Virus record (IMG/VR): IMGVR_UViG_3300044213_000107
Coordinates: 124,001 to 188,000 of that record
Reading direction: 5' to 3' (one strand)
Length of the DNA stretch: 64,000 nucleotides
The notes under the pieces were generated by a model, which saw only the letters and a program-made list of their open reading frames with translations, did not search any database and was not told the origin of the DNA. The translations under genes were made by a program, and so were the position numbers. Below are positions 1 to 64,000 of the stretch, in pieces. Position 1 is the first letter of the stretch; the number at the start of each line of letters is the position of its first letter.

Positions 1-144
1 AAAAATAGTTTTAAGAGATTCAACTACAAATTCCATGGTTGTTTGGTTATCATTTAGATAAATGACATTAAACAATTTTGGAGGTGCAAGATCTAATTTT
101 GGTTCAATACAAGTACGAGTCAAAGTTTCTGTGTTAGTTGTCAT
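1..144 (-). CDS. clpS: ClpS N-degron adaptor; 5' part only, runs off the window edge; not in the ORF track
   Basis: Manual translation MTTNTETLTRTCIEPKLDLAPPKLFNVIYLNDNQTTMEFVVESLKTIF matches the ClpS P-x-x-(F/Y)-x-V-x-x-x-NDxxT-x-x-EFV motif. Confidence 0.85.
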   Translation of the reverse strand, partial: MTTNTETLTRTCIEPKLDLAPPKLFNVIYLNDNQTTMEFVVESLKTIF

Positions 145-163
145 AATTTGTCTTTAAGTTAGA

Positions 164-183
164 AAGGGGAGTTGCCTCCCCTT
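164..183 (-). terminator. Hairpin after hsp20 (terminator or stability element)
   Basis: aaggggag-ttgc-ctcccctt, a perfect 8-bp stem, followed by a short U tract on the minus strand. Confidence 0.5.
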
Positions 184-201
184 ATTATACTGCAACCTAG
201 A

Positions 202-642
202 TTATTTTGCAAATGTTATTGCAATTTTTTTAGGTTTGTCTTCTTCTGGAACTACTTGTTCAAGAGCAATAGCCAAAATACCATTTTTAACTGTTGCACC
301 ACGAACTTCAATGTGTTCGGCTAAAGGGAATGTGCGCACAAAATTGCGAGCCGAAATACCTTTGTGTAGATATTCTACATCATCGCGTTTTGCTTGCTCA
401 CCTTTAACTGTAAGCACATTTTCTTTGAGTTCTACGTCAATTTCACTTTCGTTAAAACCAGCGACTGCAACTTCGATTACATAATGTGTGTCATCAATTT
501 TGACTACATTATGTGGTGGATAATTGCCGTCTGTTTTGCTGTTTGCAAAAGTGCGATTTAACTGCTCAAACAAGTTGTCAAAGCCAATGGCATGACGGTG
601 TAAAGAGGGTAAATCAATCGTGTGAAGTGTAAAATTTGTCAT
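202..642 (-). CDS. Small heat-shock protein Hsp20 (IbpA-like)
   Basis: YPPHNVVK, EVAVAGF, YLHKGISARNF, NGILAI alpha-crystallin motifs; start reset to MTNFTL at 642, which has an AGGAG RBS. Confidence 0.95.
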   Translation of the reverse strand: MTNFTLHTIDLPSLHRHAIGFDNLFEQLNRTFANSKTDGNYPPHNVVKIDDTHYVIEVAVAGFNESEIDVELKENVLTVKGEQAKRDDVEYLHKGISARNFVRTFPLAEHIEVRGATVKNGILAIALEQVVPEEDKPKKIAITFAK

Positions 643-715
643 TTTTGTTTCTCCTTTATAAGCAAGTTTTATGACTAAGTTGTGTAGCCCACTATTGGCA
701 CTACACATTTATTTA
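643..715 (-). promoter_or_regulatory. ROSE-like RNA thermometer 5' UTR of hsp20
   Basis: CUUGCUU-AUA-AAGGAG (666-651) pairs over the SD with a bulged G; 5' hairpin at 707-681; TAAATA/TATAAT at 720-710. Confidence 0.55.
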
Positions 716-733
716 TTATACACAGAAAAAATC

Positions 734-973
734 TTAATACAATCTTTTTGGTAAACTATCTGCTTCGATTTTCTTTTGCCAGCGACGCTTGGCTTGACTA
801 CGTGCTTTTTTACGAGCAGTAGTGGGTTTTTCGTAAAATTCTTTTTCACGAAGTTCTTGTATTAATCCAGTTTCTTGGATTTTCTTTTTAAATTTGCGCA
901 GGGCTTTTTCTACGTTATCGTAGCTAACGTAAACTGTTAGACCTCGTTTGCGACTTCTATTATCGTATGTCAT
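734..973 (-). CDS. rpsU: Ribosomal protein bS21
   Basis: NVEKALRKFKKK...ELREKEFYEKPTTARKK signature; 79 aa, basic. Confidence 0.92.
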   Translation of the reverse strand: MTYDNRSRKRGLTVYVSYDNVEKALRKFKKKIQETGLIQELREKEFYEKPTTARKKARSQAKRRWQKKIEADSLPKRLY

Positions 974-974
974 A

Positions 975-2177
975 TTATGTGTAAATTGGTTCAGTTTTAT
1001 ATTTAACTGTTTCAGCAGTTATTTGTATTTTTTTATAGCCGGCTTGTTTAATTTCGGATATTTTATACAAAAATGGTTGTAAAGTTCTCTCTATGATGCT
1101 TTTTAATGCTCTAGCACCTATTTTCATGCTTGCAGCTTCTTCCGCAATGGTTTTTACAGCTTCTGGTGTAAATTCTAATGCAACCGAGTCTGCTTCAAAA
1201 TAAAACTGCATTTGTTTAATTAAATTGTTTTTTGGTTTAATCAGTATACTAACAAAATCATCTAGAGTTAATTTATTTACAGAAACCAAAACAGGAAATC
1301 TACCTACAAATTCAGGAATCATTCCATACTGTATAAAATCTTCCCAGTCAGCGGTGTCAGAAGTTTTTATGTTATTAGTAGTTGATCTAAACCCTATGCC
1401 GGTTCCGCGGCATCGTTGTTCTATAATTCGATCTAGATCACTAAATGCTCCACTGGCTATAAACAGTATGTTTGTTGTATCTATATCAATTTGGTCCAAG
1501 CTAGGATGTTTTTTGTTATTGCCAATTGGTACTCTGCATACTGTACCTTCAACTAGTTTTAATAGTGCCTGTTGTACACCCTCACCACTAACATCTCGAG
1601 TAATACTAGGCCCTTCGCTTTTACGGCCAATTTTATCTATTTCATCTAAAAATACAATTCCGCGTTGGCATGCTTCTACATCGTAATCTGCTTCAGCAAA
1701 TAAACGAGCAATCATGGTATCTACATCATCGCCAACATACCCCGACTCGGTTAATGTTGTTGCATCGGCAATAACAAACGGTACATTCAAGTATCGTGCA
1801 ATAGTTCGTGCTAATAATGTTTTCCCTGATCCAGTTGAACCAAATAACAATATATTACTTTTTTCTAATTCTACACGACTGTTAAAAAATACACGTTTAT
1901 AATGATTTGTGACCCCGACACTCAATGCTATTTTTGCAGCATCTTGGCCAATTACGTATAAATCTAAAAACTGTTTTATCTTAACAGGATCTAATGCTCG
2001 GTTTATTTTTTTGTCTGCTCTAAAGGTATCGTTGCGTTCTTTGTTTAATATCCCAGAACACAAATCTATACATTCATCGCAAATACCTGCATCGTTGGCA
2101 ACAATAAGTTTGTTTACATCGTTACGGGTTTTACCGCAAAAATTACAATGTATCAGCAGCGTGTTGTTGTCTTTCAT
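975..2177 (-). CDS. clpX: ATP-dependent Clp protease ATP-binding subunit ClpX
   Basis: C4 zinc domain (CNFC...CDEC), Walker A GSTGSGKT, GYVG pore loop, DEID, RDVSGEGVQQ, IGF loop, GARAL. Confidence 0.95.
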   Translation of the reverse strand: MKDNNTLLIHCNFCGKTRNDVNKLIVANDAGICDECIDLCSGILNKERNDTFRADKKINRALDPVKIKQFLDLYVIGQDAAKIALSVGVTNHYKRVFFNSRVELEKSNILLFGSTGSGKTLLARTIARYLNVPFVIADATTLTESGYVGDDVDTMIARLFAEADYDVEACQRGIVFLDEIDKIGRKSEGPSITRDVSGEGVQQALLKLVEGTVCRVPIGNNKKHPSLDQIDIDTTNILFIASGAFSDLDRIIEQRCRGTGIGFRSTTNNIKTSDTADWEDFIQYGMIPEFVGRFPVLVSVNKLTLDDFVSILIKPKNNLIKQMQFYFEADSVALEFTPEAVKTIAEEAASMKIGARALKSIIERTLQPFLYKISEIKQAGYKKIQITAETVKYKTEPIYT

Positions 2178-2526
2178 TGGCTCGTTGAGAAAAATAATCG
2201 AGTATATTGTTGATCTTATTTGCGTTTGCTAAAAAATTCTTAGGCCCATAATAATATGCCTGCGGTAGCGCAGCCAATCTATCTTTAACGGAACTAATTG
2301 TAGTTTCTTCGGTGTTTACAATCAACACATGGCTACGTGCAACTGCGGCATCTAACCATTCTAGATTGTCTAAATCGTATTTGTATAGATATACATTAAA
2401 TGATTCGTCATTGCCCGAACATAATATTGCTAGAGTTTCTACATCAACTGGACTAGCATCAATGATAGTCACTGTATGTTGTTCATCGTCAACAAAATCC
2501 GGGGGTGTAATAAAATTACTGGTCAT
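2143..2526 (-). CDS. Hypothetical protein
   Basis: 127-aa ORF on the majority strand that fills the gap. Confidence 0.65.
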   Translation of the reverse strand: MTSNFITPPDFVDDEQHTVTIIDASPVDVETLAILCSGNDESFNVYLYKYDLDNLEWLDAAVARSHVLIVNTEETTISSVKDRLAALPQAYYYGPKNFLANANKINNILDYFSQRANERQQHAADTL

Positions 2527-4075
2527 GTTTTACCTTTGCTAGATATGCTTCAATTTGGTCATGCTCGACATCAGTTAATAAGTCTGCATCGTATTTACCT
2601 GCGGCCAGTTGTTCTATTAACCAAGGAATATATGCTTCGTTGTAGGCATAACTGTCAGAATTGTTTCTATCCACTTCTACCCATTTTACTTTGTTCCACT
2701 TAAACAATCGAGGCGGTAAGTAATCAACTCGTAGGTACATATCACCTTTAGCAGGGCTTATCGGAAATGCAGTTCCAAATCCTGCAGAAATCTGCTGGTG
2801 CATTTCGTTGTCAGCTAACGCTGTTAAAAATGGCAGTTGCGATACATTTTTTTCTGCTATTTGATTGGGCTTTTCTATATTGCTGTCAAGCATGTCATCA
2901 ACTGCCGCCTGTTCCTCTTTGGTTAGCTCAGCAGACATCAAAGGAACATTGTCTTCGGGTTGACTGTTGGTAACCACCAAAGGTGGTTCTACCACAGGTT
3001 CTTCGGGCGTGTATACCAATGGTTTAACTTCAGTGCCTAGTCCTGTCCAAGGACGGTCCAAATAAGGATGTTTTTCAAACACTGACTTTTCGGGTTCTGG
3101 TTTAACAGGTTCATTAAACATCCATCCAGGCGGGTGCGGGTCAGAAAATGGTTCTGGCTCTACAGGATATTCTTCCTCCGATGCTGCCTGTGCTGCCTTG
3201 ATGTCTACTACATCCATTTGCTGGGACGGATCTTCTATTTCAGCTTTTTCTTCTGCGGTAGGAGGTTCTCCAACTTCTGCTACCCAAGAGTCGTGTTCAA
3301 CTTCTTGGGGTTCTTGTTCTTCGCGAATCCAAGCAAATGTCATTTGGCTGGCCAGTAACATCACAACTGCCAATGGGTCAAACACAATAACAATCAAAAT
3401 AATAACCCAAGTTACTGCTCGCTCCAGGATTGATGCATCTGGATTGTCCCCATACACAAATGCCGCAATGTATTTTATAGGACCAACTTCCGCTTCGACC
3501 TTTCGTACTTCGGCGGCAATAGGCGCACGGGCATCTGTAAGTTCCGCAATAGACTTCTGCGACTGTGATATTTCATTTTGAAGTCTAACACGTTCTTTCT
3601 GCTGGGACTTACGCAAAGCCACAGCTTTGTCGGCACCCTTTTCATCTGTTGAGCGGCCCAGTACTTGGTCCACTCCTTCATCCATCTGTTTAAGTGCCCG
3701 ACGGTCTGCTTCAATATTTTCCTTTTCGGTTTTAATTTTTTCATCATATATTGCTATTTTACTTTGAACATCACCTGATACTAATGTTTGGTCACTGTGT
3801 GCTTTCGAAAGGAAGCCAAATATACCTAAACTGGTAATAAACATTAGAATTGCCACTGCCGTAACTGCATAGGTTTTCATTAGTATGGGCAGTCGTGGCC
3901 AGTGTGCTTTAACCCAACTTGCGGTTACAAGTTTGCCAACTTCCAGGCTAATGCCCATAATAGCAATTGGTATGGCGGCGGCAGAGAAAATGGCCATTAG
4001 ACCCATTACCGAGTAGTAAATGGCCACGCCACTAATGGTTAAACCAGAAAGTAATAATAAGACTGCAAGTATCAT
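2516..4075 (-). CDS. Membrane-anchored coiled-coil protein with acidic/Pro-rich linker
   Basis: Three N-terminal hydrophobic helices, a coiled coil, a further TM segment and a PEPE-rich region; TAAATA 6 nt upstream of the ATG. Confidence 0.8.
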   Translation of the reverse strand: MILAVLLLLSGLTISGVAIYYSVMGLMAIFSAAAIPIAIMGISLEVGKLVTASWVKAHWPRLPILMKTYAVTAVAILMFITSLGIFGFLSKAHSDQTLVSGDVQSKIAIYDEKIKTEKENIEADRRALKQMDEGVDQVLGRSTDEKGADKAVALRKSQQKERVRLQNEISQSQKSIAELTDARAPIAAEVRKVEAEVGPIKYIAAFVYGDNPDASILERAVTWVIILIVIVFDPLAVVMLLASQMTFAWIREEQEPQEVEHDSWVAEVGEPPTAEEKAEIEDPSQQMDVVDIKAAQAASEEEYPVEPEPFSDPHPPGWMFNEPVKPEPEKSVFEKHPYLDRPWTGLGTEVKPLVYTPEEPVVEPPLVVTNSQPEDNVPLMSAELTKEEQAAVDDMLDSNIEKPNQIAEKNVSQLPFLTALADNEMHQQISAGFGTAFPISPAKGDMYLRVDYLPPRLFKWNKVKWVEVDRNNSDSYAYNEAYIPWLIEQLAAGKYDADLLTDVEHDQIEAYLAKVKHDQ

Positions 4076-4123
4076 AGAGTGTATTTATTGGTATTACTCT
4101 AACAGTTTACACAGAGTTTTTGA

Positions 4124-6334
4124 TTATGTCAAGACTTGCCAGCCGATTTCGCCCAAAACATCGGCATTATTTGATGTTGATGTGATTACTAAGGTAAGTG
4201 TATCCGAAACGTTGGCCAGTGTGCGACCAAGTTGGTATTGGAATATACCTTGACTTTCGAGTGTAATGGCAGTTCTGGCATCGGCATAGCCCGCGGCAAC
4301 TTCGGTGCCGCCCGAGACTGCGGTAGCGGCCGAGTCTACATCTACTGCACCAGTAGCAGTAGTACCGGTCCAGGTAGCACCAGTTAAGGTAGCATTCAAT
4401 AATAACGCCCACCGATAGTAGTTTACTGAAGGACTCAGGATGTCTACCTGTGTAGGGTTAACCACAGAATCTAATCTACTGCTATTCATTCTAATGCTGA
4501 CCAAAGGTATATATGTTCCTGCTGATGTAACACGTTTGGTAGTAACACCAGTGCCGGCTGTTTCGGTATAGCCAATTTCGTTGTAGCCGGCTTCGCTCAT
4601 TACACTACAACAAATCTGTTTCATTGTACTGGCCTGTGCGGTTGCACCAGTATTGGTTATTTCATAGCGTATGGGCAGAGTTGCTGTCTGCATATAGGTT
4701 GTGGTATAGTTAGTGCTGTTAGCGTGATGAAACTTGTGGCAACACACATATTGTCCATTGATCACAAAACCTGTGCGTACTGTGCCCACACCTAACCACT
4801 CAATGTCGCACCAGAATATTTGTGGTGCGGCTGTGTTAAGTGTAATGCCGCTAGGACCTGTGCCGTCTAATCGGTCATAGTTCCACGAACTCTGTGCTAT
4901 TCTTTCTTCGGCTAATGTTCCAGAACTTGAACTGCGAATAACCATATTCAGTGTACTGTTGGCCTGTTCAAAGTAAATGCCATTTGAGGCACCAAAGTAG
5001 CCCACACGCTGACGTAGGTTGTTTTGTGCTGGTGCCATAACAAAGGTACACAGGATAAGTAAACTCTTACCTGGCTGATAGTTGAACACACGCTTGGATT
5101 CACGTATGACCTCTGATCCTGAACTTGTGGTAACATTAAGATTACGTACATCGGCGTTGAAGTCGTAGGTAACAGTTCCGCCGGTGCTGACAGCATTACT
5201 AAACTGTCCTCGGGAGATATAACGCAAGGCACTATCAAATATAGTAACTGGTTCACTAACACGTAGTCGACCAAAAGCATCATAGGCAGTTGGTGTAAAT
5301 GTTACTGTTGGTGTGCCATTAATCGATACATTTGCATTAGAAGGAAATGTTGTAGTAATATTACCTGCAACTTGCCAAGGTGTTGTGCCTTGATTTACTG
5401 TAATAGGTTGGTCTGACCCACCAATGTTGCCGTAGATGTGTACGTTGCCAGTAATAGTAGGTAGTTGTGTTATTGATACATTACTTGGAAAGTTATTAAC
5501 ATTTACATTACCAGCAATAGTAGGTAGTTGTGTAATTGATACATTACCTGATACTCCTACACTACCTGTAACAGGTGGCATCTGTGTTATCGATACATTA
5601 CCTAAGGCAGGTAACTGTGTTATGCTTACATTACCACTTACACTAACTCCAGGTAGTTGTGTTATTGATATGTTACCTGATACACCAACATTACCTGTAA
5701 CAGCAGGCATCTGTGTAATGCTAACATTACTTGGGAAATTATCTACATTAACATTACCACGAACAGCAGGTAACTGTGTTATGCTTACGTTGCCAAGTGC
5801 TGGTAATTGAGAAATTGAAACGTTACCACTCACACCAACATTGCCACTTACTCCAACGTTGCCTGTGATAGACGGCATTGTGGTTATCGATACATTACTT
5901 GGAAATACAGGAAAATTATTTACATTAACATTACCAGTTATTGTTGGTAGTTGTGTGATACTTATATTACCAGGAAAGTTAGTAACCGCAACACCTGGCA
6001 TTTGTGTAATGCTAACATTACTGGGAAATGCTGGAAAGTTAGTTACAGCGACATTGCCAGCGACACGAACATTGGCGTTACCATCTAAACTTACTGGTAA
6101 CCAAGGTACTGTTAGTATACCAGATGTACCAATTTCATCAAGATGAACGTGTACTGCATTATCTGGAGTTGAATCAACTTGAACTACACCAGGAATATTT
6201 ACATTGCCACTAATGTTAATGTTGCCAGCAAAGCCTGTGCGTACAGTTACATCACCACCGTCATTTAGATAAAGAGCGTTGGTTAAATTTTGTAGTAACG
6301 GATTTACACCTGGGCCTTTGTTGCTGGTGCTCAT
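4124..6334 (-). CDS. Repeat-rich putative virion structural protein
   Basis: About 11 (G/S)N(V/I)SITQ(L/M)P units followed by a beta-rich C-terminal domain starting DAFGRLRVSEP. Confidence 0.75.
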   Translation of the reverse strand: MSTSNKGPGVNPLLQNLTNALYLNDGGDVTVRTGFAGNINISGNVNIPGVVQVDSTPDNAVHVHLDEIGTSGILTVPWLPVSLDGNANVRVAGNVAVTNFPAFPSNVSITQMPGVAVTNFPGNISITQLPTITGNVNVNNFPVFPSNVSITTMPSITGNVGVSGNVGVSGNVSISQLPALGNVSITQLPAVRGNVNVDNFPSNVSITQMPAVTGNVGVSGNISITQLPGVSVSGNVSITQLPALGNVSITQMPPVTGSVGVSGNVSITQLPTIAGNVNVNNFPSNVSITQLPTITGNVHIYGNIGGSDQPITVNQGTTPWQVAGNITTTFPSNANVSINGTPTVTFTPTAYDAFGRLRVSEPVTIFDSALRYISRGQFSNAVSTGGTVTYDFNADVRNLNVTTSSGSEVIRESKRVFNYQPGKSLLILCTFVMAPAQNNLRQRVGYFGASNGIYFEQANSTLNMVIRSSSSGTLAEERIAQSSWNYDRLDGTGPSGITLNTAAPQIFWCDIEWLGVGTVRTGFVINGQYVCCHKFHHANSTNYTTTYMQTATLPIRYEITNTGATAQASTMKQICCSVMSEAGYNEIGYTETAGTGVTTKRVTSAGTYIPLVSIRMNSSRLDSVVNPTQVDILSPSVNYYRWALLLNATLTGATWTGTTATGAVDVDSAATAVSGGTEVAAGYADARTAITLESQGIFQYQLGRTLANVSDTLTLVITSTSNNADVLGEIGWQVLT
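5380..6070 (-). repeat. Degenerate tandem coding repeat (GNVSITQLP family)
   Basis: Recurrent tgtgttat(c/g)...acattac DNA units that match the peptide repeat. Confidence 0.85.
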
Positions 6335-6335
6335 G

Positions 6336-7877
6336 TTATACTGCCACGTTGGCCCACTTGTTACGCAAGTACTTTTCTACAGAAATAATACTTGATGGGC
6401 TGAGTGCGGAGTTATACATAATAACTTCGCCTATGTTTAGACCTTGGGTTGAAGCTGTAGCATTAGTTAGATTTTTGCCACTTTGTGGAGGACGACCACT
6501 AAAAAATAAATTTGGTATTGGTGTGCCGGCAATAGTACCTTTAGTTGTTACACTACTTAATGTACCAGAAACACTAAATGATATACTGTTTGCGTTACAT
6601 GCCGTAACCGTTTGCGTACCATTTAATACCGCGGTCCCAACTGTAGTCCAGCTAGCTAATGTAATGTTTTGTCCTACTAAGTAAGGTGCCGTACCTTGGC
6701 TTGCTGACAGCATAACTGTACAAGTTCCACCGGAAACTGTAGTAGAGCTAACTGTAGAGCTAGCCAATGTAAATGTAGACGGTGGATTAGTTGTTGTGCC
6801 AACTGTGCCGGTAAATGTTAATGGGCAAGCATTACCGTCTAATCGTGCTTGGAAACGTGTGGCATTAGTTGCCTGTGTGCCATCAAACTTTAATACATGT
6901 ACGTGCCAACCTGTGGTACTTGCGGCATTACCTGTTGCAGTAGCACCGGATACAGTATAGTTATAGACACTGGCATTTGTACCAAAACTGATATCAACAC
7001 CTGCGTGGTCACTGCCTGTGATTGCTACGTTACCAGTAACTGATCCTACCTTGTATGCTATAGCCATAGTATAACCACTCAATGTACTGGCATTACCTAA
7101 CGGAACACGAAAAGCGTCGCCCGAGTTAAATCCCACATAAGGCATGTTAGCAGTAATGACACCTGATGTTTTTGTTTGACTTATACTTACATAATAAGTA
7201 CCAACGCCACCTACACCTGTGCCTAGTGCGGTAATATATGTTGCGGCGGTTACGCCTGTACCAACGATCATATTGTTTACACTGATTGTACCAGCGGATA
7301 TAGCAGATACTGTTAATACAATAGGAGTAACTGTTAATGTTTGGCTTGCTTGAGCGGGAATTGCTGTACCGGCCAAGTTGGTAATTGTCCAAGCACCGGT
7401 TGAGTTTGCTGTACCAGATTGATTAGCACTAATAATAGTGTTTGCAGGAATTGTACCACCACTTAATACATAGCCAATGACCACGCCACTGTTAGTTGGT
7501 GCTGTAGTAACGGTTAGAGTTGTTCCCGAAACTGAGCCAGTGAATGTACTTGCTGTGCCTGGAGCAATCGATCCTGTAAATGCTGCGGTACCTGGGACGG
7601 CAGTACCTGAGTTAAAATAAAAGTTTGGCAAGTTATACTGTGTTGTACCTAAGGCACCAAATCCATAGGTGCCCATTGGTGTACCGGAGTAGAACTTACT
7701 TAGCCAGCCTTGTACGGTATCGCCTGACTGAATTGGTGTGTGTGCAGCACCAGTAAAGTAACTTACCGAGCTGGCGTCATACCAGAAGTTAGCTTGTCCA
7801 AAACTGAACAAGTTACTACCAGTGGTGCTAACCGTAGGTGCGGCAATAACGTTCTTATGACGATGTAAGTTTAGCAT
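6336..7877 (-). CDS. Thr/Gly/Ser-rich putative fibre/decoration protein with a split LamG-like domain
   Basis: FWYDAS at the N-terminus and [12 protein letters not shown]...VEKYLRNKW at the C-terminus are typical of LamG/ConA-like phage proteins. Confidence 0.65.
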
Positions 7878-8842
7878 TAAGCAAATCCTGTAACCAAACT
7901 AGCAAGATATCCAATAGTACTATTAACGTATGTTACTGTTAATAAGTCTGTGGCATTGGCTGCAGTACTCAATGTTTTGTTTCCGCCAGCAAATTTCATA
8001 GAGCTTGTTAACAAGTAAGGACCGCCTGACGATGGTTGTGTTACTGCAAAGGTGACTGTTTGTCCACTCTGTGGATTATTAAACGCATTAAATGTAATGC
8101 TACCAGTTAATGTTAGTACTTGTAAGTCGCCGTTGGCTGGGTCTGGTGTGATAGTTCCTGTTGTTGTACCAGAGCCACTGGCAATAGTGTAAACTGTATC
8201 GCGAACATCACGAACTTGTAAAGTGTTGCCCATAATAACTGGAGTAATGTTAGTGAAAATCACATAACCACTTCCGTCTGGGTTTAGTGTAATGTTACCG
8301 TTAGTACCGCTAGGAGTTGTAATTTGTCCTGTGGCAGTTTGGATAATGTTAGCGGCCAATACGTTACCAGAATATACAGGCAAGTAACTTGCTACGTTAG
8401 CATTACTATAAGTAGATCCGCCGCCACCTAAGTTTACGTTGGCCCAGGTCTCGTATGCACCTACGTTAGCACTTAATGTTTGGATATTGGTAGCATTAGT
8501 AGCAATGTTGGTATTAGCACCAGTGATTTGATTTTGTAGTGATGTAACACTAGCATTAGCCCAGGTCTCGTATGCACCTACGTTAGCACTTAATGTTTGG
8601 ATATTGGTAGCATTAGTAGCAATGTTGGTATTAGCACCAGTGATTTGATTTTGTAGTGATGTAACACTAGCATTAGCCCAGGTCTCGTATGCACCTAAGT
8701 TGGCACTGATTGCCTGTGTAGCATAAGTCTTAACTGCTAATGCTGTTGTTTTTTGTGTTGTTCCACCATCTACTACTGGTAGTACTGTAGAGTCACTAAC
8801 ACTTGATAGTGATGATAGTGCTGAAATTTTTACATTTGCCAT
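7877..8842 (-). CDS. Short fibre-like structural protein with a 39-aa tandem repeat
   Basis: [10 protein letters not shown]...[16 protein letters not shown]-terminus, coiled repeats, and modules shared with the 1607-aa fibre. Confidence 0.7.
8442..8697. repeat. Exact 117-bp tandem repeat (2 full copies plus a partial)
   Basis: gcccaggtctcgtatgcacc recurs at 8442, 8559 and 8676. Confidence 0.95.
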
Positions 8843-8846
8843 TTTG

Positions 8847-9164
8847 TTATTCCGGTATTAAAATTAATCCGCTTTCTGTTGTTAATAGATCGCCTGTTTC
8901 TGCTTGTATGCCGTTGATAGGTGATAGTACACCTGCAATCCAAGGACGACCCAGAACAAGCCCCCCGGTGTTTGCGTTATCAACAATTGAGTTACCACTA
9001 TACTGTGTTGGCAACTCGGTAATGTCATATGTACTACGCAAATCTGCGTTAGTTGGGTTATCTCTATGTGCAAGATCAGCTGCACGTTTAGTAGCCGCTA
9101 GATCTAGTTTAGCTTTTTGCCGAGCTTCTCTAGTAGATAAATGTGCAATACCATTTGCTGACAT
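8847..9164 (-). CDS. Hypothetical (likely virion) protein
   Basis: 105-aa ORF coupled to its neighbours. Confidence 0.7.
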   Translation of the reverse strand: MSANGIAHLSTREARQKAKLDLAATKRAADLAHRDNPTNADLRSTYDITELPTQYSGNSIVDNANTGGLVLGRPWIAGVLSPINGIQAETGDLLTTESGLILIPE

Positions 9165-9478
9165 TATGGTTTCTCCGCTTGATATCCTGGATACATGCTA
9201 GGAGCATTAGTTCTTATATCTGCAGGATTTTTTCTATGGTGCATATCGTCGCCTCCAGGAAAGGCCGCCGAAAGTGGGGCAACAATTTCATTTGGTTTGT
9301 TCGCATATTCAAGCTCGTTTGTCATACCAGATAGTTGTTTAATGATTGTAAGTTCGTCGGTTGTTGAATCAGGAGGATTTATAACTAAGTCAACTGTTGC
9401 AATTTCTTGTTCTTGTTGCTCGGCTGAATTTTGATCAACTAGATCAATAACTGTTCTTATAATGTCTGTAATCTTCAT
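9164..9478 (-). CDS. Hypothetical late protein
   Basis: 104-aa ORF with TAAATA 4 nt upstream of the ATG. Confidence 0.7.
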   Translation of the reverse strand: MKITDIIRTVIDLVDQNSAEQQEQEIATVDLVINPPDSTTDELTIIKQLSGMTNELEYANKPNEIVAPLSAAFPGGDDMHHRKNPADIRTNAPSMYPGYQAEKP

Positions 9479-9513
9479 ATCGTATTTATGGATATTGCAG
9501 AGTATTTATAGTC

Positions 9514-9539
9514 AAAAGAAAACCCGCTTTTAGCGGGTT
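9514..9539 (-). terminator. Intrinsic terminator
   Basis: aacccgc-taaaa-gcgggtt followed by ttcttttg on the minus strand. Confidence 0.75.
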
Positions 9540-9558
9540 GATGATAAGTGTGCAAAAT

Positions 9559-9750
9559 TTAAAGATTTTTAATATAATTGATAACTGCTTTGGCTTCTTG
9601 ATATCCCGATTCTGTTAACATGGCTTCGTTTATTTCGTTTAGTAAAGCCTGCTCTTGAGCATAATTGTGCATTACAAATGTCTGTCGATCAGTCATGCGT
9701 ATGTTATACAACACCGAGAACTGCTTAAATTGGTTATCTTTATTTTCCAT
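9559..9750 (-). CDS. Hypothetical early protein
   Basis: 63 aa with an AAGGAA RBS. Confidence 0.65.
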   Translation of the reverse strand: MENKDNQFKQFSVLYNIRMTDRQTFVMHNYAQEQALLNEINEAMLTESGYQEAKAVINYIKNL

Positions 9751-9770
9751 AATAGCGTTCCTTTTTGCAA

Positions 9771-10121
9771 TTAATCTAAGCGTGATCCGGAGTAGGCCTT
9801 AAAGCCGTACTTTTCAAACACTTTGGCGGCCGCTTCTGCACCTGCTTCCAGTGTATCTACATTCTGTACAGCCAATCCGCTGGGATTCCATACGCTGAAT
9901 GCTCGGGTGTAGTCTTGACGCACACCTGCGGCCTTGAGCATTTTACCAAGTTTAGTATTGCCTTTGATACCCCAAATATTAACCCAAGCAAAGCCGCACA
10001 TGCCTTGATCAACACCATTAAGACGAGTGCGAAAGAACGTGTCTGCGGCTACATAAGCAGCCTGTCGAGCTTCTGCCACAATGGCGTCTATTTGATTTTG
10101 TGTAAAATTGAGTGCGGTCAT
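9771..10121 (-). CDS. Hypothetical early protein
   Basis: Start reset to MTALNF (AGGAG RBS); contains GMCGFAWV. Confidence 0.75.
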   Translation of the reverse strand: MTALNFTQNQIDAIVAEARQAAYVAADTFFRTRLNGVDQGMCGFAWVNIWGIKGNTKLGKMLKAAGVRQDYTRAFSVWNPSGLAVQNVDTLEAGAEAAAKVFEKYGFKAYSGSRLD

Positions 10122-10131
10122 TTTTTGCTCC

Positions 10132-10338
10132 TTAGTTATCACTTACTTGTAAAACGTCTTTGTGCTCAACAATAACAGATTCACGTACTGCACCGTAGAC
10201 TTGAATTGGGATATCCAAGTCAACATGATGTGCAACTGTTCCACCTAACTGAACACGACTTAGTCGTACTCGGCCTGACACAGGGAAATCTCCGAGATAC
10301 GTACCTTTGATTTTTAATCCTTCTAGATTCCAAGTCAT
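10132..10338 (-). CDS. Hypothetical early protein (small beta-barrel-like)
   Basis: 68 aa with an AGGAG RBS. Confidence 0.7.
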   Translation of the reverse strand: MTWNLEGLKIKGTYLGDFPVSGRVRLSRVQLGGTVAHHVDLDIPIQVYGAVRESVIVEHKDVLQVSDN

Positions 10339-10351
10339 AACGAACTCCTTT

Positions 10352-10627
10352 TTATGCAGCTTGCTTGCGATCTTCCATCATTTCGCCGAGTATGAATTTT
10401 GCACGGTTCAGCTCTTTGCGAGCTTGTTCGGTATCGCCAAAAGACATTAGTTCTTGAGCATCTGACAAAATGCTCATTACAACCATTTCCAAACCAGTCA
10501 TACGAGCGGTAAAGCTTTCCATGTATTGTTTGCGGATATCAGATTCAGACATACCGTAGCAGTTTTTTTCAAATTCAGTAATACTAGGATCTTTGCCAGT
10601 ATCTAACATGAGAGCTTCAATAGACAT
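10352..10627 (-). CDS. Hypothetical early protein
   Basis: 91 aa with an RBS and an upstream sigma70 promoter. Confidence 0.75.
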   Translation of the reverse strand: MSIEALMLDTGKDPSITEFEKNCYGMSESDIRKQYMESFTARMTGLEMVVMSILSDAQELMSFGDTEQARKELNRAKFILGEMMEDRKQAA

Positions 10628-10657
10628 ATTGTGTTCCTTTTTGTTTACTATGTGTTT

Positions 10658-10686
10658 ATTATACTAAAATGGGTGTTTTTGGTCAA
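10658..10686 (-). promoter_or_regulatory. Sigma70-type early promoter
   Basis: TTGACC-17 nt-TATAAT. Confidence 0.85.
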
Positions 10687-10703
10687 CCAAACGGTGTTGT
10701 ATT

Positions 10704-11018
10704 TTAGTGACTGTTCAACGCAGGGTTAAATCCATTGATTAACTCACGCTCTACGGCATGTGCGGGTTTGCGTCCACGCACAATGTCAACTAAAAGTACC
10801 GCAAAAGCTTCTGCACCATGCTCACGAATACTGCGGCATAAAGCCCACGATTTGTTTTCAGTTACTGCACGACGAACGTGCTTTTGAAAACGAACTTTTA
10901 GAGCTTTATTGATTTGTGCACCGCATACAGTAATACCAATATAACTTTCGTTAGTGTTAGTGTTCACTAACATGTATACTGCATGTTTTGTATCTTGGCG
11001 TCTTTTGCGTTTTATCAT
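10704..11018 (-). CDS. Small GIY-YIG nuclease-domain protein
   Basis: AVYML...YIGIT...RFQKH...E motif order; TATAAT 6 nt upstream of the ATG (leaderless). Confidence 0.75.
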   Translation of the reverse strand: MIKRKRRQDTKHAVYMLVNTNTNESYIGITVCGAQINKALKVRFQKHVRRAVTENKSWALCRSIREHGAEAFAVLLVDIVRGRKPAHAVERELINGFNPALNSH

Positions 11019-11053
11019 GTATTAATTATAACAGATTTTGGGCTCAAAAACGC

Positions 11054-11080
11054 AAAAACCCGCCAAAAAAGCGGGTTTTT
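11054..11080 (-). terminator. Intrinsic terminator
   Basis: aaaaacccgc-loop-gcgggttttt. Confidence 0.75.
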
Positions 11081-11120
11081 GTGGTAAAAATACTACAAAA
11101 AATGTAGTACTTTAGTACTA

Positions 11121-11252
11121 CTATCTTACAGTTTCTGTGTGTTTGTGTTTAATACTTTTTTTGAGTATTTTGAACCAGAATTTCTTCACACGTTCCATGT
11201 TGTGATCAAACTCGGCTCTATTCAGTTTCTGTATTAATTTTTTAAGTTTCAT
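11121..11252 (-). CDS. Small basic protein (43 aa), not in the ORF track
   Basis: MKLKKLIQKLNRAEFDHNMERVKKFWFKILKKSIKHKHTETVR with an AGGAA RBS. Confidence 0.55.
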   Translation of the reverse strand: MKLKKLIQKLNRAEFDHNMERVKKFWFKILKKSIKHKHTETVR

Positions 11253-11267
11253 GACGGGATTCCTTGG

Positions 11268-11675
11268 TTATTGTATCACTTGAGTAAACACACGACCTTG
11301 ATAACTAAAGGTGACAGTTTCACCTTGTTGTACTGTCACTGGCACCAGACGACACACCTGACGAGCTTCTGCTCTAGCCGAATCGTGCCCCACATTGTTG
11401 CCAATGGCTCCACCTATGAGTGCACCCACTACACCTCCGGCCAATCTATCACGGTTGTTGCCCCCAATGGTACTGCCAATGGCTGCACCGGCCAAGGCAC
11501 CAATGGTGCTGTCGGTTTGACTGTTGTCTTGTATCACTGACTGTACCGAACACTGTTGCTGGTATGTGGTCAGGTAGCGTGGCTGGCGAGCAATCACCAT
11601 GGCAACATCTGCAGCCTGTTGAGCATGAGATGCCACTGCAGACCATAATAAAAAGAATGTGATTAATGTTTTCAT
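11268..11675 (-). CDS. Glycine-zipper 2TM exported protein
   Basis: Signal peptide plus GALAGAAIGSTIGG...GGVVGALIGGAIG. Confidence 0.85.
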   Translation of the reverse strand: MKTLITFFLLWSAVASHAQQAADVAMVIARQPRYLTTYQQQCSVQSVIQDNSQTDSTIGALAGAAIGSTIGGNNRDRLAGGVVGALIGGAIGNNVGHDSARAEARQVCRLVPVTVQQGETVTFSYQGRVFTQVIQ

Positions 11676-11676
11676 A

Positions 11677-11985
11677 TTAATTTGGTACCGCTACAATTTT
11701 ATGCACACCAGTTTGTGGGTCAACCATTTCTTGCCAGTGGTATCCAACAGGTGGTGCTTGCACAACTGTTTGTGGCTGTTGAACAACAACACTTGGTTGC
11801 TCAACCACAACAGTATTCGGACGTGCTAGTTCATATCCAACTACCCCTCCGATCACTGCAGGTGCTACCCAGCATCCGCCACATCCATAATATCCGCTGT
11901 GCCACCCGCCAAAACGATATGGCCCATGTGCCTGGGTTAGACCAAATGATGTTAGTAGTAAAAATAAAGCAACAACTTTTTTCAT
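11677..11985 (-). CDS. Exported Gly/Tyr/Pro-rich protein
   Basis: Start reset to MKKVV (AGGAG RBS); signal peptide; PAVIGGVVGY. Confidence 0.75.
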   Translation of the reverse strand: MKKVVALFLLLTSFGLTQAHGPYRFGGWHSGYYGCGGCWVAPAVIGGVVGYELARPNTVVVEQPSVVVQQPQTVVQAPPVGYHWQEMVDPQTGVHKIVAVPN

Positions 11986-11995
11986 AAGATTCTCC

Positions 11996-12205
11996 TTAGT
12001 GTAGAACTCTTGTATTGCTAATGTCCTCAACATCATCAATACCGTATATATTTAGTATTTTACATACTTCGGCTGGATTTGTCAATGAAGTGGGCAAATA
12101 ACAACTTTTTAGTTCTCCGGTTTGCCCAATTACAAATACATAATCCGTTGGTTCTACTGTTGTTTGTTTTTCTTTAATCATAATATTATCTCTTGTAAAA
12201 GACAT
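11996..12205 (-). CDS. Hypothetical protein
   Basis: 69-aa ORF in the operon. Confidence 0.6.
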   Translation of the reverse strand: MSFTRDNIMIKEKQTTVEPTDYVFVIGQTGELKSCYLPTSLTNPAEVCKILNIYGIDDVEDISNTRVLH

Positions 12206-12794
12206 GATTGTCTATAACAGCAACTGGTGTAATTTTGTATCCAGTTTGCAAACTTTTTTCATGGAAGTATGTTGCACCACCAGTGATGTCAACTTGTGAT
12301 TTTTTGTCAACACTTAACAATGCATATGCTATGTCAACACTTTGTTTCCATGAACTACTTTTCATATTAATAGGCAACAAATTTTCTTCGCAGACCCATG
12401 AAAATTGACAAACGTTGTCTTGTGATTGGTGCACAACTCCGCAGACGCTGTGTGGAAATAATCTACTGCTCATGCGATTAAGAACAACATAGCCAACTGC
12501 CATTTTTCCTGCAGGGCTTTGTGTGCCGGCTTCTCTATAAATGTTTTCAGCCATGCATTGTAGTTCTTGATTGTTTACCGGTTTCTTAACTTCCTCTGCA
12601 ACTACCGGTTTTATGGATCCTGCCTTAAGCGGAGGAATCACCGTAGAAATAAATTCTGTTGTAGAATTTGTGACGGCTCTTAGGTCATTCAAATCTACAC
12701 TCAGTTTCAAAATAAAACTAACACTACACATCAACAATACAAATAACAAAATGATTGTTGGTGTTGGCAGAAGTTGATTTTGGTTTATGATCAT
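12186..12794 (-). CDS. Cell wall hydrolase, SleB family, with N-terminal membrane anchor
   Basis: CMAENIYREA, VVLNR, VCGVV, CQFSW, GATYFH, IDNHVFY. Confidence 0.9.
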   Translation of the reverse strand: MIINQNQLLPTPTIILLFVLLMCSVSFILKLSVDLNDLRAVTNSTTEFISTVIPPLKAGSIKPVVAEEVKKPVNNQELQCMAENIYREAGTQSPAGKMAVGYVVLNRMSSRLFPHSVCGVVHQSQDNVCQFSWVCEENLLPINMKSSSWKQSVDIAYALLSVDKKSQVDITGGATYFHEKSLQTGYKITPVAVIDNHVFYKR

Positions 12795-12911
12795 TGAGAT
12801 CTCCTTTCATCTATCCTGTAAGATATTTACAGACAGGTTTAGCCAGTTATAATACTATATAACAGGTTTTTTGGTGGTTATAGTGGGTTTTTATCGCCGT
12901 TAACTGCGTAG

Positions 12912-13217
12912 TTAACCAGCAATCACATCTGACGATCCGCCGACAATACTGCCCGAATCACAACTGTCTCCAATTCTTGCAAGCGCCTTGCCACCAACAA
13001 TTACAGTGCCAGAACCGGCATTGATTGCGGCAGTATGATGTGCAGAACAATTTTTTCCACCATAGGCATGATCCTGTGTTGGATCGCCTACGCACTCAAC
13101 TGCTATGCCATTAACATATACATGAGCAGACTCGCCGGTAGGGCCAGTTAAGGTTGTGGTAGAATCACAACCGTGACCTGTTGAAACTGAATCACCTTGT
13201 CTTGCTACTCCGGGCAT
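12912..13217 (-). CDS. PAAR-motif spike tip protein (T4 gp5.4-like)
   Basis: ARQGD...GH, VYVNG, IVGGKALARIGDSCD. Confidence 0.88.
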   Translation of the reverse strand: MPGVARQGDSVSTGHGCDSTTTLTGPTGESAHVYVNGIAVECVGDPTQDHAYGGKNCSAHHTAAINAGSGTVIVGGKALARIGDSCDSGSIVGGSSDVIAG

Positions 13218-13531
13218 TATCCAAATACTCCTCCGGCACTGACTGGTTGGATACCAGTTGTGGTTTGAATGTAATGATTTTTCATCTCGTCAATCACTGC
13301 CGCGGCCATCATCACATGTTGTTTGCTGATGGAGATATTTTGTTTGAGATCAGATGTCAACAAACTCTGCATGAGACCAATGCCCTTGGGACTGGGCATG
13401 ACTGTACAGGGTCGGCTCACTGTGTAGGCCATCATTTCATCTGCCACCACCTGTGCCACCACTTCATCACCATTCACCAGTTTCATGGCAATGATATCAC
13501 CTTTGTCAAATTTTTGTGTGTTTATCAGCAT
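13217..13531 (-). CDS. Conserved hypothetical protein (possible Sm-like barrel)
   Basis: DIIAMKLVNGDEVVA pattern; coupled to its neighbours. Confidence 0.65.
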   Translation of the reverse strand: MLINTQKFDKGDIIAMKLVNGDEVVAQVVADEMMAYTVSRPCTVMPSPKGIGLMQSLLTSDLKQNISISKQHVMMAAAVIDEMKNHYIQTTTGIQPVSAGGVFG

Positions 13532-13770
13532 TATGCATCCTTGAGTTGTTCTTCAGTGAGTCGGCGGAGACCGTTGAATCCACCTTCCACAAACAGTTTT
13601 CCATCTTTGTAGATCTGCGGAACTGTTCGATGGCCTTCGGCTAATATAAATTCTCTAGCTTCAGGAACTTCATCAATTTTAATTTCTTCAAAGGCCACGC
13701 CTCGATTTTTTAATAATGCTTTTGCTTGATCACAAAAGCCACAATGATTTTTTGAATATACAGTTAACAT
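13531..13770 (-). CDS. Glutaredoxin
   Basis: CGFC active site, TVPQI, GGF; lies next to nrdAB. Confidence 0.93.
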   Translation of the reverse strand: MLTVYSKNHCGFCDQAKALLKNRGVAFEEIKIDEVPEAREFILAEGHRTVPQIYKDGKLFVEGGFNGLRRLTEEQLKDA

Positions 13771-14081
13771 TATTCTCTTTCTTCTCGCACAGTAAAAATT
13801 GTCTGTGTCTCTAGTATATATCTATCAAAGAAGGCCTTCCATTCCAAATCTGTCCGTTTATTGCGTTCAGCAGTGGCTTCATCACGCCATACATACGTAT
13901 CAGGTCCAGCTATATCCATTAGACCTTCTGCGATTGCTTCTGCACGATACGCACGTTGTCTACGCTCTGATTCGTAGAACCGATCTTGTTCTTCTTTGCT
14001 GAGTGTTGCTACCCAATCATGTAATAACATGGGCCGAACACCTTCGGGCCATGCGTATTCAAAATGATGGCGAACCTGCAT
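13770..14081 (-). CDS. Hypothetical protein inserted between nrdB and glutaredoxin
   Basis: 103-aa ORF abutting both neighbours. Confidence 0.65.
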   Translation of the reverse strand: MQVRHHFEYAWPEGVRPMLLHDWVATLSKEEQDRFYESERRQRAYRAEAIAEGLMDIAGPDTYVWRDEATAERNKRTDLEWKAFFDRYILETQTIFTVREERE

Positions 14082-15209
14082 TTACAAACTAAATCCTTTA
14101 AATGTATTGGTGTCTACGTCTTGTTTTGTGCCACCAATAACATAACTACTAATTTCAGTTTCTTGTGGTGCAACCTGCACTTCACTGCCAGCAATCCATT
14201 TTTGTGTCCAAGGCAATGGATTACTGCCAGGTTTTAATCCGCAGTCTAAGCCTACTGCAGTCATTCGTTTGCAGGTCAACCAATCAACATAATCACACAA
14301 CAATTGTCTATTAAGACCGATCATCGATCCATCTTTAAACAAATACTCTGCCCATGCTTTTTCTTGTGCAGCAGCCTGTAAAAACATTGCTTCACATTCT
14401 GCCTTGGTTTCTTCTCTGATTTTGACGAAATCTGCATCGTCGCCGGGCAACAATTTAATAAGCATTTGAGTGCTTCCTAGATGCACATTCTCGTCGCGGC
14501 AGATCAATTTAATGATCTTGGCGTTGCCTTCCATCTTCTTTAACTCTGCAAATGCCCAACTACATGCAAAACTAACATAAAAACGAATACCTTCAAGTGC
14601 ATTTACCGAGTTAATCGCCAGCCATAGTTTCTTTTTTAGTTCGTAGGTGTCAACAACAACTTCTTTGCCGTTGACAGAGTGAGTCCCGGCACCTAATAAA
14701 TTATAATAGTTGCCATACTCAATAACATCATCGTAGTATCGACTGATGTCTCGAGCACAATTTGCAATTTCTTCAATGTCCAGTAGACCATCAAAGATTT
14801 CGCTAGGGTTGCTGTACACATTGCGAATAATATGTGTATAGCTTCTACTGTGGATAGTTTCGTTAAACGTCCACGTGTTGATCCAAGTTTCCAATTCAGG
14901 AATACTAACAAGTGGTAGCAAGGCCAAACTTGGACTACGGCCTTGTACGCTGTCTAATAATATTTGTCTTTTTAAATTACTAGTAAAAATGTGTTGTTCA
15001 AACGGTGTTAGTTCTTTAAAGTCCTTGGCATCACGAAGAACATCAACTTCCTCGGGACGCCAGAAGAAACCTAATTGTTTATCTGTTAGTTTATCAAATT
15101 GCCTGTATTTTAATGTTTCATAACGTTGTAGTGTTGTTGGGCCTGACGGGTCCAGAAACATAAGTGCTTCTGTATGTTTTGTTTTATTATTGATGTTAAA
15201 AACGCTCAT
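14082..15209 (-). CDS. nrdB: Ribonucleotide reductase class Ia beta subunit
   Basis: FFWRPEE, LLDSVQGR, ETIHSRSY, EGIRFYVSF, RDENVH, VAPQETE. Confidence 0.97.
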   Translation of the reverse strand: MSVFNINNKTKHTEALMFLDPSGPTTLQRYETLKYRQFDKLTDKQLGFFWRPEEVDVLRDAKDFKELTPFEQHIFTSNLKRQILLDSVQGRSPSLALLPLVSIPELETWINTWTFNETIHSRSYTHIIRNVYSNPSEIFDGLLDIEEIANCARDISRYYDDVIEYGNYYNLLGAGTHSVNGKEVVVDTYELKKKLWLAINSVNALEGIRFYVSFACSWAFAELKKMEGNAKIIKLICRDENVHLGSTQMLIKLLPGDDADFVKIREETKAECEAMFLQAAAQEKAWAEYLFKDGSMIGLNRQLLCDYVDWLTCKRMTAVGLDCGLKPGSNPLPWTQKWIAGSEVQVAPQETEISSYVIGGTKQDVDTNTFKGFSL

Positions 15210-15222
15210 TGTATTTTTGCCT

Positions 15223-17529
15223 TTAGATTACACAACTGTCGCAGTCTGCTTGATCTTCAACTGATGCAGTTAATTCTTGAATTGCTTTTGTTGCCATTCG
15301 GTCAACGTCTATTTCGCCTTGCTGATCGTTTGTTTGGAAATAATATAATTGTTTAAATCCATATTTGTAGCACATGATCAAATGCTTGAGCATCTCACTC
15401 ATTGGGATTTTTTCATCTTCGTAGAATTTGGGATTATACGAAGTGTTGACACTAATGCCTTGATCAACATATTTTTGCAATATTGCACATAATTTCAAAT
15501 AGCCTTCTGGTGATCGTTGGTCCCATAATAATTCATATTTGTTTTTAAGTCTACGGAATTCTGGTACTACCTGTCTCAATGCTCCATGTTTACTTTGTTT
15601 TACGCTTACATAACTTCTTGGTGGTTCAATTCCATTTGTACTGTTGCTGATTTGTGCAGATGTTTCTGCTGGCATAATTGCCATAAGTGTTGCATTGCGA
15701 ATGCCAGTGTCTAGAATCTGTTCACGGAGAGCACGCCAAGGCATACGCTCTTGGTGTTCAACTAATTCGTCTACTTCACGTTTGTATGTATCAACAGGCA
15801 AACGACCATCTGCATATTTTAGATCATGCCAACGTGTGCAAGGACCTTGTTCTCGAGCCAAATCTGCTGATGCTTTGATCAAGTAATAACTCCATGCTTC
15901 GGCATATTCATCAACCAATGACAATGCAGCAGGATCACTATAGCTAACGCCGTTTTTAGCCAGGAAGTAAGCAAAGTTGATGATACCAATACCCAGTGGA
16001 CGGAATTCTTGTGTGGCTAATTCGGCAGCACGAATAGGATAGTTTTGATAGCTTAACAATGCATCTAATCCGCGAACTGCTAGTCTACACATCTTTTCAA
16101 AGTCTGCGGGACCGCGAACATTACCCCAGTTGATTGCGCTTAATGTACATAATGCAATGCGGCCATTTTCGTCGTTAACATCGGTTAATGGTACAGTAGG
16201 TAAATCAATTTCACTGCACAAATTACTCATTTTGATTGGAGCAATTTCTTCTTTAAAAGGACTGTGGGTGTTGGCGTGATCAACATTCTGCAGATAGATA
16301 CGCCCAGTGTCTTTGCGTTCTTGCATAAATCTACTAAACAAATCAACTGCTTTAACAGTCTTTTTGCGTAGCTTGGTATTACGTTCTGCACGTTCATAAA
16401 GTTCTTTAAAACGCCCTTGGTCGTTAAAGAATGCTTCATACATTTCTGGTACATCATGGGGGCTAAAACAGGTAATATCGCCACCTGTAATTAGTCTTTC
16501 GTACATTAATTTGTTAAATTGGACGCCATAATCCATGTGACGTACACGATTATCCTCTGTGCCTTTATTGTTCTTTAAAACCAATAAATCGTCAATTTCC
16601 AAGTGCCAAATAGGATAGTAAATTGTTGCAGCACCATTACGCACACCACCTTGACTACAACTGCGTGTTGCTGCTTGAAATAATTTAAAGAATGGTGTTA
16701 CACCCGTGTGGTAGGCATCGCCGTTCCTGATAGGCGATCCCAAAGCCCGAATTCGTCCTGCACCGATTCCGATACCAGCCTTTTGGGATACATACTTGAC
16801 AATGCTACTAGCAGTAGCGTTAATACTATCGAGGCTGTCATCGCTCTCAATAAGAACACAACTACTGAACTGCTTTTGCGGAGTACGCACACCAGCCATG
16901 ACCGGAGTAGGTAAACTGATGTCGTGATTGCTGATAGCATCATAGTACTCTCTAATATAATGTAGTCTTTGATTTGTGGGATATTTTTGAAATAGTGTAG
17001 CTGCAATCAACACATAAGCAACTTGAGGAGTTTCCATGATAGTACCAGTTACACGATTTTGTACTAGATACTTTCCTCTCCATTGTTCCATTGCAACATA
17101 AGTAAAATTTTCATCACGTTCATGTTTAACAAAACTGTTAATTTGCTTCCATTCATCTTCTGAATAGGCATTGACTAGATCTTGATCATAAAATCCAACA
17201 GCGGCATTTTTACGAACAATATCTATTAACGGCCAAGGTTGATAGTTGTTGTATACTTCTTTACGTAGATGATAGTTAATTAAACGACCAGCTACATATT
17301 GATAATTAGGAGTTTCTTCACTGATAAGGTCTGCGGCACTTTTGATTAGTGTTTCCTGAATATCTGTAGTTTTAATTCCATTATAAAATTGTAAATGACT
17401 TTTTATCTCAACTTCACTAGCACTAACTCCTGTGATACCTTCTGTAGCCCAGAATACCACCTGGTGTAATTTTTCTAAATTTAAATTTTCTCGTGTTCCA
17501 TTGCGTTTGAGAACTTGTATTTCGCTCAT
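15223..17529 (-). CDS. nrdA: Ribonucleotide reductase class Ia alpha subunit with ATP cone
   Basis: ATP cone, QFSSCVL, SNLCSEI, MPAETSA, KQLYY, C-terminal CxxC. Confidence 0.97.
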   Translation of the reverse strand: MSEIQVLKRNGTRENLNLEKLHQVVFWATEGITGVSASEVEIKSHLQFYNGIKTTDIQETLIKSAADLISEETPNYQYVAGRLINYHLRKEVYNNYQPWPLIDIVRKNAAVGFYDQDLVNAYSEDEWKQINSFVKHERDENFTYVAMEQWRGKYLVQNRVTGTIMETPQVAYVLIAATLFQKYPTNQRLHYIREYYDAISNHDISLPTPVMAGVRTPQKQFSSCVLIESDDSLDSINATASSIVKYVSQKAGIGIGAGRIRALGSPIRNGDAYHTGVTPFFKLFQAATRSCSQGGVRNGAATIYYPIWHLEIDDLLVLKNNKGTEDNRVRHMDYGVQFNKLMYERLITGGDITCFSPHDVPEMYEAFFNDQGRFKELYERAERNTKLRKKTVKAVDLFSRFMQERKDTGRIYLQNVDHANTHSPFKEEIAPIKMSNLCSEIDLPTVPLTDVNDENGRIALCTLSAINWGNVRGPADFEKMCRLAVRGLDALLSYQNYPIRAAELATQEFRPLGIGIINFAYFLAKNGVSYSDPAALSLVDEYAEAWSYYLIKASADLAREQGPCTRWHDLKYADGRLPVDTYKREVDELVEHQERMPWRALREQILDTGIRNATLMAIMPAETSAQISNSTNGIEPPRSYVSVKQSKHGALRQVVPEFRRLKNKYELLWDQRSPEGYLKLCAILQKYVDQGISVNTSYNPKFYEDEKIPMSEMLKHLIMCYKYGFKQLYYFQTNDQQGEIDVDRMATKAIQELTASVEDQADCDSCVI

Positions 17530-17538
17530 TGATACCTC

Positions 17539-17991
17539 TTAATATTGTTCTAATTTTATGTCATTGCTGTTGTACGAATACTTCAGTACAAATTCTGTGT
17601 CTAATTGTTTTTTATTTACGATTTCCGTGTCAGTCAAATTAAGTATATATTTTCCCTCACGCAACCAAACTAAATTGTAATCATATCCCGTGGAACTGTC
17701 AAAATATATTTTTAACTCGGGTTTTAAGTCTTGGTTATGTTTTGTAAAAGCAATAGTATACACAATACCTAATGCTTTTGCAATATCACAGTAATAATTA
17801 TCAGAAATTAATTGCCATGGATCTGGCCATCCCTGCGGTGCCTTGGGATCAAGATAATATGGAACATAAGGGCAGGCAGCCCAAAACTGCTGTACTTGTT
17901 GTAAAGCAGTTAAGGTGTCAAGTTTATCTAGGCCGTCTCGAAAATGTTTCCAATGACTTATTCGTTCACTGGGTTTTAATTTGAACATCAA
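17539..17991 (-). CDS. Hypothetical protein
   Basis: 150-aa ORF coupled by an ATGA overlap. Confidence 0.7.
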   Translation of the reverse strand: MMFKLKPSERISHWKHFRDGLDKLDTLTALQQVQQFWAACPYVPYYLDPKAPQGWPDPWQLISDNYYCDIAKALGIVYTIAFTKHNQDLKPELKIYFDSSTGYDYNLVWLREGKYILNLTDTEIVNKKQLDTEFVLKYSYNSNDIKLEQY

Positions 17992-19304
17992 ACAAAAGTT
18001 TTTATGTTGTATTTAATTGTTGTATTAGTTGTGGTAGAATAACATGTTATTGTACCATTTTGTAAAAATAGGTTAGCAGATAATCCAGTACCAGTTTCAT
18101 TATAATTGTCACTGAACAAAACAGTTGTACCATCATAGGTATAATTTACTGTTCCGTATCTATAACTAACGCCGTTGGTTATAGAATAACTAATTTCGCC
18201 TCCGCCATTTGATACAGTGCCTAAGGTTGTAGTAGTGTTCTGCGGTAATCCTAGAGTTTTACCATTGCTGATTTTATAATCACCAGCATAAAATCCATGT
18301 TCTTTACTATAATATGTGTCACCAACACTGACATTGTTTGCATTAAATGTACGGTTAATGGGAATAGTTACATTCCCATAATAGTTGCTGACACTAGAAA
18401 AACCAACGGTAACGTTTGAAAGAACTGCGCCAGTTGTTAGATAATCAAACTCGGAATTTATAACACGTACACTACTTACATTATTGCCATTTAAATTAAT
18501 ACCGGTGGCACCATTTGAAAACACGCAATGATTGAACGTAACTGCTCGAGTGACGGTAGTAGAATCAATGTTTGCTAAAACTATGTTTGCAGCTGCTGCA
18601 AAACTGCAATTAAAAAATAACGCAGAATTAACAGAATCAATTTCTAAAACTGATTTAGTTGTGCTTACCGATGAATTATAAAGACCTATGCCTTCAACTG
18701 TGATGTTATTAGCAGGACCAGTTGTAGCAGTAAATCCAGCATTAACTGTTGACAATACTGGATATGATCCACCAGATTGTATTATTACTGTATTTAAAGG
18801 ACCTTCACCGTATAAAGTTGCATATGGCGGAACATTAACTGCACCAGAAATTAAATATTTTCCTGCGGGAAAATAAATTGCTCTTCTAGATCTATAGTTA
18901 ACAGGTGTTACGCTTGAATTATATATTTGTGTCAGTGCTTGATTGATAGCTGCAGTATCGTCGGCTACTCCATCGCCGATTGCACCAAAATCTCTGATAT
19001 TTACAAAATCATCTAACTTACTTTGTAGAGTTCTCGTTACTCCGCCTAATCCCGGGGAAGTTGCTACTGTATAACCAGTATCAGGTCCGACATATGAATA
19101 AGATTTAACAACACCTGCAATATTTGTATACTGAGTTAGAATTTCAGTAACACCTTCACTAGGTGCGCCTTCTTGAATGGTGCCATTGCCAATAAACAAT
19201 CTACGTTGGTCAAGACTCCACCCTAATTCTGCACTTGCTAACTGTGGTAAATCTTGTTGGTACCCACGTCTGTGTTGAATGCGTGATATTTGTACTACCG
19301 CCAT
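17988..19304 (-). CDS. Tailspike/fibre with a pectate-lyase-like beta-helix
   Basis: N-terminus QISRIQHRRG...ELGW; VNIRDFGAIGDGVADDTAAI...IYFPAGKYLI. Confidence 0.88.
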   Translation of the reverse strand: MAVVQISRIQHRRGYQQDLPQLASAELGWSLDQRRLFIGNGTIQEGAPSEGVTEILTQYTNIAGVVKSYSYVGPDTGYTVATSPGLGGVTRTLQSKLDDFVNIRDFGAIGDGVADDTAAINQALTQIYNSSVTPVNYRSRRAIYFPAGKYLISGAVNVPPYATLYGEGPLNTVIIQSGGSYPVLSTVNAGFTATTGPANNITVEGIGLYNSSVSTTKSVLEIDSVNSALFFNCSFAAAANIVLANIDSTTVTRAVTFNHCVFSNGATGINLNGNNVSSVRVINSEFDYLTTGAVLSNVTVGFSSVSNYYGNVTIPINRTFNANNVSVGDTYYSKEHGFYAGDYKISNGKTLGLPQNTTTTLGTVSNGGGEISYSITNGVSYRYGTVNYTYDGTTVLFSDNYNETGTGLSANLFLQNGTITCYSTTTNTTIKYNIKTFV

Positions 19305-19327
19305 GTCTAATCCTTGCTATTTTGTAT

Positions 19328-20326
19328 TTAGTCAGAATTTTGCAAGGGCTTGATCTTAAAATTGGACTTGGGTAAATGCCCTTGCATAGGCAGTCTAGCA
19401 TCTAATTTGTCAGGAGTTAAATAAAATCCGCATTGATTACAGGTATTCTCGGGCAATCTTTGTGTTTCAAACCAAGCATCTATTTCATTATCTTGGGAGT
19501 TAATGCCCACCGTTTTATAATCTGTGTAATAAGGTGCCCAGTCAGGATCTTCTGTTAAGTTATAACGCTCAAGTGTATCACCTATAGTTGCACGTACTGG
19601 ACATTTGTAAACATCTCCACGATAAATTTGTACATAGTTTTTAATATGACACATTGAATGATTTTGATTTTTTGCTTCTGTGTCAGTGTAAGGCCAAACA
19701 GGTTTTAAGGTGCTTCCGTATCCAGTATAATGCGGCACAAAAGGACTGTCGTGTTGAGCAGTTAAATTTAAAATAACATAATGATTATCATCGTTGGGCT
19801 TGCTCAGTATACTAAATTTTTTATAATCAGCATCCCAGGGTATATCTGTTTTCCAATACCAACCTTTTCCAGGCCATTTTGCTTCGTACGCGGCTATGAT
19901 CATGTCTTTTAATTTGGCATAGTTTGTAACTACTAAACTACTATATGGTTCAATATCACTGTGTTTAGTAACACTTAATGCCATGTTAACACCATTAGGA
20001 TCAACAAAACATTCATCAATTCGATCAAACAATTTTTCTAAATAATAGCCATTTGTATTAACCCATACATGACCATTTCGTGGCCATGTACGACGTGCGG
20101 CCAAATACCAATCTACCACCTGCGGATGCATCAGTGGTTCACCACCAAAGAGATTAACACGCTCAGGATTAATTCGTTTGCCCCAGAACGCCAACCACTC
20201 TTCAGCATCTTCTAATCGTACAGTGCCTTTTACACGATCATGATCACTAAATGTGCAACACCCTTCACATGCCAATTGGCAACTGCGTATAATAACTAAG
20301 TCTAAATGTTTTACTGGATGCTTCAT
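19328..20326 (-). CDS. Radical SAM protein with a C-terminal SPASM/twitch-like region
   Basis: CQLACEGC, FGGEPL, NTNG, C..YKCP..CNQC; start reset to MKHPV (ATGA overlap). Confidence 0.9.
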   Translation of the reverse strand: MKHPVKHLDLVIIRSCQLACEGCCTFSDHDRVKGTVRLEDAEEWLAFWGKRINPERVNLFGGEPLMHPQVVDWYLAARRTWPRNGHVWVNTNGYYLEKLFDRIDECFVDPNGVNMALSVTKHSDIEPYSSLVVTNYAKLKDMIIAAYEAKWPGKGWYWKTDIPWDADYKKFSILSKPNDDNHYVILNLTAQHDSPFVPHYTGYGSTLKPVWPYTDTEAKNQNHSMCHIKNYVQIYRGDVYKCPVRATIGDTLERYNLTEDPDWAPYYTDYKTVGINSQDNEIDAWFETQRLPENTCNQCGFYLTPDKLDARLPMQGHLPKSNFKIKPLQNSD

Positions 20327-21033
20327 GCGGTTAGATAATATAATTGTACACGTTTCAACCACTCGTCTGACCAGTGTTTAAATTCTTCTGTGTCTACCAC
20401 AAACTCTAGATATTCAGGAGTTGAATACGATCCATCTTCTAGTTGTTTAGGTTGTACACACATCATAATAACACCTTGGTCGATGTTGGTACCGTGTGTT
20501 TCGTTGTGTGCGGCTGCATAGGCTGCTAGTTGTAAAAAGTAATCGCCGATGTATTCACGCCGTTTAACTTTGTTACTTTGCTTGAAGTCTATGATCGCAG
20601 GACGACCTTTGTATACACCAATGCAGTCTGTGGTGCCGGCGTATAGTCCCGAATAATACACAGGAACTTCAACACCCCAGAATTCACTGACATTTTCTAG
20701 TCCTTGTAGAATAACCTGTGCAGCCATAAACCACGACGGGTGGGCATAAGGATTTGAAGGGAACTGCATCATCTGCTCACTTAGTATATACTGTTCTAAG
20801 TAGGCATGCATTCGTGTTCCACGATTTGCGGCTTCTGTGACAATTTGTTGTGCACGTTGTTCTCCCACAGCCTTTTTCCAATTGGCCAATGCTTGCCGAG
20901 ATTCTTCACTTTTGGTTTTATCTAAGATTGTTGTTACAGACGGAACTTTACTGCCATCTGGCAAACAATAATGTCTTTTACCCTCTATAGTTGTTCTACT
21001 AAGAGGGGCATAATTATATGGAGATTTTATCAT
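20323..21033 (-). CDS. PD-(D/E)XK exonuclease (Cas4/MGME1-like)
   Basis: PSVTTIL, RGTRMH, YAGTTDC, IIDFKQS, QLAAYA. Confidence 0.88.
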   Translation of the reverse strand: MIKSPYNYAPLSRTTIEGKRHYCLPDGSKVPSVTTILDKTKSEESRQALANWKKAVGEQRAQQIVTEAANRGTRMHAYLEQYILSEQMMQFPSNPYAHPSWFMAAQVILQGLENVSEFWGVEVPVYYSGLYAGTTDCIGVYKGRPAIIDFKQSNKVKRREYIGDYFLQLAAYAAAHNETHGTNIDQGVIMMCVQPKQLEDGSYSTPEYLEFVVDTEEFKHWSDEWLKRVQLYYLTA

Positions 21034-21036
21034 TCT

Positions 21037-21357
21037 TTATATTCGGAAACTTTGACCGCAACCGCATTTATCACGTTCATTTGGATTTTGAAATTCAAAG
21101 CCTTCATTTAGGCCATTTTTAACATAGTCTACAGTCATGCCTTGTAAGTATACACAACTTTTTGGATCTACAAATATTTTACAACCTGCACAGTCGATAA
21201 CTTGATCTTCAACAGTGGGTGTATCTACATATTCGAACACATACGCAAGACCACTACAACCAGTTGTTTTTACACCTAGCCGAATACCTTCACCATGTCC
21301 TCGGCGACTAATAACTTGTTTAATTTTACTGGCAGCGGTATCAGTTAATGTTATCAT
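21037..21357 (-). CDS. iscA: A-type Fe-S carrier IscA
   Basis: MITLTDTAA, GCSGLAY, F.NPNE..KCGCGQSF. Confidence 0.95.
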   Translation of the reverse strand: MITLTDTAASKIKQVISRRGHGEGIRLGVKTTGCSGLAYVFEYVDTPTVEDQVIDCAGCKIFVDPKSCVYLQGMTVDYVKNGLNEGFEFQNPNERDKCGCGQSFRI

Positions 21358-21740
21358 GTTTCTTTTTATAATCTTCTACTGCAGCTTTAATAGCGTCTTC
21401 GGCTAGAATTGAACAATGGATCTTTACTGGTGGTAGCGCAAGTTCTTGAGCGATATCTGAATTTTTGATCTGTGTTGCCTTATCAATGTGCATACCTTTG
21501 ACCCATTCGGTAATCAATGAACTTGATGCGATTGCACTGCCGCATCCATAGGTTTTAAATCTCGCATCTGTTATTGTTCCAGTTGCAGAGTCAACCTTAA
21601 TTTGGAGTCTCATTACATCTCCGTTAACCGCAAGCTGGGGCACCGACTAAGCCGGTCCCAACTTGCGCATCTCCTTTATCAAAAGTTCCCACATTACGTG
21701 GATTTTCAAAATGATCTATTACATCTTTACTGTAAGCCAT
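21341..21740 (-). CDS. iscU: Fe-S scaffold IscU interrupted by 7 extra nt (in-frame TAA plus frameshift) at APAC-G|D; recoded, split or pseudogene
   Basis: MAYSKDVIDHFENPRNVGTFDKGDAQVGTGLVGAPACG* (21740-21624), then GDVMRLQIK...GCGSAIAS...PPVKIHCS in the +1 frame. Confidence 0.9.
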
Positions 21741-21801
21741 AACTATCTCCCGTGTGAAATGTAGTATATAATATTTACATACTACAAGTCAAAATTTTTG
21801 A

Positions 21802-22248
21802 TTAACTAGCGGCTGCACGGCTGGCCATTGCAGCTACCGTTTTGTTTTCTTTATCAGCATCACCTAAACCAGCATTGGCAGCATCTAAATCTGATCCTGT
21901 TTCTGTTGGTTCATCTTCATATGGTTCCAAATATACATATTCTTCACCGTTTTCATCTGGTTCAATATTTTTGATTAGGTTTTTAACCGTATCATTTTGA
22001 CTATATGCATCTTTAAGCACTCGAGCATTGAACATTTCCGCGCCGGCATTACGAACTTGGTTAATAAGAGTTTTAACACTAACACGTGGAACACTATGGC
22101 CCATTTCGTTTGCACGATTTTGTAAGTATACCAATTGATCAACTAATATATTATCACCGCGCACATCAGCATGATCTTCAATACCATCAGTGTCATCTAG
22201 GCCAAGACCCAGATCATCGTCTTCAACAATAAAGTCGCGTGCTCTCAT
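21802..22248 (-). CDS. Acidic hypothetical protein, possible head-internal protein
   Basis: N-terminus MRARDFIVE. Confidence 0.7.
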   Translation of the reverse strand: MRARDFIVEDDDLGLGLDDTDGIEDHADVRGDNILVDQLVYLQNRANEMGHSVPRVSVKTLINQVRNAGAEMFNARVLKDAYSQNDTVKNLIKNIEPDENGEEYVYLEPYEDEPTETGSDLDAANAGLGDADKENKTVAAMASRAAAS

Positions 22249-22946
22249 TAGCGTTTGTCTCTTCCTAATTCTGCAGTCCCGCCTGCAGCAGCATCTGTTG
22301 CGGCAAATTCGTCTGAATCTAAATCACTGCCCATGTCCATGCCTTGATCTGCAGCACCTGGTACTGGACCTAGATCTGGAGCTGCGGGTTCGCCGCCCAT
22401 TGCCATTGGTTGTCCAACTTGTTCGCCAGCTAACGATCTAGCAGCTGTATCGGCTGCATCACGACCCGAATTCATGGCCTGATACAGAGTATCTAGTGTA
22501 GGACGAATAGCCGTTTTAAATGCTTCAGCTTGATCGGCACTGATCTGATCACGTATGGTATCAACCAATGCAGGAACTTGTTCGTTCTGCATTTTGCTGA
22601 GTTTTTCTATCATGTCTTGTATGGTGTCAACAATGTCTTTGGCTGCTAAAACTGCTTGGCTCTTGCCCATTTCACTTTCGGCAATCATTTGTTGACGATT
22701 ATCTATCATCCAGCGATGTAGATTTTCACGTACCATTAATAGTTCCATGTACTGGGGATTACGTTCTGCGGTATGTATACCATGTGTATGTTTGATTTTT
22801 TCTAGGCTTTCACTGAGATTTCTAGCTAAACTGTATGCTTTCTTAAAGCTCAAATTTGTATAATCAATAGCAAAACCAAAGCGGCTTTCCATGACTTTGT
22901 TGGCTTTTTTAGCATTAAACTTTGTGTTCATTTCTGATAATTTCAT
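22248..22946 (-). CDS. Helical hypothetical protein (head core/scaffold-like)
   Basis: Start reset to MKLSEM (ATGA overlap); acidic/Pro-rich tail. Confidence 0.7.
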   Translation of the reverse strand: MKLSEMNTKFNAKKANKVMESRFGFAIDYTNLSFKKAYSLARNLSESLEKIKHTHGIHTAERNPQYMELLMVRENLHRWMIDNRQQMIAESEMGKSQAVLAAKDIVDTIQDMIEKLSKMQNEQVPALVDTIRDQISADQAEAFKTAIRPTLDTLYQAMNSGRDAADTAARSLAGEQVGQPMAMGGEPAAPDLGPVPGAADQGMDMGSDLDSDEFAATDAAAGGTAELGRDKR

Positions 22947-23488
22947 GACGGTTCGTCCCATATTTTATAGTATTTAGCCAATCTCAAACTTTTCTCTAGT
23001 AGAGATTTTGCAGTATCCAATTGGAGTTGATGCTCAATTAATTTATTATTTAACACATCTACCTTGAAATAATCCTTTTTCTTTCGAGCACGTTCAATAG
23101 TTTTAATGGTGCACAACATGTTTGATTGTGCTCTATGTACCAATGTGTCGTTGTTAGATATGTCTCTAGCTAGATTATAATATCTTTTTATATCACACAA
23201 ACAATAATAAATTGCAGATTGTTTATTATTAAAATTTTTAACAACATCTCCATTATGATGATGAACTGACCATAATAAACTTTCTTTAGATTTTTGTATT
23301 TTATAATGGCCAACTAAAAACCCGTGATTATTAATTGGTATAACCACGGGTTGTTTTGCATATTTGTTTAATTGTTGTTGTGTCCAGCGTTTTATATAGG
23401 TTGTTGCTAAATCTATAGATAAATCTTTTACTAAATCTTTTGCGACTTTATTATATCTTTTTTCTGTAATTGATGTGCCCGTTTTCAT
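22943..23488 (-). CDS. Hypothetical protein
   Basis: 181-aa ORF. Confidence 0.7.
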   Translation of the reverse strand: MKTGTSITEKRYNKVAKDLVKDLSIDLATTYIKRWTQQQLNKYAKQPVVIPINNHGFLVGHYKIQKSKESLLWSVHHHNGDVVKNFNNKQSAIYYCLCDIKRYYNLARDISNNDTLVHRAQSNMLCTIKTIERARKKKDYFKVDVLNNKLIEHQLQLDTAKSLLEKSLRLAKYYKIWDEPS

Positions 23489-23657
23489 GTCGTCTGTATA
23501 GTACGTCTTTATTGACTAATTGATTTGCTATTACTTGTTCTCGTTCTGACAATTTAAGTTTATCAATTATGGGTGATTCTTCAAACTTACCTAGTACATC
23601 TGCTTCTTCATTGGTAATAGGTAGTTGTAATTTATTTAATAGTTCTACTATTTTCAT
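23451..23657 (-). CDS. Hypothetical late protein
   Basis: 68 aa with TAAATA 5 nt upstream of the ATG. Confidence 0.7.
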   Translation of the reverse strand: MKIVELLNKLQLPITNEEADVLGKFEESPIIDKLKLSEREQVIANQLVNKDVLYRRHENGHINYRKKI

Positions 23658-23661
23658 ATTT

Positions 23662-23922
23662 TTATTTAGTGGCTATGTGAACACCTAAAGTAATTAATCC
23701 TGTTATTAATACACCTATAATAGTAGTTCCGATTGCTACCAATGTTTTATATTGTCCGCTGTCGGCCGCAGATAAAGTATTTTTAATATCAACTAAATGA
23801 TCTTCAACTTTATCCATTCTTTCTTCAAGATTGCAAAGTTTTGTTTCCAAGTTACTATACCTTTCAGCGCATAACTCAACGTGCGCCTCTAGGCTTTTCT
23901 TTTCAATGTCTGTACCGGCCAT
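23662..23922 (-). CDS. Coiled-coil protein with C-terminal TM (holin/XhlA-like topology)
   Basis: Start reset to MAGTD (AGGAA RBS); heptads followed by one hydrophobic helix. Confidence 0.65.
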   Translation of the reverse strand: MAGTDIEKKSLEAHVELCAERYSNLETKLCNLEERMDKVEDHLVDIKNTLSAADSGQYKTLVAIGTTIIGVLITGLITLGVHIATK

Positions 23923-23949
23923 TTTCCTGTATCTTTCTATAGTGGGCAA

Positions 23950-24017
23950 GATGCTGTCTAAATAGTATGCCTTAATAATGTGCCGTAAAGAGTGAGCCTA
24001 AGTGGTGCCTGAGCATC
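23950..24017 (-). ncRNA. Candidate structured leader/small RNA with four GGC(A/U) repeats in a closing stem
   Basis: GAUGCU...AGCAUC stem enclosing UCAGGCAC, UUAGGCUC, UUACGGCAC and UUAAGGCAU; TAAATA just upstream. Confidence 0.4.
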
Positions 24018-24456
24018 AAATACTATTTAAGTCAAAGTGTCCAGGTTTAAAGTATGTATTTTTTATAGCACCATGGCAATAAAATATTGGCAACATAAAA
24101 CGTGCAGTTTCTTCCAGTCCTGTTATAACTGGAACTTGATTAAAATCTTCATGCAATAATGCTAAAGAGTCATTGTCTTTTAAATAAACATCTGCGTGTT
24201 CTATAGCAAAACTCCATACCCATACACGATGCTCACCAGCATACATTTCGCCAAACCCGCTATCAGCGTCTAGCTCAAATATATTATTAACAGGTTCGTT
24301 TAATATAACAGGTTGTGCACGTAGACTAACTGCTTGTATCGCAGTTTCCCAGTTACGTTGTTGATTGCGTGCAAGTATGTCGCCATTGTTTCGTGTGACT
24401 CCTGTGGCAGTTATATCCACTAAAGTAAATCCTGTATAAAACTGTAAGGTAGTCAT
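24016..24456 (-). CDS. Hypothetical late/virion protein
   Basis: Start reset to MTTLQ, 5 nt after TAAATA; TLVDITATG. Confidence 0.7.
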   Translation of the reverse strand: MTTLQFYTGFTLVDITATGVTRNNGDILARNQQRNWETAIQAVSLRAQPVILNEPVNNIFELDADSGFGEMYAGEHRVWVWSFAIEHADVYLKDNDSLALLHEDFNQVPVITGLEETARFMLPIFYCHGAIKNTYFKPGHFDLNSI

Positions 24457-24522
24457 GCAAGTATTTAGCGGCCAAGAAAAAAGGCACAAAAATGTGCCTT
24501 CTTTGTTGCGTACAATTAACTA

Positions 24523-24930
24523 TTAAGCTAGTTTGAAACCGCTTGTTGTAACTGTAACACCAGGACCTGCCCAAACGTTACCTGCAACGCCAATATTAGC
24601 GCCTACTGCAGCAATACGTGTAGCAATAGTTGTAGCTATTGGAGTAGCTGCACCTGTAGCTTCTAACATAACGCTCAATTGTGTACCATCATTTTGATAC
24701 ATAACGATTGTGCTGTCTTGGCCGATAAGACGTAAAATTGTCTCAACTGCACCACCAACTGCGCTTTCACCTGTAAAGCTTTGTGTGTTGCCTGGAACGA
24801 TCTTTAGGAACGTTGGGGCTTTTGTATTACCGCTATTTACAACGATACCAGCAGCTGTTCCGTGAACGCCTGTGTCTACATCTACTACGCCGGCTACATC
24901 GCCGTTAACTCTGATTTGTCCGATTGCCAT
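24523..24930 (-). CDS. Small Gly/Ala/Thr-rich virion protein
   Basis: Strong AAGGAG RBS, late promoter and a GUAA-tetraloop leader hairpin. Confidence 0.7.
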   Translation of the reverse strand: MAIGQIRVNGDVAGVVDVDTGVHGTAAGIVVNSGNTKAPTFLKIVPGNTQSFTGESAVGGAVETILRLIGQDSTIVMYQNDGTQLSVMLEATGAATPIATTIATRIAAVGANIGVAGNVWAGPGVTVTTSGFKLA

Positions 24931-24990
24931 TTTATTTCTCCTTAAATGTGTGCGTTACCGCATGTAAATATTTATCATCTTGTACAAAAA

Positions 24991-26943
24991 TCAAGGATTG
25001 TGTGCAAAGTTGGCTGCACTAAAAACTCCCCGATTAACTAGTTTTATTTGTCCAGCTGGAGTATTTACCACAAAACCTTCGCCTTCGGGTTTTCCGTTAA
25101 CCTGTTGATGTATACCAACAACTTGTCGGTTTAACTGTTGAACAAGATTTTCTTTTAATTGATATATTGCTGACCAAATTGATAATACCGCCATAGCCCC
25201 AGCGGACTGATATTTTACATAACCTGCTGCAGTTTCGTGTCCATTATTCTGCAACCAAGGCAATAAATCTTCTTGTGCTTGGCCGGTAATGCGTTTATTT
25301 GTATAGGTTTTTATCGCTTGTATAGTGTCAGTATCAGCAGATTTTAAGAATCCGTTAGCAGCCGAACCGTGTGTTTTAATTGCAGCCGCGGTGGCTTTTA
25401 ACAATTGCACAGGCTCATTTACACGGAATCGCAGGCCTGCGTTTGCAGTAAGTATTGCAACAGAATCATTCTTATTAAGGCCTTGCCCATTCCAAGGAAC
25501 TGACTTACTGCCGGGTTCGGCAAAATATTGATGTACAACTACTCCACCTGTGTGCGTGGCTATTTGTTTACCTAATGGACTATTAGCATCTACACTATAT
25601 TCTACTGTGTTAGGACGAAAATGATATTGTCCATTTGTGGGCGTTAATGCGCCGGCCCACAACAGATCACCCCAAAAATATCCTGGATTATTGCCAACTG
25701 CAGCTTCGAGGCCGGGCCATATGTGTCCTAATTTACGATATAAATCAGGTCTTAGATGCGCAGAAGATTTTTGTTGATCGTACTGTTCCCAGGCTCGTGG
25801 ACTATCTGCAAGTACACCCTTGTCAAACATGTACTTGTCGCTAACAGACAATTTTCCGTTGGCATCACGACCAAATACTAGTGCAGGTTTTCCGTCCCAT
25901 TTAATAGTAATACGATTTGGTTCTTGGACTGTTAACATTAATTCTTTTAATGCAGTAGTTGCAGAATCTACTCCTTCGAATATGCTGTCCTCGGGATGAG
26001 GGATTTCTCCGGGACGCATAATGCTTTCTATCATCTCACGAACTTGTCCGGCACGTGCTTGGCGTTCTGCAGCTTTGTGCGCTTTAAATTCGCTGGTTGT
26101 TACTTTAACCAAACGTCCATTAATGTTTAAAACTAAACCTTCAATGTTGGGTCCCAGTTTAAACTTGTCTAATATATTAGGATGCGTAAGTATGTACTCA
26201 GCTAGTTCATCTTTTACGGATTGTATAATTTGTTTTAAGTTTTCTTTTGCTGCTGCATCATCACGTTTACGACTTTGTAATGTAGCTGTAGCTTCAGGAC
26301 CGAGACTCATAATAGGATCAATAAAACCCGATATATCAATAGGACCTGCGGTTTTTAAATCAGCATTTACAAACTTTATGCTGTCATTGCTTTGTTTGAA
26401 CAAACTAACTAAAATAGCGTTAGAATCAGGATGCGATTCCCCAGTACTTGCAACCAGCACATCAAACGGCACTATAGTCATTACACGACCTAGTTTTTCT
26501 TGGTCGTAGTTAATGGTAACAAATTTAATGCCTTCACCGGATACCTCGCCCATGGGGTTATAAAATAATTCGCAGACTATTTTTGTATCAGGTGGTAGTG
26601 TTTGTACGAACTGTGATGAAGTTATTATACGCCATATTTCGTCATAATGCCCGGCACGCAATACAATCTCATCACTGCTACCGCGACTACGTGCATGTGC
26701 TGTAAATGCCCCAGGCTCAAATATAGGACCTGTACGTGATCCTTCAAAGAAAGGTCGACCATCGGAACTTACACCAAATCGTGCTCCAGCACCATCTACT
26801 TTTAAACTAACTTCTAGATTGCTGAGTTGTCCGTGTAGTGTTCGGCCAATGTGTTGAATAAACTGTACAAATTCGACATCGGGCATTTTCTGCAGATGCA
26901 GCATTCCTGTGCGAGCAGTTGTTTGCACTTCTTCATCGATCAT
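24991..26943 (-). CDS. Protein with two tandem ATP-dependent ligase/capping-type nucleotidyltransferase-like domains (DUF6267-like, from memory)
   Basis: LKVDG...CELF...PFDV...EGLVL..VKV and IKWDG...WGDLL...EGFVV..IKLV; the two KxDG motifs are 300 aa apart. Confidence 0.65.
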   Translation of the reverse strand: MIDEEVQTTARTGMLHLQKMPDVEFVQFIQHIGRTLHGQLSNLEVSLKVDGAGARFGVSSDGRPFFEGSRTGPIFEPGAFTAHARSRGSSDEIVLRAGHYDEIWRIITSSQFVQTLPPDTKIVCELFYNPMGEVSGEGIKFVTINYDQEKLGRVMTIVPFDVLVASTGESHPDSNAILVSLFKQSNDSIKFVNADLKTAGPIDISGFIDPIMSLGPEATATLQSRKRDDAAAKENLKQIIQSVKDELAEYILTHPNILDKFKLGPNIEGLVLNINGRLVKVTTSEFKAHKAAERQARAGQVREMIESIMRPGEIPHPEDSIFEGVDSATTALKELMLTVQEPNRITIKWDGKPALVFGRDANGKLSVSDKYMFDKGVLADSPRAWEQYDQQKSSAHLRPDLYRKLGHIWPGLEAAVGNNPGYFWGDLLWAGALTPTNGQYHFRPNTVEYSVDANSPLGKQIATHTGGVVVHQYFAEPGSKSVPWNGQGLNKNDSVAILTANAGLRFRVNEPVQLLKATAAAIKTHGSAANGFLKSADTDTIQAIKTYTNKRITGQAQEDLLPWLQNNGHETAAGYVKYQSAGAMAVLSIWSAIYQLKENLVQQLNRQVVGIHQQVNGKPEGEGFVVNTPAGQIKLVNRGVFSAANFAHNP

Positions 26944-28025
26944 TTTTTGTAGTAACTAGCGTGTAATTGTTGTATAGCAGCTTTATCATAAGGAACGGCT
27001 AATACACGTGTCATAAAGTTAAAGGCCGCAGTCTTTTCTTCATTGTCTCGTGTAGGATCATCTCGATAAAGTTCTTGCCCTTGTGGACCATATAATGTAT
27101 ATGCAAATCCTAGTATAACGCTGGCCTGTTGTTTGGCATTAAAATATTTTTTAACCAGTTCTAATGTTCCGACAAAACTCCAAAACTTGTTTACATCAGC
27201 AGGATCAAACTCATTGCCAAAGAATATGCGGCACATAGCCAACAAGTTTGTTTCGTATGTGCTTTCTTTAGTAGGAACTTCTTTAAACACAGGCAAGCCA
27301 TCTATTTCACGTTGTTGACCATTATCTACTACTGGTTTTAATTTATAGCGTAGGCCACGAGTTACTGCAAAAGCAAGATCAGTGGTTTTAACTTGTTTAG
27401 GTGTTTCTCGTTTGCCAGATAACACCACAACATCGCGCAGACTAGGTGTACTCAATGCTCGTAACAGGTATTTGTGGAATACACCTTTTACTCCCTGTTC
27501 TAGATCTTCCCAGGCACTGCTGTGACTAAAACGAGACCACTCAGTCGGTGCACCTTTTTCATATTGCACCTGCTCTAGATCAATCTGTACATTTTGGCCA
27601 AATTCTGTTAAATGCCATAGTGTAATAAACTGTTCAGCTGAAGTTTTATATCCAATGAATCTTGCTGGACCAATGGTTTTTCCTGCAGCAGAATCAAGGA
27701 ATTTTTGTATTGTTTCGGCGTTAGTTTCATCTACTTGTGTGTCTATGTCCCCGGCTTTGGTTTTCTTTGCACGTCTAAATGCATCGTCGGGCAACTCAAG
27801 ATTAAACCAATGTAAACTCGATCCACTTAAAAATTCTTGGCTCTTTAACAGTTTAGGATTCCATAGTGGATGTCCAGCAAATTTATGATATGCAGAATTT
27901 ACAGCGGCCAGTAATTGTTGTAACGTAGGTACCATTTGCTGACGTAGCTCAAGTTGCATTGCTTGTGCTTCTTGATCGCCAATTTGTACATTGCCACCTT
28001 CAATTAAAAATTCACGTGCTCTCAT
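26940..28025 (-). CDS. Pol-beta-superfamily nucleotidyltransferase-like protein
   Basis: LSGSS...AGDIDTQVD...VQIDL (GS, DxD and third Asp); N-terminus MRAREFLIE. Confidence 0.65.
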   Translation of the reverse strand: MRAREFLIEGGNVQIGDQEAQAMQLELRQQMVPTLQQLLAAVNSAYHKFAGHPLWNPKLLKSQEFLSGSSLHWFNLELPDDAFRRAKKTKAGDIDTQVDETNAETIQKFLDSAAGKTIGPARFIGYKTSAEQFITLWHLTEFGQNVQIDLEQVQYEKGAPTEWSRFSHSSAWEDLEQGVKGVFHKYLLRALSTPSLRDVVVLSGKRETPKQVKTTDLAFAVTRGLRYKLKPVVDNGQQREIDGLPVFKEVPTKESTYETNLLAMCRIFFGNEFDPADVNKFWSFVGTLELVKKYFNAKQQASVILGFAYTLYGPQGQELYRDDPTRDNEEKTAAFNFMTRVLAVPYDKAAIQQLHASYYKK

Positions 28026-29089
28026 TAACGGCTTTTCATCCTACGCCACAATGCTTCGGCTATGTCAACGGTTTCTTCGACTGGCACTTTTTCTAACGAT
28101 TGCATATAATTGCGTTGTTGTGGAGTCAAATTTGGTGCAGCAGGTGCCGCCGCAGCTATTGGAGATGCATATGGATTATTCATACTATAAGCACCTCTTG
28201 CTGTTGTTGCTTGTGGGAGTTTAGGCGTCTGAGGTTTTTTAGCTAACATACCTGTGTATGTTATATTAGGCTGTTGGCTAGACGCTGGAGTTGTTTGTGC
28301 TGTTGGCTCTACGGTAATAGAAGGTTCTGGTGTTGCTTGTTTAGTTCTTGAGCCGGTACCAGTACGTGCTCGTAGTGCATCACCAAATCTCCGATCTAGT
28401 CCCAAGGCATCTGCAGTACTGGCTGCATAACTTACTGGTGCTGATAACGTTCCCGGTGCTGCAGTTGGTGTATTGGCAGCAGCTGGTGTTGTTGCAGTTG
28501 GTGTATTTATAGCAGTCGGTTCTTCAATAGGTGCGCCACCAACTGCTTGTACTCCGGTGTTATAACCTTTCCTTGCAGCACGGCCTATGCCTTGTGGTAT
28601 ACCAGCTACCGCACCAACTGCTCCAGCAGCACCACCTAGAGCATTTGCTGCCCCTTTACCTACTGAGGTAACTGCTTTTCCTAAGTTAGTGCCTTTAGCA
28701 CCTAAATATTGTCCTGCTTGACCAACATCTTTTTCGACTGCGTCGTAAGCACCTGCACCTTTTTGAGCAATGTTTTTACCTGCATTGTATACACTTGAAA
28801 CAGGCCTTGCAACAGCTTGTCGAAATGTTTCTGCACCGGCATTGCCAAGTGCATTTGCGGCACCAGCAACTGCATTGCCAGTTTGTTGTAATCCTTTTGA
28901 GTACGCATTGGCTCCGCGCTCAATAGATTTTGCTCCGCGTTGTATGGCACCGGGCATTTTAGATAGTTTTTGGCCTGCCCATTTCGCACTTTTTCCTACA
29001 TTGTTTACCGCAGATTTTGCACCACGCCTAACATCATTCCAACTTAATTCATCTATTTGTTGTTCAGTTAAAACTTCATTTACTTTCAT
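28025..29089 (-). CDS. Ala/Gly/Thr-rich low-complexity protein, possible internal virion protein
   Basis: N-terminus MKVNEVLTE; amphipathic Gly/Ala repeats; PT-rich tail. Confidence 0.7.
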   Translation of the reverse strand: MKVNEVLTEQQIDELSWNDVRRGAKSAVNNVGKSAKWAGQKLSKMPGAIQRGAKSIERGANAYSKGLQQTGNAVAGAANALGNAGAETFRQAVARPVSSVYNAGKNIAQKGAGAYDAVEKDVGQAGQYLGAKGTNLGKAVTSVGKGAANALGGAAGAVGAVAGIPQGIGRAARKGYNTGVQAVGGAPIEEPTAINTPTATTPAAANTPTAAPGTLSAPVSYAASTADALGLDRRFGDALRARTGTGSRTKQATPEPSITVEPTAQTTPASSQQPNITYTGMLAKKPQTPKLPQATTARGAYSMNNPYASPIAAAAPAAPNLTPQQRNYMQSLEKVPVEETVDIAEALWRRMKSR

Positions 29090-29346
29090 TATTTCGTTTC
29101 GTGTCTACGCACGCCTCTAACAAATTTTTTGGGATCTTGGCTTTTAATGCTGTTAAGCAATCTGCGCTCTAGATCTAGTGCTTGCTGGTCGCCATAGTTT
29201 TCGCGAATAAAATTGATAAGATTTACAGCACTTTGTATAACATGCTGGGCGCGACTTTCAACTAAGTTTGCCGGATCTTTAACGGTTGGCATGCTGGCCA
29301 ATTCATCAAGAATACTACGGGTATGCTTCTGCAAGATAAACTCCAA
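29089..29346 (-). CDS. Hypothetical late protein
   Basis: 85 aa with TAAATA upstream. Confidence 0.7.
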   Translation of the reverse strand: MEFILQKHTRSILDELASMPTVKDPANLVESRAQHVIQSAVNLINFIRENYGDQQALDLERRLLNSIKSQDPKKFVRGVRRHETK

Positions 29347-29419
29347 TTTATTGTTATTTATGAGTGTTTATTAAAGATATCGGAATAGTAAATTGGCTAT
29401 ATTTTTAAACATAACATTG

Positions 29420-30874
29420 TTATACTCCATTTTTTAACCCAGCCAACATCTGTTTAAGTTTAGTGCTTTTTGCTTCGCCTGTGACCTTAGGTGCACCACC
29501 GGGAGCAATATCAAGTGGATCAGCAATACCTTCTTTTAACTTTGGGATTTCCCATTTAGTAGCTGGTTTAGTCTCGGCAGTAGGGTTCTTTATTTGATTC
29601 ATGATATTCATTGATTTTACCGGGCCACCTCCTGCTTCGTTAGCATCTACACCGGGATCAGTGATACGCATAGTTTCAACGTTGTATTCTAGATCAATCT
29701 TTTGTCCTACACCAGTACTATTACGTGATTTCATACATTGTATTTGATAGCGTCCACGTTCACGCATTGCTCTAGATGTAAAAATACCAAACACATTATC
29801 TGCTGTGTTAATTTTACTGATACCACCGGCAATATGGCTGTGATCAAACTCAGGTTCATCTACTGCACTACGATTTAACTGACTTGCAGTTACCATTAAC
29901 ACGCCTAGTTCTTTGGCCAAGTTACGTAATTCTTCTGACACATACTTGTCCTTGATAAACTGATCATTGGGATTGACTTTGACACTCACTGGCATCAACA
30001 AATCCAAGTAGTCAATCATCATAAAGTCAACTTGACGTCCTGTTTGTATTTGATACTCTTTTAAGAAACTGCGAATGTCGTTGATGTTGCTTTGTGCCGG
30101 CAATGCTTTGATCTGATATGTTCCAGACTTTTTACCCACCATACGAACTTTGAGTTCTGTGGTTTCAATGTCCTTGCGAATATCTTTAGTACTCATACTT
30201 GCTAACATTGCATCTGTTCTAAGTGCGGTCATTTCTTCTGACAATTCTAGACTGATGTATACACCATGCAGTCCTGCTTGCACCCAGCTCAGTGCTATGT
30301 TCATCATAACCAATGACTTGCCTGAACCTGAACCACCAGCAAAAATATTAAGTTCGCCGCGGCTAAAGCCACCGTATAACAATCTATCAAGTTGTGGCCA
30401 ACCTGTGCTGACTTGTCCACCAGAATTAAAGTACCGGTTAATACGCCCACTGGGATCTGCAAAGTAGTCTGTGCCCATGTCCTTGGTTAGACTAATTTGT
30501 ACAGCGTCTTTGATAAGTTTCTCCACAGGCTCATATTCGCCTTTTTCCAACAGGTCTGCGGACTTTAAAATTGCACGCTCCAGCTCTTGACGACGTGTGA
30601 ATTGTTCAAATTCATCCAAAAACCAATTGCTGTTTGCAGCTGATACAGGAACTGCTCGAAGTTCAACGTTTGTGGTTGCTTTGATTTGATCATATGTAGG
30701 CAGAGTCTTGTATTTGTCTGAATACTCAATGATGAACTTTGCAGTTTCTCTAAGACTGCGATCAAAGTTTTCTGGATTGTAAATATTCTGCACTCGCACA
30801 AAATCCTGTGCATCAGACAGCATGGTTTCTAATAATAATTTTTGTAATTCTGTTGTGTATTCTTTAGTCATCAA
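29420..30874 (-). CDS. Replicative DNA helicase (DnaB/T4 gp41-like)
   Basis: GGSGSGKS, ISLELSEE, IDYLDL, TASQLNR, SHIAGGI..INTAD, MKSR. Confidence 0.93.
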   Translation of the reverse strand: MMTKEYTTELQKLLLETMLSDAQDFVRVQNIYNPENFDRSLRETAKFIIEYSDKYKTLPTYDQIKATTNVELRAVPVSAANSNWFLDEFEQFTRRQELERAILKSADLLEKGEYEPVEKLIKDAVQISLTKDMGTDYFADPSGRINRYFNSGGQVSTGWPQLDRLLYGGFSRGELNIFAGGSGSGKSLVMMNIALSWVQAGLHGVYISLELSEEMTALRTDAMLASMSTKDIRKDIETTELKVRMVGKKSGTYQIKALPAQSNINDIRSFLKEYQIQTGRQVDFMMIDYLDLLMPVSVKVNPNDQFIKDKYVSEELRNLAKELGVLMVTASQLNRSAVDEPEFDHSHIAGGISKINTADNVFGIFTSRAMRERGRYQIQCMKSRNSTGVGQKIDLEYNVETMRITDPGVDANEAGGGPVKSMNIMNQIKNPTAETKPATKWEIPKLKEGIADPLDIAPGGAPKVTGEAKSTKLKQMLAGLKNGV

Positions 30875-31923
30875 TGTTCCTGTAAATTACTATATAGTTT
30901 CTTTTTCTTTAGTTCAATCTTTAAGCGGCTCGTTTCTTTAGCGGCTAAAATACTTTTTAGCACAAACAATTTTCCATAGCGATCAACTGCGGCCGATACA
31001 TCTTTAATGTCGGCTTCCCATTCGGGGAAACTAACCGACCAGCCGTACTCTATAGCGGCATCAATAAGTTTTACGCCAGCACGGTCTCGATCTGGTACAA
31101 CAATAACCTCACGAGTTAAACTGTCAATAACGTCGGCTTGAATTTCACTACATTCATTGCCTAGTATAGCAACACCGTCAATGGCCATTGCGTCAAACGG
31201 GCCTTCAACTACAACAACAAATTTAGCGTCTGGCAGTTGTAGATCTGTGTTAAACACATAGTTAGACTCGTAATTAGAATGATATTTGGGCTTAACATTA
31301 TCTTCAATGGCTCTGGCAGTGTATCCAATTATTTCTTTTTTCCAAGTGAACGGAACAATAACACGCTTGTGTAAGTTGTATGCAGTAGTTTCTGTCGTAT
31401 AAAACTCGTACTTTTTGAAATCAATGTTTCGTTTGTAGATATAGTCAAATGCTTGAACAAACTGTGGGTGAACCAGTTCGTCTTCGTCTTGAAGCGTCAA
31501 AAACGTTTTCCACTGACTAAAACTAACACTGCTGTCGGGTAATGCCCTGGGTTTAAAATCAATTTCCTGTTGTGCTTCTTCCGCAAACGTTTCTGGGGGT
31601 GCTACTAGATCTTTTACGCGGATTGCTTCGATTACCAGTCGTTTGACTTCGTTCTCTGACGCACCAAACCATGATAATAGTTTTCGAAATTTATAAGTTA
31701 AGTGCCGGCCAGGAATATAACTAGCTTTGAAATTGCAGTTAAAGCAATGATATGAAACACCACCATCTGAGTTTATAACAATACCACCACGCCCACGAGT
31801 GTCCGCAGATTCACCGTTATGGTGACAACAGGGTGCGTTAAAACTAGTCCATCCCGAAATAGCATTAGTTTTACGTTTTACTGGCAATAATAGTTGTACT
31901 GCGTCTTGTATAGGCGTAAGCAT
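30871..31923 (-). CDS. DNA primase (zinc finger plus TOPRIM)
   Basis: PCC..YHCFNC, IIGYTAR, VEGPFDA, PDRDRAG, KDVS; leaderless TATAAT-6 nt-ATG. Confidence 0.9.
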   Translation of the reverse strand: MLTPIQDAVQLLLPVKRKTNAISGWTSFNAPCCHHNGESADTRGRGGIVINSDGGVSYHCFNCNFKASYIPGRHLTYKFRKLLSWFGASENEVKRLVIEAIRVKDLVAPPETFAEEAQQEIDFKPRALPDSSVSFSQWKTFLTLQDEDELVHPQFVQAFDYIYKRNIDFKKYEFYTTETTAYNLHKRVIVPFTWKKEIIGYTARAIEDNVKPKYHSNYESNYVFNTDLQLPDAKFVVVVEGPFDAMAIDGVAILGNECSEIQADVIDSLTREVIVVPDRDRAGVKLIDAAIEYGWSVSFPEWEADIKDVSAAVDRYGKLFVLKSILAAKETSRLKIELKKKKLYSNLQEH

Positions 31924-31962
31924 ACTATGATTATACAGTAAATTTTGAAAAAATCAAATTAT

Positions 31963-32694
31963 TTAAATGCCGTATCTGCCGCGAATTGAATTATGATTGC
32001 TGGCCATTTCGGTAGCGGATAACACTCTACTGTATATAGCCGCAACACCCACATTACCATTCCAATAGTTATCGGCCGCCCCAACATTTTCACTAGTAGC
32101 TGATTGATATTGATAAAATGTTACGCCAGATGTTGATGTACCTAGTTGTTGTCCATTGAAATAATAAGTTTGTACTCCGGCAGTAGTATGTGTAACAGCA
32201 CATGTAAACCAGTTGCCTGTGGTATAAGGAAGGTTAGCACTAAGGGTACCTGACCAACCGTTGCTAGGTCCTGTACTCCAATGTAGTTGATAGGCTGAAC
32301 CAGAATTGTAGGCATAAAGACTAAAGTTTCTATTATTACCTCCATTATCTGTACCTATCATATTACGATAAGTACCCGATGATAATGAAGCTATTGTGCC
32401 AGCAAAAAATACTGTCTTGCCAGTATATGTTTTATTAAATTTACTACTAGCAGAACTTGAGTACTGATTGGTTCCATTTAGGGTAAAATATCCGCCGGTA
32501 CTGGCGCTGTAGGAGGGTGAATTTTGTAGAGTACCATTGGCACCGTTACCGCTTAGGTCATACCAAGTTGAGCCGGTGCCGGGATAACTTGTGATATTAC
32601 CAGCATCAAGATATAACAATGTCGAACTGTCTTTAATAAAGTGTGCGTCGTTAACGAATCCAACGTTACGTAATGTTACGCCTTGAATAATCAT
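31963..32694 (-). CDS. LamG/Concanavalin-A-like lectin domain virion protein
   Basis: LYLDAGNITSYPGTGSTWYDLSGNG...YSRVLSATE...RYGI. Confidence 0.85.
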   Translation of the reverse strand: MIIQGVTLRNVGFVNDAHFIKDSSTLLYLDAGNITSYPGTGSTWYDLSGNGANGTLQNSPSYSASTGGYFTLNGTNQYSSSASSKFNKTYTGKTVFFAGTIASLSSGTYRNMIGTDNGGNNRNFSLYAYNSGSAYQLHWSTGPSNGWSGTLSANLPYTTGNWFTCAVTHTTAGVQTYYFNGQQLGTSTSGVTFYQYQSATSENVGAADNYWNGNVGVAAIYSRVLSATEMASNHNSIRGRYGI

Positions 32695-35600
32695 TACAAT
32701 CTCTCGATGGTTACAAAGTTGCCGTATGGACTTGAAGCACTAGTTGTCATCCAAGTGATGCGATACATTTTGTTAGCAGTTGTATCTGTGAGTACAGTTG
32801 TAGCAGATGACCCTGCTGCACTAAACCACCATCCAGCGACTCCTAACAGAGCAGGAGTTGTAGTTGCTGACATAGTGCTATTCGTACCTTGAGCGTTAGC
32901 AACTGTGCCACTACCAAGTTGATAAGTTATAGCATAAGCATAAGTGGTAGTACCACTTACTGTGCCAGCATAAATCCATACACCGCTACCTGATGTTTTG
33001 ATTTGTATCGCTAAGTTGTCTAATGACAATGTAGTGTTAAGTGCTAAGTTTGCTGCTGAAGCCTTGGCAATCCTTCCGCCACCAGGAACAACAACATCGC
33101 CGCCCACTGGATTTAGCACAATAGCGTATGGTGTGGCATTGCCACCATAACCACTTTGTATCCATTGAGCATAACTAACACTAGTGCCGTTTAATGTAGC
33201 ACCCGACGGATACTGACCAAAGGTCAAGTAGTTGCCACCAGCACCACCTAACACTATACCAGCACCTGTTTGAATAGCACTGGCAGTTGGAGCAACTTGA
33301 ACCCCGCTTAAAATACTATGTTGTTGTACAAGATTGTTATTGCCAACAGTTAAGTTGCCAGCAACACTAACAGTATTGCCAAACCAAGCTGGAGTAATAC
33401 TAGTAACTACAAACTGTCCTATGCCATCTGGATTAACAGTAATATTACCGTTGGTACCACTGGTACTAGTAAGTGTGGTATTGCCACCAAACACAAGATC
33501 ACTGTTTGTTGGCATTGTCAAGTTGCCGGTGTTATCAAATGTAAATGCGTAACTACCAGCCACCAAGGTAACGTTAGAACTTGATCCTGTAATGTTTCCG
33601 GTACTGTTGTAGTTTAAGTTAGTCAGGTATTGACCACTACCAACAAAGTTAGCGGCCGTGACGTTACCGGAGTAAGTTGATGTGGTGCCAATACTGTTGC
33701 CGTATTGTGTGCCCGAAATATTACCCGCTGTGATATTGCCTAGTAAGTAAGCGGCTACTTGTGTATTACCGTAACTGATCGATGTAAATGGAGTTCCATT
33801 AGCATAGAAAAATCCAGAAGCCAACACATTGCCTGCTGTGATGTTGCCGGTTGTCGAGACTGTGTTGCTACCAAAGCCGGACAATAGTGCTGTAACATTG
33901 GCATTACCATAGATTGTCTGCGGTGCAGCCAGTTCAATAAACTCCCATTGTGGTCCACCAGCTTCACCGAATGTAAATGACCCACTCCAGGCGCCAACAC
34001 TACGAACTGTGTATGTATGTGAGCCTGCTGCGGGAGTATCAATGGTTGAAATGTTGTAACTGACATTCATACCACTTACACCGCTTTCAAGCCAGAATTG
34101 ATTTCCTATTGCAGTGCCATCTCTGTAAAACTGTATTTTACCGTATTGGCTTGATCCGCCAGGATTAGCATCACCGTTCAAACTAATATAAACAGGGAAT
34201 CCATATGTGGTAAATGTTGCTGTGGCAATAGTTTGACCAGTAGCTGTAATACTTCCACTAATGCTGTTAGTCTGAATACTATAGTTCATTGGCACTTGAA
34301 TATTGCCAGTGTTTAAGGGACCAAATGTACCGTTAGCATACAACACATTTGTTGCACTACCTGTCAAGTTGATTGCACTGATATTACCCAAATTAGTTGC
34401 TGAGATATTACCAACTGAGATGTTGCCCGATAGGTAAGCCGCTACGTTAGTGTTGCTGTATGTACCTGTTTGTGGATTAGCAACAAGGTAGGCAGCTACT
34501 TGTGTGTTGCCATAGTTACTTGACGCAAACGGAGTTCCGTTGGCCCAGAAGTAACCAGATGCCAGAATATTTCCAGCCGATACATTACCAGAATATGTTG
34601 GCAAATAACTTGCTACGTTAGCGTTGCCGTATGTTCCACCAATACCAGACAATATTGAAACGCCATTTGCAGCCCAATAGTAACCGCTGCCATAAAAACT
34701 TTGTGCATTGCTGTTTTGGCCTACACTAATATTGCTGTTAAATTGTGCATTACTAGACACTGTTAGTCCCAGATTCACCGCCGAGCCATTAACGTTAATT
34801 CGGTTGTTGAAACTAATGCCACTTCCGTTGTCAGTAGTAATAGTATTATCTAAACTGTGGAACTGCATATGACCTATAGTCAAATTGCCAGTAGATACAT
34901 TTCCAGATAACAAAGCATTTACATTGGTATTACTATATGTTGAGCCAGTAGCAAAGTTTGTATTAGCCCAAGTATAAAAACTACCAACGTTGGCATTTAA
35001 TGTCTGAATACTTGTGTTGGCTGCAGTTACGTTAGAGTTAATGCCTGTGATGATACTGCTTGTTGGCAAATAACTTGCTACATTACTATCATTATAGTTA
35101 CCGGTAGAACCAGACAATGCGGTTCCGTTAGCATAAAAATAACCCGAGGCAAATACATTACCAGAGTAAATATTGCCCATAATCACCGAACCATTAGCCT
35201 GAACTGCAATAGGTGCAGTGGCTGCGGCTGCATTAGCATCAAATGTAATTAGTGCACGAGTCACACCTGACCCTGGTGCACCATTGTATCTGTATAATCC
35301 AAATGTATTGTGTACGGTACTGCTGTTGTTGGTATGACCAACCCCGGCTGCGTCCCACCAATCCCAATCCCAGAGTACGGTATTCTTAAATCCCGATGCA
35401 GGATTACCAAAACTAACTGCAAGATTTCCGGTGTTAACCCCATCACTCCAGTTGCCAATTTCTAACCAGGTGCTAGGGTTTGTGTTGTTTATACCAGTAT
35501 AACTTTGTATATGTATTTTACCAGCACCGCCACTATTTAAATTAATACCTACGCCCGAGTCCAGACTACTAATTGTATCGCCCGAAAAAGTAATGTTTCC

Positions 35601-37517
35601 AGTGTTGCCTGCAACAATAATTTGTGAGTCAACATAGCTCTTCATTGCAGTGTTAGCTGATATAATAGCCGCATTAGCTGCTGTCACATTAGCGTTGATG
35701 CCTGTTATGATACTACTTGTTGGCAAGTATGCCGCAACCTGTGTATTTCCATAGTTACTTGACGCAAACGGAGTTCCATTGGCCCAGAAGTAGCCAGTTG
35801 CACTAACATTACCTGTTGTAATATTACCTGTTAGGTATGCCGCAACGTTAGTGTTGCTATATGTAGAATTACTAAAATGTGCATTAGCCCAAGTTTCATA
35901 TGCTCCAATGTTGGCATCTAATGTATTAACGTGGTTGAATACACTACCTAAGTTTGCATTAATTGTATTTTCATATGCACCAACGTTGGCATTTAATGTT
36001 TGTATGCTTGCGTTGGCTGCCGTAACGTTTGCATTAATTGAGGTAATGCTATTTGTAATCGAGCCAATGGCTCCGGCTTCTGCGGCTAAGTTTGCAGCAA
36101 TCTCAGAAAGAGTATCCAATGTACCTGGAGCAGAGTTAATTAAATTATTAATTGCCGTACTAATCTGATAATCAGTATACCCTTTTAATGCGGTGTTAGC
36201 CGTAGTAACTTGATTATTAACATAGTTAGTCATCACTGTATTACCACTGTCAACATAACTCTTCATTGCTGTATTAGCAGTTACAATTGAGGTATTGGCA
36301 CTTGTGATTCCTGATTGTAGTAAAACATCTTGAGCATTGACATAACTAACTACTGCGGCATTGGCAGTAATAATTGCGGCGTTGATTGCTGTAATGTTGG
36401 CACGTAAGCCGGTGATTTCTGACTCTTGTAATGCGGCATTACTTTGTAGTCCGGCGATAACTGAACTGGTAGGTAAGTAACTGGCTACATTTGAGTTACT
36501 GTATGTACCAGCATATGGTTGACCATTTGCATATGTAAATGAACTAGCCGAAATGTTATTAATAACAATAATATTTCCGCTGCCAATATTACCAGTTGTT
36601 GTAATTACTCCGTTGTTTGGAATTTGAATATTAGTTAATAAACCACCATCACCAACAAATTGATTGGCATTTACAGTAGCAAATGTAACTGTGTCACTAG
36701 TGCCCAGTGTTTGATTAATACCAGAGCCGGCTCCAAGATAAGCGGTGTATTGACTTGAATTATCACTGTAGTTGATGCCCATAGTGGTCAAGGAGCCCAG
36801 GCCGGTGATCACTGCAGGACTACCAACAAAATTTATGGTTCCGTCATAATTGCCCAAATATGTGGCCACATTGACATTGGCGTAGGTGCTGGCCACGAGA
36901 GAATTAATTTGTGTCTGTTGTGCGGATACATTGGAAGCAACAGAAACCAGACTGTCATTTTGTGTCACTGCATTGGACCACAAATTTGATATCTGCAAGT
37001 TAGCTGCAGTTTGTCCGCCAAGTATAGTCCCGATACTATTTTCATCATTTTGAATAGCAGTAGCAATCTGACCTAGTGTGTCTAAAATTGCAGGTGCATT
37101 GGCCAACAAAGCAATCTTATTATTAACATAAGATACCACCGCGGTATTAGCAGTCACAATGCTAGATTCAATTCCGGTAATTGTTGGGTCAGATGGCAAG
37201 TATGCGGCTACATTGGCGTTAGTATAAACCAATGATTGCAGACTAGAGATATTAGCATTGATTCCAGTTACATCTGTCTGGTGTATGTTAGCCACTGTTG
37301 CTGTTAATGCGGCTACGTTTGCTGCAATAGTTGACAATTGTGCAACCTGAGCTGTAGTAGCCAAAGGAAATCCGCCAGGGGTTAATCCATCTTGTAACCG
37401 CAGGGTGTTTAATCCTGTATCAATGACTACTTCACCTATTGGGCCAGTATATGCGGCCACATTAGCGGTTGGTCCACGCTTTAATAAAATTTGAGTCAAG
37501 CGAATATTGCCCGCCAT
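32694..37517 (-). CDS. Long tail fibre (1607 aa) with an Mtd-N-like N-terminus
   Basis: ILLKRG..YTGPIGEVVIDT..LRLQDG.T.GG; about 12 Y-x-N-x-(N/Q)V-(A/T)-x-(Y/L)L units; APGTLDTL.EIA linkers. Confidence 0.85.
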   Translation of the reverse strand: MAGNIRLTQILLKRGPTANVAAYTGPIGEVVIDTGLNTLRLQDGLTPGGFPLATTAQVAQLSTIAANVAALTATVANIHQTDVTGINANISSLQSLVYTNANVAAYLPSDPTITGIESSIVTANTAVVSYVNNKIALLANAPAILDTLGQIATAIQNDENSIGTILGGQTAANLQISNLWSNAVTQNDSLVSVASNVSAQQTQINSLVASTYANVNVATYLGNYDGTINFVGSPAVITGLGSLTTMGINYSDNSSQYTAYLGAGSGINQTLGTSDTVTFATVNANQFVGDGGLLTNIQIPNNGVITTTGNIGSGNIIVINNISASSFTYANGQPYAGTYSNSNVASYLPTSSVIAGLQSNAALQESEITGLRANITAINAAIITANAAVVSYVNAQDVLLQSGITSANTSIVTANTAMKSYVDSGNTVMTNYVNNQVTTANTALKGYTDYQISTAINNLINSAPGTLDTLSEIAANLAAEAGAIGSITNSITSINANVTAANASIQTLNANVGAYENTINANLGSVFNHVNTLDANIGAYETWANAHFSNSTYSNTNVAAYLTGNITTGNVSATGYFWANGTPFASSNYGNTQVAAYLPTSSIITGINANVTAANAAIISANTAMKSYVDSQIIVAGNTGNITFSGDTISSLDSGVGINLNSGGAGKIHIQSYTGINNTNPSTWLEIGNWSDGVNTGNLAVSFGNPASGFKNTVLWDWDWWDAAGVGHTNNSSTVHNTFGLYRYNGAPGSGVTRALITFDANAAAATAPIAVQANGSVIMGNIYSGNVFASGYFYANGTALSGSTGNYNDSNVASYLPTSSIITGINSNVTAANTSIQTLNANVGSFYTWANTNFATGSTYSNTNVNALLSGNVSTGNLTIGHMQFHSLDNTITTDNGSGISFNNRINVNGSAVNLGLTVSSNAQFNSNISVGQNSNAQSFYGSGYYWAANGVSILSGIGGTYGNANVASYLPTYSGNVSAGNILASGYFWANGTPFASSNYGNTQVAAYLVANPQTGTYSNTNVAAYLSGNISVGNISATNLGNISAINLTGSATNVLYANGTFGPLNTGNIQVPMNYSIQTNSISGSITATGQTIATATFTTYGFPVYISLNGDANPGGSSQYGKIQFYRDGTAIGNQFWLESGVSGMNVSYNISTIDTPAAGSHTYTVRSVGAWSGSFTFGEAGGPQWEFIELAAPQTIYGNANVTALLSGFGSNTVSTTGNITAGNVLASGFFYANGTPFTSISYGNTQVAAYLLGNITAGNISGTQYGNSIGTTSTYSGNVTAANFVGSGQYLTNLNYNSTGNITGSSSNVTLVAGSYAFTFDNTGNLTMPTNSDLVFGGNTTLTSTSGTNGNITVNPDGIGQFVVTSITPAWFGNTVSVAGNLTVGNNNLVQQHSILSGVQVAPTASAIQTGAGIVLGGAGGNYLTFGQYPSGATLNGTSVSYAQWIQSGYGGNATPYAIVLNPVGGDVVVPGGGRIAKASAANLALNTTLSLDNLAIQIKTSGSGVWIYAGTVSGTTTYAYAITYQLGSGTVANAQGTNSTMSATTTPALLGVAGWWFSAAGSSATTVLTDTTANKMYRITWMTTSASSPYGNFVTIERL

Positions 37518-38017
37518 TATAGTGTTCCCCCGTCAACAACGATTTCAGTACCAACAGTTGGTGCCGGTGCTTGTGTGGCATAATAAGCAGGTAAAACCAT
37601 TAAATCTAATGGAACCCCGTAGTTATCATCAATATACACCGGACTTGCTACGTTGGTTCCGGTGTTTATTTGTTTTACTGTAAGTTTGTATAGTCTTTGT
37701 TCTAAACTGTCGATTGTGGTTTGATCTAACACTATTGACCCTTGTCCTTTTGTGATAGTACTAAATGAAACTGCATAACTGCCAACGGTTAATTGATTTG
37801 TGGGATCTTGTATGTCTACTTGAAGTGCATAACCAGTTAAATCAACCGATTTTTGGTCTTGATTTAGGCAAACGATTTGTATAGGATTATCTATACCCTG
37901 ATATACTTTTATTGTTCTGTTATACACGACTCTGTTTCTCCCACCCGTGAACAATGTTGGGTCCAAAAATTGAACCATCAATGAATTCGGATATAAATAT
38001 GTTTTGATGCATTGCAT
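37517..38017 (-). CDS. Baseplate/fibre attachment-type protein (BppU-N-like)
   Basis: IKVYQGIDNPIQI..NQDQKSVDLTG; start reset to MQCIK downstream of TAAATA. Confidence 0.6.
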   Translation of the reverse strand: MQCIKTYLYPNSLMVQFLDPTLFTGGRNRVVYNRTIKVYQGIDNPIQIVCLNQDQKSVDLTGYALQVDIQDPTNQLTVGSYAVSFSTITKGQGSIVLDQTTIDSLEQRLYKLTVKQINTGTNVASPVYIDDNYGVPLDLMVLPAYYATQAPAPTVGTEIVVDGGTL

Positions 38018-38052
38018 AATTTGCGATCTTAATAACATATTTATCGTATACA

Positions 38053-38424
38053 GTGGAAGAAATAAAACAGCTTTTAGAACGTTATCCCTACTTAACTTAC
38101 CTTACGTACGGTGGTAATGATTATGTAGGTATCGTGCAAAATGTAGATGATATTATCACCACGATCTATGATTATTCTATACTGCGAACTGCAGAGGAAA
38201 AGGCAAGATTCTTAGAATTAGGTGATGTTTGGTGGTGGGAAAGCAATCGCGGAATACCTATTAATCTATTTTTAAAACAAGATTGGACACCATTTAAAGC
38301 TGTTTTACGCACAATGAACAGCAAAGACGTAGAAATAAAATTAGGCCCTTATGTGAGCCTAAAAGAAATGAGTGCAAAACGCAGCAAACGTCGAAGTATT
38401 ACTTTGATTAGGAAGCTGACGTAA
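38053..38424 (+). CDS. Conserved hypothetical protein; lone plus-strand gene (GTG start)
   Basis: 123 aa, globular composition (YPYLT, YVGIVQN, WWWESNR.IPI); converges on mini-dnaE. Confidence 0.75.
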   Translation: MEEIKQLLERYPYLTYLTYGGNDYVGIVQNVDDIITTIYDYSILRTAEEKARFLELGDVWWWESNRGIPINLFLKQDWTPFKAVLRTMNSKDVEIKLGPYVSLKEMSAKRSKRRSITLIRKLT

Positions 38425-38983
38425 TCAAGTTCATATGAACAACTACAAGATGTGCATATCCTACTGCATGTGCTTTTTTAAATACATAGCCATCTTCAGT
38501 TTTATCCCATATAGTTTTAGCCGCTTCTGTCCAAGGCAATCCAATTAAATGACGTTTACCCGGACGTATAATAGCTAAAAACATAGCCATGCGCGGTATA
38601 GTGTTTACTGCTTCAGGCATTTTTAGTAATGTATCATAGTGATTGCCAATATGTATCAGTTTACTGCAAAATTCAGGATCATATAGTTTATCCCATGCAG
38701 GCTCAGTGTTCATTAACTTGATTAAATGTTCTTCGTTCTTTATCTGTGTATATAATGACACATTTAAAAAGTCTAACTTTGTATAACCTAAATCTTCTGC
38801 ACGTTTGTAATCTATACTAGCCGCACCTAAAAATGGATCTGTGGCTATGTCTGTGGGATACACTCCAGTATTGTGTTTAATTAGCGCACCGTCACGCAAT
38901 ATACTCGCAGGAGTTAGATCAAGCAGTTCTATTGCTTGTGTTCTATCTCCAAAGTCTATGTCAATATCTGATTTAAATTTCAT
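38408..38983 (-). CDS. dnaE: Miniature DNA polymerase III alpha (DnaE) palm-like protein
   Basis: SDIDIDF, HNTGV, KLDFL, AIIRPG, YVFKKAHAVGY in 191 aa. Confidence 0.8.
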   Translation of the reverse strand: MKFKSDIDIDFGDRTQAIELLDLTPASILRDGALIKHNTGVYPTDIATDPFLGAASIDYKRAEDLGYTKLDFLNVSLYTQIKNEEHLIKLMNTEPAWDKLYDPEFCSKLIHIGNHYDTLLKMPEAVNTIPRMAMFLAIIRPGKRHLIGLPWTEAAKTIWDKTEDGYVFKKAHAVGYAHLVVVHMNLITSAS

Positions 38984-39221
38984 TTCCTGCCCATTTTAAT
39001 GCAAACATAGTTGAATAGCTTTCTTTATTCCCAAAAAAACGAAAATGTATTTCTTTTTTACCAGTCATGAATGTCCAGTCGTAATCGGTGTTTCGTTCTA
39101 ATCCCATATCCCTACACCACTGGCTCATTGCGATGGCTTCTCCCGCAGCGTCTCTTTGATTATTATATGGGACCACAATTAATTTCACAGGCCGGCCTTT
39201 GCCAAAATATCCTTGACCCAT
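38973..39221 (-). CDS. Hypothetical protein
   Basis: 82-aa ORF coupled to its neighbours. Confidence 0.6.
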   Translation of the reverse strand: MGQGYFGKGRPVKLIVVPYNNQRDAAGEAIAMSQWCRDMGLERNTDYDWTFMTGKKEIHFRFFGNKESYSTMFALKWAGNEI

Positions 39222-39895
39222 TCAGTGTCTGCTAGGTAATCTTGAAACTTCTTTTGCCAAAAGTCTGGATCTATGTATTTGATGATCATTCCAATCTGTG
39301 TTTCATCTAGTCGTTCAAGCAAATCCCTGCCACTGGCACAATTGAATATCACCCAAGGACTGATCCTGCCATTTACAATATGATGACAAATGCGATTTGT
39401 GTTACCAAATCTAAAATAGTCCCGAAAACCGTTTCGTAGATCTGGATGTGCGTCTGCATAATCCTGCATTTCTTTTAGTGCTCGTTCTAATGCATCTTGT
39501 ACCGATTCTCGTTTGAGGTATTCAAATAACCACTCATCATACAAACTATCTTTACACCAATAGTCTAGTTTTTTATTATTCTTCAATAACCAATCTGCAA
39601 AACTTGAAAAGTTAATGCAACGTATACTAACACAATACCTGCCAAACTTAACAAACGCATTATAGTAAGGACTTGCCGCAAAATCTGTATAGCTCTTTAG
39701 TTTTGCCGATCCTTGAGTAACTTCGTAAAATCGCAGATATGATCTTAATCCAAACTGTACGCCAGTTTCATTTTCCTGTTGCCAACGACGTTTTTGCTCG
39801 CAGAGATGCGCACTAAGTGTAGATTCCCGGCCGTATTCTTTTTCGCAGTATTTACACTTATAACTCTTTTTTAATTCGTTCGTCTGTGAATCCAT
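39185..39895 (-). CDS. C2H2-type zinc-finger protein
   Basis: YKCKYCEKEY..ESTLSAHLC; start reset to MDSQT. Confidence 0.7.
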   Translation of the reverse strand: MDSQTNELKKSYKCKYCEKEYGRESTLSAHLCEQKRRWQQENETGVQFGLRSYLRFYEVTQGSAKLKSYTDFAASPYYNAFVKFGRYCVSIRCINFSSFADWLLKNNKKLDYWCKDSLYDEWLFEYLKRESVQDALERALKEMQDYADAHPDLRNGFRDYFRFGNTNRICHHIVNGRISPWVIFNCASGRDLLERLDETQIGMIIKYIDPDFWQKKFQDYLADTEWVKDILAKAGL

Positions 39896-40340
39896 GTTCT
39901 CTAGCCAACTGCTTAAGACTGCTTGTATCGTTGAGTTCTCGGAGTAAGTCAATTTCGTCTTCTTTTAAATGTGGATAAATTTCTCGTAAAAACTTTGAAG
40001 CTTTGCTGTCACTGCCTTCTTTCTTTTTCATACCAATCCATTTATGGTATTGTTTTCCGAGCCCGGGACTTACTGTTGTTGCCGATAACCATTGTAGTTT
40101 AGGATGCTTTGCAATAGCAAAAAAGTTTTTGTTTAATTGTTCATTGGTGCACATAAGATAATATTCCTGCAAATCAATCTTGCCTTGCACACTACTGCCC
40201 CACCGTATCATAAGATAGTTGCTGAACTTTTTCTTTTCTTCGTCAGTTAAGCTATCATAAAAGTCTCTGTTCTTACGATCAAACTGCAACATTTCATTGG
40301 CTATGTTTAGTTTGTCCGATTTATCTATACTGGATGCCAT
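39858..40340 (-). CDS. Clamp-loader small subunit (T4 gp62-like), tentative
   Basis: FYDSLTDEEKK.FSNYLMIRW.S...N..F...HPKLQW pattern. Confidence 0.55.
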   Translation of the reverse strand: MASSIDKSDKLNIANEMLQFDRKNRDFYDSLTDEEKKKFSNYLMIRWGSSVQGKIDLQEYYLMCTNEQLNKNFFAIAKHPKLQWLSATTVSPGLGKQYHKWIGMKKKEGSDSKASKFLREIYPHLKEDEIDLLRELNDTSSLKQLAREHGFTDERIKKEL

Positions 40341-40651
40341 AACAATCCTTTTTTGTCATCATTGTTATTTTCTTTGCTTAAATGATATACTATTATAGCA
40401 CGTTCTAGTGCATCTTGTACAGCAGGATTTGTCCGGGCTTCTCGACGTATATCGGCCCATAGTTGATCTTCTTTCATCCTTTTAAGCCGATCTTCTGCAG
40501 GTTCATCTATGGGCCGGCGGTGCCCGTTAATGGGATTGTAGTCCCAGCCTATTGCAACTCTAGTGTTGGGATCTGCACCCATTTCACGTGCATAAGTTAC
40601 GTCACCATCTCGTTCATATATGTATGTTGCGCCTGGTTTAAGTTGACTCAT
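40325..40651 (-). CDS. Hypothetical protein
   Basis: 108 aa, LKPGATYIYER. Confidence 0.7.
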   Translation of the reverse strand: MSQLKPGATYIYERDGDVTYAREMGADPNTRVAIGWDYNPINGHRRPIDEPAEDRLKRMKEDQLWADIRREARTNPAVQDALERAIIVYHLSKENNNDDKKGLLWHPV

Positions 40652-40652
40652 A

Positions 40653-41159
40653 TTACCATGCCTTTGAATAATCTATAACCTCACTGTGTCGACTGATATC
40701 TTTTATAAAATACGCACACAAGGGTTTTTCTACTCCGGATTCTAACGGCACCGCCAGTAATTGCCCGGGTTTGAGTTTGGGGAAATACCATTTTACATCT
40801 GAGTAAATGTCTGTGATTTCTACTTTTAAAAATTCTGGCCTAAAACTTGATAGTGGATTAAAACAAAATACACTAAATCCACGGTCATTAATACTGGTAA
40901 GTGGAACTACTTCTAGGTCTCCGAGATCAGGTTCTCCAATCAGCACACTCCAATCCACTGGCATATTGATTGTGTGTTCTCCGACTTTTAATACTAGCGC
41001 CGGACTGTTAAACGACTCTAAAAATATAAGAGGAATGTAAAAGTAATCGGGATTTTTAGGATCGCTGTTATCAAGAACAGCAAATCTCATGTCATCTATT
41101 TCTTCTGGGATGTCGTTTAACTCATACGCACTGTTGTTATCTAGTGTTAATATTCTCAT
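40653..41159 (-). CDS. Conserved hypothetical protein
   Basis: 168 aa, YFYIPLIFLESF. Confidence 0.75.
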   Translation of the reverse strand: MRILTLDNNSAYELNDIPEEIDDMRFAVLDNSDPKNPDYFYIPLIFLESFNSPALVLKVGEHTINMPVDWSVLIGEPDLGDLEVVPLTSINDRGFSVFCFNPLSSFRPEFLKVEITDIYSDVKWYFPKLKPGQLLAVPLESGVEKPLCAYFIKDISRHSEVIDYSKAW

Positions 41160-41770
41160 TTTAATATTTCTTCTTTTAATATTTTTGCTGCCAATTCTTG
41201 TGTGGCTGTGTCTGTGTGAAAACTTGGGAAATCAATATTATTTCCGTTAACAAAAAATTCATAATATATGCAAAAATCTCTTGGCAGTACTTTATACCTA
41301 ATATTATTTTTTTCTATTTGATTAGTCCAATAACCAATTAACCAATTATTTTTTATTTCATCTATTTCTTGTATATGTATATGACTGATATACATTTTCA
41401 TAGCATCAACAACTTGATTAGACAGTTTAAATTCAGTTTTTCTATCTAATAGACTTACAATATTCCTAGAAATAAAATGCTTATCTTTGCCTGGTCTAAA
41501 ATTCTTTAATGATATATCAGATGATAATTGAAAAGGTGATGAAGCAGGATCTATAATTTCTACCCTGGGACCGTGTGTTGGCCCTATTATGATATAATCA
41601 ACTTTTTGTAGAATTGCTTCTTCAATTTGCAGGCAAATGTCAAATGTGCTGACCCCAGGTAATGCTAAATTTATTATATCAAATTGATTTGTCAATAATT
41701 CACTGAAATGTTTCCCAGGAAGGCGATGGTCAACAGCCATAAAACTATCGCCACATACTGCTATTTTCAT
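41156..41770 (-). CDS. SGNH/GDSL-like protein
   Basis: IAVCGDSF, NLALPG, C-terminal FH. Confidence 0.6.
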   Translation of the reverse strand: MKIAVCGDSFMAVDHRLPGKHFSELLTNQFDIINLALPGVSTFDICLQIEEAILQKVDYIIIGPTHGPRVEIIDPASSPFQLSSDISLKNFRPGKDKHFISRNIVSLLDRKTEFKLSNQVVDAMKMYISHIHIQEIDEIKNNWLIGYWTNQIEKNNIRYKVLPRDFCIYYEFFVNGNNIDFPSFHTDTATQELAAKILKEEILK

Positions 41771-42373
41771 TTATTTTATTCTCCAGGTTGTGTAATACGC
41801 AAATCTTTTTTTTCGGTCTAATGGAGTTGGGTCAAATACACTAGTAATATCAAAATCTCCAATTTTTTCGTAGCCCAGGCTATCCATTGCAAAGTTAAGA
41901 TGATTTTGACCATATGACATAACTATATTAGAAGTTTTATAATCACTGTATCTCATACCAGGGCCATTTGGTAGTTCATAAGCTGCAATTATTCGGTCTT
42001 CTGAGTCAATACCTAAAAGATTTTCTAATAAAATATACTTTGGTTTTATAAAATTTACAACATGTTCTATGATATTCAGCGGAGATGGACTATGGTATAA
42101 AATACCATAAAGTACTACCGCATCAAATTCTCCCACAGAATTTAAACAATGGTTAAAATCATCTACTATAACATTAACAGTGGGAAAATTATTTTTTAAT
42201 CGTTGAGCAGCATCACGATTTAATTCAATTACCGTTAGATTATTGGTATATTTTAATATATGTTTTGTAAAAGCACCTTCAAATGGACCGAGTTCCAACA
42301 CTTTTAAATCAGTTAAAATAGGGAAATTTCTTTCGCTGATGACTCGAAAACGTTCTATATCATCTTGTTGCAT
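41771..42373 (-). CDS. Class I SAM-dependent methyltransferase
   Basis: VLELGPFEG, FDAVVLYGILYH..P. Confidence 0.85.
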   Translation of the reverse strand: MQQDDIERFRVISERNFPILTDLKVLELGPFEGAFTKHILKYTNNLTVIELNRDAAQRLKNNFPTVNVIVDDFNHCLNSVGEFDAVVLYGILYHSPSPLNIIEHVVNFIKPKYILLENLLGIDSEDRIIAAYELPNGPGMRYSDYKTSNIVMSYGQNHLNFAMDSLGYEKIGDFDITSVFDPTPLDRKKRFAYYTTWRIK

Positions 42374-42383
42374 AATATTGTTC

Positions 42384-43841
42384 TCATTGCCACTCGGCTT
42401 TTTCTACAGTAAACGGATATTCGGCTTCCGTATAAAATTTCTTGCGTGCAGTCAGATGTCTCTTCGCAAATTTGCAAGTACTTGTGATATCCCAGATTTG
42501 TACAAAGTCCTTGTCCTCCGCTTTCCTAATACCTCGCCCAATTGATTGTATAACCCTGACAAAGCTTTTTCCGGGCTCCACAAGAACCAAATTAAAAATC
42601 CTAGGGATATTAATACCCACAGCGGCCACACCATAAGTCGCCACAATAATCTTATCAGATGACACTGCCACTTCGTCATATTCTTCCTTTCGATCTTTTG
42701 CTTTAGTTGAACCACTTACAAATACTGCTCGATCACCCAGGCGTTCTACTAATAACTTTCCTGTAGCAATACGATCCACCAGAACAAGCGTGTTGCCAGT
42801 TTCATTTACACGGGTGATTAGATTACGCATATAATCTAGTCTGCCATCGGTTTCTAGTAGGTATTTTAATTCTGTTTGATAGTCTCGATATTCAACGTGA
42901 TCGACTAATTGTACTATATTTACATGGCAGTTAGCAAGATGGCCGGCATCCTGAAGATCACTAGCACTTAGTTTTCCCACTACCGGGCCAAGGCTACAAA
43001 ATATACTAACTCGAGCATATTCTTCTTTGGGAATAGTTCCTGTTAGTCCCCAACGTATTGGCACGTGGGCGAACACTCCGGTAAGCAAAACTTTTAATGC
43101 ATCTGCCTTGGCCATGTGCACTTCATCAACAATAACACAAACCACATCTTCAATAAAGTCCCCGATAGTAACATCTGCTTCGTAGTTCTTTGTATTTTTT
43201 AATAATACATTTAGGCTTTGCCAAGTACATATTGTATGAGTATGCCCAAACTCTTTACGGTCTCCGAAATAAACACCGGTGTCAAGACCTAGATTACGAT
43301 AGTCATCTTCAGTTTGTGTTACTAGACTTTTGTTTGGTACGATAACAATGCTACGCCCATATGTTTCTACGCTCCTACTCAGTGCTGCCGTCATAATTGT
43401 TTTACCTGCACCTGTGGCAACTTCCTGGAGGCTCTGGGGATTAGTAAAAAAGTTATTTAGAATAGGAACTTGGTAATCCCTGAGCCAAATAGGTTCCCCG
43501 GCTCGGGGGTGCCCTTTAGGCCAAGTACGGTCAGCAAACATATCTTCTGAGGCTTCAGGGAATTCAAATTTGGTAGAGTATTCACGTAGGTCCTCTACTT
43601 CAATGTCGTAGCCTTCGCTGTCTAGAAAAGTGAGAATGTCCGGGAGTAAGTTAATGTAGGTACTACCACCAAGTTGAAAGAACGCAACTTTACCATCCCA
43701 ACGTCCTAATCGCACACTTGGCTGATATCGCGCTCCAGGGATTTCGTACTTGAATTTGTCCACTAGTTTTTTTCTAGTTGACAATTCTAAGCCTTCTATC
43801 TTTACGTTTACTTCATCTCGTATAATTAGTTTTGCAGTCAT
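42384..43841 (-). CDS. uvsW: SF2 DNA helicase, UvsW-like
   Basis: LRDYQ, ATGAGKT, IVDEVH, GLTGT, ATYGVAAVGINIP, QSIGRGIR. Confidence 0.9.
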   Translation of the reverse strand: MTAKLIIRDEVNVKIEGLELSTRKKLVDKFKYEIPGARYQPSVRLGRWDGKVAFFQLGGSTYINLLPDILTFLDSEGYDIEVEDLREYSTKFEFPEASEDMFADRTWPKGHPRAGEPIWLRDYQVPILNNFFTNPQSLQEVATGAGKTIMTAALSRSVETYGRSIVIVPNKSLVTQTEDDYRNLGLDTGVYFGDRKEFGHTHTICTWQSLNVLLKNTKNYEADVTIGDFIEDVVCVIVDEVHMAKADALKVLLTGVFAHVPIRWGLTGTIPKEEYARVSIFCSLGPVVGKLSASDLQDAGHLANCHVNIVQLVDHVEYRDYQTELKYLLETDGRLDYMRNLITRVNETGNTLVLVDRIATGKLLVERLGDRAVFVSGSTKAKDRKEEYDEVAVSSDKIIVATYGVAAVGINIPRIFNLVLVEPGKSFVRVIQSIGRGIRKAEDKDFVQIWDITSTCKFAKRHLTARKKFYTEAEYPFTVEKAEWQ

Positions 43842-43847
43842 TGATTA

Positions 43848-45008
43848 TTATTTTTTCTTACTAGTATACACATCTTCTGCAAAGAATACAACCTTCTCGG
43901 CACGTTGGAGTAGCAGAGATTTTTCGCCGCCAAACATCATTCCTTGTGTGCTTACCAGCAACGGTATTGTATTTTCCATGTTTACATTATACTTATTCAT
44001 AAACACCAGCTTTTTTTCACCTTTTGGTAAAAATTCTACGACGTCTTTACCCATTCCTGCATCAATAATTTGATCCTGCGGCAACAACGACAATACTGTT
44101 TTCTTAAATGAATCTCTCAGGCTAGGATCATATACATAAATTGGCCAACGGTCAGTAAGGTCAGCATACTCTACGATTTCTTCTAACACAATATTTTCAA
44201 TTTTTGATTTTGTCTTTATATGTCTGTCTACTAGATATCCACTTAGAGATCTGCGTTCTGTTTCTATAGCGTTGTAGATTTCACTGCTAACTGTATAACC
44301 TAGCACACTTGAGTAATCCACTAAACGATATAGATTATCATGAGCAAATCCACCAAGATATTCGTTGATGTATTCGGTCATTGTCACAGGTGCATTTGTA
44401 ATCACACAACCTTGATCTGTTAACTGTAACTCAATTGCATACGGTTCTGCTTCTGCGGTCTGTACTAGTTTATACAAATCCAGAACTTCTTGATCTATAG
44501 TAAACCCATGTCTTTGTGCAATGTCAACAGCAATTATAAGTATAGGTTCTGTTAGGCCAGCAAGCCAGACCTTAAGATTACTGTTCCATTTTAGTGTTCC
44601 ATTTGCTATTTTAGCTGCTTCTTTAAGATCTGTGATTATTTGGTTATTGTAGGAAAATCGTAGATGTAAAAAATTATCTTTTAAGTACAGACTGCGAGTA
44701 CGATCTATTTCCCTGAGTGGCAATCTGTATATTGGACGATTAACAGGTTCAACATCTATGCCTTTTTTTGCCAATTGACGACTATATTTTAATAAAATCT
44801 TGCAGGTTAATTCAGCTTGTCGATCAGTTAGTGGTTGATTGGCTATGGTAGTTTGAGAAACCGTATCGACAAAATTAACATCGTACCTGGCTAGGTTAAC
44901 GATCGGTTCACTGGCAAACATCCATCCCGATTTAACATTGCCCGATACTACGTCCCTGAGTCCGGCTAATACTTCTAAATACTCTTCAACAGTACTAAAT
45001 TGTTTCAT
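43848..45008 (-). CDS. Hypothetical protein (leaderless)
   Basis: 386-aa ORF; TTGACT...TAATAT promoter immediately upstream and no SD. Confidence 0.75.
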   Translation of the reverse strand: MKQFSTVEEYLEVLAGLRDVVSGNVKSGWMFASEPIVNLARYDVNFVDTVSQTTIANQPLTDRQAELTCKILLKYSRQLAKKGIDVEPVNRPIYRLPLREIDRTRSLYLKDNFLHLRFSYNNQIITDLKEAAKIANGTLKWNSNLKVWLAGLTEPILIIAVDIAQRHGFTIDQEVLDLYKLVQTAEAEPYAIELQLTDQGCVITNAPVTMTEYINEYLGGFAHDNLYRLVDYSSVLGYTVSSEIYNAIETERRSLSGYLVDRHIKTKSKIENIVLEEIVEYADLTDRWPIYVYDPSLRDSFKKTVLSLLPQDQIIDAGMGKDVVEFLPKGEKKLVFMNKYNVNMENTIPLLVSTQGMMFGGEKSLLLQRAEKVVFFAEDVYTSKKK

Positions 45009-45042
45009 AGGTGTATATTAACACATTTGTTAAATGCAAGTC

Positions 45043-45068
45043 AAAAAAATCCCTGCCGAAGCAGGGAT
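45043..45068 (-). terminator. Intrinsic terminator with UUCG loop
   Basis: ATCCCTGC-TTCG-GCAGGGAT-TTTTTT. Confidence 0.9.
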
Positions 45069-45071
45069 AAA

Positions 45072-45112
45072 ATATCGCCCAAAGAAAGGAGCTAGAAAAA
45101 CACGGGCGATAT
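45072..45112 (-). ncRNA. Hairpin with an anti-Shine-Dalgarno loop; candidate 3'-UTR sRNA
   Basis: AUAUCGCCC-GUGUUUUUCUAGCUCCUUUCUUU-GGGCGAUAU. Confidence 0.45.
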
Positions 45113-45117
45113 AAAAA

Positions 45118-46149
45118 TTATACTTTCATACAGGTTGTTTGAGCCATTAGTTTCCATTTAATTGGAAAGCTCTTACGCAATTGTGCAACCTTGATTGCCA
45201 TGCGCAAACTCATTTCACGCAATTTATTTTGATTGACTTCCATAAACTCAATCACTTCATCTTGTGCAATCTGCTCTAGGTCCATGTCTGCAAACAATGC
45301 ACCGTCTTGCGCAATCTGCTTGATACGCAAAATCTTATCACGCATTGTATCCAATGTCAAATCAAGATAGTGACAACGGCTTTGTAACGCATCTAAATGA
45401 TCACGAAGTTTTTGACTCTTGAGTCCATCAAACTTGAGATTAGTGATAAAAATCACACTTCCTTTAAACTCAAAACTATCAGGGATGCCTTCTCTACGCA
45501 GGGTAGAGCTTTCTGACAACCAACTAATTTTGCGTTTCTTACCAGAGTCCAATGCACCTTTAAGCAAGTTAAGTGACACGTCATCTAATAAAATGCTATC
45601 ACAGTCGTCAAACACAACTACACAATTGGGATCCGAATACTTGTACAAAGTTTGATACAAACCAATCGGTGTAGCACTACCTTTAACAACTTCTGCACGT
45701 AAACGCTTGCCAGCAATTTGGTCAAACAAACATGCTTTCTCGATGATTTGCTCTACACCAAAACTCTTACCTACTCCAGGAGGACCCGACACAATCATAG
45801 CACGAATTTCGCCATTGGTTGCGGCTTTTGTCATTTCGTCTAGGATCTCAAAACGCTCACGGATACGTGCAATAACTTCTTCGTCGGTTTCAACAGGAGC
45901 AGCCGTATGTGTAGGAGCAACTGCGACTGACGCAGGTACATCGGCACCAGCGACAAACTCATAGTCTGCAGGACTAGAAACTTTAACACGAATCTGCTCA
46001 GGAAAGCCCGGAAAGATACCGCCATTCATAACAGTAACATATCCACCTTTGGCAGTAGATTTGTACTGCTCAACAAGTTGGAATACTAACCCGGAAACAT
46101 CTGTTGTGCGATATGCACCTGAAGTAATACGAATAAATGCGTTTGACAT
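45118..46149 (-). CDS. AAA-family ATPase
   Basis: SGPPGVGKS, VFDDCD, FITN, ALQSR; start reset to MSNAF (AGGAG RBS). Confidence 0.88.
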   Translation of the reverse strand: MSNAFIRITSGAYRTTDVSGLVFQLVEQYKSTAKGGYVTVMNGGIFPGFPEQIRVKVSSPADYEFVAGADVPASVAVAPTHTAAPVETDEEVIARIRERFEILDEMTKAATNGEIRAMIVSGPPGVGKSFGVEQIIEKACLFDQIAGKRLRAEVVKGSATPIGLYQTLYKYSDPNCVVVFDDCDSILLDDVSLNLLKGALDSGKKRKISWLSESSTLRREGIPDSFEFKGSVIFITNLKFDGLKSQKLRDHLDALQSRCHYLDLTLDTMRDKILRIKQIAQDGALFADMDLEQIAQDEVIEFMEVNQNKLREMSLRMAIKVAQLRKSFPIKWKLMAQTTCMKV

Positions 46150-46242
46150 TTCAGCTCCTGTTTTGTTTAATATGTGTATATTATAACATGATTTAAAAAC
46201 CCGAGCAAGCATCGGGTTTTTGAGTGTTGCATTTTTGCAACA
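46150..46242 (-). promoter_or_regulatory. Early regulatory cassette, copy A (palindrome, terminator, sigma70 promoter, leader)
   Basis: TGTTG-N8-CAACA 46225-46242; hairpin 46195-46221; TTGCTC-17-TATAAT. Confidence 0.85.
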
Positions 46243-46455
46243 TTATTTTTCTGTGGGTTTTTCAGTTTCTAGCGTAAAAAGTACCAATTTGTAAAGGTAA
46301 AAAATAACCAGGCCCAGAAAAAAATTGTTTACAAGGTGGTGCATTGTTTCCGGGGAAACATTATCCGTTATAAAATTAAGAATGTATGCTACCGCTGTAA
46401 GTAGAATTAACATTCCTGCAGTGATAATTGCGGCTTTAAGTTTAAGGTTTCTCAT
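46243..46455 (-). CDS. Small 2-TM membrane protein
   Basis: Two hydrophobic helices; GGAG RBS; TTGCCC-17-TATAAT promoter upstream. Confidence 0.7.
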   Translation of the reverse strand: MRNLKLKAAIITAGMLILLTAVAYILNFITDNVSPETMHHLVNNFFLGLVIFYLYKLVLFTLETEKPTEK

Positions 46456-46530
46456 GTGGTTCTCCAAAGTTAAGTATGATTTAATTCCTGTACGTGTATT
46501 ATAGCAAAATGCCCATTGCAGGGCAAATTG

Positions 46531-46911
46531 TTATACTTCTAAGTTGTAGTCTTTTCGCAACACTTCTAGGCATTGCTCGCGGGTGCGCTTGGTTACAACA
46601 ACTTTTCCACCAAAAAATCCCACGTAAAGATTACGGTGCTCAACAAACTTCACTTCGCCATCTGCGCCTGTGTGTTTTTGACGCACAGGCGCTTTTTTGA
46701 CTGCAGCTTTGGCTTGTGGGATTTTTGCAACTTTTTCCATGGGTTTGGAAGGTAATACTTTGGTATTAGTTTTTGTTTCAGTTTTGAACCCGTGTTTTTT
46801 GTCGTACTTGGCAATAAATGCTTCGTCTTTGCCCCATGTTGCCAAAAGACGACGAACTTCAGTACCGGGCAGTTGATTCCAATGAATAACAGGGTCTGTC
46901 CAATTTGTCAT
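46531..46911 (-). CDS. Basic early protein
   Basis: 126 aa with a strong RBS and promoter. Confidence 0.75.
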   Translation of the reverse strand: MTNWTDPVIHWNQLPGTEVRRLLATWGKDEAFIAKYDKKHGFKTETKTNTKVLPSKPMEKVAKIPQAKAAVKKAPVRQKHTGADGEVKFVEHRNLYVGFFGGKVVVTKRTREQCLEVLRKDYNLEV

Positions 46912-47004
46912 TTAGGGCTCCTTTTTGTTTCGTATGTGTGTATTATAGCACCAGAAAGAAACCCGCACAATCTGCGGGTTTTTGAGTGTTGTTTTTAGAC
47001 AACA
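46912..47004 (-). promoter_or_regulatory. Early regulatory cassette, copy B
   Basis: TGTTG-N8-CAACA 46987-47004; hairpin; TTGTGC-17-TATAAT. Confidence 0.85.
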
Positions 47005-47005
47005 A

Positions 47006-47227
47006 TTAAAATTTGTTATCCATGTCTATTTTATAGACTTTGGCTAACGCGGCCGTTAACTGTCGATAATTTTCTTGAGCCGCTCGATACCCATCGTCGT
47101 ATCCTTCTTGGTATCGTGGGTCAGTGGTTAATTTTTCCTCGTCTTCGTTTAGACTTCGAAGTAGTGCACGGAGTTGTCCTGCTCCGCCTCGAGGCATTTG
47201 TGGAAAATTATTACTATCAAGGGACAT
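47006..47227 (-). CDS. Hypothetical protein
   Basis: 73 aa with an AGGAG RBS. Confidence 0.65.
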   Translation of the reverse strand: MSLDSNNFPQMPRGGAGQLRALLRSLNEDEEKLTTDPRYQEGYDDGYRAAQENYRQLTAALAKVYKIDMDNKF

Positions 47228-47465
47228 TTTTAATCTCCTCTACACGTATGCCTTTCATTATAAGCAGAATGGCTTCTTGCTCATCAACAATGCGTTCCTT
47301 TTGGAATTTTTTAGCATTTAAAATAATTACACGGTGAGTGATATCTCCGTTAATGTCCGTTTCTTTTTTGTGAACAATAAAACGTTCTTCATTGTCGTGT
47401 TTTATTTCACAATCGGGGTCATTACGGTATCGATTCCTGTCATCAACAACTCGATATTGTTTCAT
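47217..47465 (-). CDS. Hypothetical protein
   Basis: Start reset to MKQYR (AAAGGA RBS). Confidence 0.6.
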   Translation of the reverse strand: MKQYRVVDDRNRYRNDPDCEIKHDNEERFIVHKKETDINGDITHRVIILNAKKFQKERIVDEQEAILLIMKGIRVEEIKNVP

Positions 47466-47489
47466 TTTGAAACATCCTTTTATAAATGT

Positions 47490-47635
47490 TGCTGATTTGC
47501 CGTTGATCTTGTACCGGCCTATCCGGCCAAGACCTACCATTGATACGATCGCTGGACTCGCTGTATGTTCGCATCTGACATTGCATCAGGGGCCAGCGAG
47601 TGACTCCAATCAGCCTGGAGTTATTTGTATTATTT
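47490..47635. ncRNA. Candidate structured RNA in a GC-richer intergenic gap
   Basis: ctcgctg/cagcgag stem enclosing atg-ttcg-cat and ctga-cattgca-tcag hairpins; flanking hairpins. Confidence 0.35.
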
Positions 47636-47645
47636 GCTACTTTTA

Positions 47646-48374
47646 TCAGGTATTTGATTGAACCTGTGGGGCAACGATTGTTTTATCTTTTCGTTTAGTG
47701 CCCGGTCTTTGGAATTTTTTGGGCTTACTGGTTTTGATTTCATTTTCGAGTCCTTCTCCTGTAAATACAGATAGATTTGGTTTAAGTTTTTCTTTAGGTT
47801 TTTTTGGCTCTGCCGAAGTTATCTTGTTAATAATAACTCCAAGTTTCTTAAGAGTTGCGGTTAATTCCTTTTCTCTTAATTTCTTCTTTTCTTCTTTTAA
47901 TCGTTTTTCTTTTGCTTTTGTTTCTTTTTTTCTTCTTCTTTCTTCTTTTAATTTTCGTTTTTTGTCCATTTGATTAAACTTATAATCAAATTTTAATGCA
48001 TCAGCACAGTATATATTCTGTTCTACAATCGGGCGTAAATCTTCTCTACCACATAGCAATCGTTCTCTGCATAAGTCCACATTGTCCTGCATAAGGTCAA
48101 CACCGTAGATGGTAGATAATGCTTCTTCAAAGGTAGCACCATTCTCCATTTTACGGATTAACACTTCGCCAAGGAACTGTCCATCACCACAACTAGGATC
48201 TAAATATGTTTTTGTAGAATCTGTAAACAATTCAGTAGGTAATTGATCTAATATTTCTTGCACAAGCAGAGTGGGGGTAAAGACTTCTCCTGTTGCCTTT
48301 ACCCTTGTTTGTTCTCGCTCAACACCGCCCATGTAAGTGCGATTGCGGATATAGTCAATTACCTTACTTAACAT
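47646..48374 (-). CDS. N6-adenine DNA methyltransferase SAM-binding half with a Lys-rich tail
   Basis: RVKATGEVFTP (motif X), LDPSCGDGQF (motif I), YGVD, ADAL; no NPPY. Confidence 0.8.
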   Translation of the reverse strand: MLSKVIDYIRNRTYMGGVEREQTRVKATGEVFTPTLLVQEILDQLPTELFTDSTKTYLDPSCGDGQFLGEVLIRKMENGATFEEALSTIYGVDLMQDNVDLCRERLLCGREDLRPIVEQNIYCADALKFDYKFNQMDKKRKLKEERRRKKETKAKEKRLKEEKKKLREKELTATLKKLGVIINKITSAEPKKPKEKLKPNLSVFTGEGLENEIKTSKPKKFQRPGTKRKDKTIVAPQVQSNT

Positions 48375-51300
48375 TTGCTTCAATGTAATCAATTTCTTCT
48401 TGTGTTAGGCCAAAGTGAGTATATAGTTCTGCGTCAGTCCAGATCTTACTAGCGAGTTTAGGCAATGATGACAACACTTTTCCATTAAGGAAACCGCTCC
48501 ATTTACCTGTGTTTACGACAAATTTGTAAAGTTTGCTATTAAGATAACTTAGAATATGTTGCGATTCTGCTGAGTTTGTTAAAATATATTGGCATACTTC
48601 TGAGGTTCCTAGATGGCCTTCACTATAGAAAGGTTTAAAATAACCACTTGTAGTCCAAATAATCTTAGACTTTAAAAAGTCTTTTGATTGTTTTTTACAA
48701 AATTTTGTTTGAGCATTAGTATGGAATGTTTCATACTTGTAAGTCGAGTCTTTAGTGTCAGAAAAATTCTTATGCTTATGGTCGCTATGGCACGATGTAT
48801 CGCAAAGAATATCTAACTTGGAGTGAGCTGAGTTAATTACTTTATCATGTATAGGAAATGTTTTAGAGAAATTTCTCGGAAGATATTGGAGTTTAGCAAG
48901 GTCAACTTCTAGTCCGTCAATTAATGCCGTTGAGGTATTCTTATTTTTTTGCATAACCCATGCTGTAAAACTACTACCAACTGTAAAATATTTTCCAACT
49001 TCAGTATCGACCCAAATCAAAGAGTTATCTTTAAACATTTTAAGGACTTGACTGTTTGGGCTCATCCAACTGTCGGGGGTAACAAATGCAATATACCCAT
49101 TTGTGTTGAGTAGTTCGACCCCTTTGTCAACAAACTTACTCCACAAATTATGACTCTTGGGTTGTTTTGTCCCCTTGTCATTGTTACCTTGATAAGGAGG
49201 ATTACCTACTACTACATCAAATTTCATATCAAACTCCAATTCTGTAAAATCGCCTTTCACTACTGTGATGCTAGGGTATTTGCGTTTAATCTGATTGCAG
49301 AAAAAACTGTATTTGTCATTATACACAATCTTGTCTACAATATCAACGCCAAACATATCCACAAGCACGTCAATCTCCGATCCGTGACCACCGGCCGCTA
49401 CAAGTATCTTTTTGCAATGTTTACTTTTAATAAAACGCTTTAGTTCTTTATTATCAAAAATATCAAACCAAAGTTTAGTATCATCTTTAAGAATGGCCAA
49501 GGCATTATTCTCAATATGCTTCTGTTTATTATTATATTTACTCATCCGCACAATCATATCCAGAGTAGAAATTTCTAGTCTAGGTGACAGTCGTTTGATA
49601 GACGCAGGCTTAATTCCGTAAAGTTCTGCAAACTCTCTGCTCATTTCTGCATCAGCATCAATGATGTCCACACACTCAAGGAAACTCTCACCTTGATAAT
49701 TACTCAAAGCCAAGACAGTTGTGGCACTTCCGTTGATCATACGGATTGCTTTTTCTACGATTGCTTTAAGAGGATTTTTTTTTGGACGGCCCGATGCTGT
49801 ATTGCCCGAATCAAAAGTCTTGCCAGTGGCAACGACTTTGTCAATTTTAGATTTCTCTGCCTTGCTTCCAGATGATCGTTTAGCCAATTCGCTAAGGTCT
49901 TCTATCTCTTCCGAAGTCAAATCTTCAATAGTAAGACGAGTATGTGCATTAGCAATTTCTAACAGTTTATTGTTGTCTTCAAACTGATTAATAACTTCTT
50001 CAGCATCAATCCATTGCCCGGAAATCATGTCCTTGATGTTGACGCTATTCATTACTGTCCGTACAGCATCAGGGTAGGTCATACCCTTTTGCCGAATTAG
50101 CAATGCCGCTTCTACTGCTACGCTCATAACAGTATTACGAGTCTTACTTTGATCAAATGCAAAGTCAAAGATGTGACCAAACTTCTTGCCAAAGCCAGGT
50201 GTAAGGCAACGGCTATATTTTTGCATGTAAGGATAGACATCGCCGCCTTCTTGCATAAACAAACAGGCTTGGATCTCAGGAATACTATAACTACGAGTAC
50301 CCATCATATTAGTAATCACTAACAGTTTATCACGTCCCGGATAGTATCCGTTTTGCAAACGCACCAATTCTTCTTTGGTAAGACCTTCGGCTTCTTTGTT
50401 ATCTGTATAATCGCCGTTAAGAATCAACACCTTGTGTTCTGCACAATGCTTCTCAATGATTTCTGCCAAAGCCTCCATTGCCTTTTTAGAGATGTTAACA
50501 AACAACATAAGATTGTTAATAATCTCACCTGCGGCTTGGCTCAGGTTCATTCCGTAGATAGGCTGATACCCTAACAAGTCTTGGAAAACTGCGGCAATAA
50601 ATTTTTCTTGCGAACGAGCCTTTTCGAGGATTTTATTAATGTTTGGCAACACATCCTTGTCAAAGTCTTCCAATAGTTTGTTCATCTTTGGATTAAACAA
50701 CATATTGTAGAATCGACGCACTACTACATTAGGAATGCTCGGATCTTGTTCTACCATACAGTAAGGAACACTAATAATTTCGTCAATGGCATTCTTACCA
50801 AATGCCTTTGCTAGTCGACCAATATTAGTACCACTAGCATTGATCCGTGTTACAGTCTTGTTTGCTAGAATGTATTCAACTTTTTCGACTTGGCTGTCAG
50901 TATGAGTACCAAAGTCTGTTTCCTCTAGCAAGGCAATATGGGTGCCTTGTAGTTGATTAATCCATTCATATTTTTCTTCTACTTCGGGGTTAAGGCTGAT
51001 AAACACAACGGGCATCTTACCATCTGCGATAGCCTGTTGATACTGTTGTTCTGCGTCCGATTCAGCGGCATCGATAAATGTCACGTCAGCGAAGTCAACG
51101 TATTTAGAAACTTCGTCTTTGTATGATGTTTTAACACTAAGACCGACACCGTAGGCCATGATAAACATAGACTCGTGGCCAAATTCTTCTCGCATGTTTT
51201 TTGCAAGAGACAGGAACAAGATAGTTTTACCAATTCGGGCAGCAAGTTCGCAGACAAAATTAGTTACAACTCCATTTTGTCGAAGAGCAGACAATACCTT

Positions 51301-51786
51301 TTTAATAACAAGAATCTGAATATCTCGTAAATTTACAGCCTGCTTTTCATGATCGGGGTTAAGTTTTGCGGCACACCTGCGGATTTTCTCATTGAGCCAA
51401 ACACGTATGGGTTCAAAATCTTTTGACTTAACAAAATCCTCAATAAAATATTTTTCTACTGCAATCTTAAACAATTCTGAATGGCGATTAGAATCAGGGC
51501 GAGGCAATTGAGCGGCAATAGATTGACGAACTATTTCATGCAAAGCATGATCACGATATCCGGGTTCAGGAATCGTATCTAGCAAATACTTTTGCCAAGA
51601 AACATTTTTAGAACTAGAAAGACTTAATTGTCGTTCGGCAATAGTGCCTTCAACTGTATCACCGATACCAAACTGTAAGAAACCAGTAGACACCATCGCG
51701 TCAATCCAAGTTTCTTCAGTCATTACGTAGATACCTGTAGTGTCAGTTGCAAGACCAAATTCTACAGGACTTTTAACGTAACTCAT
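48364..51786 (-). CDS. SF2-helicase-like plus N6-adenine methyltransferase plus target-recognition fusion (Type IIG/ISP-like)
   Basis: AARIGKT, LLEETD, MQKYSR; VKGDF, DVVVGNPPY; Eco57I-like C-terminus ending FGLTQEEIDYI; start reset to MSYVK. Confidence 0.8.
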   Translation of the reverse strand: MSYVKSPVEFGLATDTTGIYVMTEETWIDAMVSTGFLQFGIGDTVEGTIAERQLSLSSSKNVSWQKYLLDTIPEPGYRDHALHEIVRQSIAAQLPRPDSNRHSELFKIAVEKYFIEDFVKSKDFEPIRVWLNEKIRRCAAKLNPDHEKQAVNLRDIQILVIKKVLSALRQNGVVTNFVCELAARIGKTILFLSLAKNMREEFGHESMFIMAYGVGLSVKTSYKDEVSKYVDFADVTFIDAAESDAEQQYQQAIADGKMPVVFISLNPEVEEKYEWINQLQGTHIALLEETDFGTHTDSQVEKVEYILANKTVTRINASGTNIGRLAKAFGKNAIDEIISVPYCMVEQDPSIPNVVVRRFYNMLFNPKMNKLLEDFDKDVLPNINKILEKARSQEKFIAAVFQDLLGYQPIYGMNLSQAAGEIINNLMLFVNISKKAMEALAEIIEKHCAEHKVLILNGDYTDNKEAEGLTKEELVRLQNGYYPGRDKLLVITNMMGTRSYSIPEIQACLFMQEGGDVYPYMQKYSRCLTPGFGKKFGHIFDFAFDQSKTRNTVMSVAVEAALLIRQKGMTYPDAVRTVMNSVNIKDMISGQWIDAEEVINQFEDNNKLLEIANAHTRLTIEDLTSEEIEDLSELAKRSSGSKAEKSKIDKVVATGKTFDSGNTASGRPKKNPLKAIVEKAIRMINGSATTVLALSNYQGESFLECVDIIDADAEMSREFAELYGIKPASIKRLSPRLEISTLDMIVRMSKYNNKQKHIENNALAILKDDTKLWFDIFDNKELKRFIKSKHCKKILVAAGGHGSEIDVLVDMFGVDIVDKIVYNDKYSFFCNQIKRKYPSITVVKGDFTELEFDMKFDVVVGNPPYQGNNDKGTKQPKSHNLWSKFVDKGVELLNTNGYIAFVTPDSWMSPNSQVLKMFKDNSLIWVDTEVGKYFTVGSSFTAWVMQKNKNTSTALIDGLEVDLAKLQYLPRNFSKTFPIHDKVINSAHSKLDILCDTSCHSDHKHKNFSDTKDSTYKYETFHTNAQTKFCKKQSKDFLKSKIIWTTSGYFKPFYSEGHLGTSEVCQYILTNSAESQHILSYLNSKLYKFVVNTGKWSGFLNGKVLSSLPKLASKIWTDAELYTHFGLTQEEIDYIEANVK

Positions 51787-51958
51787 CTTCATCTCCAAAA
51801 TCTGCAGAATCAATTTGATCTTGCCAGTATACACGAGCCTCGGCTTCATTGTCAAAGGTTTCCAACACCTTCATTCCACCAAGAGGATGCGGAAACCACA
51901 CCAAGAATTTTCCGCTGTCCTCATCTTGTGTACAGTACAATTCTACCGGTTCGTTCAT
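51773..51958 (-). CDS. Small acidic early protein
   Basis: 61 aa directly downstream of a consensus promoter. Confidence 0.65.
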   Translation of the reverse strand: MNEPVELYCTQDEDSGKFLVWFPHPLGGMKVLETFDNEAEARVYWQDQIDSADFGDEDELR

Positions 51959-52050
51959 ACAACCACCGCTTTCGTTAATATGTGTATATTATAACACCAA
52001 AAGAAAACCCTGTCAAACACAGGGTTTTTGGGTGTTGTACAAAAACAACA
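51959..52050 (-). promoter_or_regulatory. Early regulatory cassette, copy C
   Basis: TGTTG-N8-CAACA 52033-52050; hairpin; perfect TTGACA-17-TATAAT. Confidence 0.9.
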
Positions 52051-52821
52051 CTAGAAATACTGGCAATTTGTGCGTGGAAAAAAGCACTCATTTTGGCGCA
52101 AAGGCTTTCCCTTCCAAGTTTCGCAAATTGCGGCTTTTCCAAGTCCCATGGCCAAACTATAAACAAAATTTTGATTTGCCATTACCAAATTTGCACCTGC
52201 AACAATGCCAGCAAGTTCTAAAAAGTCTGCTACCGGGCGATACTCAATCGCCACACCCACGGTCTGGACAAACTCTGCATGCTCGGCCGGGCTGCCTACA
52301 AATATGCCGTTGGCGCCAAGATCACCATCGGCCACAATTTCACGCCATAGAGCATCACCGTTTGGATCTCGATAACGTGCAGTTCTTGAGACCACAATTG
52401 GTTGAGTTTCAATTGGGTCTGCTTCCAACCAAGGTGTATCATAGTCCTGCATGGCAAATGGCAAACCAAAAGTACGGTGATATGCCTCCACATAGTTGCC
52501 TTCAAAGCCTCGCCACAGCACACCTCTAAAACGATCCAGATCCACATCGGGTTCTGACATGCCGGTTCTCCAATCGCCAAAGCTCTGAATATATGATTGT
52601 CGCCGCAACAAAGGTACTAACTGATAGTAATCTTGTTCTGTGAGACGTCCTCGATGTGCTGGATCAACTTCGTCGGGACGATATCCATACTGGCTTACAC
52701 AATTTTCAATGTTGTTTAATGCCACTAGAAACATGGCATTGTTTTCTGCTGCCATTTTTTTTACTACAGAGAGAGAATAAATCAAGTCTCCCAAGGTTCC
52801 TGAGTGCCGATAAGTTGTCAT
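52051..52821 (-). CDS. GT9 (heptosyltransferase)-like glycosyltransferase
   Basis: HSGTLGDLIYSL, DFLELAGIVAGANLVMANQ..YSLA.GLGK; start reset (ATGA overlap). Confidence 0.6.
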   Translation of the reverse strand: MTTYRHSGTLGDLIYSLSVVKKMAAENNAMFLVALNNIENCVSQYGYRPDEVDPAHRGRLTEQDYYQLVPLLRRQSYIQSFGDWRTGMSEPDVDLDRFRGVLWRGFEGNYVEAYHRTFGLPFAMQDYDTPWLEADPIETQPIVVSRTARYRDPNGDALWREIVADGDLGANGIFVGSPAEHAEFVQTVGVAIEYRPVADFLELAGIVAGANLVMANQNFVYSLAMGLGKAAICETWKGKPLRQNECFFPRTNCQYF

Positions 52822-53372
52822 GGTTTTGTATACTTCCAAAGTCCAAGATGTGGGTTGATGTCTGCATCAGGCAACAGTTCTGCAACTGCTTGTTTCACTC
52901 CAGGCCATGCCCAATCATCACCGGCCAACATACTGCCAGGTTTGACTTTCTGGAGCCACTTTGTGATGTCGTTGACAACATCTTCATACTCGTGACTGCC
53001 GTCAATCAATACAAAGTCTAAACTATTGTCGGCGTATTGTTCGACTGCTGCCATGCTAGATAAACGAACAGGATGCAGAATATGGCTTAGGCTTCGTGTG
53101 TTAGTTAAAAACTCATCATAAAGCGTATCATTGACCACTGCAGGATCTTGTTGATGAACATCTTCTGCCAAGCTGCCTTTCCATGTATCTACACAATCAA
53201 CACGAATGTTTTTTCCACTATTAGCAATTACTACTCCAAGATAACAACTGCTTCGTCCGCGCCAGGATCCTATTTCAACAAAGTGTGCTGTGTCTGGCGC
53301 TAGTTGTACCGCAGCGTCGTATATAGATTCGTAGTTAAACCAGCCTTGTATGTTTTGATAAAAATGTTCCAT
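52818..53372 (-). CDS. Class I SAM methyltransferase (Methyltransf_24-like)
   Basis: VEIGSWRGRS, FVLIDGSH.Y..V..DI..W..KVKPG..LAGDD. Confidence 0.88.
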   Translation of the reverse strand: MEHFYQNIQGWFNYESIYDAAVQLAPDTAHFVEIGSWRGRSSCYLGVVIANSGKNIRVDCVDTWKGSLAEDVHQQDPAVVNDTLYDEFLTNTRSLSHILHPVRLSSMAAVEQYADNSLDFVLIDGSHEYEDVVNDITKWLQKVKPGSMLAGDDWAWPGVKQAVAELLPDADINPHLGLWKYTKP

Positions 53373-54247
53373 TATAGTACCTTTAAAATTTCTTCGGTTA
53401 TTTTTGCAGTATCAAAGTTATTATTGCAAGGTGTGTTGCCTTTACTGCATACTAAATGACTCACTGGACGCTGTTGATGATCATTACAACCACGACAATC
53501 TTCTAGCGTTTGTACGGCAACACCACGGGATCCTGGAGGTAGTATTACTTCGGGGCGCAGATGTGTAAGTAGTGCAATAATCTGTGTACCACTGGCAGCT
53601 GCACACCAGTATGGTCCCGAGTCTATACCCGCAAAGGCTCGGGCACCGTTGCATAGCCACATTAGTTCTTGATTGTTAAATCGTGCACGTGCATCAACAA
53701 ATAAAGGATGATCAACAAAATTATCAGTCTGACCGCCAACACACACAACCTTAAAGTCAGCACGTTCTTCAAACAGTTTTGTAAATACATCTAACCAAAC
53801 CGCCATTGTAATGTTTTTAGCAGTCCAGTGCCAGTTACGCATGTGCACAACAATATATCTATCAAGTTCATTTTCATAACAAAAATTCAATACACGTGTT
53901 TTATCTTCGTCGCCGGGAAACAACTCAATCTGTGGAATTAAAGTGTTTGCGCCAAACGCACGGAACATATAGCTCGAAAGATAATTTTCAGTTGGATTTA
54001 ACTCATAGGCATTATCTAAATTTATAAACAAGTCCCAGCGATCAACGTCAGGCACCTGGTTAACAGGGAAAATATTTCTAATATGTGGGTTGTTGCGATA
54101 TACTTCAGCAAAGTCTGTAGCAATATCAATATTTGCGTTAGATCCATATCTGGTTTTTAATTCACGTACAACCGCCGTGCTCATAATAACATCACCGATA
54201 GCGGCACGTCGTTGTACTAATATATTAATAGGTTGTTCTAATTTCAT
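53372..54247 (-). CDS. Glycosyltransferase family 9-like
   Basis: RRAAIGDVIMST, FAGIDSGP..CAAA. Confidence 0.85.
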   Translation of the reverse strand: MKLEQPINILVQRRAAIGDVIMSTAVVRELKTRYGSNANIDIATDFAEVYRNNPHIRNIFPVNQVPDVDRWDLFINLDNAYELNPTENYLSSYMFRAFGANTLIPQIELFPGDEDKTRVLNFCYENELDRYIVVHMRNWHWTAKNITMAVWLDVFTKLFEERADFKVVCVGGQTDNFVDHPLFVDARARFNNQELMWLCNGARAFAGIDSGPYWCAAASGTQIIALLTHLRPEVILPPGSRGVAVQTLEDCRGCNDHQQRPVSHLVCSKGNTPCNNNFDTAKITEEILKVL

Positions 54248-55296
54248 CTGTCAAGTGCTTGTGCAATTAAATTGGTAAATTCGTGATCGGGTCTTTGCCG
54301 TAATAATAAATTCTTGTTATGTTGCAGAATAGGCATTGATTGTTGATACGCAGACTTTATAACAGATTTTGGTTGTTGTAAAAACGCTAACATACTTTGT
54401 GTAAATCTAAATAATCGTTCAGCATTGTCTTCAATGTCATCATAACTTTCGTCAATTATACTACTAAATGTAATATAACCCAAACTTCTTAGATACCGTA
54501 ATGAATAAGCAGGGCCCAGATACATAAACAATTGGTAATAGTGAATGGCATTAAAAACTTTTTCACTTAAAAATACACCAGTGTCGTAGAATGTATCTGT
54601 AATTATGCCTAGATAACTGTCAAGATAAAACTTTCTAGGAGTTTGGTAAAACTCAATGGTATCATCTAATGGTGGTAATGGCACACGATTTTGTATGGTG
54701 TTGCAGGTTTCAATGATATGGCTGTGTGCAGACTCGGGAAAACGAGCAATTAAAAAATCACTGGGTATACGACTGACCACGCATTTGTAATTTACTAGAT
54801 TGTCTTTTATCAAATCATTTTTTATAAGATTGGCTAAAATATATCTGCGTGGATAAAGATCTTTGCTGCTGGCCCAATAAAACTTGTGCGGTCTTTCTAC
54901 AGGAAAGTCTTGCCAATTGGTATATGATGATTGATTAACATACTCTTGCCAGTGTAGTGTACTAACATAATCAAATATCAACATTCTGTAGTAAGGAAAT
55001 TTTGGTTTGACGGTTATGCGAAAATCATCACCAGTTAATCTTCCGTTGAATACGATTATGGGATTTGGTCTTGCAGAATAAAAATCATTTATTGGCTTAA
55101 ACCAATGATCGTATTCTTCTAGATTTTGAAACAGGCCCATGAACACAATCAGTGTGTGATCGTTGGCAATTGACGCTTCAACTTCGGGCATAAAATCCCA
55201 CATGTATTCGGTGTGTTGTGTAAAGAATTTATGTACAACAAAATTATCTGTGGGTATTTCTAATCTAAGTTCATACTCACCAGTATTGTAAATCAT
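54244..55296 (-). CDS. Putative glycosyltransferase (GT10-like SEK motif)
   Basis: IITDT..FLSEKV..AI...LRSLGY.TF..IDESYD. Confidence 0.5.
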   Translation of the reverse strand: MIYNTGEYELRLEIPTDNFVVHKFFTQHTEYMWDFMPEVEASIANDHTLIVFMGLFQNLEEYDHWFKPINDFYSARPNPIIVFNGRLTGDDFRITVKPKFPYYRMLIFDYVSTLHWQEYVNQSSYTNWQDFPVERPHKFYWASSKDLYPRRYILANLIKNDLIKDNLVNYKCVVSRIPSDFLIARFPESAHSHIIETCNTIQNRVPLPPLDDTIEFYQTPRKFYLDSYLGIITDTFYDTGVFLSEKVFNAIHYYQLFMYLGPAYSLRYLRSLGYITFSSIIDESYDDIEDNAERLFRFTQSMLAFLQQPKSVIKSAYQQSMPILQHNKNLLLRQRPDHEFTNLIAQALDR

Positions 55297-55652
55297 TGGC
55301 TTGCGTGGTCCTGTTTTATTTCACGCACAGGGTCATTGAGTATTTCAGCGATGGCATTTTTATATCTAACACGATAATTATTAATATCTCTTATTTCTAG
55401 CGCACGGCGTCCTATCTCAGCAAGATCAACTCCGTCTAAACGACATTTTTTAAAATCGTCTTCGAGATTCCAAATACTAAAATGAATACGTTCTAGTTCA
55501 TATAAATTATCTTGTATTAGCTCTATTGGCAATTTATCGATTTCAGTTTGATAAAAATCCAATTCTGCTTGATTTGCTCCATTGGTTTTTGTGTGCTTTA
55601 CACGAGCAATGGTATACCTATCAACTAATTCAATTACCGGGAACTTGAACAT
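55293..55652 (-). CDS. Helical hypothetical protein typical of glycan loci (DUF6165-like, from memory)
   Basis: ELVDRYTI...IWNLED...A..I...N..R...KN pattern. Confidence 0.55.
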   Translation of the reverse strand: MFKFPVIELVDRYTIARVKHTKTNGANQAELDFYQTEIDKLPIELIQDNLYELERIHFSIWNLEDDFKKCRLDGVDLAEIGRRALEIRDINNYRVRYKNAIAEILNDPVREIKQDHASQ

Positions 55653-56856
55653 CTATAGTGGCCTTTGGAAAATATTTTACAAATACATCATTTGCATTGT
55701 TTCTACGTTCTAGAATCCTGCGTTTAATTTCTGTATAAAAATTCCAAGCAAGTGGCACAAATGCTATTCGATCATTATTTGTAAAACTATCTAGGTATTC
55801 TGATCCCACAATAAGACATTTTTGTCCCGGAGTATAGTGTCCTTGTTTAAGTGGATTATCGTCGACAACACAGTCTAATGGAAATTTAATATAGTTCAAT
55901 ACAGTATTGCCTTTGGCAGCTGCGCCATAACCAACTAGATGATAGCCCTGCGACTTTAAATCTTGTAAAGTGTTTGTTAATACCGTCATGTTTTCTTTGA
56001 CTTCTTGGGCCCATTGATGATAGTAGTCTGCAGATAACAACCCTAGTTCACATTCGCGAGCAATTAAGTTTTCGATGCGAGCAGGATTTCCACGTTCGTG
56101 GCTTATAACAAATATATAACTTGTTCCATGTATTGGTGTTTTTTGCACATCAACTAGGTGCATACCTGCTCTTTTACAAAGCTCATGCATGCTGTTGATA
56201 TTGTAAAAATTTACATGCTCATGGTATATTGTATCAAATTCACCGTTTGGTACCATATCTGCTTGGCTTGTCTGTACAAAAAACAAGCCGCCGGGTGCTA
56301 GTAAAGGTCGAAGTGCTTGCAAATACTCCAACGGAGCAGGATTATGTGCAAAACTGTTTTGTGCGACAATTATGTCAAACTTTTGATCAATTGTTTTTGC
56401 TAGATCTGGGCCAAAAAAATCACACCAGACCTGATGGTTTGCACTACTCGACGGGTAAAGATTTTCAGCAGGGTCTATGCCATATGTGTTTAAGCCTAAT
56501 TTTTTAAAAGCATTTAACTGGCTACCATCGTTGCAGCCAATATCAAGCACATTACCGGGCCAATGGTGAATGTATTCACGAGCAAATCTAGCAAACCATT
56601 CCATGTAGTCAAGATATGTTTTGGTTGTACCACTAACATACAGATAATTTTTGTAGATAATCTCGGGATCAACTACATGTGTTAGTTGTAGATGAAAGCA
56701 ATGACTGCACCTATTAACTGCCAGTGGATAAGAGCTTTCAGTGTCATCTTTGTTGACGTAATTATTTGCTAATGGTTGGTCTGTTAGATCTAATGTTAAT
56801 TCTAAATCTTCTGAGCCACAAGCAAGACATTCATTTAATTCCGTTAATGTGTTCAT
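55630..56856 (-). CDS. NDP-hexose C-methyltransferase family protein
   Basis: Zn-binding CLACG..C..C, LDIGCNDG, YHEHVNFY, GYGAAAKG; start reset to MNTLT. Confidence 0.88.
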   Translation of the reverse strand: MNTLTELNECLACGSEDLELTLDLTDQPLANNYVNKDDTESSYPLAVNRCSHCFHLQLTHVVDPEIIYKNYLYVSGTTKTYLDYMEWFARFAREYIHHWPGNVLDIGCNDGSQLNAFKKLGLNTYGIDPAENLYPSSSANHQVWCDFFGPDLAKTIDQKFDIIVAQNSFAHNPAPLEYLQALRPLLAPGGLFFVQTSQADMVPNGEFDTIYHEHVNFYNINSMHELCKRAGMHLVDVQKTPIHGTSYIFVISHERGNPARIENLIARECELGLLSADYYHQWAQEVKENMTVLTNTLQDLKSQGYHLVGYGAAAKGNTVLNYIKFPLDCVVDDNPLKQGHYTPGQKCLIVGSEYLDSFTNNDRIAFVPLAWNFYTEIKRRILERRNNANDVFVKYFPKATIDVQVPGN

Positions 56857-56857
56857 A

Positions 56858-57568
56858 TTAGTTTTTAATAGCAGCTCCGTTGGGAGCAATGGCACCTTCT
56901 ACGCCAAGTAAAGGTACTTCTTGTACATGTTCGGCGTTTAAAAAACGATATAGTACATGTTCAATGTCAGTGTATCCACCTTGCGCAACACGTTCGGCAA
57001 AAAAGTTTAAACTATCATCATATACTTGAATGATTTCTTCTGTTAGTGCAGTGGGCCATGACCAAAGTCTAGCCATATACTGTGCTGCAGTTTGTGTTAC
57101 TTCAAAAGGAAACTGGCTTTTATATTTTGGCCCAATAACTATTTTTGAGTTATCGTCATACAAGGACAAATTAAAATCACTGTTTAACAAGTATCTACCA
57201 GACATTTTGTGTATGCGGTCAACATCTGCAAAATCGCCGTCATCTTGACATTGCCTAATGGTCCTACCAAAACACATAATCTCAGTGGAGTTTTTTACTA
57301 CATCCCAGTTGTCTGTTCCGTTATAGATTGATTGCACTGCAGCATCTGTAGTATAGTCAATGAACACATCACTGTTATCTTCTAATATTTGGCTTTGTTC
57401 GTCGGTTAACGGTACTCCAGTGCATTCCATAATCACTATCTTGCTACCAGGAGCATGTTGATGTATGCTCTGAATAGTTGCCAGTGTTTGTACCAAACGT
57501 TCTTCGGGCGTGTATACCCCAAATCTGCTGTTAATAGCAGAAGTTACAATAAAACAATGTCGTGTCAT
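56858..57568 (-). CDS. Putative glycan-related protein (GT-like)
   Basis: FIVTSAI..., HKMSGRY; located in the cluster. Confidence 0.55.
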   Translation of the reverse strand: MTRHCFIVTSAINSRFGVYTPEERLVQTLATIQSIHQHAPGSKIVIMECTGVPLTDEQSQILEDNSDVFIDYTTDAAVQSIYNGTDNWDVVKNSTEIMCFGRTIRQCQDDGDFADVDRIHKMSGRYLLNSDFNLSLYDDNSKIVIGPKYKSQFPFEVTQTAAQYMARLWSWPTALTEEIIQVYDDSLNFFAERVAQGGYTDIEHVLYRFLNAEHVQEVPLLGVEGAIAPNGAAIKN

Positions 57569-58599
57569 TTGCTTAACCACCTATCATTAGCAAGAGTCCA
57601 ACGAACTACTTCTTCGATTCTATCGCTGAGTTTAATCTTTGGCTCCCACCCTAGCGATTTTAACAGTCCGCCATCTAACGCATATCGTAAATCATGCCCG
57701 GGACGTGATCCGTGGAAGTCTACCATTTCATAGTTTAACACACGGTCCTGCGCACGAGCAATCATTTGTGCTAGGGTTAGGTTATCAATTTCTTCTGTGC
57801 CTACTAGGTTAAATTTAGGACAATGTGCATGCCCATAATCACCTTGGTGTTTGTAGTCTTTAAGACTTAAAATAAACATTAAACCTTCAGCAACATCCCG
57901 AGCATGAATATACATGCGTGTGCCAGCGTGTCTACGTGTAGGATCGGCATGAATAAACACCTTTTCGCCGTCTCTTGCACGTTGGATAACCATTGGGATA
58001 AATTTTTCTGGATGTTGACGTTCGCCAAACACATTCATTGTATGTGTTACCACAATTGGCATCTTGTATGTGTTTTCGTAGGCTACACAAAATTCCTCTG
58101 CGGCTGCTTTACTTGCTGAATAAGGGTTTGTGCTGTTATAGCGATCGTATTCTTTATACGAAACACCCGGAGGTGCTACACCAAAGATCTCATCTGTAGA
58201 GAAATATACAAATCGTTCTAGGTCAGGCAAATGTCGACGTGCGTAATCTAACATGTTTACAGTACCAACTACGTTGTCTTGCACAAACTCCATAGGGTAT
58301 TGGATGCTACGATCAACGTGCGATCCTGCAGCTAGATGTAAAATAATATCAACTGCACCAATTTGTTTTACAATCATTTCATTAAGCTCGGCTTTGAGAT
58401 CATGAAATACAATCCGTAGTCTACCAGCAACTTCTGCAGGGTCATGTTCTTGTAGCATGTCGTGTAGTCGGTTTAGGTTTCCGCTGATATCTAATCGATC
58501 CAAACATACAATATTCCAGTCTGTGTCTCTTAAGATCTTATCAATAACATGGTGCGCAATAAAACCGGCACCGCCAGTAATCAATACATTTTTTGTCAT
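57565..58599 (-). CDS. NDP-glucose 4,6-dehydratase (RmlB-like)
   Basis: GGAGFI, HLAAGSHVDRS, STDE, YSASK, RPGHDLRYA. Confidence 0.92.
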   Translation of the reverse strand: MTKNVLITGGAGFIAHHVIDKILRDTDWNIVCLDRLDISGNLNRLHDMLQEHDPAEVAGRLRIVFHDLKAELNEMIVKQIGAVDIILHLAAGSHVDRSIQYPMEFVQDNVVGTVNMLDYARRHLPDLERFVYFSTDEIFGVAPPGVSYKEYDRYNSTNPYSASKAAAEEFCVAYENTYKMPIVVTHTMNVFGERQHPEKFIPMVIQRARDGEKVFIHADPTRRHAGTRMYIHARDVAEGLMFILSLKDYKHQGDYGHAHCPKFNLVGTEEIDNLTLAQMIARAQDRVLNYEMVDFHGSRPGHDLRYALDGGLLKSLGWEPKIKLSDRIEEVVRWTLANDRWLSK

Positions 58600-58614
58600 A
58601 GTTTCTTTCAATTG

Positions 58615-59472
58615 TTAATTATAGCAATAGGGCGGCAATAGGTCAACTGCTGTAGTATCAGCTGATTCAATTACCCATTTACTAAATTTTGGGTCCTGCA
58701 TGGCTCGGGGAAAATAACTGTCTAACTGCACAGGTTGGTAGCTGTCGTTGGCAGTACGTGCCCAACTCTTGCCTTCTCGAACACTGGCTTCGGGATCAAT
58801 TTGTGCAATAAATTCTGGATAGTTTACTTCTTGGTGTGCAAAACTCTGTGCTTTGTTTACTAGCCAATCCCGATCGCCCATGTAGCCAAAATGCCACCCC
58901 GCATGTTCAACCACGGCAATACCGTCTCGACGATACTGATAAGGATGATCAAAAAACTGAAAACGCATCTGTCTAAATGAATCTGGCAACAAGGTATCAA
59001 ACACTGCACGACGCCCGGCCATGGACCAAATGCCATATCTGTCAGGATCAAGTTTCATGTTGTTGAATTTAAAATTATACAGTGGCATGCGCAGTGCATA
59101 CACAGTTTCCGGAGTATTGATCATGTATCGTACTGCGTCAGCACGTACGATTTCATCACAGTCAGAAATCATAATAAGATCATTTGGATTAGCTTGTTCA
59201 ATGCCACGAAAGATTTGGTTGCGTTGATATATGTCATTGACCCAAGCATCGGGGTTCCTTGGCATATCCTCAACTTGTATATAAATGATTTTATCAGCCC
59301 AGGGTTTATACCGATCGGCATTTTCTTGGTAATAAAAAGGTTTGTCCCGACTAGTGAATGTAGTATTGGATTCAACCAAAACAAAATGGTCAACCACATC
59401 ATATAGTTCACGTAGTCTAATTTCAAGTAAATCAAATTCGTTGTGGAATGGAAAACAGTCGTAGATTTTCAT
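58615..59472 (-). CDS. Glycosyltransferase family 17 (beta-1,4-GlcNAc transferase-like)
   Basis: YDCFPFHNEFDLLEIRL.EL...VD.FVLVES; ISDCDEI; GWHFGY. Confidence 0.88.
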   Translation of the reverse strand: MKIYDCFPFHNEFDLLEIRLRELYDVVDHFVLVESNTTFTSRDKPFYYQENADRYKPWADKIIYIQVEDMPRNPDAWVNDIYQRNQIFRGIEQANPNDLIMISDCDEIVRADAVRYMINTPETVYALRMPLYNFKFNNMKLDPDRYGIWSMAGRRAVFDTLLPDSFRQMRFQFFDHPYQYRRDGIAVVEHAGWHFGYMGDRDWLVNKAQSFAHQEVNYPEFIAQIDPEASVREGKSWARTANDSYQPVQLDSYFPRAMQDPKFSKWVIESADTTAVDLLPPYCYN

Positions 59473-59477
59473 ATACA

Positions 59478-59496
59478 TATTTAACTATAATAAATA
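59478..59496. promoter_or_regulatory. Back-to-back TAAATA late-type promoter motifs at a strand switch
   Basis: Minus-strand TAAATA at 59483-59478; plus-strand TATAATAAATA at 59486-59496. Confidence 0.55.
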
Positions 59497-59522
59497 CTTG
59501 ATGTCAAATTTTCAAGGATCAT

Positions 59523-60164
59523 ATGCACGCCGTAGCTTCAATTAATACCAGTGATTACCAAGTTTTAGCCGATCTAACAGATGCTCCAAAACGTGAGTTT
59601 TGCGACCGTTATGGCTACGAATTCTTTGTGTTAAAAGAATTAAAATACAGCCCAATTATGGGTTTTAATAAAGTTGCTTATGTACTTGATATTTTTCAGC
59701 AACGTCCGGACATTGAATGGTTGTTGTTTAGTGAGTGCGATGCTACAATAACAAATCTAACTATTAGCATTGATGACAAGATCGACGATGATTACCATTT
59801 TATTATTCCTGTGGATCGTTTGAACCTAAATGCCGGAAACTTTTTGGCTCGCAACACTGAGCAGGGTCGTGCGTATCTGCAGATGATTGTGGACTCAGAA
59901 GACCAATACAAATCTGCAGAATGGGCCGAGCAACAGGTAATAATTGATACTATAGATCAATACACTGACATAGTTAAAATTGTAGCACAAAGAGAAATGA
60001 ACAGTTATGAACCGGCGATTTACGATTATTGTGATGCTCGCTTTGATATATTGGGCAACAGCGGTGCCTGGGAACCCGGAGACTGGATCGTACACTGGCC
60101 AGGAACTTACTTACCAACTAGGCTTGCACGAGCACAAGCAATTGCTCAGGAGATCGTTCGATGA
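59523..60164 (+). CDS. Glycosyltransferase family 34 (GMA12/MNN10-like)
   Basis: K.EFCDRYGY.F, WLLFSECDA.ITN, NAGNFL.RN, WAEQQ, DWIVHWPG. Confidence 0.8.
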   Translation: MHAVASINTSDYQVLADLTDAPKREFCDRYGYEFFVLKELKYSPIMGFNKVAYVLDIFQQRPDIEWLLFSECDATITNLTISIDDKIDDDYHFIIPVDRLNLNAGNFLARNTEQGRAYLQMIVDSEDQYKSAEWAEQQVIIDTIDQYTDIVKIVAQREMNSYEPAIYDYCDARFDILGNSGAWEPGDWIVHWPGTYLPTRLARAQAIAQEIVR

Positions 60165-60988
60165 AAATACTTATTACCGGAGTAACAGGATTTTTGGGTC
60201 GTAGCCTACAAGAGTTTTATGACCATAAAAAACACGATATTTGTCTTGTGTATAGAGGTTTTAATTTAACAAATACACTCAACAGTTATAAACCAGATTT
60301 GATCTTACATTGTGCTGGAGAAATTTACAAACCCGATTTGATGTACCGTACTAACATTGGCATGGTGGAAGAAATATTAGAATGGGTTAGACGCAATCCT
60401 GCTGCAAGAATGGTACAAATAGGATCAAGCAGCGAATATGGTACTGTTAAGCGTGCCACACGAGAAACCGATGCTATTGCTCCTGTTGATGTGTATTCTG
60501 CTACCAAAGGAGCCGCAACACTGCTGTGTCAAGGATACAGTCGCCAATTTGATTTACAAGTTGCAGTGGCTCGTATATACTCAGGGTATGGTGCGCATGA
60601 ACGTCCACACAGATTATTTCCACGTTTATATCGTGCATTTTTTCAAGATGAACCAATGACGTTATTTGATGGGGTACATGATTTTATCTACATAGATGAT
60701 TTTTTACGTGGCATTGATCTGTTGGTAAACGCAGAACGTTGGCCATCGGGAGAAATAGTAAACTTTGGGTCAGGCACACAATATCGTAATATTACTGTAT
60801 TAAAACTTTGGGAAAATATTACAGGACGTACTGCCCCCGTTGAATACATCAATAGATTTAGCAAGCCGTTTGAAACTGATTTTTGGCAATGCGATACCAC
60901 TTATGCTAAACAGCAATATGGATTTGTAACCGAATACAGTTTAGAACAAGGCATAGAAGATTTTATAAAGAAAATGGAAGTTAAGTAA
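60161..60988 (+). CDS. NAD-dependent sugar epimerase/reductase
   Basis: GVTGFLG, GSSSEYG, YSATK, HDFIYIDD. Confidence 0.9.
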   Translation: MKILITGVTGFLGRSLQEFYDHKKHDICLVYRGFNLTNTLNSYKPDLILHCAGEIYKPDLMYRTNIGMVEEILEWVRRNPAARMVQIGSSSEYGTVKRATRETDAIAPVDVYSATKGAATLLCQGYSRQFDLQVAVARIYSGYGAHERPHRLFPRLYRAFFQDEPMTLFDGVHDFIYIDDFLRGIDLLVNAERWPSGEIVNFGSGTQYRNITVLKLWENITGRTAPVEYINRFSKPFETDFWQCDTTYAKQQYGFVTEYSLEQGIEDFIKKMEVK

Positions 60989-61548
60989 TGTTTTGCCAAC
61001 CAGGATATAATTTTTTTGCAAGAGAACTAGCATCGAGTACATACAACTATTTAGAAATTGGGGTGTTCAACGGTGATAGCATAGCAGGTCTAGCTAAAAT
61101 TCACCCAAATAAAATTGTATTTGGAGTAGACCCTTTTATCGAAGATGGATGCACAACCGAACACACACAAGTCAGTGAAAATGAAACAATGACCACCCAA
61201 CGTGAAAACACCTATGCTAACACCAACGGATTAGAAAATATTGTTTTATTTGAAATGTTAAGTTCAGATTTTGCAAATATGTTAACTGATGAAATGATCG
61301 CCGACATGAATGTAGCATGGGTGTTAATTGATGGCAGTCATCATTATCCAGATGTAATTAGTGATGTGCACTTGGCTATGAGACTTATCGGGGATCGAGA
61401 AGGCGGAATAGTTTTTGACGATTTAAATTTAGAAGGTGTTGCTCAAGCGCACAAAGAATTTTTAAACACATACCAAGATCGTATATCAAGTGCACGTGAT
61501 ATTTACGATACTCATCCCGGACACATCATTGCATATAAAATAAATTAA
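60988..61548 (+). CDS. Class I SAM methyltransferase
   Basis: YLEIGVFNG, LIDGSH.Y..V..D, IVFDD. Confidence 0.85.
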   Translation: MFCQPGYNFFARELASSTYNYLEIGVFNGDSIAGLAKIHPNKIVFGVDPFIEDGCTTEHTQVSENETMTTQRENTYANTNGLENIVLFEMLSSDFANMLTDEMIADMNVAWVLIDGSHHYPDVISDVHLAMRLIGDREGGIVFDDLNLEGVAQAHKEFLNTYQDRISSARDIYDTHPGHIIAYKIN

Positions 61549-61549
61549 C

Positions 61550-62167
61550 ATGACTGCACTAGAACGAAGAATTATTGATATAACGTATCAAGAACGCCTA
61601 AGTCATTTGAGCAGTACGCTAAGTGCGGCACCAATACTTGAAGAAATATATAACATCCGTAAACCCGATGAAGTTTTTGTACTTAGTAACGGGCATGCAG
61701 GATTGGCATTATATTGTGTACTCGAACAAAGATTTACCACTGTAAACGCAGTGGAACTACTGCACCGACATGGAATACACCCAAGTCGCGACATAGACCA
61801 TCATTTGTATTGTTCAACTGGCAGTTTAGGGTCGGGACTGCCTATTGCTGTTGGGCATGCACTAGCAACTCCAGATAAAAAAGTATACTGTATGATCAGC
61901 GACGGAGAATGTGCCGAAGGATCAATTTGGGAATCATTACGTTTTGTCTACGAGCATAAAATTGACAATTTAGAAATATACGCAAATATAAATGGCTTAG
62001 GTGCATACGATGCCATTAACATAGATTATCTTGTGCGTAGACTACAAAGTTTTTTACCACGCATAAACATTAGGATCAGCAAACCATTAAAATGGTCGTT
62101 TGCCCAGGATCTTCTTACACATTATTATGTGCTTAAAAAACAAGACTACCAGGAGATCATGGCATGA
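61550..62167 (+). CDS. Transketolase-like N-terminal (ThDP-binding) subunit
   Basis: SHLSS, LSNGHA, TGSLGSGL..AVG, SDGEC.EG..WE..N. Confidence 0.9.
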   Translation: MTALERRIIDITYQERLSHLSSTLSAAPILEEIYNIRKPDEVFVLSNGHAGLALYCVLEQRFTTVNAVELLHRHGIHPSRDIDHHLYCSTGSLGSGLPIAVGHALATPDKKVYCMISDGECAEGSIWESLRFVYEHKIDNLEIYANINGLGAYDAINIDYLVRRLQSFLPRINIRISKPLKWSFAQDLLTHYYVLKKQDYQEIMA

Positions 62168-62646
62168 GAAAAGAATGTGCTCAACTGTTGTTAGAAGAAA
62201 TGTCAGTAAATGATAAAATTCGTGTGATCACTGCTGATCTCGGGTTTGGCATTCTAGACCACATACGAAATGCTTACCCAGATCGTTTTTATAATGTGGG
62301 TGCTGCAGAACAACTAATGATTGGTGTTGGCATAGGAATGGCCGAAGAAGGTCTTGTACCTGTTTGCTATTCAATGAGTAGTTTTTTATTGTATAGGCCT
62401 TTTGAGTTTTTGCGTAACTATGTCAACTACGAGCACATACCAGTTAAGTTATTAGGGTCTGGTCGCGATCAAGATTATAGTCACGATGGTGTTAGTCACT
62501 GGGCACACGACGACGAGCTAGTATTAAACGCATTACCAAATATTAAAATGTATAAGCCTAATAATTTAGATGAGTTAAACATTAATTTTAATGAATACAT
62601 TAATAGTTCCAATCCTGCTTATTTAAATCTAAGGAGAGCAATTTGA
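62164..62646 (+). CDS. Transketolase-like pyrimidine-binding subunit
   Basis: TADLG, NVGAAEQ.MIG...G.A..G, RPFEF.R, DG.SH. Confidence 0.9.
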   Translation: MRKECAQLLLEEMSVNDKIRVITADLGFGILDHIRNAYPDRFYNVGAAEQLMIGVGIGMAEEGLVPVCYSMSSFLLYRPFEFLRNYVNYEHIPVKLLGSGRDQDYSHDGVSHWAHDDELVLNALPNIKMYKPNNLDELNINFNEYINSSNPAYLNLRRAI

Positions 62647-63572
62647 GTACTAAAGTAGTTTATGTAACAGGATGTCTTGGATTTATTGGATATCATGTAA
62701 CTGTTGCTTGTTTAGAACGTGGTTGGTATGTTAGAGGCATTGACAATATAACTTATGCAAGTAATATTGATTTTTTGCCTAAATTACAAGCATACCCAAG
62801 ATTTTATTTTGAGCAAACAGATATAAACAACATTGAAAAGTTATACGAGTGCGATTATATTATAAACACCGCCGCAGAAACTCACGTCGACAATAGTATT
62901 GTTAGCAGTGATGTATTCTTGCGTAGCAATATTAATGGCGTACACCGACTATTAGAATTAATTAAAGCCAGTAAACAAAAACCTACTTTATTGCATTTTA
63001 GCACAGATGAAGTCTACGGAGACATTGTCGAAGGTGCACACACAGAAACAGATTTGCTAAAACCAAGTAATCCATACTCAGCAACCAAAGCTGCAGCTGA
63101 TATGTTGATTAGTGCCTGGGCCAGAACATTTGATGTACCATATGTTATGGTTCGGCCAACAAATAACTATGGTATAGGACAATACACAGAAAAGTTCATT
63201 CCTCATAGTATCAAATACTATATGCTAGGTCGAGCTATTCCTTTACACAATGCCGGTACTCCTAGACGAACATGGCTGCACGTAAGCGATACCGCTAGTG
63301 CAATTATTGCTATTATCGATGCCGGCGTAAAAAATGAAATTTATAACATCTCAGGAAACTACGAAACTGATAATTTAACTGTTGCTCAACGTATTGTTGA
63401 ACTAGCAGGCGGTGCAGGAGAATTTGATTTGAGCATTACTCGCCCTGGCCAAGATGTGCGTTACGCTGTTGATGACACCAAAATAAAAGCCCTAGGTTGG
63501 CAACCTAGAGCTGATTTTGACACTGAACTTGCATTAATTGTAGATTACTACAAAAACAAGTTTGTTTGGTAA
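62643..63572 (+). CDS. Second NDP-glucose 4,6-dehydratase (RmlB-like), TTG start
   Basis: GCLGFIG, AAETHVDNS, STDEVYG, YSATK, RPGQDVRYA. Confidence 0.92.
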   Translation: MSTKVVYVTGCLGFIGYHVTVACLERGWYVRGIDNITYASNIDFLPKLQAYPRFYFEQTDINNIEKLYECDYIINTAAETHVDNSIVSSDVFLRSNINGVHRLLELIKASKQKPTLLHFSTDEVYGDIVEGAHTETDLLKPSNPYSATKAAADMLISAWARTFDVPYVMVRPTNNYGIGQYTEKFIPHSIKYYMLGRAIPLHNAGTPRRTWLHVSDTASAIIAIIDAGVKNEIYNISGNYETDNLTVAQRIVELAGGAGEFDLSITRPGQDVRYAVDDTKIKALGWQPRADFDTELALIVDYYKNKFVW

Positions 63573-63737
63573 TTAATCAACAATTTCGTCTTTGCTGACT
63601 TTTTCACCTAAGTATTGTTTAATAACTCTGATTAACTTACGCTCAGTATCATAAACAAACTCATTTGCGTCATCTTCGGTATTTACTACAAGAATAAAGC
63701 CATTTGCGGCTCTGCGTATTTCGATAGATTCAAACAT
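63573..63737 (-). CDS. Small hypothetical protein (54 aa), not in the ORF track
   Basis: MFESIEIRRAANGFILVV...; AGGAG RBS. Confidence 0.7.
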   Translation of the reverse strand: MFESIEIRRAANGFILVVNTEDDANEFVYDTERKLIRVIKQYLGEKVSKDEIVD

Positions 63738-63781
63738 TGAAAAACTCCTGGATTATTGATAGTATAAGTATAGCAGATTTT

Positions 63782-64000
63782 TTATTCTGTGTCTACAGGA
63801 TATTCTTTTAAATCTAATAAATGGTAATCGAATTTAACAATTTGATTTTCGTAATTGTCGTAATTCTTAATAAGGTTGCCCATATATTTTGCGAATCGTG
63901 TATGATTTGCTTCTTCCAGGTGGCCTTTTCTATCATCCATACAAGGCATAGGATCAGTTGCCGAATTTTCATTATTAGTTATGGTTTCAAATGCAAAATC
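63782..64000 (-). CDS. 3' end of a gene running in from beyond the window
   Basis: Open frame DFAFE...MDDRKGHLEEANH...YPVDTE*. Confidence 0.55.
   Translation of the reverse strand, partial: DFAFETITNNENSATDPMPCMDDRKGHLEEANHTRFAKYMGNLIKNYDNYENQIVKFDYHLLDLKEYPVDTE

What the first reader, a model, noticed from the sequence alone, without database searches (positions are those of the whole stretch)
52051..63572. 11.5-kb phage glycosylation cluster
Seen: 15 contiguous genes comprising GT9-like (x2), GT10-like, GT17, GT34, a further GT-like ORF, three methyltransferases, two RmlB-like dehydratases, an epimerase/reductase, a transketolase-like pair and a DUF6165-like ORF. Known: virion glycosylation is established for chloroviruses and Mimiviridae and for some mycobacteriophages. 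Inference: the phage builds its own methylated oligosaccharide for capsid or fibre decoration, DNA hypermodification or host-surface remodelling.
Basis: partly seen in the sequence, partly recalled or inferred. Interest (0 to 1): 0.6.

Follow-up and report, generated by a model that had tools for sequence, protein, structure and literature searches.

The report
Jumbo-phage sugar-making and glycosyltransferase gene cluster
A freshwater jumbo phage carries 15 tightly packed genes for making unusual methylated and branched sugars and joining them into a glycan, and related phages share the cluster's core; the kind of cluster is known in aquatic phages, this enzyme set is new, and what the glycan is attached to is still unproven.

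Summary
Window 52051-63572 contains 15 tightly packed ORFs in two divergent operons: nine on the minus strand and six on the plus strand. Eleven have significant family hits. Two more are glycosyltransferases (GTs) by predicted fold. Two labels (the second GT9-like ORF and the DUF6165-like ORF) remain weak leads.

The block is not contamination. It lies inside a 260.7-kb phage contig. An independent freshwater sample bridges its left junction with zero mismatches. About 25-30 related viral contigs carry it at the same genomic position.

Three genes are always adjacent in the close relatives: an RmlB-type 4,6-dehydratase (median 83% identity, the best-conserved gene in the neighbourhood), a GT-A glycosyltransferase, and a TylC3/MtmC-type sugar 3-C-methyltransferase. 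GTs, methyltransferases and a second module vary around this core. The second module is GT34, a short-chain dehydrogenase/reductase (SDR), a methyltransferase, a minimal split transketolase and a second dehydratase.

All 15 proteins look soluble and acidic. No lipid-carrier, flippase or polymerase genes are present. No hydroxymethyl-pyrimidine or TET enzymes were found in the held 74% of the genome.

My best reading is a cytoplasmic pathway that builds a methylated, C-branched deoxysugar glycan, most likely on phage proteins (about 0.4). Host LPS-core remodelling is the main rival, and DNA modification is less likely. I rate it a new variant of a known kind, with interest about 0.5.

The parts
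52051..52839 (-). g01, a 262-aa ORF (probably 256 aa, starting at the ATG at 52821). Possible GT9-like glycosyltransferase; last gene of the minus operon.
   Evidence: No Pfam or NCBIfam hit. The Atlas gives a lead to GT9 clusters (0.95, 190 shared features) and holds the protein from residue 7 onward. Conserved in 17 related loci at 50-61% identity. A profile search of PDB found nothing, and hhalign against the g03 family gave probability 2%.
52818..53372 (-). g02, a class I SAM methyltransferase (Methyltransf_24). Probably a sugar O-methyltransferase.
   Evidence: PF13578, E 4.7e-20, with a weak TylF match. Present in only a few relatives.
53372..54247 (-). g03, a GT9-family (heptosyltransferase-like) GT-B glycosyltransferase with an invariant C-terminal Cys4 cluster.
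   Evidence: PF01075 E 0.0025 and TIGR02201 E 3e-8, both below their cut-offs. The family profile hits WaaF (1psw) at E 7.8e-11, GT9 (3tov) at 4.7e-5 and TibC at 0.016; the TibC match extends over the CxxC. C251, C254, C267 and C274 are invariant in 18 sequences.
54244..55296 (-). g04, a 350-aa GT-B-fold glycosyltransferase of unresolved family (GT10 is only a lead).
   Evidence: The model has pLDDT 66. Foldseek gives weak GT20/VldE matches. VIA-align gives Z 11.4 to 6eji and many other GT-B chains, with FUT9 at Z 7.6. The Atlas GT10 score is 0.80. No Pfam hit.
55293..55652 (-). g05, a 119-aa conserved small protein of unknown role (sub-threshold DUF4254 and DUF6165 matches).
   Evidence: DUF4254 E 0.0054 and DUF6165 E 0.13. 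Twelve homologues with 77% mean column identity.
55630..56895 (-). g06, an NDP-4-keto-hexose 3-C-methyltransferase homologue (TylC3/MtmC/TcaB9 type). Core gene.
   Evidence: PF08421 + PF13489 + PF08484. PDB hits: MtmC 4rv9 at E 6.8e-62, TcaB9 and KijD1 at 1e-40 to 1e-43. Homologues in all 40 related loci.
56858..57580 (-). g07, a 240-aa GT-A-fold glycosyltransferase. Core gene, always between g08 and g06 in the close relatives.
   Evidence: Model pLDDT 92.3, pTM 0.91. Foldseek PDB matches are glycogenin and alpha-1,3-GalT at E about 1e-7, TM about 0.5. The best BFVD match is a Synechococcus phage S-SRM01 protein at TM 0.89. No significant Pfam hit.
57565..58611 (-). g08, an NDP-glucose 4,6-dehydratase-like SDR (RmlB type; the likely start is the ATG giving 344 aa). 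Core gene and the most conserved one.
   Evidence: TIGR01181 at 236 bits, below its cut-off of 365. PDB RmlB hits at E 3e-47, with STDE and YxxxK aligned. Median 83% identity in 25 loci. 64-65% identical to the 'nucleotide-sugar epimerase' of cyanomyoviruses. More than 120 clusters at 82% identity or above in metagenomes.
58615..59478 (-). g09, a GT17-family glycosyltransferase. First gene of the minus operon.
   Evidence: PF04724, E 4.4e-27. Found in 15 or more related loci. Only 7 distant phage records carry one.
59479..59522 (.). Divergent 44-nt control region between the two operons.
   Evidence: The sequence has ATAAATAC 33 nt before the g10 start, matching the late-type motif class, and it overlaps a TATAAT. 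On the minus strand, TTGAAA-17-TATTAT lies at 59515-59487. These are consensus matches only.
59523..60164 (+). g10, a GT34-family GT-A glycosyltransferase. First gene of the plus operon.
   Evidence: PF05637, E 2.9e-14. Co-inherited with g11 and the transketolase pair.
60161..60988 (+). g11, a short (275-aa) SDR epimerase/reductase with no dehydratase Asp-Glu pair.
   Evidence: PF01370, E 1.3e-32. The best PDB hit is 6zl6, deposited as an 'Epimerase domain-containing protein' (a UDP-GlcA 4-epimerase from my memory), E 5e-25, with SSSEYG and YxxxK.
60988..61548 (+). g12, a second Methyltransf_24 SAM methyltransferase.
   Evidence: PF13578, E 5.4e-9. In relatives an FkbM-type methyltransferase stands beside it or in its place.
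61550..62167 (+). g13, a minimal transketolase-like TPP-binding (PP) subunit of 205 aa.
   Evidence: PF02775 and PF00456. PDB transketolase hits at E 1e-14, with the SDGE...N TPP-motif region aligned. 113 clusters (50% identity) at E<=1e-30, nearly all about 200-225 aa. Distant members also sit in phage-like contigs and are paired with a Pyr subunit.
62164..62646 (+). g14, a minimal transketolase-like pyrimidine-binding (Pyr) subunit of 160 aa, with no transketolase C-terminal domain.
   Evidence: PF02779, E 4.8e-18. Matches the split-transketolase C-terminal chain 6yaj at E 1.3e-18 over residues 40-193 only, with the AEQ motif aligned.
62643..63572 (+). g15, a second NDP-glucose 4,6-dehydratase-like SDR (309 aa). 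Last gene of the plus operon.
   Evidence: TIGR01181 at 290 bits, below its cut-off of 365. PDB hit 2hun at E 1.4e-68, with STDE and YxxxK. Orthologues at 46-71% identity occur only in loci that also have the transketolase pair.
52004..52028 (-). Terminator-like hairpin right after the g01 stop, marking the left boundary of the cluster.
   Evidence: A 10-pair stem followed by a T-run. Contigs of related strains diverge at 52004-52038 (loose ends in run X2).

Best explanation
The block is a phage-encoded, cytoplasmic glycan-building pathway that starts from host nucleotide-glucose.

Module 1 is the conserved core on the minus strand. The RmlB-type dehydratase g08 makes an NDP-4-keto-6-deoxyhexose. 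The TylC3/MtmC-type enzyme g06 adds a methyl branch at C-3. The GT-A enzyme g07, which is always wedged between them, transfers that sugar or primes the acceptor.

Module 2 is on the plus strand. The second dehydratase g15 supplies another 4-keto sugar. The minimal two-subunit TPP enzyme g13/g14 modifies it by forming a C-C bond. This would resemble the AviB1/AviB2 or YerE two-carbon branching reaction, or a ketol transfer. The SDR g11 then reduces or epimerises the product, g12 methylates it, and the GT34 enzyme g10 transfers it.

The remaining GTs extend the chain: the GT9 enzyme g03, g01, the GT-B enzyme g04 and the GT17 enzyme g09. The methyltransferase g02 caps it.

I think the acceptor is most likely a phage protein, probably a virion surface protein. 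That would give the particle a strain-variable glycan coat.

What the analyses support directly: the gene content, the catalytic motifs, the predicted folds, the conservation and modularity across relatives, the predicted solubility, and the absence of lipid-linked export genes from the cluster.

What is inferred: the order of reactions, the sugar identities, the reaction of the TPP enzyme, and above all the acceptor.
For: Enzymology
- Both dehydratases keep the Ser/Thr-Asp-Glu and YxxxK motifs.
- g06 has all three domains of sugar 3-C-methyltransferases and matches MtmC at E 7e-62.
- g13 and g14 keep the TPP-motif region and the activating Glu region.
- There is literature precedent for two-subunit or single TPP enzymes that add a two-carbon branch to NDP-4-keto sugars (PMC4753412).

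Modularity
- The triad g08-g07-g06 is adjacent in all close relatives.
- The transketolase pair always travels with g10 and g11, and with g15 wherever the contig reaches that far.
- The GT and methyltransferase complement varies between relatives. It includes GT4, UDP-galactopyranose mutase, an RmlD-like SDR, an FkbM methyltransferase and an NDP-heptose-like arm. This is what one expects of a surface glycan under diversifying selection.

Cytoplasmic and soluble
- No hydrophobic segment typical of a membrane span was found, and pI values are 4.4-6.3 for all 15 proteins.
- None of the 15 ORFs hit a Wzx, Wzy, WaaL or priming-transferase family.

Leaning towards a protein acceptor
- The g03 family has four invariant cysteines (CxxC-12-C-6-C).
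- The match to the protein heptosyltransferase TibC runs over that CxxC, to about TibC residue 340. The match to the LPS enzyme WaaF stops just before it.
- TibC's substrate-recognising iron finger uses Cys339, Cys342, Cys358 and Cys370 (PMC4358343).
- The plus arm carries the ATAAATAC motif at the modal distance seen before the sheath, tube, adaptor and virion genes.
- Some relatives embed a prolyl-hydroxylase-type 2OG oxygenase inside the core.
- g08 is more conserved (median 83%) than the neighbouring helicase (75%) and AAA protein (76%).

Real phage DNA
- An independent run bridges the left junction with 0 mismatches.
- Runs from at least 10 freshwater studies other than the probable source sample hold the cluster.
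Against: - No glycan, glycoprotein or transcript has been observed.
- No acceptor has been identified.
- The cluster sits beside replication and restriction-modification genes, not beside structural genes. This differs from mycobacteriophage virion-glycosylation genes.
- The minus arm, including the core triad, has sigma-70-type promoter matches that suggest early rather than late expression, and the plus-arm late motif overlaps a TATAAT.
- The TibC correspondence rests on match end-points and E 0.016, not on an inspected alignment or a structure.
- GT9 enzymes classically act on LPS core, and relatives carry an NDP-heptose-like arm, which fits the LPS rival equally well.
- No ketoreductase is obvious in the minimal three-gene versions of the core.
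- No nucleotidyltransferase was found in the held 74% of the genome.
Confidence: 0.4

Rival explanations
1. Host-surface remodelling. The enzymes act at the cytoplasmic face of the inner membrane on the host's lipid A-core or another envelope glycolipid. They add heptose-like and methylated deoxysugars, and the host's own export machinery then displays the product. This would mask receptors, blocking superinfection or loss of progeny on cell debris. It is the classical reading of 'LPS genes' in cyanophages.
For: - The g03 profile matches ADP-heptose:LPS heptosyltransferase II at E 7.8e-11, and g01 has a GT9 lead.
- Relatives carry, right after g01, a PfkB kinase, a cytidylyltransferase-like protein, a cupin and an SDR. 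Together these resemble an NDP-heptose arm.
- The variable content (Glf, GT4, RmlD-like) resembles O-antigen loci.
- LPS-core GTs are soluble or peripheral and need no dedicated flippase, so the absence of Wzx/Wzy is compatible.
- Sigma-70-type promoters before the minus arm and before g08 would allow early expression.
- The literature reads such clusters this way (bioRxiv 10.1101/655167).
Against: - There is no lysogeny signal here. The context is a large, apparently lytic jumbo phage in which the cluster is a conserved core feature.
- The strongest conservation falls on the dehydratase.
- GT17, GT34 and glycogenin-like GT-A folds are not typical LPS-core enzymes.
- The Cys4 insertion in g03 is shared with the protein-directed TibC rather than with WaaF.
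- The plus arm carries the late-type motif.
- This genome lacks the heptose arm.
Confidence: 0.28
2. DNA hypermodification. The GTs decorate hydroxymethylated bases of the phage DNA with a complex glycan to evade restriction.
For: - The cluster lies in the replication and nucleotide-metabolism region, next to helicase, AAA and restriction-modification methylase genes.
- Phage GT-A and GT-B enzymes with accessory epimerases are known to build diverse DNA glycans (bioRxiv 10.1101/2023.12.21.572611).
- The g04 model aligns with the T4 alpha- and beta-glucosyltransferases at Z 9.0-9.7, although so do dozens of other GT-B enzymes.
Against: - No thymidylate-synthase-type hydroxymethylase, ThyX or TET/JBP oxygenase was found in the held 261 kb. 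Caveats: 26% of the genome is missing, and the TET control search rang nowhere.
- All the GTs are acidic, with pI 4.4-5.7.
- Six GTs, three methyltransferases and C-branched sugars seem far beyond the DNA glycans I know of. I judged this from memory and did not check glycan sizes in the paper.
- Ordinary metagenome assemblies from at least 10 further freshwater studies hold the DNA readily.
Confidence: 0.1
3. The pathway does not decorate a macromolecule. It would make a soluble glycoside or secondary-metabolite-like product, or mainly divert and drain host nucleotide-sugar pools as host takeover.
For: - The closest characterised relatives of g06 (MtmC, TcaB9, KijD1) and the precedents for TPP branching enzymes come from antibiotic deoxysugar pathways.
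- No acceptor has been identified.
Against: About six GTs of different folds imply stepwise assembly of an oligosaccharide. No aglycone-forming genes (PKS, NRPS or terpene) were seen among the cluster ORFs or in relatives.
Confidence: 0.07

Closest known systems
Sugar or 'LPS' gene clusters of T4-like cyanophages (Kyanoviridae: S-SM2, S-SRM01, S-SCSM1, ACG-2014f; P-SSM2 from memory)
   Same: - g08 is 64-65% identical to their 'nucleotide-sugar epimerase' (T4-GC 265).
- S-SM2 has an epimerase, a transferase, a transketolase-domain protein and a carbohydrate kinase next to it. The kinase is 35% identical to the PfkB protein of this phage's relatives.
- S-SRM01 has a g07 homologue (TM 0.89, 27% identity) plus a GT and a sulfotransferase.
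- The target is unknown there too.
   Different: - None of the three cyanophage regions I fetched has the dehydratase-GT-A-C-methyltransferase triad. The only cyanophage C-methyltransferase hit is 25% identical.
- GT17 homologues there are about 25% identical.
- The host and virus lineage differ: the terminase here is nearest to PA5oct and Phosso-type jumbo phages.
Autonomous glycosylation machinery of chloroviruses and mimiviruses (established knowledge, from memory)
   Same: Both have virus-encoded nucleotide-sugar 4,6-dehydratases, several soluble GT-A-type GTs and sugar methyltransferases that could build a methylated, virus-specific glycan in the cytoplasm. The g07 model has fold-level matches to Megaviridae, chlorovirus and other giant-virus GTs.
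   Different: Those are eukaryotic viruses with experimentally determined capsid or fibril glycans. Here there is only fold-level resemblance (TM 0.5-0.6) and no evidence of virion glycans.
Mycobacteriophage virion glycosylation (Freeman et al. 2023, as cited in PMC12619734)
   Same: Phage-encoded GTs that glycosylate capsid and tail-tube proteins. This is the proposed kind of function.
   Different: From memory, those systems have one or two GTs beside the structural genes and use host sugars. This cluster has 15 genes with its own sugar-tailoring enzymes and lies away from the structural genes.
Actinomycete deoxysugar tailoring: TylC3/MtmC/TcaB9/KijD1 3-C-methyltransferases, and the TPP branching enzymes AviB1/AviB2 and YerE
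   Same: g06 has the full three-domain architecture and strong sequence similarity. A dehydratase followed by a C-methyltransferase is the canonical route to 3-C-methyl-6-deoxyhexoses. A two-subunit TPP enzyme acting on an NDP-4-keto sugar has precedent.
   Different: g13/g14 are transketolase-like rather than pyruvate-dehydrogenase-E1-like or acetolactate-synthase-like. No 2,3-dehydratase, aminotransferase or aglycone genes are present. The context is a phage.
Bacterial autotransporter heptosyltransferases (BAHT family: TibC, Aah) versus the LPS heptosyltransferases WaaC and WaaF (GT9)
   Same: g03 is a GT9 homologue. It has an invariant Cys4 cluster at about the position of TibC's iron finger.
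   Different: g03 has 291 aa and therefore no room for TibC's N-terminal beta-barrel. The Cys spacing differs (CxxC-12-C-6-C versus CxxC-15-C-11-C). The TibC match is weak (E 0.016). The donor sugar is unknown.
Phage DNA-glycan clusters (T4 alpha/beta-GT; the 5mYOX- or ThyS-linked GTs of Pyle et al.)
   Same: Phage GT-A and GT-B enzymes with accessory sugar enzymes, located near replication genes.
   Different: The defining base-hydroxymethylating enzyme was not found here.
GT-rich clusters in other metagenomic large aquatic phages (moraphages, PMC12619734; Lake Biwa LBVGs, bioRxiv 10.1101/655167)
   Same: Large aquatic phages with several core GTs or LPS/capsule-like clusters. LBVG_1 shares the S21 gene and the Atu_ph07-type terminase affinity.
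   Different: Those papers do not describe this gene set. Whether this phage belongs to either group was not tested.

Membership tests
NDP-glucose 4,6-dehydratase (RmlB, extended SDR): g08 and g15 | Catalytic Ser/Thr-Asp-Glu triad and the YxxxK motif, with an N-terminal Gly-rich NAD site | tested here: met
   STDE and YxxxK align with those of solved RmlB enzymes in both proteins. The Gly-rich motif (GGAGFI or GCLGFIG) is at the N-terminus.
NDP-glucose 4,6-dehydratase (RmlB, extended SDR): g08 and g15 | Score above the curated equivalog cut-off (TIGR01181, 365 bits) | tested here: not met
   236 and 290 bits. They are divergent members, so the nucleotide and sugar specificity is open.
Sugar 3-C-methyltransferase (TylC3/TcaB9/MtmC type): g06 | Zn-binding N-terminal domain + SAM methyltransferase domain + C-methyltransferase C-terminal domain | tested here: met
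   PF08421, PF13489 and PF08484 are all above their cut-offs. MtmC matches at E 6.8e-62 and TcaB9/KijD1 at about 1e-41.
Sugar 3-C-methyltransferase (TylC3/TcaB9/MtmC type): g06 | C-methylation of an NDP-4-keto sugar at C-3 | not testable with these tools
   Needs an enzyme assay.
Transketolase: g13 and g14 | PP domain with the TPP-binding motif, and Pyr domain with the cofactor-activating Glu | tested here: met
   The SDGE...N region aligns with human transketolase. The AEQ region aligns with the split-transketolase C-terminal chain.
Transketolase: g13 and g14 | Full-length architecture including the transketolase C-terminal domain, and family-level scores | tested here: not met
   Only PF02779 is found in g14 (160 aa), which matches residues 40-193 of a 341-aa chain. 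g13 has 205 aa. The best NCBIfam transketolase score is 78 bits against a cut-off of 488. I therefore file it as transketolase-like, not as a transketolase.
GT9 heptosyltransferase: g03 | Significant similarity to GT9 enzymes | tested here: met
   The single sequence is below threshold (17.6 versus 22 bits). The family profile hits WaaF at E 7.8e-11 and GT9 3tov at 4.7e-5.
GT9 heptosyltransferase: g01 | Significant similarity to GT9 enzymes or to g03 | tested here: inconclusive
   Atlas lead of 0.95. No Pfam or PDB hit. hhalign against the g03 family gives probability 2%, E 0.025.
BAHT protein heptosyltransferase (TibC/Aah): g03 | Four-Cys iron finger inserted in the C-lobe, N-terminal beta-barrel, dodecamer | tested here: inconclusive
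   An invariant Cys4 cluster is present, and the TibC match (E 0.016) spans the CxxC (TibC residues). At 291 aa the protein has no room for the beta-barrel.
GT17: g09 | Pfam PF04724 above the gathering score | tested here: met
   95.5 bits against 26, covering profile positions 74-216 of 348.
GT34: g10 | Pfam PF05637 above the gathering score | tested here: met
   53.8 bits against 23.
GT10 fucosyltransferase: g04 | Pfam PF00852 match or a specific structural match | tested here: not met
   No Pfam hit even at E<=10. The fold is GT-B, but FUT9 ranks only 50th at Z 7.6. The Atlas score of 0.80 is within the chance range.
GT8 / glycogenin-like retaining GT-A: g07 | GT-A fold, and sequence membership (PF01501) | tested here: inconclusive
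   The GT-A fold is confident and glycogenin is the top match, but TM is only about 0.5. There is no Pfam GT8 hit. I file it as a GT-A glycosyltransferase of unassigned family.
O-antigen / capsule (lipid-carrier) gene cluster | Priming phosphoglycosyltransferase, Wzx/Wzy or an ABC exporter, and a ligase | tested here: not met
   None of the 15 ORFs matches such families, and none has a membrane-span-like segment.
Phage DNA glycosyl-hypermodification system | An enzyme that makes 5-hydroxymethyl pyrimidines (ThyA-type hydroxymethylase, or 5mC methyltransferase plus TET/JBP oxygenase) in the genome | tested here: not met
   PF00303, PF02511 and PF12851 were not found in the 260.7-kb record. Caveats: the record is 74% complete, and the PF12851 control search rang nowhere.
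Phage virion-glycosylation system (mycobacteriophage type) | GT genes adjacent to capsid or tail-tube genes, and glycans detected on those proteins | tested here: not met
   The cluster is flanked by restriction-modification, replication and unknown genes. Detecting glycans is not possible with these tools.

The most novel reading that the evidence does not exclude
A cosmopolitan lineage of freshwater jumbo phages (contigs up to about 360 kb) glycosylates its own virion proteins with a self-made, strain-variable oligosaccharide. The glycan would contain a 3-C-methyl-6-deoxyhexose and a second C-branched or chain-extended sugar made by a phage-specific 'mini-transketolase'. A TibC-like, Cys4-finger GT9 enzyme would recognise the protein acceptor. 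This would be a bacterial-virus counterpart of the autonomous glycosylation machinery of chloroviruses and mimiviruses.
Probability: 0.25. Interest if true: 0.8.

Novelty: new variant of a known kind. Interest (0 to 1): 0.5.

Why it matters
Phage-encoded glycan clusters have been noted for twenty years (from memory, Sullivan et al. 2005), but their targets are almost never known. This cluster offers a well-defined, testable case.

- It has an invariant three-gene core that can be reconstituted in vitro: dehydratase, C-methyltransferase and GT-A.
- It has a compact two-subunit TPP enzyme family that, in the members I sampled, lies on phage-like contigs. Its chemistry on sugars would be new.
- It has a GT9 enzyme whose Cys4 insertion hints at protein recognition.
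- Metagenomes hold thousands of homologues, which allows co-variation and ecological analysis.

If the glycan coats virions, it would bear on phage-host recognition, particle stability and grazing or immune evasion in lakes. It would also add C-branched deoxysugar enzymes to the glycoengineering toolbox. If instead the glycan remodels host LPS, it documents an unusually elaborate receptor-masking strategy in a lytic jumbo phage.

Tried and rejected
- Megablast of the cluster against 50,697 phage records found no match.
- tblastn of the transketolase Pyr subunit against phages returned only bacterial-like fragments and unrelated dxs/transketolase genes.
- Profile searches of PDB sequences with the g07, g01 and g04 families found nothing meaningful, so I used structure prediction instead.
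- The g04 model is poor (pLDDT 66), and GT10 could not be confirmed.
- hhalign of the g01 family against the g03 family was inconclusive.
- DUF6165 for g05 is not significant.
- Own-genome searches found no NTP_transferase, PfkB or SIS_2 (GmhA-type) gene, so no phage-encoded sugar activation or heptose arm is visible in the held 74%.
- I considered and set aside the idea that the transketolase pair feeds sedoheptulose-7-phosphate into a heptose arm. In relatives the heptose arm occurs without the transketolase pair, while the pair always co-occurs with g10 and g11, and with g15 wherever the contig reaches that far.
- Host assignment from the S21 gene was inconclusive. The pattern-based hits were to Chitinophagales and Bacteroidota MAG contigs, which may themselves be viral. 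By analogy with LBVG_1 an LD12 host is also possible.
- No RNA run holds the stretch, so expression could not be checked.
- Host contamination or chimeric assembly is rejected. Phage genes lie on both sides, synteny holds in relatives, and an independent 943-nt contig bridges the left junction with no mismatch.
- The antisense ORF 51849-52529 (weak Ivy hit, E 0.0026) overlaps g01, so I regard it as spurious.

Full report
**What is there.** The window is bases 124001-188000 of a single 260,723-bp viral record with 38.5% GC. CheckV rates the record 74% complete. Window 52051-63572 holds exactly 15 ORFs. Nine are on the minus strand (52051-59478) and six on the plus strand (59523-63572). They diverge from a 44-nt spacer, and most neighbours overlap by 1-38 nt. 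GC content across the block (0.35-0.43) is like the rest of the genome. The surroundings are phage genes: virion proteins, a DnaB-type helicase and ribonucleotide reductase in the window, and sheath, tube, adaptor and terminase genes elsewhere.

**Gene by gene.** Significant family hits identify the following:
- Two Methyltransf_24 methyltransferases (g02, g12).
- A three-domain sugar C-methyltransferase (g06).
- Two RmlB-like SDRs (g08, g15) and a short SDR (g11).
- GT17 (g09) and GT34 (g10).
- The PP and Pyr halves of a transketolase-like enzyme (g13, g14).

Comparison with solved structures sharpens these labels. Both RmlB-like proteins align end to end with dTDP-glucose 4,6-dehydratases and keep the STDE and YxxxK motifs. 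g11 is closest to 6zl6, deposited as an 'Epimerase domain-containing protein' (a UDP-GlcA 4-epimerase from my memory), and lacks the dehydratase Asp-Glu pair. g06 matches the D-mycarose 3-C-methyltransferase MtmC at E 7e-62, and also TcaB9 and KijD1. g13 and g14 match transketolases only over the cofactor-binding cores. There is no transketolase C-terminal domain, and scores are far below the family cut-offs.

Four ORFs had no clear family.
- I aligned homologues of g07 and g04 and folded both.
- g07 gave a confident model (pLDDT 92). It has a GT-A fold, closest to glycogenin and alpha-1,3-galactosyltransferase among solved structures and to a protein of Synechococcus phage S-SRM01 among viral models.
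- g04 gave a poor model that nevertheless aligns with many GT-B enzymes. GT10 is no more than a lead.
- The g03 family profile hits the heptosyltransferase WaaF at E 7.8e-11.
- g01 has only an Atlas lead to GT9.
- g05 has only sub-threshold DUF4254 and DUF6165 matches.

**Not contamination, and not a one-off.** Runs from 12 studies, all freshwater metagenomes, hold the cluster DNA or part of it; one run may be the source sample and three hold only a small share. In one independent run a 943-nt contig with no mismatch spans 51456-52398, which covers the junction between the neighbouring methylase gene and g01. A scan of IMG/VR with g06 returned 40 viral loci. About 25-30 of them share the neighbourhood, with the same AAA-ATPase and helicase genes downstream. 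The g08 and g13 families each have thousands of close metagenomic homologues, on contigs up to about 360 kb. The terminase is nearest to PA5oct-type and Phosso-type jumbo phages.

**Anatomy across relatives.** ORF clustering of the 40 loci shows an invariant triad in the close relatives: g08 (dehydratase), g07 (GT-A) and g06 (C-methyltransferase). It is usually followed by GT9 (g03) and g01 and preceded by GT17 and GT34.
- g08 is the best-conserved protein of the neighbourhood, with median 83% identity against 75-76% for the helicase and the AAA protein.
- The plus-strand module (GT34, SDR, methyltransferase, transketolase pair, second dehydratase) is present as a unit in six loci.
- The remainder is mosaic. 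Relatives add a PfkB kinase, a cupin, a cytidylyltransferase-like protein and an SDR directly after g01, which together resemble an NDP-heptose arm.
- They also add a prolyl-hydroxylase-type 2OG oxygenase inside the core, radical-SAM/SPASM proteins, an FkbM methyltransferase, DUF5672, a GT4, UDP-galactopyranose mutase and an RmlD-like reductase.
- In the present genome the place of the heptose arm is taken by an Eco57I-type methylase fusion, and neither PfkB nor GmhA-type genes were found.
- Pieces of the system are shared with T4-like cyanophages. Their 'nucleotide-sugar epimerase' is 64-65% identical to g08. S-SM2 has a transketolase-domain protein and the kinase beside it. S-SRM01 has the g07 homologue.

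**The mini-transketolase.** A search of 1.8 billion representative proteins found 113 clusters at E<=1e-30, almost all 200-225 aa long. Members only 34-40% identical still lie in phage-like contigs. They are paired with a 155-160-aa Pyr subunit and sit next to GT2, methyltransferase and radical-SAM genes, or are fused to a homing-endonuclease domain. This looks like a compact two-subunit TPP enzyme family that, in the members sampled, lies on phage-like contigs. It always travels with a 4,6-dehydratase, an SDR, a methyltransferase and a GT. I therefore infer that it acts on the NDP-4-keto sugar, as AviB1/AviB2 and YerE do when they add two-carbon branches (PMC4753412). That is an inference, not a result.

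**Where does the glycan go?**
- Lipid-linked export: all 15 proteins lack membrane-span-like segments and are acidic, and no priming transferase, flippase, polymerase or ligase is present. A lipid-carrier O-antigen or capsule route is therefore unlikely.
- DNA: no ThyA-type hydroxymethylase, ThyX or TET/JBP enzyme was found. These enzymes define known DNA-glycan systems. This is limited by the missing 26% of the genome and by a silent control for TET.
- Protein, first hint: the g03 family has four invariant cysteines. The profile match to the protein heptosyltransferase TibC runs across the first CxxC, whereas the much stronger match to WaaF ends just before it. TibC's iron finger (Cys339, 342, 358 and 370) recognises its protein substrate (PMC4358343).
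- Protein, second hint: the genome has two upstream motif classes. [ACT]TAAATA[CT] is 14-fold enriched in the 80 nt upstream of genes and is strand-specific. It precedes the sheath, tube, adaptor and virion genes. TATAAT precedes mostly small ORFs. The plus arm has ATAAATAC at the typical distance, though it overlaps a TATAAT.
- Protein, third hint: the prolyl-hydroxylase-type oxygenase inside the core of some relatives recalls hydroxylation-dependent protein glycosylation.
- LPS core: GT9 ancestry and the heptose-like arm in relatives support this reading. So do sigma-70-type promoter matches before the minus arm and before g08.

I rate a protein (virion) acceptor at about 0.4, LPS or envelope at about 0.28, DNA at about 0.1 and other fates at about 0.07. 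The rest is unassigned.

**Comparison and novelty.** Virus-encoded glycan clusters are a known kind. Examples are the cyanophage 'LPS' genes, Lake Biwa viral genomes, moraphage core GTs, mycobacteriophage virion glycosylation, and the chlorovirus and mimivirus machinery. I found no description of this gene set.
- In the phage collection the C-methyltransferase has only seven distant hits.
- The mini-transketolase has none among bona fide phage isolates, apart from a weak match in S-SM2.

I therefore class the cluster as a new variant of a known kind, of moderate interest. It would be high interest if virion glycosylation with C-branched sugars were shown.

**Limits and compliance.**
- No expression data exist for this stretch.

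Noticed in passing
window 734-973 (-): The phage encodes a ribosomal protein S21 homologue (PF01165, E 6e-18). The Lake Biwa jumbo phage LBVG_1 was reported to carry the same gene. A pattern-based genome scan gave its nearest hits in Chitinophagales and Bacteroidota MAG contigs, which does not settle the host.
   Followed up: partly
window 47646-51855 (-): A 1163-aa Eco57I-type methylase fusion and an adjacent 248-aa N6-methylase-like ORF lie where relatives carry the PfkB / cupin / cytidylyltransferase-like / SDR (NDP-heptose-like) arm. A perfect TTGACA-17-TATAAT promoter match (52016-51988) precedes it. Contigs of related strains diverge exactly at 52004-52038.
   Followed up: partly
whole genome G000; examples at window 59487-59497, 9164-9478 and 2516-4075: There are two classes of upstream motif. 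[ACT]TAAATA[CT] (T4-late-promoter-like; 4.3 per kb upstream versus 0.3 per kb genome-wide; 42 sense versus 9 antisense) lies before structural genes. TATAAT lies 25-45 nt before mostly small ORFs (median 104 aa).
   Followed up: partly
L002:1375-2469 and L002:2457-3491 (genome about 216.5-218.6 kb): The large terminase appears to be split into two overlapping ORFs (364 and 344 aa). This could be a frameshift, an intron/intein remnant or a genuine split. I did not examine it.
   Followed up: no
L071 (genome 113344-114402, -): A further 352-aa ORF outside the cluster has a weak PHROG glycosyltransferase match and a late-type motif 27 nt upstream.
   Followed up: no
L001:1995-3116 (+) (genome 189495-190616): A radical-SAM/SPASM protein lies 2 kb downstream of the cluster. 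Relatives have a different radical-SAM/SPASM gene inside the cluster, and distant mini-transketolase loci also have radical-SAM neighbours.
   Followed up: partly
window 6336-7877 (-): A 513-aa Ser/Thr/Gly/Ala-rich fibre-like protein lies among the virion genes, with weak tail-fibre PHROG hits. It is a possible glycan acceptor, but this is pure conjecture.
   Followed up: no
genome 122563-122937 (-) and 34055-34438 (-) (L045, L046): Two cytidylyltransferase-like ORFs lie outside the cluster. One is just upstream of the window. They could be NMN or heptose-phosphate adenylyltransferases.
   Followed up: no
window 51849-52529 (+): A 226-aa ORF lies antisense to g01 and the intergenic region, with a weak Ivy hit (E 0.0026). 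It is probably not a gene.
   Followed up: no
L048:4801-7011: In a distant phage-like contig that carries the mini-transketolase pair, a radical-SAM gene is interrupted by an intein with a LAGLIDADG endonuclease. In another such contig the transketolase PP subunit is fused to a NUMOD4 domain.
   Followed up: no
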